Shown: positions 1-64,000 of the stretch, in pieces | How the letters are laid out: each line of letters starts with the position of its first letter | How positions within the stretch are numbered: position 1 is the stretch's first letter | NCBI GenBank assembly: GCA_965202585.1 | Contig: OZ241828.1 | Coordinates: forward strand, 54,870,001-54,934,000 | DNA: 64,000 bases | From: Thalia democratica | Lineage: Eukaryota | Reading direction: 5' to 3' | Notes under the pieces: model-generated | Databases searched by the model: none | What the model saw: only the letters and a program-made list of their open reading frames with translations | Told to the model about the DNA's origin: nothing | Made by a program: the position numbers and the translations under genes

Positions 1-2284
1 ATCATACCTAATTGTTTCTTATTGTCCTGCATTCAGCAGCCTGCGCTAAGAAATTTTTATTTTTTAAATTCAGGATCAAAACAAATACAAAGTAGTAAAC
101 TTTTGTAGTTGATTTATCAGCTTATTTAATTAGTAGATATTAAAAGTAACTAAAGGTGTTTTTTTTATCTGGAGAATGATGTGTAAGCATTTTATGTAAA
201 CTCAATAACTTATCTACATATGTTTAAATGATTCATATAGTTTTGTAGTAACAATACTTTGGTAGTTTAAAAAGTTTATTTATTAACAGTTACGCTAGAC
301 ATTTGTTAAGACAAAACATTTAAGAAAGGTAAAAAGGTAGGTTTAGTATGGATTTACTTTCGGTTGAAAAGTTGATATAATATATAACTTGCTTGTTAAA
401 TGATAAAATAAGTACTTTTTCAAATAAAATTTAAAGCAGTTACTACGACTGACAAATTTTACCAACATTTCTAATATCGGTTATACAGTAGTTATAAGTA
501 ATTTATTAACATTCCTTTTATTGACTGGTTAATTAATATGATTTTAATTTATAAAAATTTAAAGTCATAATGATATTTTACTAAAAATAGATTTAAAACA
601 GAATATGAAACTTATAGCTAATTTAAAGTAAAGTTTTGCAAAAAACTAGTTTCAGTAAAACCGTAATAAATCAAAAAGGAGTTAATTATTTATAAAATTA
701 CCAAATTTATAAAGAAAGCAGATTAAAATGAAATTCGGGTAAACAGAATTTCATGTTTTGATGAAAACAAATCACAAAAAAAGCTTTTAAGTTGAAGCTT
801 TGATGTAGTAAACAATAAACTGACGAAGTTATCGTAAAACTAAAAACAAATAAGGAGTCTTTTGTCAAACTTGTTAATAATTACATCAGTAAATAAACGT
901 TTAGTTTTTAACTTTAATATCTAAAAACAACAAGCCACATAAACAATTTTTTTTAGTATTAGCAATTCAGAAAGTATTTATAAAAGCAGCCTTTTACAAA
1001 AAAAAAAAACAAAAAGAAAATTATAAGATTAAACACATATTGCTTGAATAAAAATGTTAGTAAAAGTTTATTTTTATCTTTCATCAGAGTTAATCTTAAA
1101 ATTTTCGAGCTGCTTTTGTTTTGTTATTTTTTTACTATCTTAGTCACAGAAATAAAAATCTTTTAGTTAATGTTTATGAAGGAGTTAGGTTAAACAATAA
1201 AAATTAAAAGTTTAAAAGTCATTTTAAATATCAATTAAAAAGAAAAAAAAAACAACTAATATTTTATCAAAATTTCTTTAATTATAAAGTGCATATAAAT
1301 AGCTTTGTAATGAATGTCTTTTAACGAAAAGTTGCAAAAAGCTTGCTTTGTATGCTCTTAAGAATAATTAACTAAACTGTAAACTTTATTTTCTTACACA
1401 TTTATTCAAATTCAATCTTTATAAATGAAAATATAATAGTAAAAAGTTCTTGGTTGTTTGAAAAATTATTATGTAAATATACACTACTGCGAAATTTTTA
1501 AACTGATTTAAAACAACTGTTAAAGTAAAAGTTACTTAAAATTTATGTACATACAATAACTTAATGCGCTAAATTGTTTCTTATGCACTTATATTATTTA
1601 AGCAAACGTGGTTTTTCTTCTACAAACACAAGTTGAGTTAAACAAAACATTAGCTTTTACGATTGTTTAGTTATATATCTTTTTTTGAATTACTATAATA
1701 AATATTTTTGAAGTTCTTTATTATACTCTCTGTGCTCTAAAATACTTTATTACAGTAGTCAAAAAAGTACTTTCTGAATGTGAAAAAGCAAATTGATATG
1801 ATATTGATAAATTGATATTTCTTAAAATACTTTTTCTATTTAAACAACTTTAACTGTACTGGAAATTACTAAAACTTTATTCATTTGAAGAGCGAAGTAT
1901 TCTTAACATATACAAAAATATGATTTGATAACTATTGGTTAAAGTTTTTTTATTACTTACACGTTATACAATACATGTGTAAAGTTTAGATAAATACTAT
2001 AATTCTTGTATTACTTCAGATTACCAGTCACTTATTTTCCAAACAACACTCTGACAAGACTCTTTAAAGCATATTTACTTAACGTAAAGTTTAATTTATG
2101 CGTATATAAACGTTTATATACAAGTGATCTGCCGAGATAAATATCATTTAGTAGAAACAAAAGTGTAAAAAATATATATAACTATAAGTAGGTAATAATA
2201 TTATGAAACTTGATTTATAGTAAGTATTTTGTTTTTGTTTATGTTAAGCAAACGTTAATACAGAAACCTTGTTGTTAATCGAAA

Positions 2285-5200
2285 ATGGGAAGTCAAGTTG
2301 TTCTCAGCAAGACAGCAGTCTTCGTTTATCTTGTACTAACTGCTGCAGTGATAAGTTCGTTTACTAATAAAATATTAGTTTTTTATATTTTAAAAGTATT
2401 ATTAAACGAAATTAAAATAAGTATTAGGCTACTTAAATCTTTACTGCTTTCAAATTTAAGTATAAAGTTTGGATTACAACTAACTGTTTTAGAACTTAGT
2501 GAGCTTGTTTGTTTCCTATCAATTTAATTGAGTTGTTATTTACAATTTAAGACTTTGTTATAATTTCCGGTTTGTTTCGTAGTACGCTTTCATTTTGCTG
2601 TTTGTGTTTATGATGAATGTTCTTTATAAAATTATTCTATGTTAGTTTTTTTTTAATTTTAAAATAGAAGAAGCTAGAAAAAAATTTTTAATTACATTTT
2701 AGGTAACACTTGACTGTATAAAAATATAAAAGATGTAAAATTTTTTCTACTGCTTTATTTAACTAAACGTAATACAAAAGTTCAAAACATAGTTAATATT
2801 TCTTAGTTATAAAACTCAAATAAAAAAAATCTAAAATAAAATTAGCTCGGAAAACTTGATTACTTTAAAATTTGTTTTGAGCTATTTTTACAAATCAGTA
2901 ATGTTTAATTAGAAAATAAATTTCGGTTGTTATCTTATACAAACAAAAGTTTAGTAGTACATTATGGACAGATTGAAAACGAAATTATAGTTGGTATACT
3001 TTAATTCTGTAGACAACATAAAACTTCTATTTATGTTGTGAAAGTTAAGCTGTTACATTCATTTAAAAAGATTTACTTATGCACAAGAAAAGTCAACTGA
3101 ATTTCATTTAATTAAAGTTTATAAAAGTCTAAATAATCGTTTTAGTTTAGCTGAATTTTTGTTTTCTAATTATCTCTCGCTAAAAGATTATAAAAATTAC
3201 TTAGAGCTTCAAAAAGTTTTTGAAGATAACTGTAACAGATTCGCAATTTTAACCTAGCACGATTTTTTAATAAGAAATATGTTTGAAAATTTTTATCAAT
3301 CCAGTAATGTTTTTCTAAATTTATTTTTAATAACTAAGTTTTCCAACAACTATAAACCAATTTAAAAAAAAAAAGCTTATCTAGATAAACAATACTAGTC
3401 ATAAACAACTTTACAAAAAAAAAAAAATTCCAGTAGTAAAAAAAATCAAACAGCCGTAGTTGGATTTTTAAAAATAAGTAGTGTTTTTTTAAACTTAAGT
3501 AACTTGAAAATATTTTTTCAAATGAAATATCTTACATGTTTTGAATTATTTTATTTAAGTAATTAAAATTTACGAAAAAATCAATTAAATTCAATATAAA
3601 ACTTATGTAGATAAATAGTAGTATACAACTATATACTTTATGTAAACTTCAATACAAATCGTTTTCTAACTCAAACAAAACTAAAAACTTTAACAAAACC
3701 CAAACAGCCGCAGTCGGTCTTCTTGCCGGCCTGGTCGGCCGCTCCGACCCAACTCCAGTGTCAGCACCGACCCAACCACCCCTGGTCACCACGACAACCA
3801 TGGAGCCGGTGCCCGGTCCCTGGAACAGCATCCGGCTACCCCTCGACCTCATCCCCACCTTGTACCGGGTCGACTTGAAACCGGAGCTGGTGGCCGACGG
3901 TGACGGGAGGTTCTGGTTCAGCGGGGAGTCGGAGGTGGAGTTCGTGGTTGAGGAGGAGACGGGTTGGGTTTACATTCACTCGTACTTGCTGCAGTTCGAA
4001 AGCGTGGAGCTGTTCGATGAAGAAGTTAGTTGCGATTGAGAAATTAAAACCTCTAACTTTATTAAGACTGCAACTTAAAATGTGGTATGAGTTTTGATTT
4101 CTTTCAAGTTCTGTTATTTAGTTTTTATTCAATTTATAAGTTTGAACCTGAATAAATTACTTTTTTCGTTTTTGTGTTACATTATTGTAGTTAGGAGTAG
4201 TTTTAAGTATTTGGAATTTAGTTTTAGTTTATTTAGCACTCCCCAACTTGAATAATAATCTAAAATAAGATATTATGCATACGTTATAGAGCATCTCTAG
4301 CTGAATTTCAAATAAAATGTTAACTTTTTATTTTACTTTAACTTTTCAAAAAGTAGACTAGTAATATTATTATTTTGTCGATAAAGTTTTTAAAGTGTTC
4401 TCCAATTATATTCATTGCTAGTTATTAATATTTTTTTCAGTAAATCGTTTAAACTAACATTACTTCTAAACTTTTTATCGAAGTATTTTTACTATTACAA
4501 AATAAGCAGCGTTTTTATTCTTGATTGTATGCAAGTAAGTTTCAACAATTTGATGTTGCAGTTGTATTAATACATACGTACGTATAAAAATATTGAAATA
4601 TAATATAATTATTCAAAAGTGTTGTTTTATTTGTACTAGTAGTAATAATTAACAGGTGAAACTTTCGCATTTTAATGACTTTAAACTAAAACTACTAAAA
4701 CACCACTAGTTACTTTTGTATCTTACATTTTTTCTTAGAAAACTGTCAAAAAATTGAAAAATTATCGGTTTTAAAACTTAATATTTGCGTCGTTTTAAAA
4801 CCTCTAACACTTTTTTGTTGCAGAACAACAAGGTTGAGACGTCTCACAGTTTACACCTTCCGTATCAGTACTTGGTGGTGAAGTCAAGTACCATGCTGAG
4901 TGTTGGTAAAAACTATACGCTGATGACAAAGTACACAGGAGAACTCACTGATGGGCTGGGAGGTTTGTACAGGAGTTCATACACTGATGAAGATGGAAAT
5001 AATAAGTTAGACTTTTTTAAACATTTAAAAACTGCGTATTATATTTTTAAACGTTTTTAGTATCATACATTTTTGAATAAACTTAAACTTAATGTTATTG
5101 TAGTTTTGCTAGTTTGTACAATGTGTAAATTGTAGTTTTGTAACTAAACTGTTTTGCTTTGTTCCGATGTTGGTATTTCCTGAATGTAGTTATTTTGTAT

Positions 5201-8200
5201 GGGATGAACAATTAACAACTTGATACGCAGAATACTGGCAACAACTCAGATGCAGCCCACCGACGCGAGACGGGCGTTTCCCTGCTTCGACGAGCCTTTC
5301 TTCAAAGCCCAGTTCGATATTTCGCTGTGGCACAAGGATCCGAACTTTGCAATTTCCAACATGCCCCCTACAAACACCGAAGTTAGTTGAAAGTTTATTT
5401 ATGATTGATGTAAATTTAATAAAGCCTTCTTGGGCTGATTACATTAGTTTGAACAATATTTGTTTAGTACGTATCGTGTTTGCATCAAAGTTTACCTTTT
5501 GAAATAAGTTTTTAAAACCTCTGCTTAAATAATATAAAGCTGAAACTCATGCTTTTGTTTCTAATGCAACAACGAGTCCTAGTACTAATTTTGAATTGCA
5601 GTAGGACTAAAACATATTGGTTTTCTAATAAACTAAAAGTTTTAAAATGTTGTTTTAAAATTTATTCTTAAACATGATAAACTTTGAATTATCAATTAAT
5701 AAAACAAAATCATTTAAATACCTTAAAAAAAAATTCGAAAAATAAAAAATAAACACTAGTAAATTTTATTTAAAACATTAAGTTCATACTTTGATTTTAA
5801 TGTATACAAATGAATACAACTTAAAAAAATAACAATGAGGATATGGAAGAAGGTTGGAAGAAAACAAGTTTTGAGAGAACTTTCAAAATGTCAACATACT
5901 TGCTTGCGTTTGTCGTTTGCGAGTTCGGGTCAGTAGCAGGTCAGACGAGCGATGGAAAAATTACTGTTAGTTACAAGATATTGAATCAAAAACAATTGCT
6001 GCTTGTTTTTTTATACAATTTACAAGTCAAAAAACTATTTTTATAACAAGCTTTAGTTTTAGTTACAAAACCTTGTTATTGAAACAAAAATAAGTGCTAT
6101 TATGAATTTTTAAACTAAAGTTAAGATTTTTAGACAACGATATACGCGCGAAAGGGACAAGTTGACAGGGGAAATGCGAACTATGCGAGGGACATCACCC
6201 CTCAAATAATTGACTTTTATGAAGAATATTTCGGAATTCCATATCCTCTTCCTAAATCTGGTAAACAGTTGTTTTGAGTCAACTAAATTGTTTTAAACCT
6301 TAATATTTATTTCTTCTACTAGAGCTTAAGAAATTTTTTTTTATTTTTAGCTCTTTGCCGCATAAGTATATACTTTTACACCACGGTGTAGAGATTATAA
6401 TACTAACTAAACTCATTCAGTTTTTTTTACAATTAAAATTTTAACTTTTACAGATCAGATAGCAGTGCCCGACTTCAACGCGGGTGCCATGGAAAACTGG
6501 GGTCTGGTAATATACAGGGAGACGGCCATGTTGTACGACCCCGCAATAAATTCAGCTTCCAACAAGCAGCGGGTCGCCACCGTAATTGCTCACGAGCTGG
6601 GGCATCAGGTGCGTGTTTGAAAAGAGTTTATATGAGTATTTAAAAGTTCAGAAAGCTCGATATTGTTTTGTTACGTTTTTAACAACCGGGTTTTTCAACG
6701 TTTTGGAATTAATCTAAGTGTTAAAAAAAAATTATAAAAAAGTGTTTTAGAAAAATCTTATAAACTTTTTATTTTCATTTTACTAAGCATATATCATACA
6801 TAAAACTAACTTACTTCGTAAACTTGATTAAAAAAAACTATGTTTACACTGTACTACAGTACATAAAAACAGATAAGCTTAAAAACACAAAGTGCTCTAG
6901 CTCAAGCTTGTTTTGCTACTAAAAAGTTTGTATTTTTGATAAAAAATTCTAACAGTGGTTCGGAAACCTGATAACGACTAAATGGTGGGACGAATTGTGG
7001 TTGAACGAGGGTTTCGCTTCCTACTTGGAATACCTCGGAACCGACCATGTTCAACCTGATTGGAATATGGTCAGAATATGTTATTTTTTTGTAAAGTTAT
7101 CAACTAGCTTTTAGAAACAAAAAATTGCGCATAAATCTAAATTAAGTTACATTGATAAATATTGAAATACTAACGGATCATTGTGTTGATTTTTTTATTA
7201 GCTAAGTTTGTTTATTTAATTATCAATATTACTCCGTTGTTTTCTTACAACTTTTAAGTTATTACAAAAACCAAATCTAGTTTTGAACGTTTAGTGTTCT
7301 GCAAGTTACCATATTTTAAATTTTTTACTTGTATTACTTTCTAAACGAAAGTACTACAATTGTTTTCTTTAATTTTGTAAATTATTTGTTTATTTATATA
7401 ACACACAAAAATAAAAATATACACTCGTGTGTACGCATATAACAACCTAAATAAAAATATTTAAAAATTCAGTTGGACCAGTTTTTGATTTTGGACCTGA
7501 AGCGGGCGCTGGACACGGACGCGCTGACGTCATCGCACGCGATAGTGCAGACGGTGGCGACACCAAGCGAGATAAACGAGCTGTTCGACGCCATAAGCTA
7601 CAGCAAGGGAGCGTGTTTGATCAGGATGGTCAACTTCGTGGTTGGCGATGAGGCGTTCAAAGCGGGACTCAAGGTTTGTTGTTTGTCCGATTGAGTTAAT
7701 TGGTGAGTTTGTCAGTTTTTAAAAGTAAAATTATATATAAAACGTTTTTTAATTGTTTTAAGCAAACTATTTTTATCAAATGAGCTTAGTACTATTTTTT
7801 TATTCAAAAGTGTAGTCTAAAATTTCTATTAAATCTCAAGCAATTTCAATGTTCATACAACGAAGCTGTTAATTGAAATGTTTATTATTTTATTATTAAA
7901 CAAAAAAAAAATAAAATGAAAGTATTCACTTTTCGTTTTATAGAAATTTATCAATGACAACAAGTACGGATCAGTAACTCATCCTCAACTCCTGGCAGCT
8001 TGGCAAGAAGTAAGACTTGATATTTTTATGAGGTTTTCTATAAACTAAATTACTTGTTTAATCTTTACCTTCTTAAATATCACTAATACTCTAATCACAG
8101 GTTCTGTTATTAAAAATATTTAACTTTCAATTTAACTCATCGTCTTCAAAACTTTTGTAAATATATTTTCTTACTACAGGCAACGCAAAATCTGAATCCC

Positions 8201-11200
8201 TCCGTGCTGCCTAGCAACGGGCTGAACAACGCGCTCGAAACTTGGACCCTTCAGATGGGCTTTCCCCTAATAACCCTGAAAAGGAGCGGGGGCAAGGTGG
8301 AAGTGAGTCAGGAAAGGTTTCTGATCGATCAAACTGCTGATCCGATGCTGCCACCTTCGCAGTACAAGTTTGCATTAAAAACATGTTGTTAATTATATTT
8401 TGAAAAGTAACATGTCGGAAAAATTTTAAAAAGGTTTTTTTTATGTAATGTTAAACTTTTAAATAATTTGATTGTTTATAGTATTTTTAGTTTTACAAAT
8501 TCTTAGCACAAAGGTTTTCAGACATCTTTTGACTTTTAACAATATAATTTTATAATGTTTTTGATATTTGGGCTAAAAATACTTTTAATTTATTTAAAAT
8601 AGTTTACATCGTAGTTTTTATTTTATTTATAGATAGTTTTTTATAACAACATTTGAGTAGATTTTCAGAAAACTTTAATTTTTACTATCAAAGCTTCTAA
8701 ATCTCTATACATGTAATTCATTTCCTTAAAAAGTTCTTGAAAATTATGCCTAACAAAAAATTTAGAATACTACAAGCAGTTTTCTAAAATTGCTTTACTT
8801 TTAATTTTTTGTAACTTTTTACAATATATTATAATATCTTATGTATTAGTTTATATTATTTTTTCAAAAGCAATAAATTTTAGTTACAAATGGGATGTTC
8901 CTTTTTGGTACATGACTTCATCAAACAGCGAACCAACGCTTAAGTGGCTTTCAAGAAACGAAGAAAAAAGTAACAGTTTTTATTATTTTAACCGATAATC
9001 TTTTAAGGTCAGCAATTAATATAGTTATTTTTTTTAACCCAAATTAAAAGCATTATAAAGACTTTTTTCTATTTATACTTATTTAAACATATAAATTCTA
9101 GTTGAGTTTGATGTTTCTGATGATGACTGGGTTATTGGAAACGCGATGGCTGCTGGATATTATCGAGTCAATTATGACGTCAGCGACTGGAACAAAATAA
9201 TCGGTGCTTTGAAAGACAACTTGAATGTTAGCCTACGTTTGTTGTTTTGTATTTTTGTCGCAAATCTATTTACATACTTAAATTCTATTACTATTAATTG
9301 ACAAATTGGCTTTCCTAAAAAATATTTTCTTTTAGCAAATAACAACTTCAAACAGAGGACAATTGCTCGATGATGTTTTTACCCTCGCTAGGTAAGAATA
9401 ACGAATATTTATTGCGTTTAAGATTAAGCAAAAGACATTCATTTTACTTTTGATTGCATCAATTTGTTTATACATATTCATAAAAAGTTTTAACTTGTTT
9501 TACAGACAAAAAAATAAAAAAACATTTTTTATAAAACGTATTTAAGTTTAGTTTAGATAAAAGCGTTTATATTTTATTTTTAATCTTTTTAATACTTTAA
9601 AACCCCCTTTCGTAACAAAAGTAACAAAAAAAAGCTGATAAAACTATTTTTAAGCTATTACTCGATACCAAAAACAAATTTAAGAATGCTCCAACAGAAT
9701 TGGGAAAGTAGGGTACAACATAGCACTAGAGCTGTCAAGTTATTTGTCGGGAGAACTCGAGTACATACCGTGGGAGAACGCTCTCAGGTCCATGTCGTAC
9801 TTTAGCCTGGTGCTGACAAGGTCTAAAGTTTACGGCCTCTACTCAGTAAGTTAATGTAAAAAGGAAAACTTGCTTTGAAAATTTGTTTTTTCATTTAACA
9901 ATAAAATTTTTTTCTTGAATTGTTTTGTAAACTTGTTGATTTAAGTTCTTTAAGTTAAAAAAATACATAAAATAAATAAAAAAAGTGTCTATAAATTTGA
10001 ACTTAAACAACAATAAGAAAAATTATTCACAACTTTTAAAGAAAGAATACACAAATTTTGCATATTAATAAAGTATAACAAACACATCTGTTAACATAAC
10101 AATATAAAAGCTTAATTTATAATAGTTGTTTTTTTTCTTCAAAAACCAGCGGTTAGATTCATTGCTTTAACTGATTTTTAAACTACAAAAGGCCTAGAAT
10201 AGAAATCACTAACAATAGGTTGTAAAAGCATTTTACAATAAAAATAACAGGATTATGTATTAGAACTTACTAGCAACTTGTATTCTGTCCTTGGTTGGGA
10301 TGAAGAAGCAAACGAAAGCATCTTACAACAGTTCGTTTGCTTATTTTAAGTTTTGAAACATTATTTAACTTAAAATTTGTCCTATCCTTTAAAATACTTA
10401 AGAAGTGTTTAAGTTTACACGTATAATTTTTTTTGAATGCTACAAGAAGTCTATACCGTAATTTACTTATATCATGTGCTTCTAGGTACCAAAGAATAAA
10501 TGCCATTGGAAGTCAATGTTTCTATGGAAACGAAGACTGTATACAAAACGTTCAAAGCAGATTTAATGATTGGATGAACACTGGAATAAATAAGTAATTC
10601 ATAAAAAATACTTTATGAAAAATCTTTTTTAAACTTGCAATTCAAAAAGTTTATTAGTATTTCTAATTGAGATACCATATTTTTTCTACTCATATCCATT
10701 TATTAATAAAAGAAAACCTAATTGAAACTCAGCTTGTATCTCAGGTATTAAGTATAAGAAATTCATATATATTTTCAACTTTTCAGCATTTCGCCAAACT
10801 TGAGAAGCTTAGTATACTGCAACGCAGTGAGATACGGCAGCTATTTGGAATGGGACTTCATTTTCGACAAGTACCAAAACGAACAGGACTCCAACGAAAA
10901 GTCCAAGCTTTCAAGCGGGCTGATCTGCTCGAAAGAAAGCTGGATAAACACGAGGTGATGTTTTTGATATTTTTATTTTTTTTTATTAAGTCAATGTAAA
11001 ATGTAAGTACTTCTAAACTGTTTTGCGTCGCTTGTAACAACTAGTTTGCAGTTTGTAGAAAAATACTTTTTGAATCTAAGTTAACTGATGACGATGTTTC
11101 GGACATTTAGGATTTAAAAATTCATGTAAAATATTCATATTAAAATTACTGAATAATAGCAACACAGAAATTTCAAAAACTAGAAAAAAATCGAATTAAA

Positions 11201-12986
11201 ACTTTTTTTTAGATTATAAAAAATCGTTATAGCATGCTTAAGTACACAATAATAAATATTATTTTAGGTTTTTGACTTACATAACCGACGATAGTTACAT
11301 TCGTAAACAAGACGCTTCTTCACTGATTGAGAGTCTCAGTCAAAACGACAATGCCAGGGACTTGGTGTGGAGCTTTCTTAAAGAGAACTGGGACTTTATT
11401 TACGACAAGTTTGTTTGAATGAAATAATGTTTAATATTTGTATACAATATTTTGCTTGTTGTTGAACAGCTTAATCTTATGAAACTTATAATGGTATTTA
11501 ACAGTTCAGAACAGCAGGAGTTTTGTTGAGTTGAAGTTTTGCAAGTTTTCAAGACAAACTTAAAAACATTGTACGCTATATTTTATCAAAATTGAAGTAA
11601 ACTAGCAACCAAAAATATTTTAAAACATACTTTTGTTCAGTTTTAGTTGAACATTCCGAAAAAAAAATCTGGTCAATATCGTTAAAAACTCGATGAGAAA
11701 ATAGTTTAGAATAAGTTCTAGTTTTTTGTTATATCAATGACAAAGATAAACGTAATTTAGTTGATGTACTAGGTGCACGACTACTCAAATTCTGACAGTT
11801 CAAATTCTTAAAAAAGTTGAAAGGGCCACAAATTAAAAAGTAATGTATATTTATCAAGTATAAAAATACATATGTAAGTCATATTAATATCTACAAGCCA
11901 TTTTTTCTTTTTGCAAAACATTAGGTATTTTTTGAGATATGGCTTAAATAAAGGAAAAAAGATAGTTATTTTTAGTAATTTCAAAATATTTTTAAAAATA
12001 ATTAAGATTTTGCAAAAAAGAAAAAATTTCTTTTAGATATTAATAAGATCCACATATGTATTTTTTATTGATTTCAAACTTATATTGTATTTTGATATAT
12101 AGTCTTTCAAATATTTTTTTAAGAACTTGAGTTTTCGGAATTTGAGTTGTCCGAATTAGAATTGTCATGTAACCACTTAAACTACTATTTAGTTTTAGTA
12201 AAATACTTCTATATGAGTTACAAACAACAAAACTTTTGTTCATATTACGGGTAAAAAGTAAATAAATATTTTAAAGAATATAACTGTATGGTACACTATG
12301 TAAAACTACGTTATTGAAGTGATGGTTTTTTTAAGTGAAATTTATATTCAATACTCGATTTTAGTTTTATTTTACTCACTAATTTTTAATATCTATACTT
12401 GTTTGTAAAGCTATGGCTCCGGATCGTTCTCATTCAGTGGCATTATCGAGGCAGCTACAAACCACTTTTCAACAGAGTACGAACTAAAAGAGGTTTGAAA
12501 GTAATAACATTTTAGTAAGAACTTATCTTTTATTTTGAATAAGTTGTATTAGACATTTTTGTCAAAAATTACTACAAGTGTACGATTTTGATGCATACCA
12601 ACAATTTTTTTTACATTTAAACATGTTAAAACTAATCAATAATATAGTTTATTACTACTACTTAATTATCTTTTTTATACAATTTTTAATTATTTTTTAC
12701 ATTTTTGTTATAAAAATTTACAAACAATTGTATGTACTTAATAAAACCAGGCATACAACATTTTCAAAAAACACTAAAGTTCTAAAAACCTTTTCTTGAT
12801 GAATCACTATTTTTTTTCCAACTTACACTTTATTTCGAACAGCTTGAAGACTTTATCTCAGAAAACCAAGCCAAGTTAGGTTCCGGACAAAGAGCCATCG
12901 AACAATCTTTGGAACAAACTAGAACCAACATAAATTGGAGAAATTTATACGAAGCCGATGTTTACGGCTGGTTGCAGAGCAGATAA
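2285..12986 (+). CDS. ANPEP: Aminopeptidase N (M1 zinc aminopeptidase, type II membrane protein), 21 exons, ~944 aa
   Basis: Phase-compatible GT-AG exons: 2285-2354, 3708-4024, 4824-5005, 5231-5381, 5840-5965, 6134-6260, 6454-6608, 6956-7069, 7473-7673, 7944-8009, 8180-8367, 8884-8969, 9102-9226, 9336-9391, 9698-9845, 10251-10330, 10486-10593, 10787-10954, 11268-11408, 12411-12492, 12843-12986 (sum 2835 nt, ends TAA). N-terminal anchor [33 protein letters not shown]; [18 protein letters not shown]; GAMENWG; HELGHQW...WLNEGFA (HEXXH+E); YYRVNYD; C-terminal [12 protein letters not shown]...[13 protein letters not shown] and [15 protein letters not shown] resemble ANPEP more than other M1 members (comparison from memory). 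Confidence 0.93.
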
Positions 12987-15900
12987 TTTTTTTGTTTTTT
13001 TAAATTCAAACTGTTTTTCTATTTCATGTGTAATTCAAAACATCAGCATTTTTTTTTGTTTTATATTTTACAAAAGTTTTATAATTTTATAGTAGTAAAA
13101 CGTTTACTTTTCAGAGCTATATGCAAAAAGAATTGCAATCGATTTAATAAAAAAATCTTTAACTGAAACAATGTTTATTTTTTTTGCTAAATGTTTTAAT
13201 AAAAAAAAGCTATAAATTTTTTTTATTTTAATATTGATAGTATACTGGCTTAAATAAACATGATAAAAAAATCATAAGAGTTATGAAAAGTTAAAAATTG
13301 CTTTAAAACATTTTACACTTTAATTATTTTTTGTAATTTTAACCATATTCAAAAAGCTAAAATTTGTTTTTTTTGCAGTAAGTTTTAAGATAAAAAAAAA
13401 GCGTTTTTATTAATTTTGTCATACAAAACACAAAAGTATATATTGTAAGAATTTCTAATCTACAAATTTTAGAAGATATTTACTAAGGTTTATTTTTTTA
13501 TACTAAATACGAAGGTTATAACTTATTATTTGATATTTTTAAGGCTAGGTTAAGAATTTTAAAAGATGTAGTAATGTAAACATTACTCATACAACAAGGT
13601 TTTTTTTTAGTAAAAGTCAGTTTTAAATTTTTAAATTTTTTATATTAATCGGCTTTTTTTAACATTTCAAAAAATTTTTAGTAAAAAAGCAGTTATTTCA
13701 GATCGATCTTATACTTAAGTATAGTTTATTCATTAAATGATGCTGTGTCTTACTTTATAAAATAATTATATAGACCTAGTTTATAGTAATTATTTTTTTC
13801 CCGATTTTATACAAATGCAATAAATACTTTTTACCTTGTGCGAAACTAGCTCAAAAAATTGAGTATTTAATGCCTTATGAGGTATAGTTTTATTTTAACC
13901 CCAGATCTTTTGTTAAGTTGCTTTAGTTCAACACATTTAGTTTATTAAATGATGATACTAGCACAACTACCGCATAAATGGTAATTAAATTTGTTTAACT
14001 ACTTTTAACAGTTTTATCTAAAGTATATAAATTTATGAAGTCTTTACCAAATTATTAAGGTAAAAAACCTTGTTACATATATTTAAAGGCGCTGTAGATT
14101 TGATTAGAGTAAAGAAGCATATCTAAAAATTTAACCTTAGTCATTAACCTTTTAAAGCATTGACTAAAATGTACATACTTATGTATTTATTTTATGATGA
14201 GTCTACTCTATTCTTTTACTACCGGCAACAAAGGGAATTTTACTGTTGACTAAAATATACATATTTAAATAGTTAGGTTTATAAGATTAATATTCATGAA
14301 GCTGATCTGTTGTTTTATTTAAAACTTTCATTTGGGTATGGGATAAGTTTTCCAATTGGTGGGCCTAATTTACCAAGAAAAGTTACACGTGGATTTATTA
14401 AATTTTTTTTATATTAGGTCGAACTTTTTTTTTTTCAAATGGACTACAAAAACAAAACAAAAAACTCTTTATAAGCAAAGTTGCAATGAAAGAATCATTT
14501 AATAACCACTGCTATGTGCTGAAGATAAAATTAAAAGAACAGAAGTATTTGTTATAAAAAAGCTCATTTTTATTGTTTTGCATAAGTTTTTTTCAAGCTT
14601 AAAAATACTTAGCGAGGCGTACGGTTCCCATTACTATTGTAAAAAACTATTAATATGTTAGTAAATAGTACGTTACGTTTTGTACCTTATGTGAAAATAG
14701 TTTAGAATAAAATGTTTCAAACATTAAGAAATATAAAATGTTTTCACTGCTTAGAAACTGATTTTTGAAGAAATAAAGACTCGTGTAGACCTCGAAAAAT
14801 TTATATTGTTTTAGAAACATCAAAAAATCAAGCATAGAATACAAAGTTATCTTAAACTTATTTTATCTTAGTAAACACCATATATTTTTATTTAACTTTT
14901 TAGTAATAATAAAAATAAAGATATTTGATAAAAATGTAATTATTACGTATTGTCTAAATACTAAACATAATAATTTGTTGTAAAAGGTAAATGATGACAA
15001 ATAAAACTGAAACCTTACAATTTTAATAGTAATTTTTTATACGTTTTAAAGGTTTGAACGGTGTTTCTAATGAAGTTTCTAATTTTTTTTATTTACGACT
15101 TAGAAGAAAAACTCGAGAACAGTAATATATATATTCTACAAGTCTCTAAAAAACCAACAAACAATTTCGTTGGATTGTAACAATTACAACAATTTTATAA
15201 GTAATCAGTTTAGTCGAAATAATTACATATATCTTCAGGGTTTTTATAAAACATATAGTAGTGTTCTACAATTTATAAAAATAGTACTTTTCATAACATA
15301 AATAAAAAACCTTACGAAAAAAACAATATTTTGCTAAACTAACGGAAACATAAATTTTTTATAATATTCCTACAGGTAATTAATTTTTTTTTAATGCTTT
15401 GAAAATTGTAATTCTTATAAATTTCAGTTTAAAACCGAAACAAGTTATATTTAATATTTACTCTTTTTTACTAGTAATAGTTTTTTTAAGATACGTACAG
15501 AAAGAATCTTTTGATATAAGATATTGACAAACTCTAGAAAAATATGTTAAGTTTCATGAGCTAATATTTTTATTGCCTAAACAAACATAGCTGTAAATTA
15601 GAAGTTAATACTTAAAATATTTCATGGTATTACAAAAGCTTAGCTATAACCAGAGGCAATGCAAATCGTTGCAAATGTTATAGAAAAAAGTGAATTTGAA
15701 GATTTCAAAGTCAAACAAAGTATTCACAACTTTATTGAACAGTAATCTTTTTTTTAGTGCTTTAGTAAGGTTTATTAGTAATTAATAAGTAAGGTGAACG
15801 TAGTATCAAATTAATAACCTTTAGATTTATATTAAGACTTCAGTATTAAAACGTTTTCGAACTATTACAAAGTAGAAGTTGCGTTTGTAATTGAACATTT

Positions 15901-18462
15901 AAAGTTGCTTGAAAATTTGCTTTTATATATTAAAATTACAAAGAAACAAATTTCTAGTTGTAGTTGTCAAAGATAAAAGACAAATGATTGATGTAGCCAA
16001 TAGAAAAGAACTAAAAGTAGAGCTTTTTAAATTAAAACATTAAACATAGCATATTTAAAAAGTGTCATAAAGACTTTATACAAAAATCCTGTAGTTTTTT
16101 TTTAAACAAAAACTAATTTGTTTAAAACATGTTGTTTTTTTAAACTTAAATACATTTCTAATTGACCACAGTCTTGCGTTTTTATTTTATTTGTGGTTAA
16201 AATTTACAATTTAATGATAAATATGTGAACAAAATGTTCTTTAGCATAGTTAAGAATTTTTTCGTGCATGACAAATGTACATGTTGATCAATTATACATG
16301 AATTTTTCAGATGTTAGAAAAGGCAATTTTATTTTTCTCCTTACAAAATAGGTTTTAATGATTTATTTAAAAGCTTTGATCCGTTCTGTTGTTTGTCAGA
16401 TATCTGTTTTTATACTTGTTTTGTTTTCGATCTGTTATTGATTTGTTTCTTACACATTTTAAAGTATTTATAAATTTTTGAATATTTTAATTTCATCATG
16501 TTATTGTAAAAAGTTACTCCTGAAAAAAGTTAATGTCTCTAAGTCAATCTCAAATTTATTTTCATTAATAATCAAAAAAATGTAGTAATTTGTTTAGTAA
16601 AAGAAAAAAAAAAGATGTGTGTAATAGCGTTATAAACCTGAAAAGTTTCATCTAAAAATCAATATTGAAATTATATTTTCTTATAACTTCGACTAAAAAT
16701 GTTTGTTGAAAATATGTCAAATTTGAAACGTTAAAAAATGTATTTTGTAAGTGATAACTTTATTAGTTTTAAATTTAAAAAGCTTAAGCTTGACGTTATT
16801 TTCTGAACTATAAAAGCTTTATTGGAATGTATTTTAAACGAAGTCTATTTACGGTAATGTATGCTAAACATAGTTACCATCTCTATTCTTTTGTATCAAA
16901 CTACTGCTTTATATCAAACTTTAATAACACAATAAGTATCTTTTTTATAGTTTAAAAAAAAAAGCTTTTAAAATATTTCAATTGTTATTTAAGTCCACTT
17001 CAAAACTTTTTTTTTATAATTTGCAGTTTTTATAAAATTAAAGTTGTAATGCGTCCGACTGTTAGTAAGTGACGCGGTAAACAAACTAAAATGTTTACAA
17101 AGTTCACCAAATTTCCGTCAGGAAATAATTCACAACAAATTGCGCTACATTTATTAAAACACTTTAACTATTCTATTGTAAATATTAGCTTTTTTATAAA
17201 TGTTTTTATTTAGTTTTCAAAGTTTAAACTTTTATTGACTTCGTTAAACTGCATAAGCTATTTTGCAAACAAGTTATTCAGTCTGCATAAAATTTACAGA
17301 CTGAATAGTTATTTTTAATTATTCACGGGCCATACGTCAAAATAGCTCTAGTATTAATGTATAAATAGTATATTTTTGATATATACTTTACCTATTTAAG
17401 CGTTGAAAACCTTTGTTTTTTACTTTAGATAATAAAAAGTTTAAGTTTAGGAGGAAAATGTATTTAATAACTGTTTATCACAATCTATTTTTTTCCAAAA
17501 AACGAATGCAAGTCAGAGATTTGATCTAAACACTTAAAATTTTACAATATACTGAGAGATTGCTTTGTTTTGCAAAAAAAAAACTAAATCAACATATTAT
17601 CTAGTTTTTTATGCAAACTATTTCAAAATTGCGAAACGTTTTACGCTATTTGTTGTTCGAAGCACTATTTGTTTTTACGTAAGGCGTGTACAAATAAAGC
17701 ACCTTTATTATGAAAATGTTTAAAATATTTTATACAAACATACTTTCACTTTTGAAAAATGATTGAACACATGTTCAGCTAGAGTAGTACATTAGTTTTG
17801 CCTAATAGCTGAGAAGCTTTTGAAATAATATATTATGCAGCTTTTAGTTATAATAATATTCAAACTTTTGTTTTTTTTTGTGTAAGTTTTAACTTTCTTT
17901 TGTTAGTTAAAACTAAGCAGTTATTTAATTGTTTAAAACTATTATTAGTTATTTCTCGTTTTTTTTTCGCTAATTTTTTATAACTTGCTTGTTAAAGATA
18001 GAAAAGAGTCAGCACGGCTTACAAGGAAGATTAAAATACAGCTTCAGCAAGTGTTTTTTTAAACTATACGATTCTATACTAGTTTAACTAAATGAAATGA
18101 ATAATTTGTAATTACGTATTTAATGAAAATAGTTTTAAAACTTAAAACTTACGTAGTCTTTGAATTTTATTATAAAAAAAGAAACAAAACTTTTTTTTAT
18201 GTTAATTTATTTGAAGTTTTTTCACATAATGAATGTTTAAATCTTTTATAGATTTTATATAGTACAAATTTAACTAGATTGAAAAATTATTTCTAAACAA
18301 CAAAAATTTTAAAAATAATTATCTTTAAAACTTATTTAATATATCTTCAAGTATATTTAAACTGTGAAGTATTTCTAAAAGGCATTGAATAATCTTTAGA
18401 GGTTATAATATATACAAAATGCAAAATCTTATTTTTTGTTGTTGGTAGTATTAAGCTTGTGT

Positions 18463-18648
18463 ATATTAGATTGAAAATTAGCCATTTGAAGTACTGTAAC
18501 AGCAAAGTATCATGTAAATCTGTTTTTAAGCTATTAATCACAAGTTTTATAAATTAATTTTATTAATTAATTTAAGTTATTAGAAGCTTAAAAACAGATT
18601 TACATAATACTTTTAGTACTTCAAATTGCTAATGTTGCAATCTAATAT
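18463..18648. repeat. Inverted repeat, ~65-bp arms
   Basis: ATTTGAAGTACT...TGTAAATCTGTTTTTAAGCT versus AGCTTAAAAACAGATTTACA...AGTACTTCAAAT. Confidence 0.7.
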
Positions 18649-18836
18649 CGTCTTACTTACATTTATGTAAATTTTAATTAAAAATAATTTTTAAATATCT
18701 TTAATCGTGAATTAATTTTAATTAATTTAGTTGTATATAAAGTTGCTAGATTTGCAATTGAAAATAAATTTAAAACAAATATATGTTTATTATATTATAC
18801 TTTCGTTGTGAACGGTTGTTTTTCGGTTGTGATTGT

Positions 18837-18879
18837 GACTGACTGATGAGTCCTAATGAGGACGAAACCGGTCTCAGTC
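18837..18879 (+). ncRNA. Minimal type I hammerhead ribozyme (Penelope-type)
   Basis: GACTGA-CTGATGA-GTCC-TAATGA-GGAC-GAAA-CCG-GTC-TCAGTC. Stem I GACTGA/TCAGTC, intact core, stem II GTCC/GGAC, stem III is the palindrome ACCGGT, GUC cleavage site after 18873. Outer helix TCGGT (18823-27) / ACCGA (18881-85). Confidence 0.88.
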
Positions 18880-18982
18880 TACCGAGGCTTGTGGTCTGAT
18901 GATCAAATTGGTGTGATCAACCCATTTACATTGATAATGTAGCAGACTATCACATAGATAGACTGTCGACTTAGAATAATTT

Positions 18983-19521
18983 TTTTTTAGTATTGAATAC
19001 ATAAGTCTACTATAGTTTTTACCTATATAAAAAACAATCAATGTTTTTTTAATAAAAGTTTTAATATAATTTCATTGAAACTCATCAGAAACTTACTGCA
19101 GACATTAGAAGTAAAACAATAGTTTTTTAATTAAAAGCAATAAACTTTAGAAAACTACTTAAGTAATTAGATTGCTGTAAAAAATCAATCAACAAAAATT
19201 AACGCCAGAAATAAATGAGTGTATTTGTTTGTGTTAAACGTTTTGTTTCGTTTCGTAGTCTAAAACATTTATTTTTTGCATTAATTACTATTTTACATTA
19301 ATTGATTTTTGTTGATTGGTTTTTTTAAAGCACTCTAATTAACTAAGCAGTTGTCTAAAGTTTGTTGTTTTTAGTTAAAAAGCTTTTGTTTTATTTCTAA
19401 TGTCTGCAGTAACTTTTTGATGAGTTGCAATGAAAGTATTTTAAAACTTTTATTGAAAAACATTGTTTGTTATTTAAATAGGTAAAAAATATAGTTGACT
19501 TATGTATTCAATATTAAAAAA
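18983..19521. repeat. Foldback / MITE-like inverted repeat, ~220-bp arms, ~100-bp spacer
   Basis: TATTGAATACATAAGTC...CTCATCAGAAACTTACTGCAGACATTAGAA...AATCAACAAAAAT is mirrored at 19301-19521 with scattered mismatches. Confidence 0.8.
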
Positions 19522-20089
19522 GATTTGTTCTAAGTCAACAGTGCATCATTGTGATAGTTTGCTACCTTATCAATGTAAATTAAACAAGATTATACTTTTG
19601 AATTATTTTGTGAAACAATTTTTGGATAAGTTTATTTGTCCAAAATAGCTAATTGAAAAAAAAAAAAACGTTATTTTTCAAACCTTAAAATTGTTATACA
19701 AACGAGCACGTTAGGTAGTAAATTTACATTTACATTAATATTTCTTAAAAAATTATTGAAGTGTTTACTAAACTTCTATTTTTTGTTTTCTTTCAAAAAT
19801 TAAAAAGGTTAAAATTTACACTTTTATATTTTTTATAGCAGGTAGGTTTTTTTGTATTGGTTATAAATATTTAAGAGTTAATTTAAAACAAACATTTTTT
19901 AGAAAATTAAACCAGTAACAGTTATTAAGAAGTTCAAATTTTTCAGTTTGCATTTTCATGGTTATTTTAAGTAGTTTTAAATGTAGTTTTTGAGAATAAG
20001 ATTTTTTTTCAACTGTTTTTACGCAGTGTTAGAGATACTAAACTTTACTACACGACGAATAACAGCAGCATTCAATAAAACTAAATAAT

Positions 20090-20116
20090 GGTTTTGTCCT
20101 AATTAGGACTCATCAG
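20090..20116 (-). pseudogene. Degenerate hammerhead of the 18837 family
   Basis: Minus strand CTGATGAGTCCTAATTAGGACAAAACC. Stem-loop II matches the 18850 copy at 13/14 nt, but GAAA is changed to AAAA and stems III/I are lost. Confidence 0.65.
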
Positions 20117-20419
20117 GCAGGATGTCTCGGATGCTAATGTTGTTGGTAATGTGGTGAAGTTATGTGTTTGTTGTTGATAGCGCAAAACATCTTAGCTTTG
20201 TTGATGATGATCGAAAAAAATACTGGTTGAAAGTGCAATGTCTTGAAACGTATTAAATTTTGTGTTTATATTTTTTATTATCTTTAAGTAAGATATTAAA
20301 AACTTTCAAATTTAATGTTTAGAACTATTGTTTTTCTCTTACAAACGTGTTTATCAATAAACATTTTAAAATATTCAGTCAGAATATGTTATCATAGGAA
20401 TTATATTACAAGAATAAAT

Positions 20420-20711
20420 CAGGGGTAGCCATGCATTGGTGGTCGCAAGCCAAAATTAAAAAAAAAACTCGCGGGCTGCAAAAAAAACAGACCAAAAATT
20501 TCTACTATGAGTTTCGGATATCCCGTAAACTGTACGTAAAACTTTTTATTTTTAATCCTTAATTCAAACCCCAGATTATCTAGTCTATGTTACATGCTTT
20601 TCTTTCACGGGCTGCAGTTTTAATTTTGATAGGCTGCATCCTCATAATAAAAAAAAATATACTTTTGGGCCACACTTTTACTCTTAACAGGTCGTAGTTT
20701 GCCAACCCCTG
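20420..20711. mobile_element. Non-autonomous hAT (Charlie-type) element
   Basis: TIRs CAGGGGTAGCCA / TGCCAACCCCTG (10/12); internal GCGGGCTGCA motifs; flanking 8-mers GAATAAAT / GTCTAAAT (6/8). Confidence 0.7.
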
Positions 20712-20947
20712 GTCTAAATGATAGCACAATAAGGTAAATTTTGAAAAACTTTGTACTTATGAGCATTACTTTATTTAAAAAAATCCAATTAAAATAAGCC
20801 ATTTTATTCAATATCCTGTAGTATTGGTGAATATAAAGGCCATTCAAGTTAGTAAAACTCTAGAGTTGTGAAATATGTTATGAACTTGGTGGTGCAGATT
20901 AAATATTTATCATTTACATATTAATTTAATACCTCGTCTTTAAAAAA

Positions 20948-21005
20948 ATGGATACTCCTGATAGAGAGACAATTGCTAGTTCATGCTTATTAGGTGAAAA
21001 CACAG
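20948..21005 (+). CDS. Candidate upstream first coding exon of the P5B-ATPase (MDTPDRETIASSCLLGENT)
   Basis: ATG-initiated 19 codons +1 nt ending at CAG|GTACTT (phase 1). Splicing to the TTTTAG acceptor at 23407 is in frame (D-K-T-K-M) with the ATG at 23418. Confidence 0.45.
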
Positions 21006-21228
21006 GTACTTTTTCTACTAAATTTTGTGACACTATTAACTAATATATAATTAGTGGATATATATATTATAGTTTATGATATAAAAACTTAATTTTTAGT
21101 AAATTAAGACAAAGGAAAATTTTTGTTTATAGATTCACTTAAGTCTGTAAATTTATTAGTGTTTTTCGTCATCATATCAATCTAAATTTAACTGAGTTTT
21201 GCCAGCTTTCTGAGATAATTTTATTTAT

Positions 21229-21891
21229 GGGCATATGGGGGTCCACCTTGATTTTTACAAGTTTATCTTATTATAAAGAGTTTTATCTGAGCTATCAGAC
21301 ATTTTTAACAGCTTAAAAAAATTCAAATTAATTTTTGAGATATAAGCAATCAAAGTTGGTTACCTCAATAGGTTCCTAATAAATGGCTCAAACTAAAAAC
21401 GCAAAAAAAAAGACTATTTTATTTTAAATATATCTTCGCCTACATTTTTAAACCAATTTTCCTTAAATTTTCTCAGAAAGTCCATTATTAAGTTTAAAAA
21501 AGGATAGAACAAAAAATACTTTTTTTAATTTTGAAAAATAAATTAAAAAAATATATCACATACTTTTTAATTTTTTTATCAAAATTTTATATTTTTTAAT
21601 AATTTTATATTCACAACATTCAAAGTCTTTTAAACTATAAAAAACATTTCATGAAAGTTTGAGGTCTCTAGCTCAAAATATGAAGAAGATAAAATTTTAG
21701 TAACTTTTTAAATTTCCAAGAAAATGGCCTCAAAAAATTTGCTGTTTATACGTTGGTATATATAACAATATCTCTAAAGTTAAATATTTTTTAAATTCTA
21801 TCAAAACTGACTTGTAGTTTGTACTTAAAGCTTTCATGTAAGAGCCAATGTTATTTTTAGTTAAAAAGGAATGTTAAATTCCCCTATGCCC
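21229..21891. mobile_element. Longer non-autonomous element with the same termini as the 23602 MITE
   Basis: Left GGGCATATGGGGG, right CCCCTATGCCC|TTAA. Terminus-like fragments also occur near 22238 and 22866. Confidence 0.55.
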
Positions 21892-23417
21892 TTAAATAAT
21901 TATTTTGATGTTAGAATTGTAATTTTTTATATTCTTCATATTTCTTTTTTTTTTTTGTAATTTTTCAAACCATTTTAATAAAAAAATTAATAGCTAAACT
22001 GATAAAGCTTGAGAAAAATTGCTTGAAAGCTGTAGGTAAAGAAAGATTTTCTATGAAATAGTCTTTTTTTGTCTTTTATTATTTGCTTTTCTGTTAGGAG
22101 CTTAACTAATTCTCCAGCTTTGTACCCTCAAAAACTAATTTAGTTTGAAAGAAATATAAAAAAATTATCTACCTAAGTTAAATATATTAATTTATAATAA
22201 AATAGAAAAAAAGATTAACTTGCAAAAATTTCTTTGACCCCTATGACCTCAAAAAATCATAAAAACCAAAAGTATTCTAATAAATTTATTAAAAGATAAA
22301 CATAATTTTTACAATGAAATTTTATTATAAAAAAATATTAAAACAAATATCTCATTGTATATCTTGAAAGTTTTCAACATAGATCTATTGTTTTTACTTT
22401 TTCCAAATATAAAAATTTAACCAGCACACAATTGTGTTATTGTTTTTTAACGAAAAAAAAAAAACGCTCAAAAAGTAGTTTTTATTTATTATTTACTTAT
22501 AATCATAAATATGATTTATATTTATTTCAAAATTTTGTTAGTGTTTCCTTGGGCTACATTCTAAGGCTACAATTTTGATAGCTAACACAATTCTAAAATT
22601 TGATATAATTTTTGATAAACTTATCTTCTTTGTATAAACAAGTAAAATTTTGAAGGCTTTTCAATGTTTAAATTTAGTGATGTTATATTGTTCTAGTTTA
22701 TTGTTTTAATTTATGTATTTTTAAATTTATAAATGTTTGAACTTGACTTTTGTATAGTATGTATAATGACATTTAAATATGTAAGGTAATACCGTTTGAC
22801 TTCTAGCTCAAACAATTCTTTATGAAAATAGACTGAGAGTTTGTAGGCATGTAGCTCTATGTTTAAAGCCATATGGGGTCCAATATTTTTTTTTACACAA
22901 ATTAACATTAGACCTAATAAACTAATAGCTATAAGATACTTTTCACAGAATAGAAAAATATCAAATAACTTTTGAGATATTGTCAGTTGTGTAAAATTTT
23001 CTGATACATTTTTTACAAATGTATTGAGGATAAGTTTATTATTGTTGATTTTATCAGAATTTTGCAAAAAACAGCTAAAAATCTATCTTCTCCTCCATCA
23101 TATTTTATTTCATTTTAAATTATATGTAGTAACTTATCAATTTGAAATGACAGTAGTATGAAAACTTGTAACCTAGGAAATGTGACCTAATCAGACATCA
23201 ATAGAAATATTACTTTTATATGTTTTTTTATCATTTCAGTTAATATTTTAAATTTTATATTATTTCACTAGTCTCTTTGATTTAGTTAGGGATAATATAT
23301 TTGTATTTTAATAGTGTTTTTAAATATTTTTATTTAACTATAACCACTCTACTTAATGTTTTTATTTATATTTGATTGAAATTAAAAATTGTTTTTTAAC
23401 TTTTAGACAAAACAAAA

Positions 23418-26400
23418 ATGAAAGGAAATTTAGCTTATTGCATAATAAATGAAGGAAAAGAAAATGAAACCTTGTGTACTGCATATAAGTCAAAGCTGTG
23501 GAAGAAAGTTCTCTGTTTTTTGTTTACAGTAAGTGTTTTAGTTTTTAATTGCTAGTATTTGAATGGCTTATTTGTATAGTGAAGTATCTAAAAATACTTA
23601 AGGGCATAGGGGGGGTAAACACCCCCTTTTTTGGTTTTTGATCTTATTTTATATAGTTTTTACTAAGCTACAAGATGCTTTTTAAAAGATTGCTAAAAGC
23701 ATCTTGTAGCTTAGTAAAAACTATATAAAATAAAATCAAAAACCAAAAAAGGGTGTTTACCCCCCTATGCCCTTAAAAATATTATTTTGTAAAAGTTTAC
23801 TCCATTTTATTTATTAAAAAAAAAGAAATTCTCTTATTTTAATACCTAATGTGTTGCTATAATTTACTTTTATTAAAAGTAAACTAAATTAAATGTGAGT
23901 AGAAAATAATTACTTTTGTTACTTTTATCCTCAACTAAATAAGTAAATTATTAAAAGTGTTTGATTAAAAGTTTTTCAAATTATAATTTTTACAGATACT
24001 AACTGGTGGATTAGGTGGTCTAGTTTTTTATTGGAAGCCAGACTGGTGGTTGAAGTGTTCCCATGACAAATCAACTTTCAATAATTCTGATTATGTTCTG
24101 CTAGAAACTGTAAAAGAAGTCTCAAGAAATAAAGAGGTCGTTACTTGTTTTTAGTTTAACTTGTGAATGAAAAAAGTGCTAACATTTATATGAACGGTAT
24201 TAATGGTTGATTAAATAACCAATTCTTTAAACTAAGTAATTTGAGACGTAAATGAACTATGAAGATTTAACATAATCATGAATGAACTATTGATAAAAGG
24301 TTATACTAAAGCTAGCATTTAGTAAAATAAATAAATTCTATGGAATACCTTGTTTATAGTTAAATTTTTAAGGGAAAAACTTAACAAATAAGTTTAAATT
24401 AAAAATAAAATCAATTATGATATAAGAAAATTATTTATTTATGTTTTTTTTATTTAAACTTGTATTTATACTTTGAAAACCATGTAAGACGATTGAAATA
24501 TGTAATTTTCATATTAGAATAATTTTTTAAAATTATAACTAAGTTCATTAAAAGGGATCTAAGAATATTTTACAAAATTTTAAATTTAGTCTTAGTTAAA
24601 GGTCAAATTATGAATTACAAGATTCATTTTGTTGAACACATCTTCCTTACTTGTGTGATTTATTCGTTAAAAAAAATTTGATACAGCAGATAAAAAATTA
24701 TTCCAACTAAAAAAAAATACATAAAGTACATATCCTCCTAGGTTTTTTAATCTATTAAAATCAATTTTTTAAGAAACATTCCTTGTAATATAAAGAAAAG
24801 TGTATTGTAGTGTTTTTCAAAAAAAGTATTATTTTAAAAATTGTTAAAAAAAGGTAACTTATTTGGTTTAAAAGCTATAAATTTACTAAAAATAAAAGAT
24901 AGTTGTTAAAGGGACCTGTTTACTTTTTGAAAAGTGTTATATTGAGAAAGTTTTATAAAGATTTCTCAAAAATTGTAGAAGATTTATTTTTAACTTTGTA
25001 GTCTTTTTTTTGTATTAATTTGCTAATTCTGTAAGATACCTAAATAGCTCTTCAAGTTTTAATCCGTTAATCTTTAAAGTAATTTTGAGGTTAAAAAGTG
25101 GTAAAAATTGTTTGGTATAAATCTGCAAATTTAGAAGAAGTTGAAAATAAACTTTCTTACATCCTAAACAGTTGTTGTTTTGATTGATAATTTACTTAAC
25201 CACTGACATTAAAATGTAATTTGATCAAGTTAGACTATTTAGTGCTTAAATGCAATTGCTAAACAACCTAAGTTATCAGAAGGTATAAAATAGTATGTGT
25301 TAACCTATATATTTTATCTTTTTGATAATCAAGTTTTTCCTCGTGTTTGAAATAAGTCAAATTATAACTTTTGTGTAATTATCAGTTTAAGCTTGTTTGA
25401 AATTAAGCTTGAGATGTCACTAAACATTTGTATTAAATGCATATGATTTTGAAACTAAATATTTAAAGTTGTTATTTATTTTGAGCAATGTTTTTTTAAG
25501 ACAAATGATTATTACAATTATTAAACTTTAGAATGTGAATAAAAGAAAGACATATAGTGGTTAATATTTTATGTAAATTTTTATTTGTATTTTGACTTTT
25601 ATGTAAAAAATATCAATCTGTTTTTGGTGTTAAAGTTTTTTGTAATTTTATCAGGTGTATGAGTTTCTTTCGTTAGCAAAGCTCGAAAAGATTAAACAAG
25701 AAAAATCATCGGATAACAATAGTTCAACAAGGTTGTTTGCTTTTTTAGTTTTATTATTCATTTATTAAATATATATATTTAACTTATTTCTTTTATTCAA
25801 CTTGGTTTTAATCAAGTAAAAGCTGTTTTCAACATTTTAATTACTTTAATTCAAGAAAATATAATATATAATGAGTTAAACTACATAAAACTGTTATAAG
25901 TGTTAGTTAAAAAAAGATGTTGTTTAAGGATAGTCATTTTTGTATAGATGTAAAAAGAGCAAATATTTTTAAAAACTTCTTTTAAATTTTGCAGGTATGA
26001 AACATATTTTTCTTCCAACAATGCAATAGAGATGTATTTCAAATACCAAAACTTATACTTTGTGTGGAATGCTGTCAAATCAGTAAGACATTTAGATAAT
26101 TAAATTAAATTAAATGTATAACATGCTGTAAAATGTGCAATTTGGTAACTATTTTATGCTTAGGTTTATCAAATAAATTTATATAGTTCAATTATTGACC
26201 ATTAATGAAATTTTTCTGTTTTAAATGATTAGGTATTTTGTAATATTTGTCAAAAAACTGTTCTCAATCAGTTGAGAAAATTTGAAATTGTCAAATTTTA
26301 ATTAGTTTGTTTGAAATAGCTTTACCTAAAAAATGTTTAAATTAAAATATGAAATCGTTCATAATTTATTACTTGTCTATGTTTAGTTGACTTAGTTGAT

Positions 26401-29400
26401 TTTGGTTTTTATTTGATAATTTTTAAATACACAGTTTACGATTATTTAAAACAAAATAATAGAATTAAATTTATATTATTTACATTCATTATATTATTAC
26501 TAAGTAGTTTTTTTTTACAGAACTTTGTTGAAACAACCAAGTTAGACAGATGGGGAGTTGTGAAGCAAGTGGTTGTTTATCAGAACGAAGAGCAATTGAA
26601 ATGCAGTGCTTATCAGTCGAACATGCTGAAAAAACTCCTTTCTACTCTGTTTGTAGTGAGTCAAAATGATTAAAAGTCGCCTTCTTATCGTTTGCAGTTT
26701 TGCATCGTTATTTTATTCGATCTCCATTTAGGTTTAGTGTTTAAAAAAAGATTATAATTTTTACAGGTACTAACTGGTGGATTGGGTGGTTTAGTTTTTT
26801 ATTGGAAGCCGGACTGGTGGTTGAAGTGTTCCCATGACAAATCAACTTTCAATAATTCTGATTATGTTCTGCTAGAAAGCGTTGACGATGCACATTCAAA
26901 ACAGGTTTGTTTTATTTTTTAGTTTTTGTATTTTTTAAGTACCGTGTAGGAAATAAAATACAAGGTGTTACAAATTAATTTTGCTGTTTTGAATAACGAT
27001 TTTTGGTTACCAACATCAGAGTGTTAATTTTGTTTGTTCAAATTAAACTGCAAATAGTAATATTTTTATTTTCAGGTATTTGTATCAAAACTCAAGTACA
27101 TGCCTTCTGATCAAGCCCATTTGATGAAAGTAGCTTACATGAAATCCGAAGCTAGGTATTTGTTCATGTTATACTGGTTTTCAAATTTATCCTTTTTTAA
27201 TAGCTTTCTTTAATGAGTTGGTTAAGTAAAATAACTTAATTAAGTTTATAAAAAATATTTTTGCTATAGTTTAAAAAATATTATTTTAGTTTTACATTTG
27301 CAAAATACATTATTTAGGTTTTTTTTAAGTTGGTAACTTCTTAAATATATATTTTTTGTATTATATTTAGATCAAGTGATTCAAATGAGAAAACTTCTTC
27401 TACTTTGTACTTTGTCCACCAAGGTTTAAAGTTTATTTGGAACAATAGCAAATTGGTTAGTTGTGATTTTTATTTTCATCTCAATTCACTCTTTTTTTAT
27501 GTTTTTTTATTCTCTTTATTAGGGTAGACACAAATTAAATTAGTTATACGAGTTTTACATAGTAATAATCCTAATACAAGCAAAAGCATAACTAAGTTAC
27601 AATCCATATACAAGCAAGAGTGTTACTTAGTGCTTATTTGTCTTAGACCTTTGTTGAGATAAGCGGGTTGGAAAAACGCGCGAACATCGAGCAAATTTAC
27701 AAGGATGCTGAGACTGGGTTGAGTCAAGATGATTGTAAAAACAGAAATAAGTTGTTCGGATCTAACGTCATCAGTGTCAAGGTAATTTACAGCTTGAATA
27801 TCTTGTTTTTTAAGGTTTAACTTGAAGATTTCTGCACTATTGAAGATAAGCACAAATTAAAACTAGTACTTTTTTGGAAATGAAAGAAGTCTTAAAATTT
27901 ATGAACACTTACTTAAACTGAGGTTTACATTTCATATGTATATCAAAAATTATAATAAATTTGTAATTAAAGTTATATTTTAGTAATTTACATGAAAACA
28001 AACGTCGAGTTAGATGAATTGTTTTTCAAATTTAAACAGCTAAAATATACTCAAAAAAAAACGAATTTTGACATTACCACTTATTTAAACTAAGGTTTAC
28101 ATTTTATATGTATATCAAATATTACAATAAATTTGTAATTAAAGTTATATTTTAGTAGTTTACATAAAAACAAACGTCGAGTTAGATATATTGTTTTTCA
28201 AGTTTAAACAGCTAAAATATACTCAAAATCAAAAACGAATTTTGGTTGTTGTTTGTTGTATTTAAAATAACTGGTTAAAATTTATAATTTAGTTGCTAAA
28301 CTGGACATTAGTTAACTAAAATTACTAATATAAATAATAATAGTAATAATAATAATAATGATATATATAATGATTTTTTAAAAATTATGTTTTTGACTAA
28401 TTTATTTCTTTTTTTTTATGTGTACACGGGGCATTAGTTTGTTGATAGCTAAGTTAAGATTTTTCTAGTTAGCCAGCCATTAAAGTCCTTATACTTGATA
28501 AAAGTACTATAAATTTATTTAATACATTTTAAAACCGTTAAACTAAAATATCTATTTAATTCAAAGGTGCGACCATGGTATGTGATTCTGTTCAAGGAAG
28601 TTTTGAACCCCTTCTACATATTTCAAATATTTTCGTGCACTTTGTGGTACTTAGACGAGTATGAGATTTACGCCTCTTTTATTGTCGCTTCTTCTGTGTT
28701 GTCTGCCATAGTTTCAGTTTACGAGGTTTGTAGAAAGTACAAAAAAAACATATTTAAGTCTTATTTTGGATATCAATTGATTAAAAATTGTTTAAAGTGC
28801 ATATAGAAAAACAAAAATTTATTTTCTATAACAAAAAAAGAAATATATATATATACGAAAATTAAGCAACTTTTCAAGCTTAAAAAATAAGCTACTTTTC
28901 AAGGTATACTTTTTATCTATAACCAAACAAAAATTAATCAAACAAATTTTATATTTCAATAAAGTACTTGTTCAACATCTCCTAGTTATACAAATCAGAC
29001 TAAACAATTTTTACCAAAGAACCGGCGAAGCGCCGTGAAGATTCGCAAGATGGTCGATTACCACAACAACACCATGACGACGGTGATGCGGAGGATGGGT
29101 GACGGAACCCAGATGGTGGAGAACATTTCTTCCAGCTTGTTGGTTCCTGGTGACGTCATAATCATTCCGGCGGGAGGAATGGAATTGTCTTGCGACGCCG
29201 CTCTGGTTTCCGGTCGGTTTAAAATGATATTTGTTTATTATAAACGATATAAAATATCTTTTTTACCTGAAAAGATTTTATGGAAAATAAAATACATCTA
29301 CAGTTTTTTATGTAATGACGAATAAAACAGATTTCATTTGTTAAAAATTTACCTAAGTCATTTTAATTAAACTTTGAGTTTGAATAGTACTGAACACTGT

Positions 29401-32400
29401 TTAAAAATTTGAATAGAATAGTTTTCCTTAATATATTTATTTTAATAACTATTTATCTTAACTAATATTTTTTTTTATCTTAAGCAATATTTACTGGTGT
29501 GCTTTTTGATAAATTAATTTGCTATTCTTGATTTTGAACTTTTATTGTATGCTCGTAAATGTTTTTATAACATGTAGTTTGCTCTTTAGTTATTGTAAAA
29601 CTTAAACTAAACGATGAAAACCAGCAACAACTTAATTTTTCAGGAGTTTGTATAACCAACGAGAGCATGTTGACCGGTGAGAGCGTTCCTGTCACAAAGA
29701 CGCCGTTGCCGCAGGGACAGCAAATGAACCAGCTGTTTTCAACTCAACTGCACAAAAATCACACACTGTTCTGTGGCACACAAGTTCTTCAAACCAGGTG
29801 ATTTTATTATTTTTAAGTGAAATAATATTGTATTTTAGTTTTTCAATTATTATTTTTGTTAGTTTTAAAAACTCAAGCTAAAAGAAAAAATTGTGTTTGA
29901 CAATTATTTTTGTTTTGTCGGTTTTAGTTATTAATTTTGCACTTATCTTTAGAAAATATTGTGGAAACAGTACTTTAATCATGTTTATAAATAGGATAAG
30001 AATATCTAAAGTGAGAGCTTTTTCTATAACTAATTCAAATAAAAAAACACATTTGGTATATTTTTCCTTCACAAGTACATAGTTATCAAACTAACACTTG
30101 CATATCAAATATAAAATTTTTTGCGAACAATCAAAAAGGTTTTACGCGGGGGAGCAAGTGAAGGCGGTGGTGATACGGACGGGGTTCCAGACGGCCAAGG
30201 GGAGGCTCGTGCACAGCATCAAGTACCCCAAGCCCGTCAACTTGAAGCTGCTGCAGGACGCCTACAGGTTCCTGTGCGTGTTGGGCGGCATCGCAATGTG
30301 CGGTTTCGTCTATTCCGTCGTGATAATGGTGGGTTGCGACTAGTGTTTTGTGGTTGACTTTGTATTTTTGTTTTAAATTCTTAATGTATTTAGAGTATAG
30401 TATTTTGAGATATTTAGTTAAAAATTTCGGAAGTTTTATATAATTTTTGGACATAAAGTTAACATTTTCCTCATTTATATCCATCAGTTTGAAGTAGTGT
30501 TTTATATGTTTTCAAAAAAACAAATAAAGTTATTGAGCTAAAATTCTTTTATGTTCAGTACAACAGCGGAGAATCGACTCGTGAAATAGCGCTGAGAGCT
30601 TTGGACATTTTCACCGTGGTCGTGCCCCCGGCGCTGCCCGTTGCCATGACAGTCGGGATAGTGTACGCCCAGCAGAGGCTGAAGAGGAGCAAGATATTCT
30701 GCCTGTCGTCACAGAGAATCAACTTGAGCGGGCAGGTAGTTATTTGTTTTATAAGTTGATTTTTTTTAGGTAAGTAATTTGTCACGAATTGAAAAAAAAA
30801 TAGTATAACCATAAACAAGTGTTCTTCAAAATGTGCTCACTGAAACACTCACATGACCTAAAGCTCTTTAATAATTATTTAATCAAAACCATGTTTTGCA
30901 CACCACCAGAAATTTAGAAACAACTATTGTTTTTAATCTAGGTATATTACTTATAGATATTTTACTTTACATTTAAGAAATAACTAATATTGTCTTAGGT
31001 TTGCAACTAGATTTCAAAGTTATGTAAATCGATGTGTTTTAGAATTATTTGATTACAACAAATCTTAAAACTATTAATGTTAATTTTAATTTAGTATAAT
31101 CGTTTTTAGTTTATCTAAAGTATTACAAATGTTTCAAGTAGATTAATTAATTATTGTTTACATTTTGAGATAAAATTTAATAATTAAAAAGTAATAATTT
31201 GTGGTAGTTTGTATAACTAAAAATATAATTATCTAAGTTTAATGTATTTATACTAAATTGGCTGAAAAACATTGTTTTTATATTAATTAAAAAATAAGTT
31301 GTGCATAGAATATTGTTTTAAATTGAATATGGTCTTGAAACAAGGATGATAACAGAAAAAATATATGCCAAATTTGTAAATTTAATGTTACTTAGTACTC
31401 CATAGATATTACAGAAAGTCTTAGTTTTTATTTCGAACACAAAATTTTTGTACATATGCTTAAATTTAGTTTTGTTACACTTTTTATCAACCAAAAAGGT
31501 GTTGTAAGCTCTTAATTGCATGTGAAAACTCACGTATTTTTTTAGATACAATGACCTTGATCTTGTGATATTTAGTAGACTGTAGTTAAAGTAAAAGTGT
31601 TGTGAGCAAAAATAACTTATTCATTCATTACATTTGTAAAAATGAAAACATTTTTTTTGTTTTAACTCGTGATCATTTTTAACAAATGGCGCGGTTAAGA
31701 AAACGTTGTAAAACACGCTCGTTATACCAAAGTCTTACATTTACTATTCTATCCCACAACAAATATTTTTGAATATCCGATTGCAGCACACAGAGCAGTG
31801 TTTTTAACGAAAAATTTTTTCTAACCAGATCGACGTGGTGGCCTTCGACAAAACGGGCACGATCACCGAGGACGGATTGGACTTGTACGAGGTGGTGCCT
31901 GTGACGAGGACGCGAGAAGGCGGGTGCAGGTTCGAGCCGGCGCTCCACCCCAAGCAGCTGAAGAGCGTTGACGAGCGGAGCTTGGAAGTGGTGAGATCGC
32001 TGGCAAGCTGCCACACGCTCACCAACATCGACGGAAAGCTGTGCGGCGACCCGCTCGACCTCATTCTGTTCGAAGCGACCGGGTGGAACCTGATCGAACC
32101 CGAGGTTTGAACTTTGTGTTTGTTGATGATGTTTGGTTTTACCGAAATATGTTTAAGTTTAATGCACCCTCGTTATGTTTTTTGTTGTCACTTTTTTTTT
32201 GATAAAATTTATAACAAGTGTAACTTTTATTATTTATGCAGTTCCGTTTTTTTTTGTTTTTCAAACACAGTATCTACTCTTTATGGTGCTTATCGTATAA
32301 TTTATTAGTGTATAATGTTTTTTTTGAATAACTGCACCATGTTTCTTGCAATTACTCGCAAGTGGTCGAGTTCTGCTTGCAAAACAAATAAGCTTATGTT

Positions 32401-35400
32401 AGTTTAAATGTTTTAAACTTTAATTAAAATCTCGCGGTGGCTTGTTGCAGATTTGCCAAGTTTGTAATCTTGAACGCATTGCAGTATAGCAACTGGAGAC
32501 AAAAATCATCCATTAGATGAAAGGGGAATTGTGTTGAACAACTGTGTACACAATTGCCAGTTTAACTTCAAATAATTTCTTTGATTTTATCTTTTACTTT
32601 CAAACACACACACGTTTTTTTATTACATTTATACATTTATCTTATAATTATAATTAAACTTGACATATTTTTTTTATGGTTTTTCTGACTACTCTATATG
32701 TTTTTTTTATTTTATTTTCTAATGTGCTACTTTTCAAATTTAATTAAAGTCTGGTTAACTATTTTTCTAGCTGTATATTTATTATTCTGTTGGTGTGCCA
32801 ACATCCAATGTCTCAGTTGAGTCTGGTTGACTGTCTTTGGGTAGATTGTCAACCTGACCTTTTTGCTCAAATTTTTCCTGCAGACGGGGTGACTTTCTAG
32901 GAAGTTTATGCTTAGGACCCTCTGCAGGCAGCTTTTTATTTATATTACTTAAATTGGAAATAGTAAATATAAAATGCTTTTATGCTAACTTATAATTTAT
33001 AAGTGAATTTTATCTATCAATAATAGAGAATGTTTTATATAAGTTAAGGAAGACAATTGAGGTAATTAATATATTATATAAAAGAACATTAATAAAATAG
33101 TGTAAGCACTAGATTTTTAAAATATAAAATACTTTTAAAACCTTTATGTATCACTTGGCAAAATTGCAAACTCAATAATAAACCAAGCTTATTGCAGTAA
33201 ACTATAAAATAGTTAAAGACCTGTCAACTATTTAAATCTTTAAAAAAAAAGTTAAAACAGTTAAATAAACTTAAATAAAAACTTTTATAGAGCAATAAAC
33301 TATAAAAGGCTTAATTAACTATTAAACATCTAGCTCAAATATCTAGCGCAATTGAACACACAGTTTAAATATTAACTCTATATTTAAACTATACTTACAA
33401 TTAATATGCATTAATAATGTTCAAATTGAATTCTTTTAGTAGATTCTTTTCTCAACTACACAAAACACAACTAACTGTACAAGTCAATGTAATTGTTATG
33501 TTTTTTATGGAATTTTGTTAATATCTTACGCCTCACTAAACCTTGTTCTCATTGACTCATTAGGTTGTGGGGTGATTATGAATTCACTTCCATATATGGC
33601 CGTTATTGTCCGGCTCTCATATTCAGAGTTCAAAATAATGAAAAATGCAATTAAATGCAGCACTTCACTACAGCTCATCAAATTTTTAATGAAAACGTGT
33701 ATAAGTTATTTAAAAATTGGAAGATTTACTAAAAGACCAAAAATATGAATTTTTTATTTCATTTATTATGTGTTTGTAATAGTTTTTAAGTAAGCGTTCA
33801 ACCTAGTTTTTTACCATGTTTATACATTAGTTTTTTTTTAAATTTTAATTTATTCAAGTTGAACACTCATCTTATGGAATTCTATCTAATGACTGTTTTT
33901 AATAGTTTTACTATATTCATTCTATGACGCTTCATCATAGTACGTTTGATAAGTGTGAAATGTAAAATCCGAAATATCAAAAATGTTTTTATTAAAATGT
34001 AATAAAAATGTTAATAAAAACACTTATATTTTCTACATTTACTATACTCATTAAATCACAAAAAATAGTTTAATAAGTTTAAAATGTATATTAATCAAAA
34101 TATCTATCAACAATTTACAAACATGTTAACAATTTGTTATGATATTAATTAGTTTTATTAATTTGTTATACACTACAGGCGGAAGAAGAATCTCAGTTCG
34201 ACAACATCCAAAGCACTTACGTAACTCCCGCCTTGTCTCTATCTGCTGTTAGTTTGAGTTTATACAATTAGTTAAAAATATATTATTGAAATAAACAGAA
34301 AAGCTGTTAGTTTGAAATTACTGATTAGACTTCTATAAAACTGGATTTACTTTTTTATTTCTCCACATTTATTTATTGTTTTCAAAGTTTGTTAAGCAAA
34401 CAAAGTTATAAGCTTTAAGAGCTCAACAGTGCAATAAATGAATAATTCTATTAAGTTTTTAATTCTATTTAAGCAAGAATAATTTATATAACGTACTGAT
34501 GAGTAAAACTGTATATGTCCTTTTTCTTTAATTAAAATACTTTGAAATGTTTTTTTACAAGAAAAATTGTGTTATATTTCAAACACGATAGAATAACGAG
34601 TTCAACCTCTTGTTGAAATAAAACGTTCCACGCCAGCTTCAGTGCAAATCTACTGACGTTTATGTAACATGTACTTCGAAACATTTCGAACAGAAAAACA
34701 TTTATCTTATAAAATATAATATATGAAAATACGTTAAAATATTTCTAATAGAAAAACGAGGCCAACTCCTCGGAGCACGAGGCGGGCATCGTCAAGTGCT
34801 TTCCGTTCGAGTCCTCCCTGCAGCGCTCGTCCGTGATAGTGAAGCCCACTTCGAGCGGCAGGAAGGAGATGGTGGCGTACATGAAGGGGTCGCCCGAGAA
34901 AGTTTCCACCCTCTGCACGCCCGACTCCCTCCCCGAAGACTTCCAGTCGACTTTGAAGGTTTTTTTAAAGTTGTTTCATAGTGTTAATTTTGTAATATTT
35001 CTTTAAGTTATGAAATATGTTCAAACGATTTTAGATTGCAGTTAAAAATACTTTTTCCACGTAAAATATTTATTTGAGCAGTTCTTTCAAAATTTATTAG
35101 TTTCCTTTTCAAAACAAAACAATTACTCACTAAGATAATGTACTTTTAATTGCAACTAATTGGGTATATAAAGTATTTCTGTAATTTTATACAAGTGAAG
35201 TGAATTAGGTATGTTTTTCTTTTTTTTTTTATTTCAAGTTGTTTTTAGAACTTCATTAAAAAAAACATACAAATCTATACTCAAAAATATGATCGTATTG
35301 AGCTGCTTTAAAAATTTATTTTGGCAATATAAATTATTACTTTATATAAGTTTCACTTTTTAGTTCGTAGTCGTAACATGATATATGTAAACTTTTCATT

Positions 35401-38400
35401 TAATAGAGAGTCAAAAGTGTTCTTGCTAAAATATTTTCAATTTGATTTAGTGTTAAATATTTTCAGTACAGTAGTTTGAAGTTGTATTGTAATAAAGTCA
35501 TGGTAGTTCTTAAATATTTTCGACTAATTAAACATAAAGTTTTTTGTAAATAGTTTAAAAACGACTGATAAAATGTTAATGGACAAGTTTGCGTTGCAAA
35601 TTCGAGCGAAGCTATTTCGCAATAAAACTTGAAAACAAATATTTAATTTTAGTTTAAAACGTAATGTAAGTACTCTTAATTCTCTTCTGGTAGCATATGG
35701 ACTTTGATTATTATGTGTAAATAATATCCAAGCATTGAGAAGTAGCTATAACAAACTCTAGTGTTTTATGTAAGTGATTAGTATATCAAGATTAGTGTAT
35801 AAAAATAATGTAAATGTTTAACTTGCTTTGGAAGATCTTTTGAATATTGTTTAGATTAATGCAGTTTTAAGGGGTGTAAAAGAAATTGCTTAGCATATTA
35901 AAAAACATTAATTATGTAAAGATAAAATAAATTTGCAATTACTTGCTTACTATAGTTATAAAAATGGTATAAACAAATTACTATTGTTTTTTTCAATAGT
36001 TTTTTTTTTATTTCTTAGAAGTAGTGTTAAAGTAAAAGTTATTTAAGTTCATTACTCAGACATACTACGTGAAATTTTAAAACTATTATTTGAACGCTGT
36101 GAGTGTGAGTAATTAATTATTTTAATAATATTGTTTAGAACAATTTGTTGGTAAATTTTAGTAAATAACTTGACAAATGTTGAATTTAAGCAAAAATTTA
36201 GTAGGAGCACGTTATTAAGTTTTAAGACAATTAGTTTTATCTATTTCACAAATTATTAGGCAACACTTTTATTGATGACCAAATAAACCTGTATAATTTT
36301 ACAAAGTTAACCGATAATGTGTACACACAGTTTGTATGTTTGTCTTTACTCGACGGGCTGTAAAAAACGTTGAAACAATATCAACCCAAAAATTAAGCAT
36401 GGCTTACTATTATCATTCTTGTTGCTTATACTTTTTAAGGCACTCTAATATTGTCTGTTTACAATGCAGTCTTTAAACTAAGATGTTAACAAACCATCAA
36501 CGATCAGGCGTACACGCAACAAGGGTACAGGATGATCGCGTTGGCCCACAAACCGCTCAACGCAAGCTGGTTGAAAGTGCAGAAGATCGAGAGGTCGAGT
36601 GTCGAGCGCGACCTGCAGTTCTTGTGCCTCGTCGCCCTGCAAAACAAGCTGAAGCCCCAGTCGCAAGGTGCTTAAAAATTGTTACTGCAAGTTTAATTTA
36701 AATGAAACGCTTGTCAGTTTTTTTTTTTCAGTTTTATTGTTTTAATGAGTTGTAAATAGTTTTTGTTATCTCTCAATCAACTGTTTGCAGTCAACTAATT
36801 TAAAGAAATTTTTATGTACAAATAAAATTAAAAATATTTTCAATTAAAATGTTCAACATGTTTTCCAGGCGCGCTGAAAAAGCTGAGAGACGCGGACATC
36901 CGCACCCTGATGGTGACCGGAGACAACCTGCTCACAGCGTTGAGCGTGGCCCAGGACAGCGGCATGGTCAGCGCTTACGACGACGTCATAATTGCGGAAA
37001 CGCGGTTGCCAAGCGACGGTGATGACGTCGACAAGCCGACGCTCGTATTTAAATACTGCGAAGGTTACTCGGCTAATTTCAACCCTGCAGATGTGTTAGT
37101 TGTTATATATATAGTCCACAATATTTTAAATAAAAATAATTTTTTATTTTAGTCAGCGAGAGTAAAGCTAAAGCAATTGATAAAACTTGCATTAAACTCA
37201 ATTTTTAATTGATATTTTACACTTAATAAGACTTTTGTATACTGAAAAATTCCTTTCAAATTTACTAAGTTCCTTAAAAATCCACAAAATATAACTTTTA
37301 AGAACTGTTACTCAAACTACTTAATGTTTTGATAAATGTATATAAAAAACATTCAGTTAGAGTCAGAGTCTTAAAATGATGAGTAACATGATTGATAATT
37401 ATATATTTTTAATTGTTATTGATGGAATTGCTTGAAACGACCTTGAAACAATGTTGAGGCGAGGGAAGAGGCCCACCGCTGGTTAAATAAAAACCCTCAC
37501 ACTCGCACACCTAAAATTCAACAACTTAAACTTTTTACCTTAATTTTAAAATCCGTTTTATATTACCTTAATGCTGGCAAAAAATTTACGTAAAACGTAA
37601 AGTTAAATTGTTGTTTAAAAACTATGATGGTTGAGTGCTCACATGCACTCGTATACCTGAATTTCTTCAATTTAAAAGTTTAATTATCTCAAGTTCTGAC
37701 TTCAATGTTTGTTTAAAGCAAAACTTTAACTTTTTTTATACAACCCCAATGCTAATGCAAACTTTCTGCAAAACTTAAAACTAAAATGTTGTTTGAAAGT
37801 TCGGGTGGTTGAGTGTTGAGCCGATGATTCATTGTTTCAGGTCCCAGCGGTGAGGCTGGTGATTGTGTTGATCGTGACGTCACAGTACGTCTCTTCAACT
37901 TTTCACTAGCCGGTAAAGGCCATATTTTTATGGTTTGAATTTGTACTTTTGTTGTTTGTTGAAGTTGTAATTAACATTTTTTTGAAGTTGAAACTGCATC
38001 ATTTTATTTAGATTGTTTACCTAATATTTAACATTTTTAAACGTTAGTCTCCTATAGTACTTGATTGAAAAAAAAAGGTCTTTTATCAAACACAAATATG
38101 TTTCAACAAATTTTCATTAGTGTGATGCAATTGTTACAAAATAAAGAAAATTATAAAGTTATATAGCCTTGTAATTGCATCAGAAATTAGTCAATTAAGC
38201 AAAACACAAAACAAAAAAAAGTAATTAAAGTTCTAAATAAACATAATTAAATATAACATAAGAGCACTAATTAACCAAACAAGGATAATGAATAATCAAC
38301 GTCTTTCTGCTTGCATAATTTTGGTTTATTTAAATGTGTGTATATTGCTTCAATTTTGACCAGGTCAAAAATACCGTAACAGCTTCTTAATATTTTAAAA

Positions 38401-41400
38401 TTTGTTTCATTATAATTTTCCACAAATGGGATTTTTAATTCAGATATAGATTGACCTTTAAATGTATTAAAATACCACTTTATTGCAAGACACAATAATT
38501 TTTTCATTATTACTATTATTATTGTTATTATTATTATAACTTTTATTAAGAATTTAAGCGCTTTCGAAATTCACAAACTCCCTTGTCAAAAATACTAAAC
38601 ACTCACAAGTTAACTAAACATAATATATATGGAGTGAAACTAAATCATTTGTAAAAAAAACACAAGTGATTAAAACGATAAGTAATTAAGTAAAATGGAT
38701 CATTAATAAACAAAAAAATAATTAAACCAAAATGGATTATTTAAATATATTAATAGTTACTCTTGATCCTTTATCAAGACCAAGCTGATTAATTATATTG
38801 GTTAGGGATTTTTAATTAAATGTTCTGATATTGAAGATTATTCATTGCATTTAAAGTTGCTATACTAAATGTTTTTTGCTGATTGTAAATATCTTCTCTT
38901 ACACACTTTGCAATTCTAGTTTCAAGATGCCTAGATGTATGACCAATATAACTGTTTGAACAACAGCATTAAAACGTGTAAACCACGCGACTTTTATGTT
39001 TTTTAGATATTAGGTTTCTACCTTTAGAACTTGATGTAAATTCACTCTAGGTTTAGCAATACGATATACTTTTTCCCTTAACTTCTTTATGTTTCTTTCA
39101 GTCTAAGTTGATTTTTTACCTGCATAAGGCAAAATCAAAAGAACTGGATATTTTCAGGACCGTAGGGTTTCATGTAATTTAATCTATTAATTTCAGTTTT
39201 AAAAACTATCAATCAAAGAATTAGGATATCCGTTCTATATTAGCATTTCTTTTATAACATTAAGTTCAAACTCAAAACTTCTGGAGAAAATATTTTCTTA
39301 GCTCTGTAGAATAAGGTTTTAATTAAAACAATTTTCTCCTTCTGTAAGATTGGAAATTTAGATATTGACCCGTGAACGTAGGTTTTCTGAGTACCGACGA
39401 GATAAATTTATTATATTTTATTTTGATCAAAACATCTAAGAACGATATTTGTTTATTTACTTCAGTTTCTTTGGTGAACTGGATAGCAACATGTAGGGAA
39501 TTTAATTTCTCGAAAAATAAAGAGCTAACTTTTTCACTGTCACTAATAATGAAACAATCGTCAACGTATCTTACGTATTTACATAAATTTTTGCTAGATT
39601 TTGTTTGTTAAAGTGATGTTTTCAGATTTTTTTAATCATACTTTCACTACTTATATAATTTATTTTACAATCCAAGTAGTTTAAAATGTAAAGTATATAA
39701 ATAAAGTTTTAACTTTCATTTAACGTTTCTGATTAAAAAACTTGATTTTGTCGGCGTAATTTTGTTCACTAGTATAAAACGAATTCTAATAAAAAAATTT
39801 AACTATAAACATTTATTATCTGTTGCAAAACACTGTACTAATGAACATTATTCCACTCAAGTTTTGGACTTTAAAATTCTAAAACACTTACACTCTGTTG
39901 ATATAAACTGTAAAAAAACACTTAAAGCCAAAAGTTCTAGCATTCCTAAAAGTTGACTCAGTTTAATTTTTGTCATAACTTTTCAAAAAAGTAGAAAATT
40001 GAAAACAATACATCAAATACTTTTATAGACGTTCTTTATAATTTTTTTGATTACCCTAGCTCCTCCTTACAGTTAAGTGTTCATACCATTTTTTGTTATT
40101 TTTGTAACTAATTTTTTTAAAGTTAACTTAGGTAAATATAGTTTGTCAGCTTTAATTTTTAGTCAAGTTTTTGCTTAAAATATATTGGATGTCCGACTAA
40201 TTTAAAGTTTCATTAGAGGTGTACTACTTACTAAATTGCTAAATAGACTATATTACATAACTTTACTACAAACTATAAACATATGGTTTGTTATAAGGTT
40301 ATAATTATCAAAGTACATAAATTATATGAGTATGGTTTAACATAACTAAGAAGCTATGTATTACTATATTGAGGTGTTGTGAGTCATTTAAACTCTATTC
40401 GATAACCAGTACTTAATTTACTAAAATTAATTTTAAGTTTATTCTTTTTTAAAGTGTTTGTTGCTGAAAAAGTTAACATTAAAATATATAGATAAACCTT
40501 TAAGTCCATTTAAATTTGAATACAACATACTATTTAAGTTTCTTTTTTGTTTAAAAGTAACTAAGTTGAAAAATGACATCAAGCTTAAAAAAGTTTAAAG
40601 TAAATTTGATATTAAAGCTCAAAAAAAGAGTATAATTTAGTATTTATTTTTACTAATTTTGCTAAGCATTAGCTCATAACAAATCTGTGAGGTACGAGAC
40701 TTAAAAGAAGAAATGTACACATAGATTTAATAATAATAAATTTTCAGTTTAGTACATATAAAAGTTTCATAAATAAATAACAAAAGCACTGTATCTAAAT
40801 AAAAGAGAAAAATATTTTTATTTTACCAATTTCATTTTAAATAATTCACTAATTTAATTTTATAAAATAAACAGTCAAGATGAAATGTATGTACTTGACA
40901 TAAAAACAGTTTTTTGCGTGCATGTTAAGACTGAAAAAATTGATCAAAAAAGGAAGACTGCTAATTTACGAAATAGTTTGTAATAATATTGTATTTTTTC
41001 AAAGTTTGTTTTGTAATTTATATTACACAAAAAGTTAAAAAAATAACTTTTTGAGTTTTTGTTACAAATTATGTTGGGTTATTTTATTGTTGTTTAGATA
41101 TTCGGAGAATTTAAATAAAACTAGATTTTATAATTACTATTTGTCATAAAAAATGTTAAAAATCAAAAATTAATTAAATTGAAATTTAATAACAACCGTT
41201 TGTGGAATTAGCTATTTGGACATTTTAAATAAAAGTAGATTTTATAATTATTATATCTCATAAAACTTATGTTGAAAATTAAAAATCAGTTAATCTAAAA
41301 CTTAATAACAGCTGTTTGTGGAAGCAGCTTAATTTTTTTTCGTAGTTTTTTAAGGCCATTTCGAAATCCAATATTTTACTTATGAAATTTAACACTAGCT

Positions 41401-44400
41401 TTTATATAAAACGCTACCTAGTTTATATAGAATTGAAAAAAAAATTGAAACAGCGTATTTTTTATAAAGTTTCTAACACAAACATGTGGACCACCAATTT
41501 TTCGTCATCAATTTTCTGAAAATAAAAAAGTTCACTAGAATCTATCTTTTCCTTAGTTAGTTCTAGAGACCTTAAACATTCAGTAAACTTCCCATATATG
41601 GCTTAATAGGTTTTGAATGTTAGAATTTAAAAAGTAGTTAATAATTATAATTTTCATAAAAAGAAAAAACAATAAAAAGTGTTTTGTTTCTAACTTTTTT
41701 ATTTTTAAAAGTTAAAATAATACGTGTATTGAAAATATTCAAATATTAGCAACGGACTAACTGTAAAAATTTAACGAAGAATAGTTAAATTATGAAGAAG
41801 GAGATACATTTTTAGTGAAATAGTATATTTTCGTGTTTTTTGTTTGCGCCTTTTATAAGAAACCTGTTGAGCTTACCTACTTCGATTACTTATATATCAA
41901 AATCACTTTGAGTTTTGTTAAGTGATAGATTAAACTATATGATACTTAAGATACAACTCTAAAAAATTAATTCAAATTTTTAAAAAACAAGGTGGTATTA
42001 AATTTAAACAAGCCTTATATAAATAAATTTTATTTTTAAGATTTGTCCTAAGTTTCTTAAATTTATTTTGTTATATAGACACTTTCAAACTATAAGCAAG
42101 CGAAAACTAAAATAATATATAAAACTTTTGATATAGTTGATAAATTCTAAGAAATGTAACTATTTATGAACTTTTGCCTTTTAAAATATCCAAAAAGGTT
42201 TTTTTGTTAAGATTTTTTTTAAACAGTTTTGAATAATTACCCCATTATTTACAATAATGCTAGTTATTATCTTTTTTCGACGTCTTCAAAACAGGATATA
42301 GTCGTTAAGAAAATTAGTTTTATGGTAATAGTTTAAATTTAGGTGGTCTTTTCAAACAAATATTTTCAGAACTCTAGATTTAGTTCATATTTTTTAGTCA
42401 CTTTTTAGTTTCAGGATATAGTTGTTAAGAAAATTAGTTTTATGGTAATACTTTAATTTTAGGTGGTCTATTTATACAAAAATTTTCGAAACTCTAGATT
42501 TAGTTCATATTTTTTAGTTTCTTTTTAGAAATTGATACTATTTACCTTTACTTGTTTGAAAAAAATTTTCCATAAAAAATATAATTTTAGCCAATTTAAT
42601 ACATACTACTTTTTATCTAAATTTGTTTCAAAAATCTTTCTAAATTTTTATAAAAAGCATAGTTTATTTAAATTTAGTTTTATTTTATACATTTTATTAT
42701 AGTTTTATTTTAAAGATATTGTCACTGTTTGTGGGATGTTTAACGATTTTTTTGCTACTTATTGTTGTTTGTTTCCAGTTTAGAAAAAAATATTTCCGAT
42801 ATCATAATAACAAAAACATGGCTAGATAAAAATGCGATTAAAGTAGTCAAAACTTATAGTAAGAGAAACAAAGCATGCTAGATCAGTCACTTTTGTAAGC
42901 ACCTTAATGAATTATTTAAAAACAAAACAAAATTGTTATCTTTTTATAATGAAAGGTCAACTTTTACTTTATAAGTAAAAAAATATTATTAACCCACCAC
43001 AGTTTAAAATTTTATTTTTTTGTGTTTATAGCTAGTATGGAGAGCTTTTTCGTAAACTAAGATTTATTTCTTTTTTTATACGTATAATGTTATAAAAAAA
43101 CTACTCATGTTTAATGATGAACCTTAATCTAACTCTTGTATTGTAAAATACTCTAACTCTGTTTTGAAATCATTATATTTAGTTTTATTGAATTTTATAA
43201 CAGTTCACTGAATGTTTTAAGTTTATTTAAAGGTTATGTGTGGTTTTTATATATTCTTTTGAACCTCTATTTCAAATTAGCTTAAAACTACGGGAAACAG
43301 AAAAAGGTATTTACAAAATATTTTCGTTTATTTACAAAACATTTTCAATTGTAAAAATGGTTTAGATGGATATTTTGTTTTTATACAACACTATTTTAAC
43401 GGTTTACATTCAAAACCTAGAAAGTTTTTAAAAAAGAACTTTTGTAAATGTTAAATAAAAAAAGTAGGTAGTTTAGGTCTGATTCTATAAATTTTTAAGG
43501 AAGAGCATAATGTCTCTTTATAATCTTAAATGTCATGAATATATCAGGTTATAGATCAAATTAAGTGCTTTTATATAAACCAACTACTGATAAAATCAAG
43601 TTTTATTTCAGAATTTTTGTAACATTCCTTTTTAAACTAGAACTTCTGAAAACCATTCGAATATTCAATTAAACTTGATTTTTTTTTTTCATAAAAGTCA
43701 ATTGTCACAGCACAATGTTAAGCTTGGTATAAAACACAGTTTTACTGTAATATAGCTATAAAAATTAATAACATTTAATCTTATGGTGCAATTTAAGAGT
43801 GACTTTGAGTTACATGCATTGCTATGAAAGAAGGTTGATATATAATCGTTTTTTTAATTTCTGGTTAGATTTTTATAATCTAAAACAATTTTTTTTAAAT
43901 GCTGTAATCATACCAACTACCACAACAATAATAAACTTAAGTTGTTTTGATAGCGGTATTTTTGTTACTATTATGCAAAAGTTACGGTAATTAAAATATG
44001 TTTAACAAAACAAGTAAACCAAATGGCTTCTGTGTGGTTCAACATTAACAATTTTACATTTAAAATTGTTGTTTATTTTAAATTACGAAGTAAATAAAAC
44101 TAGTATTATTAGTTTGATTTGTTTTTTAAGTTATATAGTTTTAGCTTTGTTGTAATTTATTTGATGAACATTATGAATCTATTACACTAAACTAGAAGTA
44201 AGTAATTTTTCAAGTCGGTGGGCCAGATCTTCCAAAAGACAAGTCTTTTGCACGCCGGACTTGTTAAAAAGTATCTTGACACTTTGCATAATTTTGAAAA
44301 AAAATACTTTAAAAACAAAACTGTAATGATAAAGTTGTCTGAAAAGCTTTCTACTATCCTGATTAACAAATTTCAAAACATTTTTAAAAACTTATTTATT

Positions 44401-47400
44401 TTGTGAAAGCTGTTCTCAACCTGAATTGTATGTCGTGGGTTTTTTTAATTAGAAGGCCGGATCCAGCCTGCGGGCTGTACATTGCTTACCTCTAAACTAA
44501 AAAGTTATAGTCTTTATACATGCTAATAAAAAAATACTATCCTGTAGTAATTTTTTGTGAAGAAATAATTAGATTATGTTATTATAAGAAGTTAGTTTGC
44601 TATTATGTTACTGCAATATAGTTTTTTAACACTCTTTGAAAAATAAAAACTTAGTTTCTTGAACAAAAACTTTATAAGAATCGATAACTTGCTCAACTAT
44701 TTTATTATTACTTTTGTTTGTACCGGCATTAATTTAAATCATTGTGTTTTCTTTAAAATAGTTTGTCTCGTTTTTTAAATAAAGCAAAAGTTAAGACGCA
44801 ATAAAGCTATAAAACGCACAAACTATAAAATTCGAGTTATTTTTGAAACTATAAGCAAATTGTTGCAGGCTGTATTTCAAGTAATTTGTTTTGTCTCTAA
44901 AATTATATGTGTGGGAGTACATTTTTGTATGTTTCTATAAAAGTACCTACTATGTTTAGCAAAACACGATCAAAAGTATTTTTAGTTTTGTGTTTTTGCA
45001 ATCAAAGAACATTTTTCTGGTTTAATCTTTTTGCATTGATATGTTTTATAGACAACATATTTTTTTTTACTTTTGTGTCAAAATACTTATATGTATGTCA
45101 ATTATAATAGTTTCACTTTTCTTAAATTTAAAAGTTTGATAGAAAGTTTTTTTTGAATAACTTAAGATTTTCTCAAAATAAAATATAACTATTAGTTTAG
45201 TTTTATTAATATAAATTTTTATTTGTTTTTAAAACTGAATTTTATTTTTTTTATAAAATAAGTCTATATATATGATAAAGAATTTTCTTCGTGTAGAAAA
45301 ATTAAGCAATTATTCATAAATGATATTAATTAAATAATTAAATTTTGCATTGTTTATGAATTATTTTGATTTAAATCATTTTATGAATGTTTCTTATAAA
45401 AATGTAACAAACAGTAGTTCATTTGGACATGAAAAGATTAAAGAAAAAAGAAAAAACAGTCTGAAGTATTTTGATTCAAAAAATTCTTCGAAAAAGGTTA
45501 ACATTTTTTTTAGTTTATTTTTAAATTCTGTATGAACTCAACATTAAAGTTTTAAAAAAAACATTTTTTTAAGTAACGTATTGTCATTAAATAGTTCACC
45601 TAGTTTTAAAATAAAATAAAAACTAACAGTTTTATTCTTAGATAATTGAAAAAACGCGGTAAAGATTTTTGAATAACTTATATTTTGTCATATATAAATC
45701 TTGAGTGTAACAAAAATGCCATGTTAGTTTAGCACTCTCATTTGGGTATGAGTAATACAGTTGGTTATAAAACAATTGATTTTTAGTATAATTTAAAAAA
45801 AGTTTTTTGAATAGCCAGCTTAGTTGTTTTTATACAATTTTATTTTTAAGAAACTGAATAAGCTGTTAAAGTAAAAAAAAAAAAACAATTTCTTAAAACA
45901 AACTGAAGCCGTAATGTTTACACTGTGTAATTATTATGAATAAATATTTTTAGTATCAATGCTAATGTAGGTAAATTTTCACAGTACAGTTAAAAAAGTA
46001 ATTTAAACTTAAAAGTATACAAACAGTGTAAACAAAAAAGCTCTATACTTATAAAATTTCAATGACAAAAAATATTTTAAATACAAGTTCACTTGCTCTC
46101 TTAAAATATTGCTAGTTTCATCATCATGCAAACTTCCTGCATTAAGCTTTTAGTTAACAAACTTACATATTAAACGAAAGTTCTACTTGATTATACTTTT
46201 AAATCAAAGTTTCCAATTCGTAAACATAAAAAAAAGAATAAACAACTATGATTTATTACTCTGTAAATTAGGAAACAATGTAATGTAAATAATTAATCAA
46301 AATTTCAATTTTTTTTGTTCTCTCCTTTGTGTTTATTCACCTTTTAAAGTTGCTGTAAATATTTGCCTGCTTGTTTAGTGAATCCAAGGTTAAGTTCTTT
46401 GTGCACATTAAACAGTAGACAAATTCTTTTGACCAATATCTTATAACTGTTTTGCGCACGAAGTATTTTGTTTGTTGCTTCAGCATTAGTTAATGTAAGG
46501 TTAACGTACAAAAGTGATACTAATACTAATTGGTCACCATTAAAAAGCTGATAGCAAGTTTACTTGGAGTAAAGAGTATATCTTTAAATAAAATACTTAA
46601 AGTTTACTTTTATGTATCTTGTTTAAATTATCATGTCTGTTCAAGCAGTTCTATGTAAAAGTGCTGAACAGTTGAATTTGTTCTACAGAACTGGCATCTT
46701 GCATTGACTGGAACGGATTTCAGTAATATTAAAAATTATTTCCCCGATTGGATGGAAACTGTTGCTTTGAAAGGTTTGTGACTTTTAGTTTACAAGTGTT
46801 TAAATAGCTAATGTACATTTGTCAGTTTTCAGATTAGTTATTTTTAGTAAGCTAAGTTATTAAACTAATAAATTGGCGAGTTTGTCTTATTTATAAACAT
46901 GTCTTATTGTTACCTAATGTACTTTTCAACGTAGGTCGCTTTTCAAGCACTAACTGTACCAATTATAATTAAAAAACTGTCACTGTAAACTTAATTGTTG
47001 TGTGATCTTCGTTGTTAAAAACAAACACTGTACATGAAATTAAGTAGCTCTAAATCAAGGAGACTCAACAACTCGAAACTTGCTTTTTGATCAAAAATAA
47101 GCAAATTATACTTAAGAGCACTATTTTATAAATTTAAAAAATGTTTCAATATAAAATAAAGTAGTTTGACAATTGAACATCTTCTAAACAGAACGTGCTA
47201 AATAATTATTATTCTAATAACATAAAAAAAAAACTCTAATAACAAACTCACAATTAAACAGAGTTGAAGTTCTAACAATAGATAAACTATACAAAATTAA
47301 TTAATAAAGATTTTTATTTGCAAAACTAAGTTTCACCCTTAAGGGATCTTCATTTAAAATCTGAAGAATAAAAGTTAAACATGGAAGATACTGTAAAGCA

Positions 47401-50400
47401 ATGTTGTACATTTGTCTCGTTATTTTTAGTTGAGAACAATTTTGTTCAATTTAGAACCTCAAAATATAAATCTATAAACAAACTGTTTAAATAAACAGCA
47501 AGAAAAACAAAATATTATATTTTTATTAACAGGCACGATATTCGCGCGCATGTCTCCCGACCAGAAGACGGAGCTGGTGGAGCGGCTGGACGACCTCGGC
47601 CACCACGTCATGATGTGCGGGGACGGGGCGAACGACTGCGGGGCGCTGAAGCGGGCCCACGTGGGAATCAGCTTGTCGGAACTGGAAGTTTGTTTGTCGG
47701 AAATGTACTTTTTAGTCGTCATTCTTGTGTACAATTAGGCCTCACGTTATCTCACGTGGGAATCAGTTTGTTTTCTGTGTTTTTGTTAAGATGGATTAAA
47801 ACTTATAAATTAAGTTTTTAATTCCTAAGCATTCCTCATACTTTGGTCTCGCATTGCCTCGAATAGAGAGCTAACTGTAAATACTGCTTACATGGCAGCA
47901 TTTGACAGATTGAATATAGGAATCAGCTTCTTATAACTTGAAGTTTGTTATTTCTAGTTGGAAGCTTTATACTTTAGAAAAAGTATTATAAACTTTGTCT
48001 TTTTCAAGGAGAAAATAAAAGTTTAATCAATCGTAAGTTTATTTCAGTACAACGTTGCTCCCTATTGAAGTCGTCAGTTATAATGGCTATTCGAAAAATA
48101 TTGAACCTCTTTTATGAATAAAAAAAATTTTAACTGGCGATCTCAATAGGGAGAAACATTTTGATCAACTTCCGATTGACAAAGTTTGTATCTGAAAGTA
48201 TACAAATCACAAATAAGCATTTTTAGCCGTACTTCCTAAATGCTTATCAAGTTTTATCAGATGCTTAAAATTAAAAACTGCTAATATGGGAAGATTTATT
48301 AAAAACATTAAAGTAGCTGAAGTAAATTACATATTTAAATAAAAACTAAAATAGTATTGAAGGTGTTATGTTGTGATAATAAAAAAAATTAAACAACTTT
48401 TTAAAGGAGTGGTATTTACGCCGAGCACCTTTAAACCTAGCGTGCATAAAGTTTATTTCAGTGTGCACAAGAAACTTACATAGGTACTTTGAAGTTTATG
48501 ATAAAGAGCGACAAAAAAGGGTCTCAGGCGTATTTAAGGGGAACTTTCGAAGTTGACATTTAATATTACGGAAAAATTTTGAAAACAGTTACTACATTTT
48601 TGGTGAGTTTTGAGCTTGGGGTGCAAAGAATTCTTTTATTCCAGTTTAGTGTGCACAGATTTCAATTACCGTGAAGACTGACACTGCTTTAAAGTGTAAA
48701 CAATGACCCTTGAAATTCTTTTTGGTCAATTACTGTTGCAATTTGATATGCAACCGATACCTTAAGTATTTAAAAGTGCATGGTCATTGTAACAGATGAA
48801 ATTGAAAAGCTCAAATTATTTTAGTTCTGCTTGAACTTTTGTAAATTATTTTTAATGAACGAGATATTTCTATTGTTTGATGCAATTTTTCATAAAAACT
48901 TTGAAGTACATTTTAATGTTTTTATATTGCTTGTACTTTTCAAAACAAACACAATTTAAATGGAGACTATCAAGAAAACTGTTAAAACAACGAGATTAGT
49001 GAAAATGTTTTTCAAATAATCTTTTCGAATAAAAGTAGAAAAAAGATTTCATTGCCAATTGGCGCACTTATTTTATATTTAATAACATAAATTACAAAAA
49101 AAAATTGCCATCAAACGTCTCTGTTCGACCTCTGAAAAAAGTTACAGTAAATTTGTAAACACAAACTCATCAATAAATTGATCATTTCAGGCGTCAGTGG
49201 CAGCTCCGTTCACGGCCGGCAGCGACCAGGGGATAGAGTGCGTGCCGCTTCTGATAAGGGAGGGCAGGGCGGCGCTGGTCACCTCGTTCGGAATGTTCAA
49301 GTTCATGGCGCTGTACTCGCTCATACAGTTCATCACGCTCACCATACTGTACAGCCACGTGACGCTGCTGTCCGACATCTGCTTCATGTACGTCGACCTG
49401 GTAGTGATCGACGTCGTGGCGCTGACCATGTCCAGGAACTACCCTTGCAAGTTTGTGCGAAGTTTCAATCGTTGTAACTAAATTAATTGAATGGCTTGTT
49501 GAGTTGTAATTTTTAAATTCTGGTTATCTTTTTTTTCTTGCAGAATATAAAGTAGTGTTTTTTTTTAATTACTTTTTGATTCAAAATCAAACATTCTAAT
49601 TCGAGTAAACTTAGAATGAATAGTTTTAAATAAAATAGTAAGAATGTATAAAAACACGTTATCTTGACAAATAGTTTTGCCTTTGAATTGTGGCAAGAAA
49701 TTTTGCATGGAAATGTGCAGCAAGACTCAGATAAAACAGACCTCAAGTAACTTTAATCACCAATAAAAAAAAAAACAGGAAACTGGACCGTCAGAAGCCA
49801 CCGACGAGCTTGATGTCGGCCGAGATGCTCACATCCCTGCTTTACAATTTCTTCATACAAGCCGCTGTTCAGATCGGTGCCGATTTCTACTTGAGTTCCA
49901 GATGCTGGTTTCACGAGGGAATAGAAATTGCCGATGGTTTGTGGTGAAGTTTAATTTTATGAACTTGAGCAAGCAATCTGATATTCCAAAATAAGTTCAA
50001 ACGAGTTTTAAATACTCGGTAATTATCAGGTGTAACATTTAAGCGTATTGCAAAACAAAGACTACATTGTTGTTCGGTTAGTTAGTTTTAAGTTCGTTTC
50101 ACTGTTGATTTGCAGTGTAGACATTTCAAAGTAAATTAGATTTTGATTTACATTGTTACAGAAATGGTTTTTGAACTATTAAGTTATGGGTTAGAAATGT
50201 TAATGTTACAAGTTTGATTTTTTTCAAAAACTTAGAATAAAATACAAAACTTTAATCACATAACTTTTTGTTTTTGTTAATTTATTTCTATTTTTACTTA
50301 ATCTTAATTTGTTAAGATAACATTTTTTTTGATTGGTATAAACAGAATAGAAAAAAATGATACATATATATTTATAGATGATTTTAAACTATTAACTTTT

Positions 50401-53280
50401 ATTTGTAAGTTAAGATTATAACAAAACAAATTAAAATGATATTTTTCAGCCATAATACTTAAAAAAGGTGTGGCCATAGAAATATTCATAACTAAATTTT
50501 TATATGCACGTAAGTAAATAATTTTATTTACCATAAGTTTAACTTTATGGGTTTGTTAACTTTTATACAACAAAATTGCTGTGAAAAATTATTTTTAGAT
50601 AGCTCTGTTAAAGTATTTTGTGAGTGAAGTATTTATGAGTATGCCTAAGCATAAGATATTATATTATATTATCTATTATATAAGCTCAACCAGGTTATTT
50701 TATAAATACCGTTTAAAACAAATATTTTAGAAACTCTTTATGCTAAATACGACAATCAAATACATTAATGTTTTGGATATTGTTTCAAGTTTTAAAAACT
50801 TTTCCGAAAAAATGTATTATCGTAAAAAATGTAAATCTGTTTTTGTTTTACCTAACAAGTATTTTATATATTTTAAATAAATAAAGTATATTTTTTACAG
50901 TAACTAAAGATGTGGTCTACAATCATTCAACTTGCTCCTACAACTTGACTTATTACGATCAAACTCAAGTAAGTTTTTTTTATTAATCACCCAGTTTTTA
51001 TTATCCTAATAGCTGAATTAAGTTTTAATAGTGATTTTAATAAAAAATAAGTTGACTTTAATTTAAGTTGAATTATTGACTATAAGTTATCAAAACTAGG
51101 TTTTTACTCTTTGTTATAAAATTTAGTTAATCAAAACAAAAAATAAAGCATTGTTAAATTTTAAGTTGATTGTTAGGATGAATTTATGCTATAACTTTAA
51201 AAAATAAACTCATTTTCTTTTCGAACATTAAGTTTAGAACAACATTTAATGACATCGTACATTTCATAGTTTTAGTTGAAATTTTTTTTTTCAACAAACC
51301 ATGTTTTATCAAAAGTAATTAGGTGTTAACTGTTATTCGCTGAGAAAAAAAAGTAAGGAACGCATTTCCGCTTGGGTTCAAGGTGCGTACCTTATCAGCA
51401 TGTACTGTATTATTATATAATTTGACATTTTAAAATTTTATTAACAAACTTGCATACTATTCACTAGTATATTTATTATTTACAAGTTTCAAGCTTATAA
51501 TAAATACTGAAGAATTATTAAAAAATTTTTTTATCCCGTTCTTTATAGGATTCAGAATCAAATTGCGTACACAATCAATTTTGCTGTTATATTACAAACT
51601 TTCAGGCAGAACTGTTTACTGTAGAACATTAATTTTTACCTTGTGAACTTTCCAGGTTGAGGACGAGTACGACGTGATGCAGTACTCCACCACCTACCTC
51701 ACTCTCATCTCCACCTTCCTCTACCTCACCACCTCCATCACCTTCAGCCACTCCCACCCGTTCCGAACGAGGATCTACAAGAACAAGCCCTTCTTCTTCT
51801 CCCTCGTCGTCCTCTACTCCTTCAACACCTTCCTCGTCTTCTTTCCCGTCCAGAGCCTCTACGACTGGAGCCAGGTGAGACTGCACGATTAGATAATTAT
51901 TTTGGAAGCAATAAAGAGTTCGTTTTTAATCTGTTGTTGGTGGGTGTTAAAGATGTATCCAGTCTTAATATTTTAGTGACTATCGGTGGTATTTAAATAT
52001 TTGCAGAACCCTAACCTTCAGTTTTATAATCAGTTTCATTAAAAATCAGTTCAACTTATTGACTAACGACTTTTCGCAGCTCATAAAATATGAGCAGTTC
52101 TCGGATTTTCACTATATACCTTTAGCAATTTTACTCTTTATTTAACTGTTCATAGTCATTAGTTTTAAGAACTAGCAGCGAAACGCGTAAGTCAATAAAG
52201 TGTTTGTGTACCAAAAACTTTTTTTTGATTTTTCAATTGGCTCTGTCTGTTTGAAAATTTTGGAGTTTACGCCTTATAAACAGGGAATCCTGGAATCTTG
52301 GAAAAATCTTGAATTTGAGAAATTTTGAAAAAAAACAGTAATTTTGAATAAAAATCATTAAAAACCAGGAAAAACCTGAAATTTTGAACAATTTTTACAT
52401 GTTAAGTAGTTGAATTTTGATTTGATACAAAAAATTTATCATATAGACAAAAAAGAAATTATAAAAAACACACTTAAAAAAGCATAAAGATATCTTTTCT
52501 ATGTCATTATAATTTTTAACATAGTTTTTTACCAACTTAATTTTAAACTAAAAATAGACTCTAAAACGTGTTATTTTAAAATACTGGAAGAAATATTGAA
52601 AACCTGGAGAAAATTTGCCAAAAACATTTGGCAAGCCTGTAAATAGTTATTTCTTATGACTGTAAGGTCAACAAAAACATCGGCGAAAGTCTACAGAACC
52701 TAAGCCTTAACTTTCGTGTGCTGTGAGTCTCAGTTTACCGAAGGCTTGTGGTCTGATGATCAAACCTTATGTTATAACTGTACGTATACTATTATTAATA
52801 GTTTAAAAATATTTGCTTACAATCAAGGATATTTCTTAAGCCACTCCTAATAAAGTTATACTATAATACTACCATTTTTAATATTAATTATAATATACTT
52901 GCTCGCAGTTGAAGATGTTCCCGACCACCAGCATCCAGTGGTCCGTCATTCTCTTTGCCGCCGTCCACTTCGTGCTGAGCGTGGCGTTCGAGTTCTTCTG
53001 CGTCGAGAACAACCGGGTGTGGTTGTTCCTGCGAAACCGCTTCGGAAGCCAAAAGTTCCTGCCGAAGCACCAGAAGCTGTTGCGGCGCCTCTCGCCTTCA
53101 AAATCTCCCGCGAAAGTGGAGGAGGGTTTGGGGGAACAGATGAACCCGTTGTACGCCATCGGAAAGGTGTTCGTGTCGAACGTGCGGCTGGAAGGCGAAG
53201 CTGAAACCAGCTGCACGAGCGAAGTTTCCACCGAAAACTACAACTTCACTTCTTCCAACAGTTTCGTTGAAGTTTTATGA
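23418..53280 (+). CDS. P5B-type ATPase (ATP13A2/3/4/5 family, probable polyamine transporter) with tandemly duplicated N-terminal domain, ~27 exons, ~1376 aa
   Basis: Exons: 23418-23528, 23996-24136, 25655-25731, 25995-26082, 26521-26655, 26767-26904, 27076-27155, 27371-27455, 27647-27781, 28567-28725, 29020-29212, 29644-29797, 30139-30328, 30559-30735, 31829-32104, 34179-34247, 34752-34958, 36508-36667, 36869-37063, 37841-37884, 46689-46773, 47533-47687, 49191-49450, 49779-49936, 50901-50968, 51656-51874, 52909-53280 (sum 4131 nt, in frame). Motifs: [30 protein letters not shown] (P5B signature), [49 protein letters not shown]. The junction at 37063-46689 has alternative in-frame solutions. 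Confidence 0.92.
23602..23772. mobile_element. TTAA-flanked near-perfect palindromic MITE (Kolobok-like termini)
   Basis: TTAA|GGGCATAGGGGGGGTAAACACCCC...GGGTGTTTACCCCCCTATGCCC|TTAA. About 80-bp arms with a ~12-nt spacer. Confidence 0.8.
27906..28244. repeat. Two-copy tandem duplication, 172-bp period (intronic)
   Basis: CACTTA(C/T)TTAAACT(G/A)AGGTTTACAT...ACAAACGTCGAGTTAGAT...CGAATTTTG starts at 27906 and at 28078. Confidence 0.9.
32782..33678 (-). CDS. Candidate two-exon antisense ORF (~104 aa) nested in a P5B-ATPase intron
   Basis: Exon 33678-33530 ([23 protein letters not shown]...MRTRFSE, donor GTAAGA, phase 2) and exon 32947-32782 (acceptor TATTTCCAATTTAAG; [28 protein letters not shown]...GTPTE*). 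Both are GC-richer than the flanks. No homology recognised. Confidence 0.3.
38271..39610 (-). mobile_element. Decayed, 5'-truncated Penelope-like retroelement (RT C-terminal half + GIY-YIG endonuclease), partial tandem structure
   Basis: Minus-strand translation: [11 protein letters not shown] (YVDD 39568-39557)...[13 protein letters not shown]...ISFLDV...[16 protein letters not shown]; NGYP (39233-39222); LPYAG (39132-39118); [27 protein letters not shown] (VVY 38986-38978, YIG 38950-38942); [12 protein letters not shown] second endonuclease C-terminal segment ([35 protein letters not shown]) is at 38507-38271. Stops and frameshifts are present. Confidence 0.9.
38549..38596 (-). ncRNA. Variant (U3-A8) minimal hammerhead inside the Penelope-like element
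   Basis: AGTATTT-TTGACAA-GGGAGTT-TGTG-AATTTC-GAAA-GCGC-TT-AAATTCT. Stem I has 6/7 pairs, core TTGACAA, palindromic stem III AGCGCT, stem II weak with G-U pairs. Confidence 0.55.
41098..41329. repeat. Diverged two-copy tandem duplication, ~116-bp period
   Basis: TTAAATAAAA(C/G)TAGATTTTATAATTA...TAATAACA..CGTTTGTGGAA..AGCT occurs twice. Confidence 0.7.
41340..41606. mobile_element. Decayed inverted relative of the 21229-21891 element
   Basis: Reverse complement shares AAATGGCC(T/C)(T/C)AAAAAA and TGAA(T/A)GTTT(A/G)AGGTCTCTAG with 21650-21740. Ends CCCATATATGGC|TTAA. Confidence 0.4.
42292..42528. repeat. Two-copy tandem duplication, 120-bp period
   Basis: CAGGATATAGT(C/T)GTTAAGAAAATTAGTTTTATGGTAATA... 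starts at 42292 and at 42412. Confidence 0.9.
44211..44493. mobile_element. Degenerate hAT (Charlie-type) relic
   Basis: GGTGGGCCAGATC and GGCCGGATCCAGCCTGCGGGCTGTACATTGCTTACCTCT resemble the subterminal and terminal motifs of the 20420 element. Left end not resolved. Confidence 0.4.
46379..46388 (+). other. Candidate 10-nt micro-exon of the P5B-ATPase (alternative to exon 37841-37884)
   Basis: Strong acceptor TTTGCCTGCTTGTTTAG and donor GTTAAG. Phase 2 to 0 fits the GTTAGT donor at 37095 and the phase-0 exon at 46689. Confidence 0.4.
48058..48153. repeat. Small MITE-like element with 23-bp inverted termini
   Basis: CTCCCTATTGAAGTCGTCAGTTA / TAACTGGCGATCTCAATAGGGAG (20/23). Confidence 0.6.
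48405..48688. mobile_element. Possible TTAA-flanked (Kolobok-like) non-autonomous element
   Basis: TTAA|AGGAGTG ... CACTGCT|TTAA (6/7 termini) enclosing a GC-richer block. Confidence 0.3.
52281..52639. mobile_element. Possible hAT-type relic
   Basis: Starts CAGGG, ends TTTGGCAAGCCTG, with repeated internal (A)CCTGGA(A) motifs. No matching TSD. Confidence 0.35.
52712..52764 (+). repeat. Homologue of the 18821-18906 hammerhead cassette lacking the catalytic core
   Basis: TTTCGTGTGCTGTGA|GTCTCAGTTTACCGAAGGCTTGTGGTCTGATGATCAAA aligns to both flanks of the 18837 ribozyme with 18839-18870 missing. Confidence 0.75.
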
Positions 53281-54011
53281 TCATTTGGTAAGAAGTACTG
53301 GCATGTAGATTTCAGTGGGACATTTGACCAATATCTTCTAAAACAATTTTAATGATGTTTTATGGTTAGAGTTTTTAGGAGCTTTGTTGACATGTATATT
53401 TTTTCGTTCTAGCTCAATGCTTTTACTACTGTTGCTTCTTTTTGATCGTATCTTTTTTATCTAACACTATTTTTTGTAAGTACAGATCACATAGTATATC
53501 TTTTTAAAAATTTTCAATTATAACCGAATGTACTTAAGTAAATTTTCTTACTAATGATTAATTTTTGTGCCTTGGTATAAATTTTACGGCTTACAGCTCG
53601 AACATCATTGTGTACAAACGATTAGTTTTTCTCTGTGATGAATTGTTTCAGTAGCTGTATGAAAACACTTTCAACCAAAGCTTTATTTCCTGCGAGGCCT
53701 CTATACTCTTTTTATTTATATTTATTTTATGGTTTTGCACTACTGTAGTGAGGAGTTTTAAAGTTTTGTGTCTTTATTTTAATGTTTTCAATGAGTAACT
53801 TTCCCATTTTGATAAACATCTTAATGTCTCTAAATATGATAGTAACTTTAGGTTGCTTCTAACTACATAAAGAAATTTTCCATAAAGCCTTTCTTTTTTC
53901 CTCTTGTTTAATCATAAAACCTAAAAAGAGAATAAATTCAGAGAATCTCCAAATAAAATAACGATTCTCATATCCTACATGTTTTGTATTTAAAAAAAAT
54001 GTGACCAACTT

Positions 54012-54278
54012 ATATAAAACTTTAACTTGAAACTTTGGAAAGATTGAGCGAAACAATGTATTTATTGAACATAAATGAGATCAATGTAGCAGTTTTATTT
54101 CTTCAAGTAATTTATTTTTTGTTTAACATTTTTATTTAAAAAATATATAAAACTTTAACTTGAAACTTTGGAAAGATTGAGCGAAACAATGTATTTATTG
54201 AATATAAATTAGATCAATGTAGCAGTTTTATTTCTTGAAGTAATCTATTTTTTGTTTAACATTTTTATTTAAAAAATA
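54012..54278. repeat. Two-copy tandem duplication, 133-bp period
   Basis: ATATAAAACTTTAACTTGAAACTTTGGAAAGATTGAGCGAAACAATGTATTTATTGAA starts at 54012 and at 54145; near-identical copies. Confidence 0.92.
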
Positions 54279-56399
54279 TTTTAAAAGGTCATGGAGAACT
54301 TGACGTCTATTAAGCTTTAAAAAATTGTTGTAAATTGGTTATTTAAAACATACATTAAGAAAAAAAACTACATGTTTTTAGTTTTATATACAAACACTTA
54401 TAAAATATTTATACTGTAAAAAAATACTGTAAAACTAAATAGGTTGAAATAAATAACTAGTTTTCAAAGTAACTTAAATTGTCAATCGTGTACAAAATTT
54501 GAAGTATAGTTTAATATATACTTTTGTTAAATAAATAAAACATGTATTTAAACGTGGTAAGTTTGTTTTATGTAAAAATAAAAACGATTGTCAATTTAAA
54601 TAATCAATAAAATAGATTATCTTTAAAAACATGGTTTAAATAAGTCGTCCTGTGCGCAACAATTGTGATTAAGTCATTAACCATTGTAAAATGTAAGTAC
54701 TGCTTTAATAACTAAACTTTGATAAAAGCACATGAACAAAAAGTTTAACCTACAAATCAAATAGTGTTTAATCATACTAGCTGTGAAAGTAATTGCAAGT
54801 TATTCTTATAAATGAAAGTTGTACAATATAACCAGAATGCTACTTTTACTCTTTTCTTCAAAAATTTGTAGTTCTAGTGTAAGAATTAACGTAGTATGGA
54901 GTTAAATCACAGATAACAAAACAAGCTAACCCCATTATAAAATCAAAACCATTTTTTATACGCGAATGCTTTATTGACCTACGGCGTTTCACTGCTCATA
55001 AAAGGTAAACAAATACACTGCGTCATTATGTTTACTTACAAGTGGTAATTAGCAGCCTTTTGCTAATTACGGGAAACATTTACATTAGAAAGCTTTTTAC
55101 AACCCACAATATACGTGGGCCGGCGTAAATTTAAAATAAAACTGAAAAAAAAGTATAAAAACTTTCAGACGCAAACTTTGACTGAAACTATCTTTATAAA
55201 AAGCCAACTGTTAACTTACAGCTAATAGATGAAATAATTATATTTTTACATAATTTAATTTTTTCAACATTGCTAAAAAACAATGAACAGTGTATGCTAA
55301 GGTTAATTATATTAGGAGTACAAAACAAATACTACAAGATAAAAATTGTGTAAGAGTTTGTGCTGTGAAAAGAAGAAAGCAGTAAAATTTTAAAACCAAT
55401 AAATAAACCTGGTTTTATTAATGAAATTAAGAAAAACGTACGCCAAAAAGATTCAAACTATATTCTATTGAATTTTTATTTAACGGATTTATAACTTCTG
55501 TGGTAACTACGAACTACTTATAAATGTTTGGAAATGTTTACAGTATAAGTAATTTTTTTTAATAAAATTATGTGGTACTAATTATGGATTTGTTTGTGCT
55601 TAATGGTTATTTTGGGGCTTTCGTCAAATAGGCGTTTCAAAATAAGTTTAATGTGAACACTTTTTAAATTACAGATGTTTTGTTTCTCCGAAAGAAAACT
55701 TTATCTGATCATTAGGATTTTAATCCAACTCGATAGTAACTGATTTTCTTTAATGTTAATAAACAATGAAATAATACTTTTGTTGTTTTCTTAGTTTTTA
55801 AAATATATTTTGTGCTAACTTTAAAAACCATAAAGCATTTTGGTTTTCACTTTAGTTTAAAAGTTTAGTAGCTAGTTCTTTATAATTAAAACTGTTTTTT
55901 TTAATTTAACTTGATCCTTTCTCCCCGTCGTAAAAATTCTTAATAGATTAATTTTATTTTACAAAACAACACAAATACTGTTTTACTCAGTTTATTTTGT
56001 TCATGTTTACAACTTTATTATACTTTATTTTCCAGAGTTTTTTACTGATAGAGCGTTTTTTTATTATAAAAGTGTTGTGGCTTGCAGAAACTCATTGAAG
56101 AATTCCTATGTTTGTGCAATAAAAACAACTTTTCTGTCTTCATATAGATGTCAGAAATGAACCTTCGAAGCTAAAGAATTCGTCAATAAGACACGAGGAA
56201 GGTAGCTTTGAATATAATAAGTTAAGCATGAGGTGACACGCTATTTTTTTTTGGAAGGAAATTGCTACTTATATGACATAAGGTTGCTTTACAGGGCAGG
56301 GACAGTTTCCTTGTAGTAAGAGATTCCCAAAATAGAAGTTGGTTGACCATATTTTATAGTCAACTTTAAGATGCGCAACTTGTGTAGTTTGACTAAATT

Positions 56400-59300
56400 T
56401 TAAAAGCTCTTCCAAGGCATAAGGCAAGAGAATAGCGATGTAAAAAAATTGCCTTTCTTTTTATTTTTCTCGCAATTTAAACACCCGACCTTGTTCTTTC
56501 TGAATCTGAATCTTCTTCTTCTTGTCTGTGATCTTTTTTCTGGCTCAGATTCAGTTGAGCTTGCCGAAGGAAAAATTTCGGAGATAGATTGTTCGTTTTC
56601 GATTGTTATAATAGGAGTCTTTTCCTCGATGTCCTGTGAGAAATCGACTAAAGTTTTTGAAGGCAGCACTTCCCAAGCCAGTTTCTTATTCTCAAGTTTT
56701 TTCACAGTTTTCGTTTCTTGGTCGTTGCTTGAGGAATCAACCGAAATTTCAGAAAGGAGCAAGTCACAGCTTAGTTGTTCTTTTTTGATAAAAATATCAG
56801 AGATGGTTTCTTGATTGGTGCTAGAAAAATGAACTAAATCTTTAGGAGGGAGCAATTCATATGTTAGTTGTTCTTTTTCGATTATGTTTTCAGTGATATT
56901 TTCTTTTTTGTTGTTTGAGGAATCAACTAAGACTTCTGAAGGGAGCAATTCACAATCTAGTTGTTCATTTTCGATTATATTCTCAGAAGTGTTTTCTTGG
57001 CTGTTGTTTGAGGGAGCAACTAAATCTTCTGAAGGAAGCAATTCAGAAGTTAGTTGTTCAGTTTCGATTATATCCTCAGAGATATTTTCTTGGCTGTTAT
57101 TTGGGGAAACAACTGAGACCTCTAAAGGGAGCAGTTCAGAAGCTAGTTGTTTATTTTCGACTATACCCTCAGATGTGTTTTCTTGACTGTTGTTTGGGGA
57201 AACAACTAAGACTTCTGAAGGGAGCAGTTCAGAAGCTAGTTGTTCAGTTTCGATTATTTTCTCCGAGATGTTTTCTTGGCTGTTATTTGTAGAAACAACT
57301 AAGACTTCTGTAGGGAGTAATTCAGAAGCTAGTTGTTCATTTTCGATTATATTATCAGTGATATTTTCTTGGCTGTTATTTGGGGAAACTACTAAGACTT
57401 TTGTAGGGACGAATTCAGAAGCTATCTTTTCATTTACAATTATATACTCAGAAGTGTTTTCTTGACTGTTGTTTGAGGAAACAACTAAATCTTCTGAAGG
57501 GAGCACTTCAGAAGCTAGTTGTTCATTTTCGATTATATTCTCAGAGATATTTTCTTGGCTGTTGTTTGAGGGAGCAACTAAATCTTCTGAAGGAAGCAAT
57601 TCAGAAGTTAGTTGTTCAGTTTCGATTATATCCTCAGAGATATTTTCTTGGTTGTTATTTGGGGAAACAACTAAGACCTCTAAAGGGAGCAGTTCAGAAG
57701 CTAGTTGTTCATTTTCGATTATATCCTCAGAATTTTTTTCTTGACTGTTGTTTAAGGAAACAACTAAATATTCTGAAGGGAGCAATTCAGAGGCTAGTTG
57801 TTCATTTACGGTTATATCCTCAGAGATATTTTCTTGCTTCTTGTTAGAGGAAACAACTGAAACATCTGAAGGCTTAGAATCAATTGAGTCTGTAGTAGAG
57901 GGCAATTCACAGCTTAAATGCTCTTTTTCAATTACTTTTTCAGATGTGTTTCCTTTATTGGTGCTTAAAGAATCAACTAAATCTTCTGACGGGAGCAACT
58001 CAAGAGCTAGCAGTTCCTCTTCAATTTTTTCGAAGGAACTTTTTTCTTTGTTGCTGCTTGAGAAATCAACTGAAACTACTGAACTCTTAGAATCGATAGA
58101 ATCTGCTGAAGGCAGCATTTCGCAGATTAATTGTCCAATTTCAATTGTTCTAACAGGAGTATTTTCCTGTACGTCCTGCGAAAAATAACTTAAATCTTCT
58201 AAAGGGAGCAATTCCGAAGCTAGTTGTTTGTTTTCGATTATATTCTCAGAAGTGTTTTCCTGCACTTCCTGAGAAAAATCAACTGAAACTTCAGAAGGCA
58301 GCAATTCCCAAGCTATCTGCTTTTTCACAGGATTCATTTCTCGGTCGTTGCGTTGGAAAACCCCGCAATCTGAATCTTTTCCAAACACGCAAATCACGTG
58401 ACTCGCGTCGTAGCGAAAGTACAGCATCGATTGCCTCGTGTGAAGCTTGAAGCAGCTCATCTCCACTTGGAGGTTCAGCCGGAAGTAGGCGACGGCAAAA
58501 TTTAAAAAGTTTAGGGAGTTCCCCTGGAGGAGGCCGGAGACGGGCGGCGCGATCAAAGAAGCCTCCGAGGCGGGTGAGGAGAAGCGCACCTCCTCCAAGT
58601 CCTCCTCGAACTCGTCGCTGGAGTAAAAGTACATTTCTCCCTCCATGGAGCTGCTGCTGCCTCCAGTGGAGACAGTGCTCGCCTCAGAGTCGTCGTCCGA
58701 TGAGTAGGAGTCTTCGGATGAGGAAGTCAGGGAAATGGACGAGGGATCAGGCGACATGTAAGATCTCCACTCCTCGTCGGGATCCTGAATATTTTTAATG
58801 ATGTTTTAGTATAAACAAAATAAAATTCTACACATTTATTGATTCACAAATTTGTTTATAAAACAATGTTTCACTCAGTTAATAAGATCAATGAGGTCCT
58901 CGGTTATACTAAATACCTTGTTTAAATGTAATTATTACTCTTGAAATAGTCTAAAAGTATAAAAACAATAAATTATAACAAATAATAAGTGCAATGGTAT
59001 ATTAGGAAACAATGTTGGTTCAAGACTGCAACCCTTTTTTGGATAAACGATTTAGTTAAACCAGTTATTACCAACGCACAAAAAAAATTGAACATGTTTT
59101 TTGTTACTATTGTGCTTAGTTGTGTGCAGCTTTTAATTTTTGATCCTCAAAAGTATTTATATAAAAAGTTAATTGAGACATTAAAACTGTTTTGGTCTTT
59201 TTATAGATTTTTAATTTTTTGTTTCAACAAACGTTACCTCGAAGAATGCGTTTTTATCAATTACGCTTCCAATAACGTAGAACTTGAGTTCGTTTTTTAT

Positions 59301-60275
59301 TTGGAACCGAAGTCTTTTGGCAGGACTTTCGTTTCTGAAAATCTGTTGCAAAGCAATAACAATAAGATAAATAAAACAAAAAGAATTGTGTGAAAACACC
59401 AGTTTTTTTTTAAGAAAGAAAGCTAAAATTTACAATAAGAAACTATGGTAGATGTTTTTCAGAATGGTTGTTATAATTTTCTTATATAAAAGTATAAAGG
59501 CAGGAATTAGAAAAGAACTTAACATTTAGCAAACATATGTTTGTCATGGAACACCGATGGCTTATTATAAATCAAACAAGCTAAGTATTATTTATAATTA
59601 AGTATTACTTAAGAAATTTTAAATCACAAATTTGTACTTATATGACATATTTTACACTTAACATACTTAATCATTTATATAATTTAATTTTAACTCTTAA
59701 AAAACTTACAGGATTTTTCAAGATTCCCTTATTAGGTTGATCTGGGTTAGTTTCTACTTTTTCAGAAGCTTCGTTTTTGGATAATTCGTACTTCATAAAG
59801 CTCTGTGTAATTATAAAATTTGTAGAAGCATTTTCAAACAAACTCTAAAGCTGAGTAATGAAAGCCAACGTATATAAAAGTAAGTTTGTACTTTGAATTA
59901 TAAACATTTTAACTTCTCAGAAAATATAATTAAAAGCATATCATTGTTTCGAAAGTATATAACCTTAACACAGTTTTCATTGCTATTATTTTAAACATTT
60001 GATATTTTAAAGGATATTTTAAGAACACAACTATAGAACTACAATCTAAAAAATGTATGTCTATAGCAAAGATGACAAAAAGAATTTAGTACATTTAAGA
60101 GTTGTTAGTGTAAAAGTAATGAAGAAATTTTGAAAACAAAAACTTTCTTCATTCTAGTTTATCTGTTTATAAAAACTGTATTAACAATTTGCAAACACAA
60201 GACTTAAAGTTATAAAATTATAAAAACAGTTCTCACCTCTAGTTGGATTCTACCATCAAAATTGACTTTTTCCAT
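56400..60275 (-). CDS. Uncharacterised acidic repeat protein with N-terminal PP1-docking-type motifs, 4 coding exons, ~873 aa
   Basis: Minus-strand exons 60275-60237 (MEKVNFDGRIQLE, donor GTGAGA), 59802-59710 (SFMKYELSK...PNKGILKNP, donor GTAAGT), 59342-59238 (IFRNESPAKRLRFQIKNE...NAFFE, donor GTAACG) and 58784-56400 (DPDEEWRSYMSPDP... to stop). All are CAG-flanked and phase 0. The last exon contains the 785-aa ORF of the track. Confidence 0.75.
56580..58330 (-). repeat. Coding tandem repeat, 93-bp / 31-aa unit (~18 copies, consensus ELLPSEDLVVSSNNSQENISENIIENEQLAS)
   Basis: ELLPxE recurs every 31 aa in the ORF (two 40-aa variants). 57001-57150 and 57559-57708 differ at 2 positions (558-bp offset). 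Confidence 0.92.
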
Positions 60276-60512
60276 CTTAATAGCTGTTGCAGTTTGGGAA
60301 AAACTAAAATATAGATTGTATGTACGATATATGACTTTCCAAAAAGTTTGTTTTATACGATTTTGTGAAACGCAGTTTGGATTTAAATTAACGAGATATT
60401 TAAAGTATATATGACGTATTTCAGAATTTTATTTTAATTGATTTTTTGTTTTGTTTATTTTTGCGAAGTTATTTACACAGATCTGTCTAAAATAAACATT
60501 TTTAAACATATA

Positions 60513-61370
60513 CTGTAACCTCTCGCTTATTTACGCACATTGTGTCCACAGAAAAAAATGCGTAAAGATATGAGAGATCGTAAAGATAAATTAGGTACAG
60601 AATATACTTACTATAATGGCTGTTTCTTGATATTGCTTCTGGTTAAAAGCGGACTGGGGACTTTACCTCTTTTTACAATTTGTTTACTTTATTTATATAT
60701 ATGAAAACAAAAGATAAAACTATACCTCTATTAAAAAAAGGATTTAAATTTATATGAAATAATAATACTTGTAGAAAAATTTTAAAAAATTTAATAACAA
60801 GTAGATTTTATCTTAATCTTTATTTATATGTGACTTATTTGATACTTAACATTTATATTATATTGTACTTAGCAAATTAAATTTATAATTATGCATTTGT
60901 TTACAACTAAGAAATGGTGTGATTTCTATATTAAAATCTGTTTCTATAGTCTTTAAAACATGAATTTGGTGCTTTAATGGATTTCTTCTTTTGAACAAGA
61001 ATATATAAGATATAAGAAAAATGTTTAATAAAAATTGTTTATGTTACTACAACTTTTTTTAGTTTAACATTTGCCCACATAAGGATAAACCTTAATTTAA
61101 TCTCTTATTGTTAATAAAATTTATGATATACTGAGTTATAACTAAATCTTCATCAATTAGTCAAAGAACATAAGTTTACAAAGTCTAAAGATAAAGAGAG
61201 GTGAGTTAGCATTTAGAAACATATTTTAAGTTAATAACATACAATAAACCTAATTTGAGCAATAATAAAAAAATTAAAATTTTTTTTATTTGAATTTTTA
61301 GAATTCTAAAATGCGTAACTAAACGAGAGTGCGTAACGTCACAAGTTCGTAAATATGCGAGAGGTTACTG
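60513..61370. mobile_element. Non-autonomous Tc1/mariner (pogo/Tigger-like) element
   Basis: TA|CTGTAACCTCTCGCTTATTTACGCAC ... GTTCGTAAATATGCGAGAGGTTACTG|TA. 26-bp TIRs 23/26 identical, TA on both sides, subterminal TGCGTAA motifs. Confidence 0.82.
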
Positions 61371-62771
61371 TATGGCAATTAATTTCTAGTAGAAAAACTT
61401 AGGGATCAGCCGCGGTCCAAGTGTGACCCGAAAAAATAGTTTAGCGCGTCAGGATTTTTATCTAATAAACAACTAACGCTGAAAAGGCAAATTAAATCTT
61501 TTTTAAAATTAAAATTTACAATTTTTTTTTTTGTAAGTAAACTGTGCAGTGTAGCCTATTTTATGTTTATTTCGTTACAGTAACATTCATTAAACTAAGA
61601 AATTTTCAAAGCATGTAATTTTAAACACAATAACCCGCGAAGAACTTTTTCAGTAAATCTAGCCCGTTTCTCATAAAAGGCTGCCGACTTCTGACTAACA
61701 ACTGTTTTATACTAGATTATAAAACACTTAAGTTTGAGATAATTCCTACCTGAATTCAGAACTAGAAGTTATATTAAAATGGTCAGTGGATAGCATGCTA
61801 AAATTAAATAGTATCAAACAAGGTGCATGCTCTTTCACTTAGTTAAAATAATTATTTCGAAAAATATTCATTTATAAATCAAAACCAATATATAAATAAC
61901 TTATAAAAAGGTAAACAATTGTAATAACTTGGGTCTTCTTAAAATAGATAGTAGTCTTAATTAATCAGAACCCATATGTATGACATTAAAAGCTGTTAGT
62001 AATTTATTTAAAATGAGGTTTTATTTAAATAAAAATTTTATATTATATGTCTAATTATCTATTCACGAGTCATGCTAGGCTTGCTGTGATGGGGTAGGGT
62101 AAGCAGAGATAAAATTTGTAAGATTAAGAGACTACAAATTAAACAACAAGGTGAATTTGTTTTAAAAGTTGGAATGAAAGTGTTAGTAGTGTAAAAATAA
62201 CAAAAAAATATTATATATTAAAATGAGGTTCAAGAACGACTTATGCACATATTCAAAAATGATATACTGTTTGTTGATTTTAATCCTTGTTTTACAAACT
62301 TGCACGAAAAACACAACCATTTAACAATATTTTCAGAGAAAAAATATTTTCTCATAACAAAAGAATTTTCAGTATCTTAAGTCTATATTTTATCTTGATT
62401 GTAAAGGGTGATAGGAAATGCACAGAAACTTGAAAAATCAGAACAAGCTTCGAGTATTTCAGCCTGGGCTAAAACTTTAAAATAAATCAGATAACTTTTA
62501 AGTTTTATGGTTAAATAACGTTAAAAGTAAGCTTAAGTTTTATAATTAAAAATGTTTATACTCTCTTTTTTGTTGAGGCTAATTGCCGGTAGTCTTCTTG
62601 ACTAGGTATGAGCAGAACTGAATTGGTTGTAGTTTTTGTTAAAATCTTTATTTTAGCAGTGCAGCTTCATCTTCAATGCCAATTGGATTAAGCGAGTAGG
62701 TGTGTTTAATTTTTGTTTTTACTTAAGTTTAAGTATTTTATCTATTTATTAAATTCTTTCAAAATACTTTA

Positions 62772-62810
62772 AAGCAGACTCAGTTTCGGTCAAAGACCTC
62801 TTCAGTGCTT
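62772..62810 (-). ncRNA. Minimal type I hammerhead ribozyme
   Basis: Minus strand AAGCA-CTGAAGA-GGTC-TTT-GACC-GAAA-CTGA-GTC-TGCTT. Stem I AAGCA/TGCTT, intact core, stem II GGTC/GACC, 2-bp stem III, GUC site. Confidence 0.85.
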
Positions 62811-63028
62811 ATTTAAAAAATCTAGAAAGATGTAGTCATTAGATAGTCATAGAAAACAGTGCTAAAACAAAAAATGAATAAATTTCTGGTATAATTTCTC
62901 CTCTGGAAGTTGAGATCTTTTTATTAGTTTTCAAAATATCAAAAAATACAGTATTTTATCTATTTTAGGTGACAAAGACCTTAAACAAAATTTTATTACA
63001 TTTTAAACAAGAAAAATGTGAATGTAAG

Positions 63029-63692
63029 CAGGGGCGTCGCGTGGGGTGTTGCACTGCCACAATTGCACCACCTTAAAATTTTGTAAGAAAAAAATAAGTA
63101 TCTATAACGTTTTTGTTATTTTTTAGAACAAAACCTCTTATTAAACTCCAATTTAGAAAACGACTATTTTGCTCACTTCACTGCCGTAAACTCTTAGCTG
63201 ACTGCCGCAAATAAACTCAAAACAGCAAAATTTCTTTAAGAATTACCGCAAAATCAATATCTTGCGGTAAGTAAGCTAAGTTGAAAATTCCCTGAAACAG
63301 TAGAGGTTTAAGTATCATTCCACAAGTCATTTTAAACAAAAAATGAAAACAAAGCTAAGCAGAGCACAGGCGATCCAAGCAGAGGCAACTCGAGCAAAAA
63401 CATTTTAAGCAGAGGCAACTCGAGAAGAAGCAACTCGAGAAGAGGCAACTCAAAAAAAGTAACTCGAGAAGAGGCAACTTGAGAAGAAGCAACTAGAGAA
63501 GAGGCAACTCAAGAAGAAGCAACTCGAGAATAGGCAACTCGAGAAGAAGCAACTCAAAAAGAAGAACTCGAGCAGAGGCAACTCGAGCAGAAGCAACTCG
63601 AGCAGAGACAACTCAAGTAGGGGCAAATCGATCACCTTTAACTCGGATTTTTTTTCTGCACCACCTAAGAAAAATACCACGCGACGCCACTG
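63029..63692. mobile_element. Non-autonomous hAT element with perfect 8-bp target-site duplication
   Basis: AATGTAAG|CAGGGGCGTCGCGTGG ... CCACGCGACGCCACTG|AATGTAAG; TIRs 15/16 identical. Confidence 0.88.
63377..63630. repeat. 15-bp minisatellite (GAGAAGA[A/G]GCAACTC) inside the hAT element
   Basis: More than a dozen degenerate tandem copies; it explains the ORF-track hit 63450-63680. Confidence 0.85.
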
Positions 63693-64000
63693 AATGTAAG
63701 TTATCTTTAAAATAAAAATCCAAGGTAGGAAACGGTGTGGTACCCAATAAAAAATATGGTTTTTATTGTCAATACTGGTTTGCTTAAAAAATAATTTTTA
63801 CCATTTTTAAACTAAAACTTATTATTCTCTTAATATTTTTTTATGCTTAATCTTAAAAGTTTTGTTTTTATTACTACAGAAATCAAAATAGCAAAAAACC
63901 GTGTTTACAAAGCTTTTTTTTTCGGTGTGTAGAATCGATGACCGAAAGGCCTCTCTCCACACCATTTCTTTGAACATAGTTGCACTTTGAGCGTTCGTAT

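Follow-up and report, generated by a model that had tools for sequence, protein, structure and literature searches.

Introduction

In P1B heavy-metal ATPases, metal-binding domains are repeated in tandem at the N-terminus, for example six times in ATP7A and ATP7B, and this multiplicity is widespread and well studied. The N-terminal domain (NTD) of P5B ATPases is the least understood part of these pumps. It moves together with the A-domain, binds PA and PI(3,5)P2 and bears ATP13A2 disease mutations, and the gating of polyamine transport by its lipid binding is still debated (PMC8564547, PMC8233418). In the yeast pump Ypk9, residues G242, L246, W250 and P252 belong to the membrane-dipping loop, and the protein has about 200 additional N-terminal residues (PMC8233418). 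P5A ATPases (Spf1/ATP13A1) have a homologous NTD beta-barrel in which the membrane contact is varied at the N-terminus (PMC8233418).

We analysed a 64,000-nucleotide stretch of DNA from the tunicate Thalia democratica (the window), for which the initial annotation had proposed a P5B ATPase with its whole NTD duplicated in frame. We consider it likely that the locus encodes an expressed tunicate P5B pump with two NTDs that arose by an old duplication, the first of which would act as an added anchor or lipid-binding module.

Gene structure and pump core

By its sequence, the locus is assigned to the 5' part of an intact tunicate P5B P-type ATPase gene, ATP13A3-like and, by family, predicted to transport polyamines. 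The features are as follows.

20948 to 21005, plus strand: exon 0, probable true start (ATG 20948) plus 19 codons; ends in phase 1 and is spliced to 23407
23407 to 23528, plus strand: exon 1, first part of NTD copy 1; contigs X7-17, X1-1 and X2-5 cover 23405 to 23528
23996 to 24136, plus strand: exon 2, encodes the membrane-associated Ma segment of NTD copy 1 together with its WKP lipid-site motif; PF12409, 40.8 bits
25655 to 25731, plus strand: exon 3, NTD copy 1; ends in phase 2
25995 to 26082, plus strand: exon 4, end of NTD copy 1; spliced to 26521 in RNA contigs X7-18 and X1-2
26521 to 26655, plus strand: exon 5, chimeric breakpoint exon; no mismatches in X7 contig 18
26767 to 26904, plus strand: exon 6, encodes the Ma segment of NTD copy 2 together with its WKP motif; PF12409, 40.2 bits
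27076 to 27155, plus strand: exon 7, NTD copy 2; ends in phase 2; covered by X1 contig 4 and X7 contig 19
27371 to 27455, plus strand: exon 8, end of NTD copy 2
27647 to 27781, plus strand: exon 9, post-NTD linker and start of the A-domain (Cation_ATPase_N)
28567 to 28725, plus strand: exon 10, transmembrane helices M1 and M2
29020 to 53280, plus strand: remainder of the P5B gene, at least 14 further exons; stop codon at 53278 to 53280; all five motifs intact
23980 to 24107, plus strand: gene-conversion tract on the copy 1 side, with 16 intronic nt followed by 112 nt of exon 2
26751 to 26878, plus strand: gene-conversion tract on the copy 2 side, counterpart of 23980 to 24107

The predicted protein has at least 1346 amino acids and consists of two complete NTDs followed by a normal pump core, with the catalytic motifs TGES, DKTGT, TGDN and GDGANDC at model positions 481, 651, 875 and 987, respectively. 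The M4 motif, PPALPVA at residue 608, is of the P5B type; the M4 signature is PP(A/V)xP(A/V)x in P5B ATPases versus PP(E/D)xPx(E/D) in P5A ATPases (PMC5837089). The exon encoding M4 matched the solved ATP13A2 at E=2e-15, and Ciona proteins aligned collinearly with the gene over their full length in tblastn. Catalytic motifs, M4 motif, PF12409 NTD and placement in the P5B clade thus all agree on membership in this subfamily. A search with the DKTGT exon against representative proteins found no relative nearer than about 60% identity. Three junctions of the gene model are uncertain (32104 to 34752, 37063 to 46672 and 49943 to 51656); the last shows a phase mismatch, implying that a small exon is missing from the model. 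P5B pumps characteristically have ten transmembrane helices, a cytosolic N-terminus and an Ma segment that does not cross the membrane. In a sequence-only view of topology, the hydropathy of the model comprises two Ma-like segments, at residues 54–72 and 201–219, plus the core helices.

The initial annotation had started the protein at 23418, which we revise. Exon 1 opens at 23407 behind an acceptor site, so ATG 23418, which becomes Met24, is probably internal. Translation probably begins 23 residues earlier, at ATG 20948 in the upstream exon 0. One RNA contig has a loose end, lying upstream of 23405, that matches 20985 to 21003. No stop codon interrupts the frame between ATG 20948 and exon 1, and one lies shortly before this ATG, at 20927. 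Exon 0 also carries an in-frame 6-nt indel polymorphism.

In-frame duplication and its breakpoint

The two sets of NTD exons were found as initially described: eight exons on the plus strand, all with canonical GT..AG borders, whose intron phases are identical between the sets (0,0,2,0 and 0,0,2,0). Joined with 27647 to 27781, they give an open frame of 330 amino acids without a stop or frameshift. Copy 1 and copy 2 share 51% protein identity over 129 residues (E=6e-43). Pfam PF12409, for which two hits had been anticipated, matched the joined protein in two separate stretches (E=7.7e-38), and an independent NTD HMM built from 49 other P5B proteins spanned each copy fully, with scores of 75.9 bits (copy 1) and 86.4 bits (copy 2). 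The NTD profile maps onto ATP13A2 residues 35–175; it was used in place of exon 6 alone, which as a query was too short and gave no match to PDB in phmmer. The family-invariant G, L and W and the near-invariant Y and P of the dipping loop are kept in both copies, and by spacing the loop residues of both correspond to Ypk9 G242/L246/W250/P252.

Exon 5 marks the breakpoint, and its reading as a chimera was borne out. The last 24 intron bases and first 26 exon bases around 26521 resemble those at 27647. The first 19 or so codons of exon 5 come from the post-NTD exon 9, and its 3' two-thirds align with exon 1. The last HMM position is reached in both copies through the "NF" or "TF" that opens exon 5 or exon 9. 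The duplicated segment began midway through exon 1 and ended about 19 codons inside the first exon after the NTD; its duplication produced the chimeric exon at 26521 to 26655 as well as another complete set of NTD exons with phases preserved. These observations confirm that an exon block was duplicated in tandem and in frame, leaving a chimeric exon at the breakpoint and a frame that stays open.

Age of the duplication and gene conversion

The gene belongs to the clade of tunicate ATP13A3-like sequences (SH-aLRT support, 100%), as sister to Phallusia and Ciona, and the ascidian orthologues have one NTD each. We also considered a double NTD in C8, a second P5B paralogue of the same genome, and rejected it, as this gene has a single set of NTD exons. 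The two copies group as sisters in a tree built with the converted tract masked (support 90/83). As the copies are each other's nearest relatives, the duplication is lineage-specific, and in the trees it is placed after the split from the sampled ascidians. It is old, as synonymous sites are saturated: pS was 0.735 outside the conversion tract, and dS was 0.14 within it. dN between the copies was well below the saturated dS, and the exon polymorphisms seen were 10 synonymous and 5 non-synonymous.

The tracts at 23980 to 24107 and 26751 to 26878 are 128 nt long, 97% identical and cross the exon-intron border, including 16 intron bases. This pattern shows a later ectopic gene conversion, by which the exon part for the Ma segment and the lipid-site motif next to it was re-homogenised. 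Gene conversion of this kind requires no selection.

Double NTDs among P5B proteins

The view that a single NTD is the family norm held in a partial survey, in which 169 of the 170 P5B clusters with an NTD had one. The sole other double-NTD protein among the 170 was the flatworm-like metagenomic protein P0078 (ENA ERZ23486787 scaffold_1468). Like the tunicate protein, it shows two PF12409 stretches in one uninterrupted ORF, with a canonical proximal copy and a more diverged distal copy; unlike in the tunicate gene, the identity between its copies is only about 25%, and no gene-conversion tract was seen. Its distal copy is degenerate: the branch length is 4.41, and the WKP motif is gone. No relatives of the P0078 N-terminus were found outside its own cluster. 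Common ancestry of the two cases was considered and rejected, as the tunicate gene nests in tunicates and P0078 groups with trematode P5Bs; by this phylogenetic placement, the double NTD of P0078 is an independent event.

Possible role of the distal NTD

The placement of both NTDs was reasoned from published structures. The P5B NTD is expected to form a cytosolic beta-barrel with a non-spanning membrane-dipping loop. Ma had been described in the initial annotation as a membrane-embedded hairpin; we replace this description, as the published P5B Ma segment is membrane-associated and is not a spanning hairpin (PMC5837089, PMC8233418). Because Ma does not span the bilayer, the second NTD would leave the topology of the pump unaltered. 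Copy 2 most likely occupies the canonical site on the A-domain, beside TM1/3/4, because it is proximal, is more conserved and is still followed by the native linker. Copy 1, which is distal and faster evolving, would be tethered by a linker remnant of about 20 residues. It most likely provides an extra anchor in the cytosolic leaflet together with a module that binds acidic lipids (PA or PI(3,5)P2 type), and it would thereby change lipid dependence, membrane avidity or targeting. The faster evolution of copy 1 is compatible both with relaxed constraint and with a new role.

Both NTDs may also be functional lipid sensors, the distal one acting as a second sensor or anchor whose lipid site has been matched to that of the proximal copy by gene conversion, with lipid gating or targeting altered as a result; we put this forward tentatively. 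If it is true, lipid gating would be cooperative or dual-lipid, or organelle targeting would be altered, and the solution would have been reached at least twice in animals, in a tunicate and in a flatworm-like lineage.

It is also conceivable, but rather doubtful, that the distal copy is an expressed and tolerated neutral N-terminal appendage that is slowly degenerating, so that the pump works through copy 2 alone. The branch of copy 1 is indeed longer than that of copy 2 (1.63 vs 0.96), the distal copy of P0078 is very degenerate, and P5B pumps tolerate long N-terminal extensions. However, although synonymous sites are saturated, copy 1 has kept its four exons, splice sites, open frame and full-length HMM match, and dN is far under dS. 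In addition, the few listed exon variants include two synonymous and one non-synonymous variant in copy 1, and a distal copy has been kept in two independent lineages.

Transcription and splicing of the two exon sets

The RNA evidence consisted of assembled contigs, among them those of run X7 of the source organism and of marine metatranscriptome X1, and contig depth served as a rough guide. We classed run X7 as RNA from its contigs, which are without introns. X7 contig 18 (434 nt) carries 25993 to 26082 at record positions 135–224 and 26521 to 26655 at positions 225–359 without mismatches. The same join of exon 4 to exon 5 is present in X1 contig 2, with at least 90 nt on either side in both X7 and X1. 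The transcript join from 26082 to 26521 that the initial annotation had called for is thus seen in contigs of two independent samples. Exons 1, 2 and 3 are joined in X2 contig 5, and exons 7, 8, 9 and 10 in X1 contig 4. One mRNA holds both NTD sets.

Depth was flat across the X7 contigs (22, 28.9, 31.1, 23.9 and 21.7). In X1 it was 12.5, 10.2 and 13.1, and 25.2 on the stretch common to exons 2 and 6; X1 contig 3 covers exon 6 at twice the neighbouring depth, and the doubling is confined to k-mers that exons 2 and 6 have in common. Inclusion of both copies is apparently constitutive, because depth is flat over both NTD copies and the exons that follow. No transcripts with one NTD set only were seen among the assembled contigs, which drop rare isoforms. 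A junction peptide (136 aa, from the tail of exon 2 to the head of exon 6) had no match in a collection of 5.8 billion proteins, in which the species and its close relatives are unrepresented.

The two sets could instead be used alternatively, with skipping or hybrid joins producing main proteins that have one NTD of varying composition. The matching phases make the joins of exon 1 to 6, 2 to 7, 3 to 8 and 4 to 9 all frame-compatible, the near-identity of exons 2 and 6 including 16 intron bases could mean a shared splicing signal, and rare variants are lost in contigs. We nevertheless judge this arrangement improbable, given the join of exon 4 to exon 5 in both samples, the contigs that also link exons 1 to 3 and 7 to 10, the flat depth from copy 1 onwards with doubling only on shared k-mers, and splice sites that are all canonical and strong. 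The initial annotation had offered either a doubled module or skipping that selects one copy: the former gains from the presence of both copies in the mRNA, and the latter is unsupported by the flat depth, although rare isoforms are possible.

An artefact, whether a mis-assembled repeat or an independent copy 1 locus (a truncated gene or a pseudogene) preceding an ordinary P5B gene, as the initial annotation had foreseen, is so improbable that we rule it out: nothing was found in its support, copies with 51% protein identity and unalignable introns could not both be derived from one locus by an assembler, RNA contigs cross the junction, the frame has no stop or frameshift, and DNA contigs of a second organism (organism B) cover copy 1, copy 2 and the junction, overlapping across 26061 to 26702.

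Comparison with known systems

An expressed pump with two NTDs is a natural experiment on lipid gating, with built-in controls in the single-NTD C8 paralogue of the same genome and the single-NTD ascidian orthologues. It is also a clean example of domain doubling, as the breakpoint lies within two exons, the phases are kept, a conversion tract is visible and the distal copy evolves faster. For annotation it is a warning, since a gene of this kind can readily be broken up into a "truncated" gene and a normal gene.

The tunicate protein shares its core, motifs, PF12409 domain and G-x3-L-x3-W-x-P loop with canonical P5B pumps (human ATP13A2 and ATP13A3, yeast Ypk9 and ascidian 13A3). Those proteins have one NTD and DKTGT at about residues 490–530, whereas the tunicate protein has two tandem NTDs and DKTGT at about residue 651. 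In P5A ATPases, two true transmembrane helices (Ma and Mb) are inserted into one NTD (PMC5837089); the tunicate gene instead repeats the whole NTD. The resemblance to P1B ATPases lies in an N-terminal regulatory module that is multiplied in tandem in front of an unchanged core. However, the P1B modules are ferredoxin-like and bind Cu, whereas the P5B NTD is a predicted beta-barrel with a membrane-dipping, lipid-binding loop. In P5B ATPases, a tandem NTD is rare and undescribed.

Two full-length N-terminal domains in one reading frame

We read the region 23000-29000 and set the exon borders of the P5B (ATP13A3-like) gene by reading frame. The exons around the N-terminal domain (NTD) were as follows.

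Exons of the double-NTD region (first exon: ATG 20948, just past an in-frame stop, frame running into exon 1; all others: GT..AG borders and frame)
20948-21005, + strand, exon E0
23418-23528, 23996-24136, 25655-25731, 25995-26082, + strand, exons 1-4, NTD copy 1
26521-26655, 26767-26904, 27076-27155, 27371-27455, + strand, exons 5-8, NTD copy 2
27647-27781, + strand, exon 9, first post-NTD exon

GT..AG borders were found in 9/9 exons from copy 1 through 27647-27781, the intron phases were 0,0,2,0 in both copies, and the joined frame of these nine exons comprised 330 codons with 0 stops; the doubled exon blocks, equal phases and open frame described in the initial annotation were thus borne out. 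The copies were 51% identical over 129 aligned residues (E=6e-43). PF12409 (Pfam), which had been expected to match twice, matched two stretches (E=7.7e-38), and its best two matches in the whole 801-Mb assembly were exons 23996-24136 and 26767-26904. To avoid circularity, an independent NTD HMM was built on 49 other P5B proteins with the present gene left out. Copy 1 scored 75.9 bits over HMM positions 6-157 and copy 2 scored 86.4 bits over positions 7-157, indicating that both copies are full-length domains.

Exon 26521-26655 had been described as a chimera, and this held. The acceptor region of this exon, together with the 26 bases that open it, resembled the counterparts at exon 27647, and the last HMM position was reached in both copies through the Phe at the start of exons 26521 and 27647. 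The likeness to the post-NTD exon seems to extend over ~19 codons, and the rest aligned with exon 1. Such a chimera is the expected outcome of a tandem duplication from mid-exon 1 to the early post-NTD exon with breakpoints in the same codon phase.

Gene start and pump core

The start codon proposed earlier, ATG 23418, required correction. In RNA contigs, exon 1 began at ~23405-23407 behind an acceptor and continued upstream, and the loose upstream end of an RNA contig matched 20985-21003. Because E0 opens with ATG 20948 in frame with exon 1, the protein probably begins 23 residues ahead of the Met at 23418. An in-frame 6-nt indel polymorphism (Ser-Cys lost) distinguished the window from a metatranscriptome contig at 20978-20990, which is consistent with a coding exon.

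Downstream, tblastn with Ciona P5B proteins was collinear across the full length, to the stop at 53278-53280. After splice-junction choice, the model encoded at least 1346 aa, with TGES at 481, PPALP at 608, DKTGT at 651, TGDN at 875 and GDGANDC at 987. Its PPALPVA fits the P5B M4 signature, PP(A/V)xP(A/V)x (PMC5837089), and the M4 exon matched the solved human ATP13A2 (2e-15). Three junctions of the model were uncertain, among them 49943>51656, where donor and acceptor differed in phase and ~30 Ciona guide residues were unmatched (window 49944-51655); given the phase mismatch, a small exon is probably missing there.

Taken exon by exon over 20948-53277, third-position GC shifted sharply inside this single gene: the NTD exons had 0.21-0.44, exons 27647 and 28567 had ~0.5, and the exons for the conserved ATPase core had 0.55-0.95. 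In exon 46672-46773, which is poorly conserved, it was back at 0.32; background GC of the genome is 22-35%. Third-position GC seems to follow protein conservation along the gene.

Proposed roles of the two domains

The P5B NTD is a beta-barrel on the A-domain whose amphipathic loop, with three short helices, dips into the cytosolic leaflet; this loop carries two of the three PA/PI(3,5)P2-binding stretches and travels with the A-domain in the transport cycle (PMC8233418; PMC8564547). The earlier term "Ma hairpin" should be amended, as protease protection places the N-terminus in the cytosol and indicates that the Ma segment is non-spanning (PMC5837089). Therefore, a second NTD would leave the pump topology undisturbed.

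The NTD profile mapped to ATP13A2 residues 35-175. Of the dipping-loop residues, both copies retained the Gly, Leu and Trp that are invariant in the family and the Tyr and Pro that are nearly so, and the loop residues corresponded, by spacing, to Ypk9 G242/L246/W250/P252. Copy 2 still had its native linker to the A-domain and was better conserved than copy 1. Most likely, copy 2 would occupy the canonical NTD site, and copy 1, hanging on a ~20-residue linker remnant, would serve as an additional anchor in the leaflet or bind acidic lipids. That copy 1, the less conserved of the two, is merely tolerated appears unlikely to us. Overall, the main interpretation of the initial annotation, an in-frame tandem duplication of the NTD, was supported.

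Transcription of both copies

We placed contigs on 23300-28800 from marine metatranscriptome runs (X1 and X2, which share a sample, and X6, from a different one), from the source organism (A) and from DNA of a second organism (B). The type of run X7 (organism A) is unrecorded; it was treated as RNA because its contigs lacked introns and amounted to 47 Mb, a transcriptome-sized total. In X7 contig 18 (434 nt), 25993-26082 lay at record positions 135-224 and 26521-26655 at 225-359, so that 26082 and 26521 directly abutted, with 0 mismatches. The same join, which had been proposed as a check, was present in X1 contig 2 (metatranscriptome). Exons 1-2-3 were joined in X2 contig 5, and X1 contig 4 joined 27076-27152, 27368-27454, 27646-27778 and 28564-28725.

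X7 contig depth was 22 for exon 1, 28.9 for exons 4-5, 31.1 for exons 7-8, 23.9 for exon 9 (the sum of two alleles) and 21.7 for exon 10. X1 contig depth was 12.5, 10.2 and 13.1, reaching 25.2 only where exons 2 and 6 have common k-mers. Contig depth gives an approximate picture, and rare isoforms could escape contigs; its flatness favours both copies being constitutively included. Skipping that selects one copy, suggested earlier as an alternative, has so far found no support in these depths.

An artefact deriving both copies from one locus was ruled out by the 51% protein identity and by introns that align in one 128-nt block only. Organism B contigs 26061-26408 and 26379-26702 overlapped and together bridged the last part of copy 1 and the chimeric exon; 30/30 bins were covered by organism B, indicating that it has the duplication too.

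Age of the duplication and gene conversion

A 63-protein P5B tree placed the model among the tunicates with 100% support, as sister to Phallusia and Ciona; each of the orthologues in Ciona intestinalis, Phallusia and Styela carries a single NTD. This position makes the source a tunicate, and its occurrence in marine metatranscriptomes suggests that the species is pelagic or in some other way abundant. A second P5B paralogue of the same genome (contig C8:46815300-46839242, loci L006 and L007) has one set of NTD exons; the double-NTD gene resembled the Ciona ATP13A3-like protein more closely than this paralogue did. When the converted tract was masked out, copies 1 and 2 grouped as sisters (90/83) within the NTD clade of tunicates, with branch lengths of 1.63 and 0.96, respectively. 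Outside the tract, pS between copies was 0.735 and dN 0.65. As synonymous sites are saturated there, the duplication is, on sequence grounds, lineage-specific but old. Exon variants among the runs (10 synonymous, 5 non-synonymous), too few for a copy-versus-copy comparison, were consistent with constraint.

The tract 23980-24107 / 26751-26878 was 97% identical between copies, 16 intron bases included, with dS 0.14 and dN 0.012, and is read from these values as gene conversion later than the duplication. In a metatranscriptome sample, exon 2 (window 23997-24134) differed from the window at 5 sites, and the exon-6 contig (versus 26767-26855) was identical to the window at double depth. In that population, conversion of exon 2 to exon-6 sequence may be complete; if so, gene conversion is ongoing or polymorphic.

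Two intron elements were also observed. Intron 1 holds a near-perfect palindromic, MITE-like element of ~185 nt (23596-23778), with an X5 DNA contig depth of ~500,000 versus a few hundred around it; it recurred, with varied flanking sequence, in many RNA contigs. Intron 9 holds a tandem pair of a 161-nt unit (27901-28061 and 28073-28233; 91% identical, spacing 172 nt).

Rarity and comparison with a second case

Our survey took in 273 sequences of P5B type: 150 representatives from diverse clusters, 120 sequences related to the Ciona protein and 3 more members of the P0078 cluster. An NTD was detectable in 170 of them. In this partial survey, the earlier statement that the known P5B members have one NTD held for all of the 170 except one cluster, P0078, which has two. 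P0078 (L005:6001-8643) is an 880-aa uninterrupted ORF on a metagenomic scaffold, adjoined by Maelstrom and BET-bromodomain genes. It clustered with trematode P5Bs in the tree and is probably flatworm-related; given this grouping, its double NTD is an independent event. A literature search of incomplete coverage returned no account of a P5 protein with its NTD doubled. The interest of the double-NTD gene lies in what could be learned about NTD-mediated lipid regulation from a natural variant.

In P0078, as in the Thalia gene, the proximal NTD copy is canonical, whereas the distal copy of P0078 is degenerate. The double-NTD gene is a rare, expressed, natural variant within a well-known pump family rather than a new kind of system.

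Follow-up and report, generated by a model that had tools for sequence, protein, structure and literature searches.

An intron of an ATPase gene in Thalia democratica most probably carries an old, dead copy of a Penelope-like element (PLE) into which a small second piece inserted at a later time, creating a 13-bp target-site duplication (TSD). The locus lies in a 64,000-nt stretch of contig OZ241828.1 (the window), where a P5B-type (ATP13A-like) ATPase gene occupies the plus strand; one of its later exons matches ATP13A2 at E 1e-16. The host intron (37913..46671, plus strand, 8.8 kb, phase 1) runs between exons 37841-37912 and 46672-46773, with splice sites predicted from GT/AG and frame. The PLE remnant is on the minus strand, and the antisense intronic position given for it in the initial annotation was thus correct. 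It is an ordinary broken, dead transposable element fossil, and stop-to-stop ORFs of 94 aa (39323-39607) and 99 aa (38271-38570) exist at the locus. The ATPase pre-mRNA cannot be cut by either hammerhead of the locus, since both are encoded on the other strand.

The element that received the insertion (the outer element) was recognized by a series of motifs, all found on the minus strand in the order claimed earlier: YVDD (39568-39557), RKPTFTG (39388-39368), NGYP (39234-39223), LPYAG (39132-39118), and a VVY...C-x-C...YIG-x-T-x-R...RI block (38986-38912). These reverse transcriptase (RT) and endonuclease (EN) motifs are scattered across three frames. RT motif 5 (YVDD), the thumb, and the linker were mapped to 39020..39595 (minus strand) by homology to relatives and by HMM, with frameshifts and stops along the way. 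The element is 5'-truncated just before motif 5, with homology beginning at about 39583-39595. Aligned with the relative P0003, the RT piece has 133 of 185 residues identical, with two stops and five frameshifts; the best database matches are 76-78% identical, and 67 of 147 candidates reached E<=0.001. A profile built from the fetched relatives detected the RT piece with an i-E of 4.9e-37. When eight pieces of the window were searched with Pfam, the RT piece matched RVT_1 at E 0.026, which is weak by itself, and the endonuclease pieces had no match. Bacterial RTs are at most 20-33% identical to the family, and the search for stray copies in prokaryotic genomes returned 13 loci, all bacterial RTs in that identity range. 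A PDB search with P0008 as the query gave no matches.

A GIY-YIG endonuclease follows the RT. Its N-terminal half (VVY, C-x-C, YIG, R) was mapped to 38805..39019 (minus strand, HMM i-E 2.4e-11) and ends in ...IKNP, and its C-terminal half to 38271..38427 (minus strand, i-E 1.8e-6), with the stop at 38273-38271. With these endonuclease profiles, built from relatives, the next-best match in the 64-kb window has an i-E of 0.25. Both Cys and the second His of the CCHH zinc finger are kept, and a four-codon gap relative to P0008 falls at the first His. Frameshift-aware alignment placed the endonuclease C-terminal to the RT and collinear with P0008 and P0011, in a broken reading frame. Full-length relatives of the RT carry both domains (Pfam on P0062 and P0064). 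The assignment to the C-terminal EN+ Penelope-like elements is supported by these sequence comparisons, and the Penelope-like identity first proposed for the locus stands on the RT matches, the HMM matches, and the RT then GIY-YIG order.

Within the PLEs, the outer element would fit best with Penelope/Poseidon (C-terminal EN+). The CX2-5CxxC linker finger that defines the Neptune and Nematis clades (PMC8557442) is absent from the RT-EN linker in the alignment to P0008, as in Penelope/Poseidon; in a midpoint-rooted RT tree of 49 rows, built with unnamed matches only, the six linker-finger proteins stand apart at 100/100, away from the window row. The Hydra-clade trait (a CxCX5C linker and an endonuclease without CCHH) was not seen, the outer linker having no Cys and two Cys lying between the VVY and YIG blocks. 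Nor was the Naiad/Chlamys trait of an endonuclease N-terminal to the RT, as the outer endonuclease sits 3' of the RT on the element strand. Shared with Penelope/Poseidon are the single orientation of RT and GIY-YIG, the VVY...C...C...YIG-x-T-x-R-x-L-x-x-R pattern, a candidate hammerhead about 150 nt past the stop, and, in relatives of the outer element, the DKG motif and a G-x-A-M-G-S-P motif 4. The nearest named endonucleases by eye are Perere_Smed and PENELOPE (Fig. S2, PMC8557442). Unlike the named Penelope/Poseidon members, the outer element ends in P-x-L-C-x-Q where they have L-N, and its endonuclease shows the C-x-C spacing; the window copy is truncated, split, and without a pair of pseudo-LTRs (pLTRs). 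The C-x-C subgroup is common among the unnamed matches (22/42 complete endonucleases), and the P-x-L-C-x-Q ending is found in 21 of these 22 vs 1 of the 20 others. Neither C-terminus motif was found in the supplements of PMC8557442 or in one 10.7-kb supplement file of PMC3846280 (0 matches). Because the four closest relatives (P0003-P0006) end before the endonuclease, the C-terminus of the outer family is deduced from relatives of 50-55% identity; two protein searches for closer endonuclease relatives had 0/7 and 0/5 candidates scored.

The two halves of the endonuclease gene appear to be interrupted by foreign sequence. P0008 and P0011, both full-length relatives, can be aligned collinearly across the locus with a single jump of 375-377 nt, after which they continue to the C-terminus in what had been described as a second diverged copy of it. 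That downstream piece holds the sole C-terminus of the outer element; NFKIL, EAIY, and PKLCKQK each occur once only. The frame is preserved across the junction when 38804-38428 is skipped, and the same relatives score highest on both halves (Spearman 0.78). The gene is split between ...IKNP and ICGK, where an exact 13-nt direct repeat, a candidate TSD, was found by exact repeat search (left copy 38805..38817, right copy 38428..38440, both minus strand). It occurs only twice in the window, and a repeat of 13 nt was reached in 0 of 2000 shuffles. The repeat contains ATT, the cleavage preference of a PLE endonuclease in AT-rich DNA (5'-ATT-3'; PMC11167929), and another ATT follows immediately on its 3' side. 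The upstream and downstream parts overlap by these 13 nt only: an extension of the repeat to SISE was rejected, as the resemblance seen there 5' of the right-hand copy is at chance level (92/600 random stretches score equally well). The part of PMC3846280 drawn on here reports PLE TSDs of 8-10 bp, solo pLTRs, and one case of PLE-into-PLE insertion whose TSD measures 9 bp; the 13 bp at this locus are slightly longer. For the whole outer element, the longest word shared by the flanks is 8 nt, equalled in 387/500 shuffles, and hence no TSD could be assigned; old or microhomology-joined PLE copies can lack one, according to the same excerpt.

The locus had been read as a partial tandem with pseudo-LTRs, and this is largely refuted; we regard two pLTRs of one element as scarcely credible here. 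What gives the locus that look is a pair of T-rich UTR-hammerhead units, both oriented the same way, together with a short motif that recurs. A PLE partial tandem, as described in the portion of PMC2377424 available to us, consists of a 5'-truncated upstream copy and a full-length downstream copy repeating the same 3' region. Here, the longer piece is upstream, the reverse of that order, the downstream piece continues the upstream one, and the C-terminal motifs are absent from the upstream part. No repeat extends beyond the 13 exact nt between the units, their UTRs and hammerheads are unrelated in sequence, and no direct or inverted pLTR pair repeating the 3' region was found at the locus. Since Penelope copies without pLTRs are described in the same portion of PMC2377424, the missing pair lowers the tandem claim and not the PLE claim.

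The insert (38441..38804, minus strand, 364 nt), delimited by the alignment jump and the 13-nt repeats, has the anatomy of a PLE 3' end, or a solo pLTR plus tail. It starts with a short open frame (38737..38804, stop at 38739-38737), followed by a T-rich UTR-like stretch of 143 nt (38594..38736; 55% T, top 0.25% of window segments), a hammerhead (38552..38593), and a degenerate (TAA)n tract (38506..38548; period 3, 14.3 copies, 75% matches), all on the minus strand. The hammerhead and (TAA)n noted earlier in the middle of the locus were thus both recovered, at 38593-38552 and 38548-38506. Past the tract comes an ATG, and roughly 65 nt then lead to the right-hand repeat; this part is possibly an ORF start or a tail. 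This ATG opens a 78-codon frame running through the endonuclease C-terminus; as a candidate PLE N-terminus it was rejected, having no match to the N-terminal profile of full-length relatives. No tandem array was found over the insert and no other copy of it in the window.

The insert is probably the 3' end of a different PLE family. Its short open frame weakly resembles the C-termini of other PLE endonucleases, which is at most suggestive. End-anchored alignment, a comparison selected after P0162 and P0217 had been seen, gave weak support: among the 1873 window peptides, the insert peptide came 39th when compared with 53 EN C-termini and 128th with all 216 C-termini. BLASTP gave E 0.12 against P0162, and identification as an EN C-terminus was unsupported by HMM (rank 437-908 of about 1500) and by a PSSM allowing a frameshift (rank 1158/197260). 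The weakness of this match would suit an unrelated short retroelement, such as a retrozyme monomer or a SINE-like element, that carries a hammerhead and ends in (TAA)n; this would change the agent and leave the nesting as it is. According to the part of bioRxiv 10.64898/2026.07.22.740005 consulted, monomers are a frequent form of retrozyme, and in Xenopus 42-44% of the retrozyme copies overlap introns. We nevertheless hold a non-PLE agent to be extremely improbable: in that same part, the retrozymes of animals are themselves traced to PLE pLTRs, the spacing of stop, UTR, and hammerhead matches that of the outer 3' end, and the three best matches of the insert peptide among the 216 C-termini are all PLE endonuclease ends.

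The insert hammerhead is a predicted type I minimal motif with a U3-A8 core, found by descriptor (2/1500 local shuffles yield a match). It has the 3-8 pair (U3-A8), stems I and II, an extra base before stem II, G10.1-C11.1, and a palindromic helix III; the descriptor required neither G10.1-C11.1 nor the palindrome, and allowed the extra base without requiring it. The U3-A8 core covariation, the extra base between 9 and 10.1, G10.1-C11.1, and the palindrome are as in the minimal type I hammerheads of metazoan PLEs, in the U3-A8 variant of Schistosoma Cercyon; these are mostly single motifs from truncated elements (PMC4209133). Unlike those hammerheads, this predicted ribozyme has other stem sequences and is a single copy with no compatible dimer partner at the locus. 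Like the non-LTR retrozymes in the consulted part of bioRxiv 10.64898/2026.07.22.740005, the insert is short, non-coding, and apparently pLTR-derived with a type I hammerhead; unlike these tandem repeats with a hammerhead per unit, it is a single unit.

The outer element has its own 3' end, with a T-rich UTR of 146 nt (38125..38270, minus strand; 53% T, top 0.4%) containing an imperfect 14-bp hairpin predicted by folding, and a decayed hammerhead (38091..38124, minus strand). This second hammerhead (38124-38091) falls outside the 38271..39610 span initially assigned to the element. It has one core mismatch (G5 to A), a weak stem II, and a broken helix III palindrome, and local shuffles yield such a match in 33/1500. 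Rfam found no hammerhead in 37900-39000 even at E<=10; its sole hammerhead in the window is at 18827-18893 (E 0.006, below gathering). Neither hammerhead of the locus is the minimum-energy fold, the constrained fold of the insert motif being at +1.4 kcal/mol. Among eight stretches folded as single strands, only the 18.8-kb stretch was better than shuffles (z -2.24), and those of the locus gave z of -0.70, 0.08, 0.39, and -0.54. In cofolding, the insert hammerhead pairs with itself through the palindrome (-21.5 kcal/mol); the two hammerheads do not pair so together (-12.0 kcal/mol), which also speaks against the tandem reading.

The two ends do not appear to be copies of each other. Alignment of the two UTR-hammerhead ends was no better than shuffles in 8/8 scorings (57-275 of 500), and the stems and helix III differ. 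Whole insert vs whole downstream piece was borderline (41/1000 shuffles), and one hammerhead-flank comparison gave 4/200 with mononucleotide shuffles. These two scores could speak for two sister PLE subfamily copies lying head to tail, a weaker form of the original proposal. In this reading, the upstream copy would have lost its mid-endonuclease by deletion and kept a C-terminus, UTR, and hammerhead of its own, the downstream copy would be truncated at its 5' end, and the 13-nt repeat would be residual homology. Both ends share an anatomy of stop, 143-146 nt T-rich UTR, and hammerhead; P0149, a C-x-C protein with a non-LCxQ tail, shows that such an endonuclease may end otherwise; and a 23-nt stretch of 78% identity linking the SEHLIK and THLNK regions could seed the deletion. 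We consider sister copies unlikely: the truncation of one copy would have to fall exactly where the deletion in the other has its breakpoint, outside the 13 nt of exact overlap there is no significant similarity, the downstream type of ending is the rule in C-x-C endonucleases, and the UTRs and hammerheads fail to align.

The same final structure, with both parts in the same orientation, could also come from a single retrotransposition with two template switches, the RT leaving the outer RNA for a second PLE RNA, whose 3' end it copied, and returning to recopy 13 nt. PLE insertions of complex structure, both tandem and inverted, are on record (PMC8557442). We hold template switching to be very unlikely: it needs two jumps, and the outer hammerhead seems to have decayed further than the inner one, as would be expected if the two parts arrived at separate times. 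The core-perfect insert hammerhead beside the decayed outer one would weakly fit an insert younger than the outer element.

Under the preferred reading of a PLE copy later hit by an insertion, a Penelope/Poseidon-type element would have been copied by target-primed reverse transcription, as known from PLE biology, into the AT-rich intron in an orientation opposite to that of the ATPase. Starting at the 3' end (hammerhead and UTR), synthesis would have run through the endonuclease and thumb and halted just 5' of YVDD, so that the copy would have been dead on arrival. A 364-nt piece, most likely from a different PLE family, of which it would be the 3' end (a solo pLTR and its tail), would then have entered the endonuclease gene in the same orientation, duplicating 13 bp of target and splitting the gene; the structure is seen directly and the agent is presumed. 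Neutral decay would have followed, and the locus makes no protein. Adineta vaga offers a parallel in the excerpt of PMC3846280, where Pen2a_Av lies within Pen3 with a short TSD (9 bp) and has pLTRs of about 200 bp; solo pLTRs are also present in that genome. Unlike the full-length Pen2a_Av in opposite orientation, the piece here has 364 nt, lies in the same orientation, and sits inside the endonuclease gene.

PLEs had also been suggested as the source of hammerheads scattered over the window. Perfect-core hammerheads are indeed in excess (4 vs 0.2 expected), and such a source is plausible for the PLE class (PMC4209133), but the other three share no sequence with the locus, having no flank similarity to it and no PLE coding remnant nearby.

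By itself the locus is of small weight: invertebrate genomes abound in decayed PLE fragments and in minimal hammerheads that occur singly, and the insertion of one PLE into another is already known (PMC3846280, in the excerpt used). For annotation, it shows that a pseudo-LTR can be mimicked by a nested insertion. It can also seed the consensuses of two PLE families of this genome, of which one has the U3-A8 hammerhead. We give little credence to two bolder possibilities: that the 364-nt U3-A8 unit is a non-autonomous PLE derivative living as a hyperparasite, with a preference for a single conserved site in the endonuclease gene of its host element, a PLE of another family that it disables, or that the two-ribozyme chimera is a mobilised family, with the 78-codon frame opened by the ATG after (TAA)n; taken together they are highly improbable. 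Should independent copies prove to carry the insert at this very codon, this would mean site-specific targeting of one PLE by another, and such recurrence, if true, would be a natural handle on the specificity of the PLE endonuclease, which is still poorly known (PMC11167929).

The motifs of the Penelope-like element (PLE) named in the initial annotation were recovered in the claimed order on the minus strand, in three frames, by six-frame translation of 36-42 kb and a motif scan. With a clean 92-aa piece of the reverse transcriptase (RT) as query, 67 of 147 candidate proteins matched at E<=0.001, and a second protein library gave 5526 matches at the same threshold (150 of the 5526 listed). 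The best matches are PLE-type proteins, 76-78% identical, so the nearest relatives are not non-PLE RTs; bacterial RTs were only 20-33% identical. A precomputed GIY-YIG domain was present in 7 of the 67 RT matches, and both RT and GIY-YIG were confirmed by Pfam for two relatives, P0062 and P0064. The sole match in the window to an RT profile built from relatives lies at this element (i-E 4.9e-37), where the two halves of the endonuclease (EN) were also found by EN profiles (i-E 2.4e-11 and 1.8e-6; next best in the window, 0.25). Judged from these comparisons, the PLE identification is correct.

PMC8557442 assigns to Penelope/Poseidon those elements whose EN is C-terminal, carries two Cys between its GIY and YIG blocks and is preceded by a linker that lacks a zinc finger, and by these features the predicted protein of our element (the outer element, ~39595-38091, minus strand) is of that group. 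In a 49-row RT5-thumb tree it groups with relatives P0003-P0006 (support 100/98), among C-x-C/LCxQ-type proteins and apart from six linker-finger proteins; this tree, midpoint-rooted and made of unnamed database proteins, gives no formal clade placement. The C...C...YIG pattern was present in 48 of 218 collected proteins, 42 of which have a complete EN end (6 do not). A large unnamed subgroup (22/42, including P0008, P0011, P0074 and P0079) has C-x-C spacing and ends in P-x-L-C-x-Q rather than L-N; a motif search of the accessible PMC8557442 supplement gave no match to it. The outer copy is dead, since it begins immediately before YVDD and carries 5 stops and 7 frameshifts across 309 residues aligned to P0008.

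The plus-strand host gene encodes a P5B-type ATPase (later exon versus ATP13A2, E 1e-16), and the outer element lies between its exons at 37841-37912 and 46672-46773, with splice sites placed from GT/AG and phase. A diverged 82-nt direct repeat (37556-37637/37734-37815, 72% identity) lies in the intron preceding the 37841 exon. Elsewhere in the window are exons that, in the ORF list, resemble an aminopeptidase-N-type gene (3600-11000, plus), a long near-perfect MITE-like hairpin (23599-23775; Rfam MIR2670 match under gathering score), a 128-nt dispersed repeat (23980-24107 with 26751-26878), two-copy tandem duplications of 114-172 nt and a 15/30-nt array (27906-28244, 41094-41323, 42292-42528, 54011-54279, 63381-63631), and an 801-codon Ser-, Glu- and Asn-rich open frame in which a 93-nt unit is repeated about 12.5 times (56400-58805, minus).

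The endonuclease is split. When relatives were aligned to the locus allowing frameshifts and free long insertions, P0008 and P0011 ran from RT into EN, skipped 375-377 nt after ...IKNP and resumed to the C-terminus. A 13-nt direct repeat with identical copies (38817-38805 and 38440-38428, minus) delimits the skipped stretch. It occurs just twice in the window and was matched in length in 0 of 2000 shuffles; removing 377 nt preserves the frame across the junction. A double template switch, as a source of such a junction, appears very unlikely. The supposed second, diverged EN C-terminus (38427-38271, minus) dissolves on this evidence: relatives are collinear, the C-terminal motifs are present once only, and the SISE look-alike 5' of the right-hand repeat is at chance (equalled by 92/600 random stretches). 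The two halves go together, as judged by comparison with the 42 relatives, because the downstream-type C-terminus occurs in 21/22 C-x-C endonucleases versus 1/20 others and the scores of the halves correlate (Spearman 0.78). This comparison is limited in that the closest relatives themselves lack an endonuclease, and protein searches returned no closer EN-bearing ones.

The 364-nt insert (38804-38441, minus) comprises a short open frame with stop, 143 T-rich nt, a hammerhead, (TAA)n and about 65 nt more. The 3' end of the outer element is laid out likewise (stop, 146 T-rich nt, decayed hammerhead), and both T-rich stretches rank among the top 0.25-0.4% of window segments. In favour of two sister PLE copies, one with a deletion, are two borderline results: whole insert against whole downstream piece (41/1000 shuffles) and the hammerhead flanks (4/200). 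The T-rich ends, however, do not align (427/1000 shuffles as good; 57-275/500 under eight further scorings), and we consider this reading unlikely. Likeness of the insert's frame to PLE endonuclease ends is at best weak by sequence (rank 39 of 1873; E 0.12 to P0162) and was unsupported by two other scoring approaches; the view of the insert as a solo pseudo-LTR (pLTR) of another PLE family therefore draws on its anatomy. A peptide at 61230-61290 (plus) is also weakly EN-end-like (score 38), but neither a hammerhead nor a T-rich UTR follows, and the likeness is probably chance.

A dimer joined through the helix III palindrome is regarded as the active form of minimal hammerheads. In the insert's hammerhead the core is U3-A8, one extra base precedes stem II, G10.1 pairs with C11.1 and helix III is palindromic; PMC4209133 lists these traits for PLE minimal hammerheads, a Schistosoma U3-A8 variant included. 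An origin of the insert outside PLEs seems remote, even with its weakly PLE-like frame. Local shuffles yielded such a motif in 2/1500 cases for the insert and 33/1500 for the decayed motif of the outer element; Rfam detected neither, and in both the minimum-energy fold differs from the hammerhead fold. The two hammerhead ends are unrelated in sequence. Their helix III sequences differ, and cofolding gives no palindrome pairing between them.

A descriptor requiring a C3-G8 or U3-A8 core and stems I and II found four perfect cores in the window (mean 0.2 in 20 block-shuffled windows) and 17 one-mismatch cores (7.8 in 15 shuffles). Besides 38593 (minus) in the insert, these are 18837-18879 (plus), a type I hammerhead that looks intact (matched by Rfam HH9 at E 0.006; fold z -2.24), and the minimal 43355-43310 (minus; U3-A8, antisense in the same ATPase intron) and 62810-62772 (minus). 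The 38-nt stretch 18871-18907 recurs at 52727-52764, so the 18.8-kb hammerhead is a separate repeat family; a second core-like CTGATGA lies ~15 nt after it, and a degenerate core on the opposite strand at 19088-19070. The initial annotation proposed PLEs as the likely source of the scattered hammerheads. The others share no flank similarity with the outer-element locus, and the window profile search found no PLE coding remnant nearby, including at 43355-43310 and 62810-62772, so the outer element is not established as their source.

We regard nested insertion, with a later piece landing inside the outer PLE, as probable. The outer copy would have arisen by target-primed reverse transcription beginning at its 3' end, the inner piece would have followed in the same orientation at a 13-bp staggered cut, and decay would then have set in. 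The window, which is eukaryotic, is AT-rich (about 27% G+C, exons GC-richer). The PLE tail is explained by where a Poseidon protein initiates reverse transcription, namely within the start of the ORF; this protein also favours ATT in AT-rich DNA (PMC11167929). Adineta has a PLE within another PLE with a target-site duplication of 9 bp, compared with 13 bp here, and solo pLTRs (PMC3846280). A non-exhaustive literature search turned up no description of insertion targeted to the endonuclease genes of PLEs. A true partial tandem, forming pLTRs as initially annotated, is most likely wrong and scarcely credible: a canonical tandem runs from a truncated copy upstream to a full-length one downstream (PMC2377424), the reverse of the order here, the hammerhead ends are unrelated, and the C-terminal motifs are single. 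The locus is a real but ordinary PLE fossil.

What the first reader, a model, noticed from the sequence alone, without database searches (positions are those of the whole stretch)
59238..60275. Three small upstream exons add clustered PP1-docking-type motifs to the repeat protein
Seen: the 785-aa ORF is the last exon of a spliced gene whose first ~60 aa contain KVNF, GILK (at the end of the second coding exon) and, ~10 aa later, KRLRF. Established: RVxF ([RK]-x0-1-[VI]-x-[FW]) and SILK ([GS]IL[RK]) are PP1-binding motifs, and SILK usually lies shortly N-terminal of RVxF. KRLRF is a Leu variant. Inference: a lineage-specific PP1 regulatory or scaffold protein with a long Ser/Glu/Asn-rich disordered array as spacer or phospho-substrate.
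Basis: partly seen in the sequence, partly recalled or inferred. Interest (0 to 1): 0.7.

Follow-up and report, generated by a model that had tools for sequence, protein, structure and literature searches.

The report
Orphan tunicate repeat protein, PP1-docking-like head
The three small upstream exons are real, selectively maintained coding exons of a tunicate-only repeat protein. They carry a motif string that resembles a protein-phosphatase-1 docking site, but PP1 binding and expression are both untested.

Summary
Observation confirmed. On the minus strand, four exons (60275-60237, 59802-59710, 59342-59238, 58784-56400) join in frame through canonical GT-AG sites. They give an 873-aa protein with KVNF (3-6), KGILKN (38-43), KRLRF (53-57) and an FY pair 7 residues later.

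No RNA run holds the gene, so the junctions rest on comparison:
- An inverted paralogue about 59 kb away keeps all splice sites.
- Its exons are 95-97% identical with no indels. Its introns are 73-78% identical with many indels.
- For exons 1-3, dN is 0.021, against an intron distance of about 0.3.

A Tara Oceans contig from a close relative keeps GILK and reads KKIRF, a canonical RVxF. A distant Tara homologue keeps the exon-4 acceptor and DPDE-W-RSY but has Leu at the ORF's Met, so it too needs upstream exons.

SILK followed by an RVxF-like site arises in 0.09% of shuffled N-termini. RVxF alone arises in 24-34%. The G-to-F spacing (18) equals that of this genome's own inhibitor-2, but alignment to inhibitor-2 is not significant.

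PP1 docking is plausible (about 0.5), not shown. The complex prediction gave no answer. The family is an orphan with no Pfam match. It is a new candidate member of a known kind, of modest interest.

The parts
60276..60520 (-). Conserved 5' flank (promoter or 5' UTR). The paralogue homology starts here.
   Evidence: 87% identical to the paralogue, against 73-78% for the introns. The 150 nt before the ATG hold no in-frame ATG.
60237..60275 (-). Coding exon 1, MEKVNFDGRIQLE. KVNF lies at 60258-60269.
   Evidence: ATG, then donor gtgaga. The paralogue shows 2 synonymous and 0 non-synonymous differences.
59710..59802 (-). Coding exon 2, 31 aa, ending KGILKNP. The SILK-type GILK lies at 59716-59727.
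   Evidence: Acceptor cag and donor gtaagt are kept in the paralogue and in the Tara contig L013. GILKNP is invariant in all three.
59238..59342 (-). Coding exon 3, 35 aa. The RVxF-like KRLRF lies at 59304-59318 and the FY (PhiPhi-like) pair at 59277-59282.
   Evidence: 97% identical to the paralogue with no indels. The Tara relative reads KKIRF. QIKNELKFYVIGSVI is invariant.
56400..58784 (-). Last exon (794 codons plus stop), holding the 785-aa ORF.
   Evidence: Acceptor ttcag|GAT. The same acceptor and DPDE[ED]WRSY are present in the distant Tara homologues, where the ORF's first codon is TTG, Leu.
58758..58784 (-). DPDEEWRSY, a family-wide conserved motif directly after the exon 3/4 junction.
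   Evidence: 8 of 9 residues are identical in homologues that are otherwise 40-47% identical.
58599..58631 (-). YFYSSDEFEED, the invariant core of the acidic Ser-rich segment (residues 89-157).
   Evidence: Y.YSSDEFE.D columns are invariant in alignment A2. Residues 89-157 hold 26 S/T, 17 D/E and 1 K/R.
58350..58550 (-). Small hydrophobic, beta-rich conserved segment (residues 158-224). Fold unknown.
   Evidence: Conserved block AP.VSGL...NL.VE...F.LHT.QSML.F. The AF2 model shows a helix and five strands, but pLDDT is only 50-69.
56538..58364 (-). Array of about 19 units of 31 aa, consensus NNSQENISEDIIENEQLASELLPSEVLVVSP.
   Evidence: TRF finds period 93 nt, 12.5 clean copies, with higher-order periods 186 and 279. 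The regex count is 18 cores at 31-aa spacing. AF2 of 4 units gives pLDDT 33 and no secondary structure. The paralogue has fewer units and the distant homologue has one.
56403..56522 (-). Conserved basic, Cys-bearing, hydrophobic C-terminal tail: RRRRFRFRKNKVGCLNCEKNKKKGNFFTSLFSCLMPWKSF.
   Evidence: Together with DPDE-W-RSY and Y.YSSDEFE.D, one of the best-conserved blocks across the family (A3). The last 45 aa hold 15 K/R, 1 D/E and 3 Cys. No window is hydrophobic enough for a transmembrane segment.

Best explanation
This is a four-exon gene of a tunicate-restricted orphan family. It encodes an 873-aa, largely disordered protein.

The first roughly 90 residues (three mini-exons plus the start of exon 4) are among the most constrained parts between the two paralogues. 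They carry a composite PP1-docking-type string: GILK, then 10 residues, then K-R-L-R-F, then 7 residues, then F-Y. A second canonical-looking KVNF sits at the very N-terminus.

The most likely mechanism is inferred, not shown. This head would dock on the SILK and RVxF/PhiPhi grooves on the non-catalytic face of PP1c. PP1 would then be tethered to the rest of the protein:
- a CK2-type acidic serine cluster;
- a small conserved hydrophobic segment;
- an array of about 19 acidic 31-aa units;
- a polybasic, cysteine-bearing tail that may place the complex on a membrane or another anionic surface.

The protein would therefore act as a PP1 targeting subunit or scaffold, or as a docked substrate.

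Shown: exon structure, purifying selection, motif presence and their conservation among close relatives.
Inferred: PP1 binding, disorder, and the role of the tail.
For: Gene model:
- In-frame GT-AG junctions.
- Paralogue exons are 95-97% identical with no indels. Introns are 73-78% identical with 28-47 gap columns. All splice sites are kept.
- For exons 1-3, dN is 0.021 and dS 0.123. Intron JC distances are 0.27-0.34.
- The distant Tara homologue keeps the exon-4 acceptor and DPDE-W-RSY and has Leu at the ORF's Met.

Motifs:
- KVNF, KGILKNP and KRLRF are all kept in the paralogue.
- The Tara relative L013/P0008 keeps GILKNP and has KKIRF, a canonical RVxF.
- SILK followed by an RVxF-like site arises in 0.09% of shuffled N-termini.
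- SILK lies N-terminal to RVxF, as reported to be the rule (PMC3792071).
- RVxF followed by PhiPhi after a variable spacing is used by 90% of solved holoenzymes (PMC9813921).
- A SILK+RVxF composite binds more tightly than RVxF alone (bioRxiv 10.64898/2026.09.09.750541).
- This genome's own inhibitor-2 genes have GILK to F spacings of 16-18 residues; here it is 18.

The target exists: the genome encodes a canonical PP1c (L006, E 1e-210 to PP1-alpha).

The array is modelled at pLDDT 33 without secondary structure.
Against: - No direct evidence of binding. The complex prediction (PP1c plus the exon-3 peptide) scored 0.02, which the tool says counts neither way.
- The motif next to SILK has Leu at the V/I position in both copies of this genome. 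Canonical definitions ask for V or I.
- It is followed by Q-I-K rather than the usual acidic residues.
- An RVxF match alone is common by chance (24-34%).
- All sequences that show the motifs are close relatives, so conservation has little power.
- The one distant homologue has no upstream sequence.
- No RNA run holds the gene, although the scan's earlier notes report RNA for other genes of this genome.
- No Pfam or other family match.
Confidence: 0.5

Rival explanations
1. The gene and its conserved N-terminal module are real, but the PP1-type motifs are coincidental. The module would then serve another partner or role, such as localisation, a different docking interaction, or part of a fold spanning KFYVIGSVI...DPDEEWRSY.
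For: - RVxF-type matches are frequent by chance (24-34%).
- The SILK-adjacent motif has Leu at the V/I position.
- The whole block QIKNELKFYVIGSVI...DPDEEWRSY is as conserved as the motifs themselves, so the constraint need not be on the motifs.
- Across a genome of some 15,000 genes, a 0.1% coincidence is expected about 15 times (my estimate).
- The complex prediction gave no support (not evidence against).
Against: - SILK, a basic-flanked RVxF-like site and an aromatic pair occur in the right order and spacing.
- The only change seen at the V position is the conservative L to I, which gives a canonical motif.
- The spacing is the same as in the genome's own inhibitor-2.
Confidence: 0.35
2. 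The head is a diverged copy of the inhibitor-2 (PPP1R2) N-terminus. It would be homologous, not merely analogous, so the protein would be an I-2-derived PP1 inhibitor or chaperone fused to a repeat array.
For: - The KGILKN hexamer is shared with I-2 of this genome (L020: NGILKN).
- The G-to-F spacing is identical (18).
- Asn at +4 and Leu/Ile at +6 after the aromatic residue occur in both (and my reading).
Against: - Local alignment to the genome's I-2 proteins is not significant (p 0.13-0.18 by 5000 shuffles).
- No IPP-2 Pfam hit on exons 2 or 3.
- The KIDEPxTPY and HYNE-type parts of I-2 are absent.
- An intron splits SILK from RVxF here, but not in the spliced I-2 gene (L020).
Confidence: 0.05
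3. It is a highly diverged KNL1/Spc105-type kinetochore scaffold: an N-terminal SILK/RVSF PP1 site followed by a fast-evolving repeat array.
For: The layout looks the same: SILK, then an RVxF-type site within the first 60 residues, then a lineage-variable array. No Knl1_RWD_C match was found elsewhere in the genome, but an exon-by-exon search of a divergent domain is weak.
Against: - No MELT-like unit: 0 matches to M[DE][ILVM][TS] or [ILVM][DE][ILVM]T.
- No coiled coil or RWD domain. The C-terminus is a 40-aa basic tail.
- There are two paralogues.
- The last exon of the distant homologue is only 209 aa with one unit.
Confidence: 0.03
4. The locus is not an expressed protein-coding gene. It would be a silent or decaying duplicate, and the spliced model an artefact.
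For: No RNA run holds the stretch, while the scan's earlier notes report RNA for other genes of this genome.
Against: - Both paralogues keep open frames of 873 and 735 aa.
- dN/dS is 0.17-0.33 in every non-repeat segment.
- There are no exon indels, and splice sites are conserved.
- Homologues in two further plankton sequences are also intact.
Confidence: 0.05

Closest known systems
Inhibitor-2 (PPP1R2 / IPP-2), N-terminal PP1-docking segment
   Same: KGILK-type SILK motif, followed 16-18 residues later by the aromatic residue of a degenerate RVxF site. This genome's own I-2 reads NGILKN-x13-F; this protein reads KGILKN-x13-F.
   Different: - No significant sequence similarity outside the motif.
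- No IPP-2 Pfam match.
- The later I-2 elements (KIDEPxTPY, the inhibitory helix) are absent.
- This protein is about 6 times longer, with a repeat array and a basic tail.
KNL1 / Spc105 N-terminus
   Same: SILK, then an RVxF-type motif near the N-terminus of a long, mostly disordered protein. Its repeat array changes copy number quickly between lineages.
   Different: - The unit is a 31-aa acidic repeat with no MELT-type site.
- There is no RWD or coiled-coil C-terminus.
- The SILK-RVxF spacing is 10 residues, against about 29 in human KNL1 (my knowledge).
- The gene is duplicated.
RVxF-PhiPhi regulators such as PPP1R15B/CReP and PNUTS
   Same: A basic-flanked [KR][KR][VIL]xF, followed after 6-8 residues by an aromatic or hydrophobic pair. 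Here that is KRLRF-QIKNELK-FY. CReP has KKVTF-LEEVTE-YY and PNUTS has TVTW-x8-YF (both recalled from memory).
   Different: - No homology (no Pfam hit).
- The motif is N-terminal rather than C-terminal.
- Leu stands in place of Val/Ile in this genome's copies.
RRP1B
   Same: Shows that a SILK-type site and an RVxF site on one disordered chain can both engage PP1, and that non-canonical motif variants bind (PMC9813921). KVNF(3-6)...GILK(39-42) here has the RRP1B order, with RVxF first and 32 residues between.
   Different: No sequence relationship. Which of the two RVxF-like sites, if either, is used here is unknown.

Membership tests
PP1-interacting proteins with a composite SILK + RVxF docking string (functional class, not a homology family) | SILK motif [GS]-I-L-[RK], not followed by D/E/G | tested here: met
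   G39-I-L-K42-N43. Invariant in the paralogue and the Tara relative. Arises in 0.6% of shuffles.
PP1-interacting proteins with a composite SILK + RVxF docking string (functional class, not a homology family) | RVxF motif [RK]-x(0,1)-[VI]-{P}-[FW], C-terminal to SILK | tested here: inconclusive
   KRLRF has Leu at the V/I position in both copies of this genome. The close relative has KKIRF, which fits. KVNF (3-6) fits but lies N-terminal to SILK.
PP1-interacting proteins with a composite SILK + RVxF docking string (functional class, not a homology family) | PhiPhi pair 5-8 residues after RVxF | tested here: met
   F65-Y66 lie 7 residues after F57 and are invariant in three sequences. This is a sequence-level match only. 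The cited paper notes that such motifs are hard to call from sequence.
PP1-interacting proteins with a composite SILK + RVxF docking string (functional class, not a homology family) | Motifs conserved in orthologues beyond close relatives | not testable with these tools
   The contigs of the distant homologue stop 43-168 nt upstream of the last exon. Protein and metagenome searches found no other relative.
PP1-interacting proteins with a composite SILK + RVxF docking string (functional class, not a homology family) | Physical binding to PP1c through these residues | not testable with these tools
   Complex prediction with this genome's PP1c and the exon-3 peptide returned 'no answer' (0.02). 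The spliced head has no reference, so it could not be submitted.
Inhibitor-2 (Pfam IPP-2, PF04979) | Significant match to the IPP-2 profile or to I-2 proteins | tested here: not met
   No Pfam hit on exons 2, 3 or 4 at E<=1. Local alignment to this genome's I-2 gives p 0.13-0.18. Genuine I-2 genes exist elsewhere in the genome.
KNL1 / Spc105 | MELT-type Bub3-binding repeats | tested here: not met
   No M[DE][ILVM][TS] or [ILVM][DE][ILVM]T in either paralogue.
KNL1 / Spc105 | C-terminal coiled coil and RWD domains | tested here: not met
   No Pfam hit. The protein ends in a 40-aa basic tail that is conserved to the stop codon in all homologues.
PPP1R15 (GADD34/CReP; Pfam PP1c_bdg) | Match to the PP1c_bdg profile, with a C-terminal RVxF-PhiPhi followed by the eIF2alpha/actin-binding helix | tested here: not met
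   No Pfam hit on any exon. The motif is N-terminal and is followed by an acidic serine tract.

The most novel reading that the evidence does not exclude
A tunicate-only PP1 scaffold built, by convergence, on the KNL1 plan. A SILK/RVxF head would tether PP1 next to a multivalent array of an acidic 31-aa linear motif (core IE.E..L..E.LPS). The array has expanded from 1 unit in one lineage to about 19 here. A polybasic, palmitoylatable tail would anchor the protein. Array length would then tune how many copies of an unknown client are brought under PP1 control.
Probability: 0.12. Interest if true: 0.55.

Novelty: new member of a known kind. Interest (0 to 1): 0.35.

Why it matters
If the head binds PP1, this would be a lineage-restricted PP1 regulator with no homologue outside pelagic tunicates. 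It would add to the picture that the PP1 interactome grows by short motifs arising on new disordered proteins. It would also offer a natural experiment: 1 versus about 19 repeat units, and Leu versus Ile at the RVxF valine position. If it does not bind PP1, the locus is still a clean example of an orphan gene whose tiny 5' exons can be called from paralogue divergence alone. PP1 has hundreds of motif-based partners, so a specialist would not be very surprised.

Tried and rejected
- RNA support: the look-up of sequencing runs listed no RNA holder. The three runs laid are genomic DNA contigs that cover introns and exons alike, with no splice joints. Some 'variants' in exon 2 are paralogue-derived contigs.
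- Complex prediction (this genome's PP1c, L006, plus the 35-aa exon-3 peptide): 'no answer', score 0.02. Not used as evidence either way.
- Pfam on exons 2, 3 and 4: nothing.
- The search for homologous proteins on exon-4 residues 1-170: nothing. With P0001: only itself.
- ESM Atlas with P0001: no usable hit.
- Two JGI metagenome scans (A2, A3): no relative.
- PDB sequence search with exon 3: only a chance hit, E 1.4.
- AF2 of exon-4 residues 1-165: pLDDT 49. This is too low, so no fold search was run.
- Inhibitor-2 homology: not significant.
- KNL1: no MELT, no RWD.
- Own-genome searches with exon 3, P0001 and the tail profile found only the two paralogues. A weak tail-like hit on C8 (E 0.005, with stops) looks like AT-rich noise.
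- P0002-P0004 from the exhaustive search match low-complexity or repeat sequence and were not pursued.
- Not done: Pfam, profile or complex runs with the spliced 1-95 head. A spliced sequence has no reference in these tools.
Full report
**What is in the sequence.** The minus strand of 56400-60275 holds a four-exon open reading frame.
- Exon 1 (60275-60237) reads MEKVNFDGRIQLE and ends at a gtgaga donor.
- Exon 2 (59802-59710) follows a ttacacag acceptor and ends ...NKGILKNP before gtaagt.
- Exon 3 (59342-59238) follows tgcaacag and reads IFRNESPAKRLRFQIKNELKFYVIGSVIDKNAFFE before gtaacg.
- Exon 4 (58784-56400) follows atattcag, starts DPDEEWRSYMSPD... and contains the 785-aa ORF.

All junctions are phase 0, and the joined CDS is 2622 nt (873 aa). 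My reading: the only nearby alternative acceptor for exon 3 runs into a stop. KVNF lies at residues 3-6, GILK at 39-42 and KRLRF at 53-57.

**Are the small exons real?** RNA could not answer this. No RNA run holds the stretch, and the three runs that do are genomic DNA contigs that cover the introns too. Comparison answers it instead.

The same genome has an inverted paralogue about 59 kb away, just outside the window (C4:54863555-54866978, plus strand).
- Its exons 1-3 are 95-97% identical with no indels.
- Its three introns are 73-78% identical with 28-47 gap columns.
- Every splice site is kept.
- By Nei-Gojobori, exons 1-3 have dN 0.021 and dS 0.123. Intron JC distances are 0.27-0.34.

Both copies are intact, at 873 and 735 aa.

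An exhaustive HMMER search found one distant homologue, P0001 and three near-identical proteins from Tara Oceans metagenomes, 40-47% identical. On their contigs the same acceptor (ttatag|GAC) and the peptide DPDEDWRSY precede the called start. That start is a TTG (Leu) at the position of this gene's Met. That homologue therefore also needs upstream coding exons in the same phase. Its contigs stop 43-168 nt upstream, so those exons cannot be seen.

**Are the motifs conserved?**
- The paralogue keeps KVNF, KGILKNP and KRLRF.
- A 1070-nt Tara contig (L013, found through the ORF around exon 3, P0008) is 90% identical to the paralogue at the DNA level. It comes from a close relative. It keeps ...KKGILKNP and reads IFRNESPAKKIRFQIKNELKFYVIGSVIDKDEFFE.

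The only changes in the RVxF-like site are therefore R to K and L to I. Those changes give a canonical [RK]x[VI]xF. The caveat is that all three sequences are close, so this has limited power.

Between the paralogues, the head (exons 1-3, dN 0.021) and the first 90 codons of exon 4 (dN 0.005) are the most constrained parts. The beta-rich segment has dN 0.075 and the tail 0.15.

**Is it more than chance?**

| Pattern, in shuffles of the 79-aa head | Frequency |
|---|---|
| RVxF match | 24% (34% with Leu allowed) |
| SILK | 0.6% |
| SILK followed by an RVxF-like site | 0.09% (2.5% for the whole protein) |

Allowing for a whole-genome scan, I estimate that chance cases and true cases are about equally common. 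Several secondary features fit PP1 docking:
- SILK lies N-terminal to RVxF, as reported to be the rule (PMC3792071).
- Basic residues precede the motif.
- An aromatic pair (FY) lies 7 residues after it, like the PhiPhi site used by 90% of solved holoenzymes (PMC9813921).
- SILK+RVxF composites bind more tightly than RVxF alone (bioRxiv 10.64898/2026.09.09.750541).
- This genome's own inhibitor-2 genes place GILK 16-18 residues before the aromatic residue of their RVxF-equivalent site. The distance here is 18.

The genome encodes a canonical intronless PP1c (L006, E 1e-210 to PP1-alpha).

Two features count against docking. Both copies in this genome have Leu at the V/I position, and the residues after the motif are not acidic.

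The only binding test available, PP1c plus the exon-3 peptide, returned 'no answer'. It is not counted either way.

**What is the rest of the protein?** Pfam finds nothing. After the head come, in order:
- An acidic serine tract with an invariant Y.YSSDEFE.D core. Residues 89-157 hold 26 S/T, 17 D/E and 1 K/R.
- A conserved hydrophobic segment that AF2 draws as a helix plus five strands, at pLDDT only 50-69.
- About 19 units of a 31-aa acidic repeat, NNSQENISEDIIENEQLASELLPSEVLVVSP. Four units are modelled at pLDDT 33 with no secondary structure, which is consistent with disorder.
- A 40-aa tail, FRKNKVGCLN...NFFT.LFSC..PWK, one of the best-conserved blocks in the family. It is strongly basic, has three Cys and is too short for a transmembrane segment. 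I read it as a peripheral membrane or polyanion anchor. This is inference only.

The paralogue has fewer repeat units and the distant homologue has one. The array is therefore a recent, lineage-specific expansion around a conserved core, IE.E..L..E.LPS.

**Comparison with known systems.** The head works like the SILK-RVxF(-PhiPhi) docking strings of inhibitor-2, KNL1, RRP1B and PPP1R15B. Membership in each family was tested and fails.
- Inhibitor-2: no IPP-2 profile hit, and alignment to this genome's I-2 is not significant (p 0.13-0.18).
- KNL1: no MELT-type unit and no RWD or coiled-coil C-terminus.
- PPP1R15: no PP1c_bdg match.

The family itself is an orphan. It has two genes in this genome plus Tara plankton contigs, and nothing else was found in any database searched here (5.8 billion and 1.84 billion protein sets, JGI metagenomes).

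**Verdict.** The PP1 interpretation is reasonable, and the I-containing relative and the I-2-like spacing strengthen it somewhat. It is still a motif-level inference, and I put it at about 0.5. It would be a new candidate member of the known class of motif-based PP1 partners, and interest is modest. The spliced head could not be submitted to profile or complex tools because it has no reference. The steps that would settle the question are RNA junctions, the N-terminus of the distant homologue, and a pull-down with motif mutants.

Noticed in passing
L005:4555-7978 (G000:C4:54863555-54866978, + strand), about 3 kb before the window's start: An intact inverted paralogue (735 aa) with the same four-exon structure. 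The two copies are convergent and about 59 kb apart, so they flank most of the window, including the P5B-ATPase gene noted earlier by the scan.
   Followed up: yes
window 58515-58784 (first 90 codons of exon 4): This stretch is 55% G+C against a 22-30% background. It is almost identical between the paralogues (dS 0.034). dS is 0.23 in the next 75 codons, 0.88 in the tail, and about 0.3 in the introns. It looks like a gene-conversion tract, possibly GC-biased, or unusually strong nucleotide-level constraint.
   Followed up: partly
window 60384-61500: Directly upstream of the gene's conserved 5' flank lies a very high-copy repeat. Summed contig word depth is 1e5-8e5, against about 100 over the gene, with many internal joints. 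Paralogue homology ends at its edge (60512).
   Followed up: partly
L016, L018, L019 (G000:C9 and C5), L020/L021 (C7), L006 and L008 (C8): The genome carries four intronless inhibitor-2 copies (intact ORFs were read in three of them), beside a spliced I-2 gene. It also has an intronless canonical PP1c (330 aa) and a divergent PP1-like ORF (357 aa). This suggests retro-copying of PP1-pathway genes.
   Followed up: no
L009-L013 (Tara Oceans metagenome contigs): The family's only relatives outside this genome come from Tara Oceans plankton metagenomes. One contig is about 90% identical in DNA. This suggests the window's organism, or a close relative, is a pelagic tunicate sampled by Tara.
   Followed up: partly
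window 56403-56522; P0001 residues 166-209: The tail starts with another RVxF-like string: RRRRFRF here, RRTFRF in the paralogue and KRLKF in the distant homologue. The distant homologue ends in CCKQ. I do not know whether these are lipidation or docking sites.
   Followed up: no
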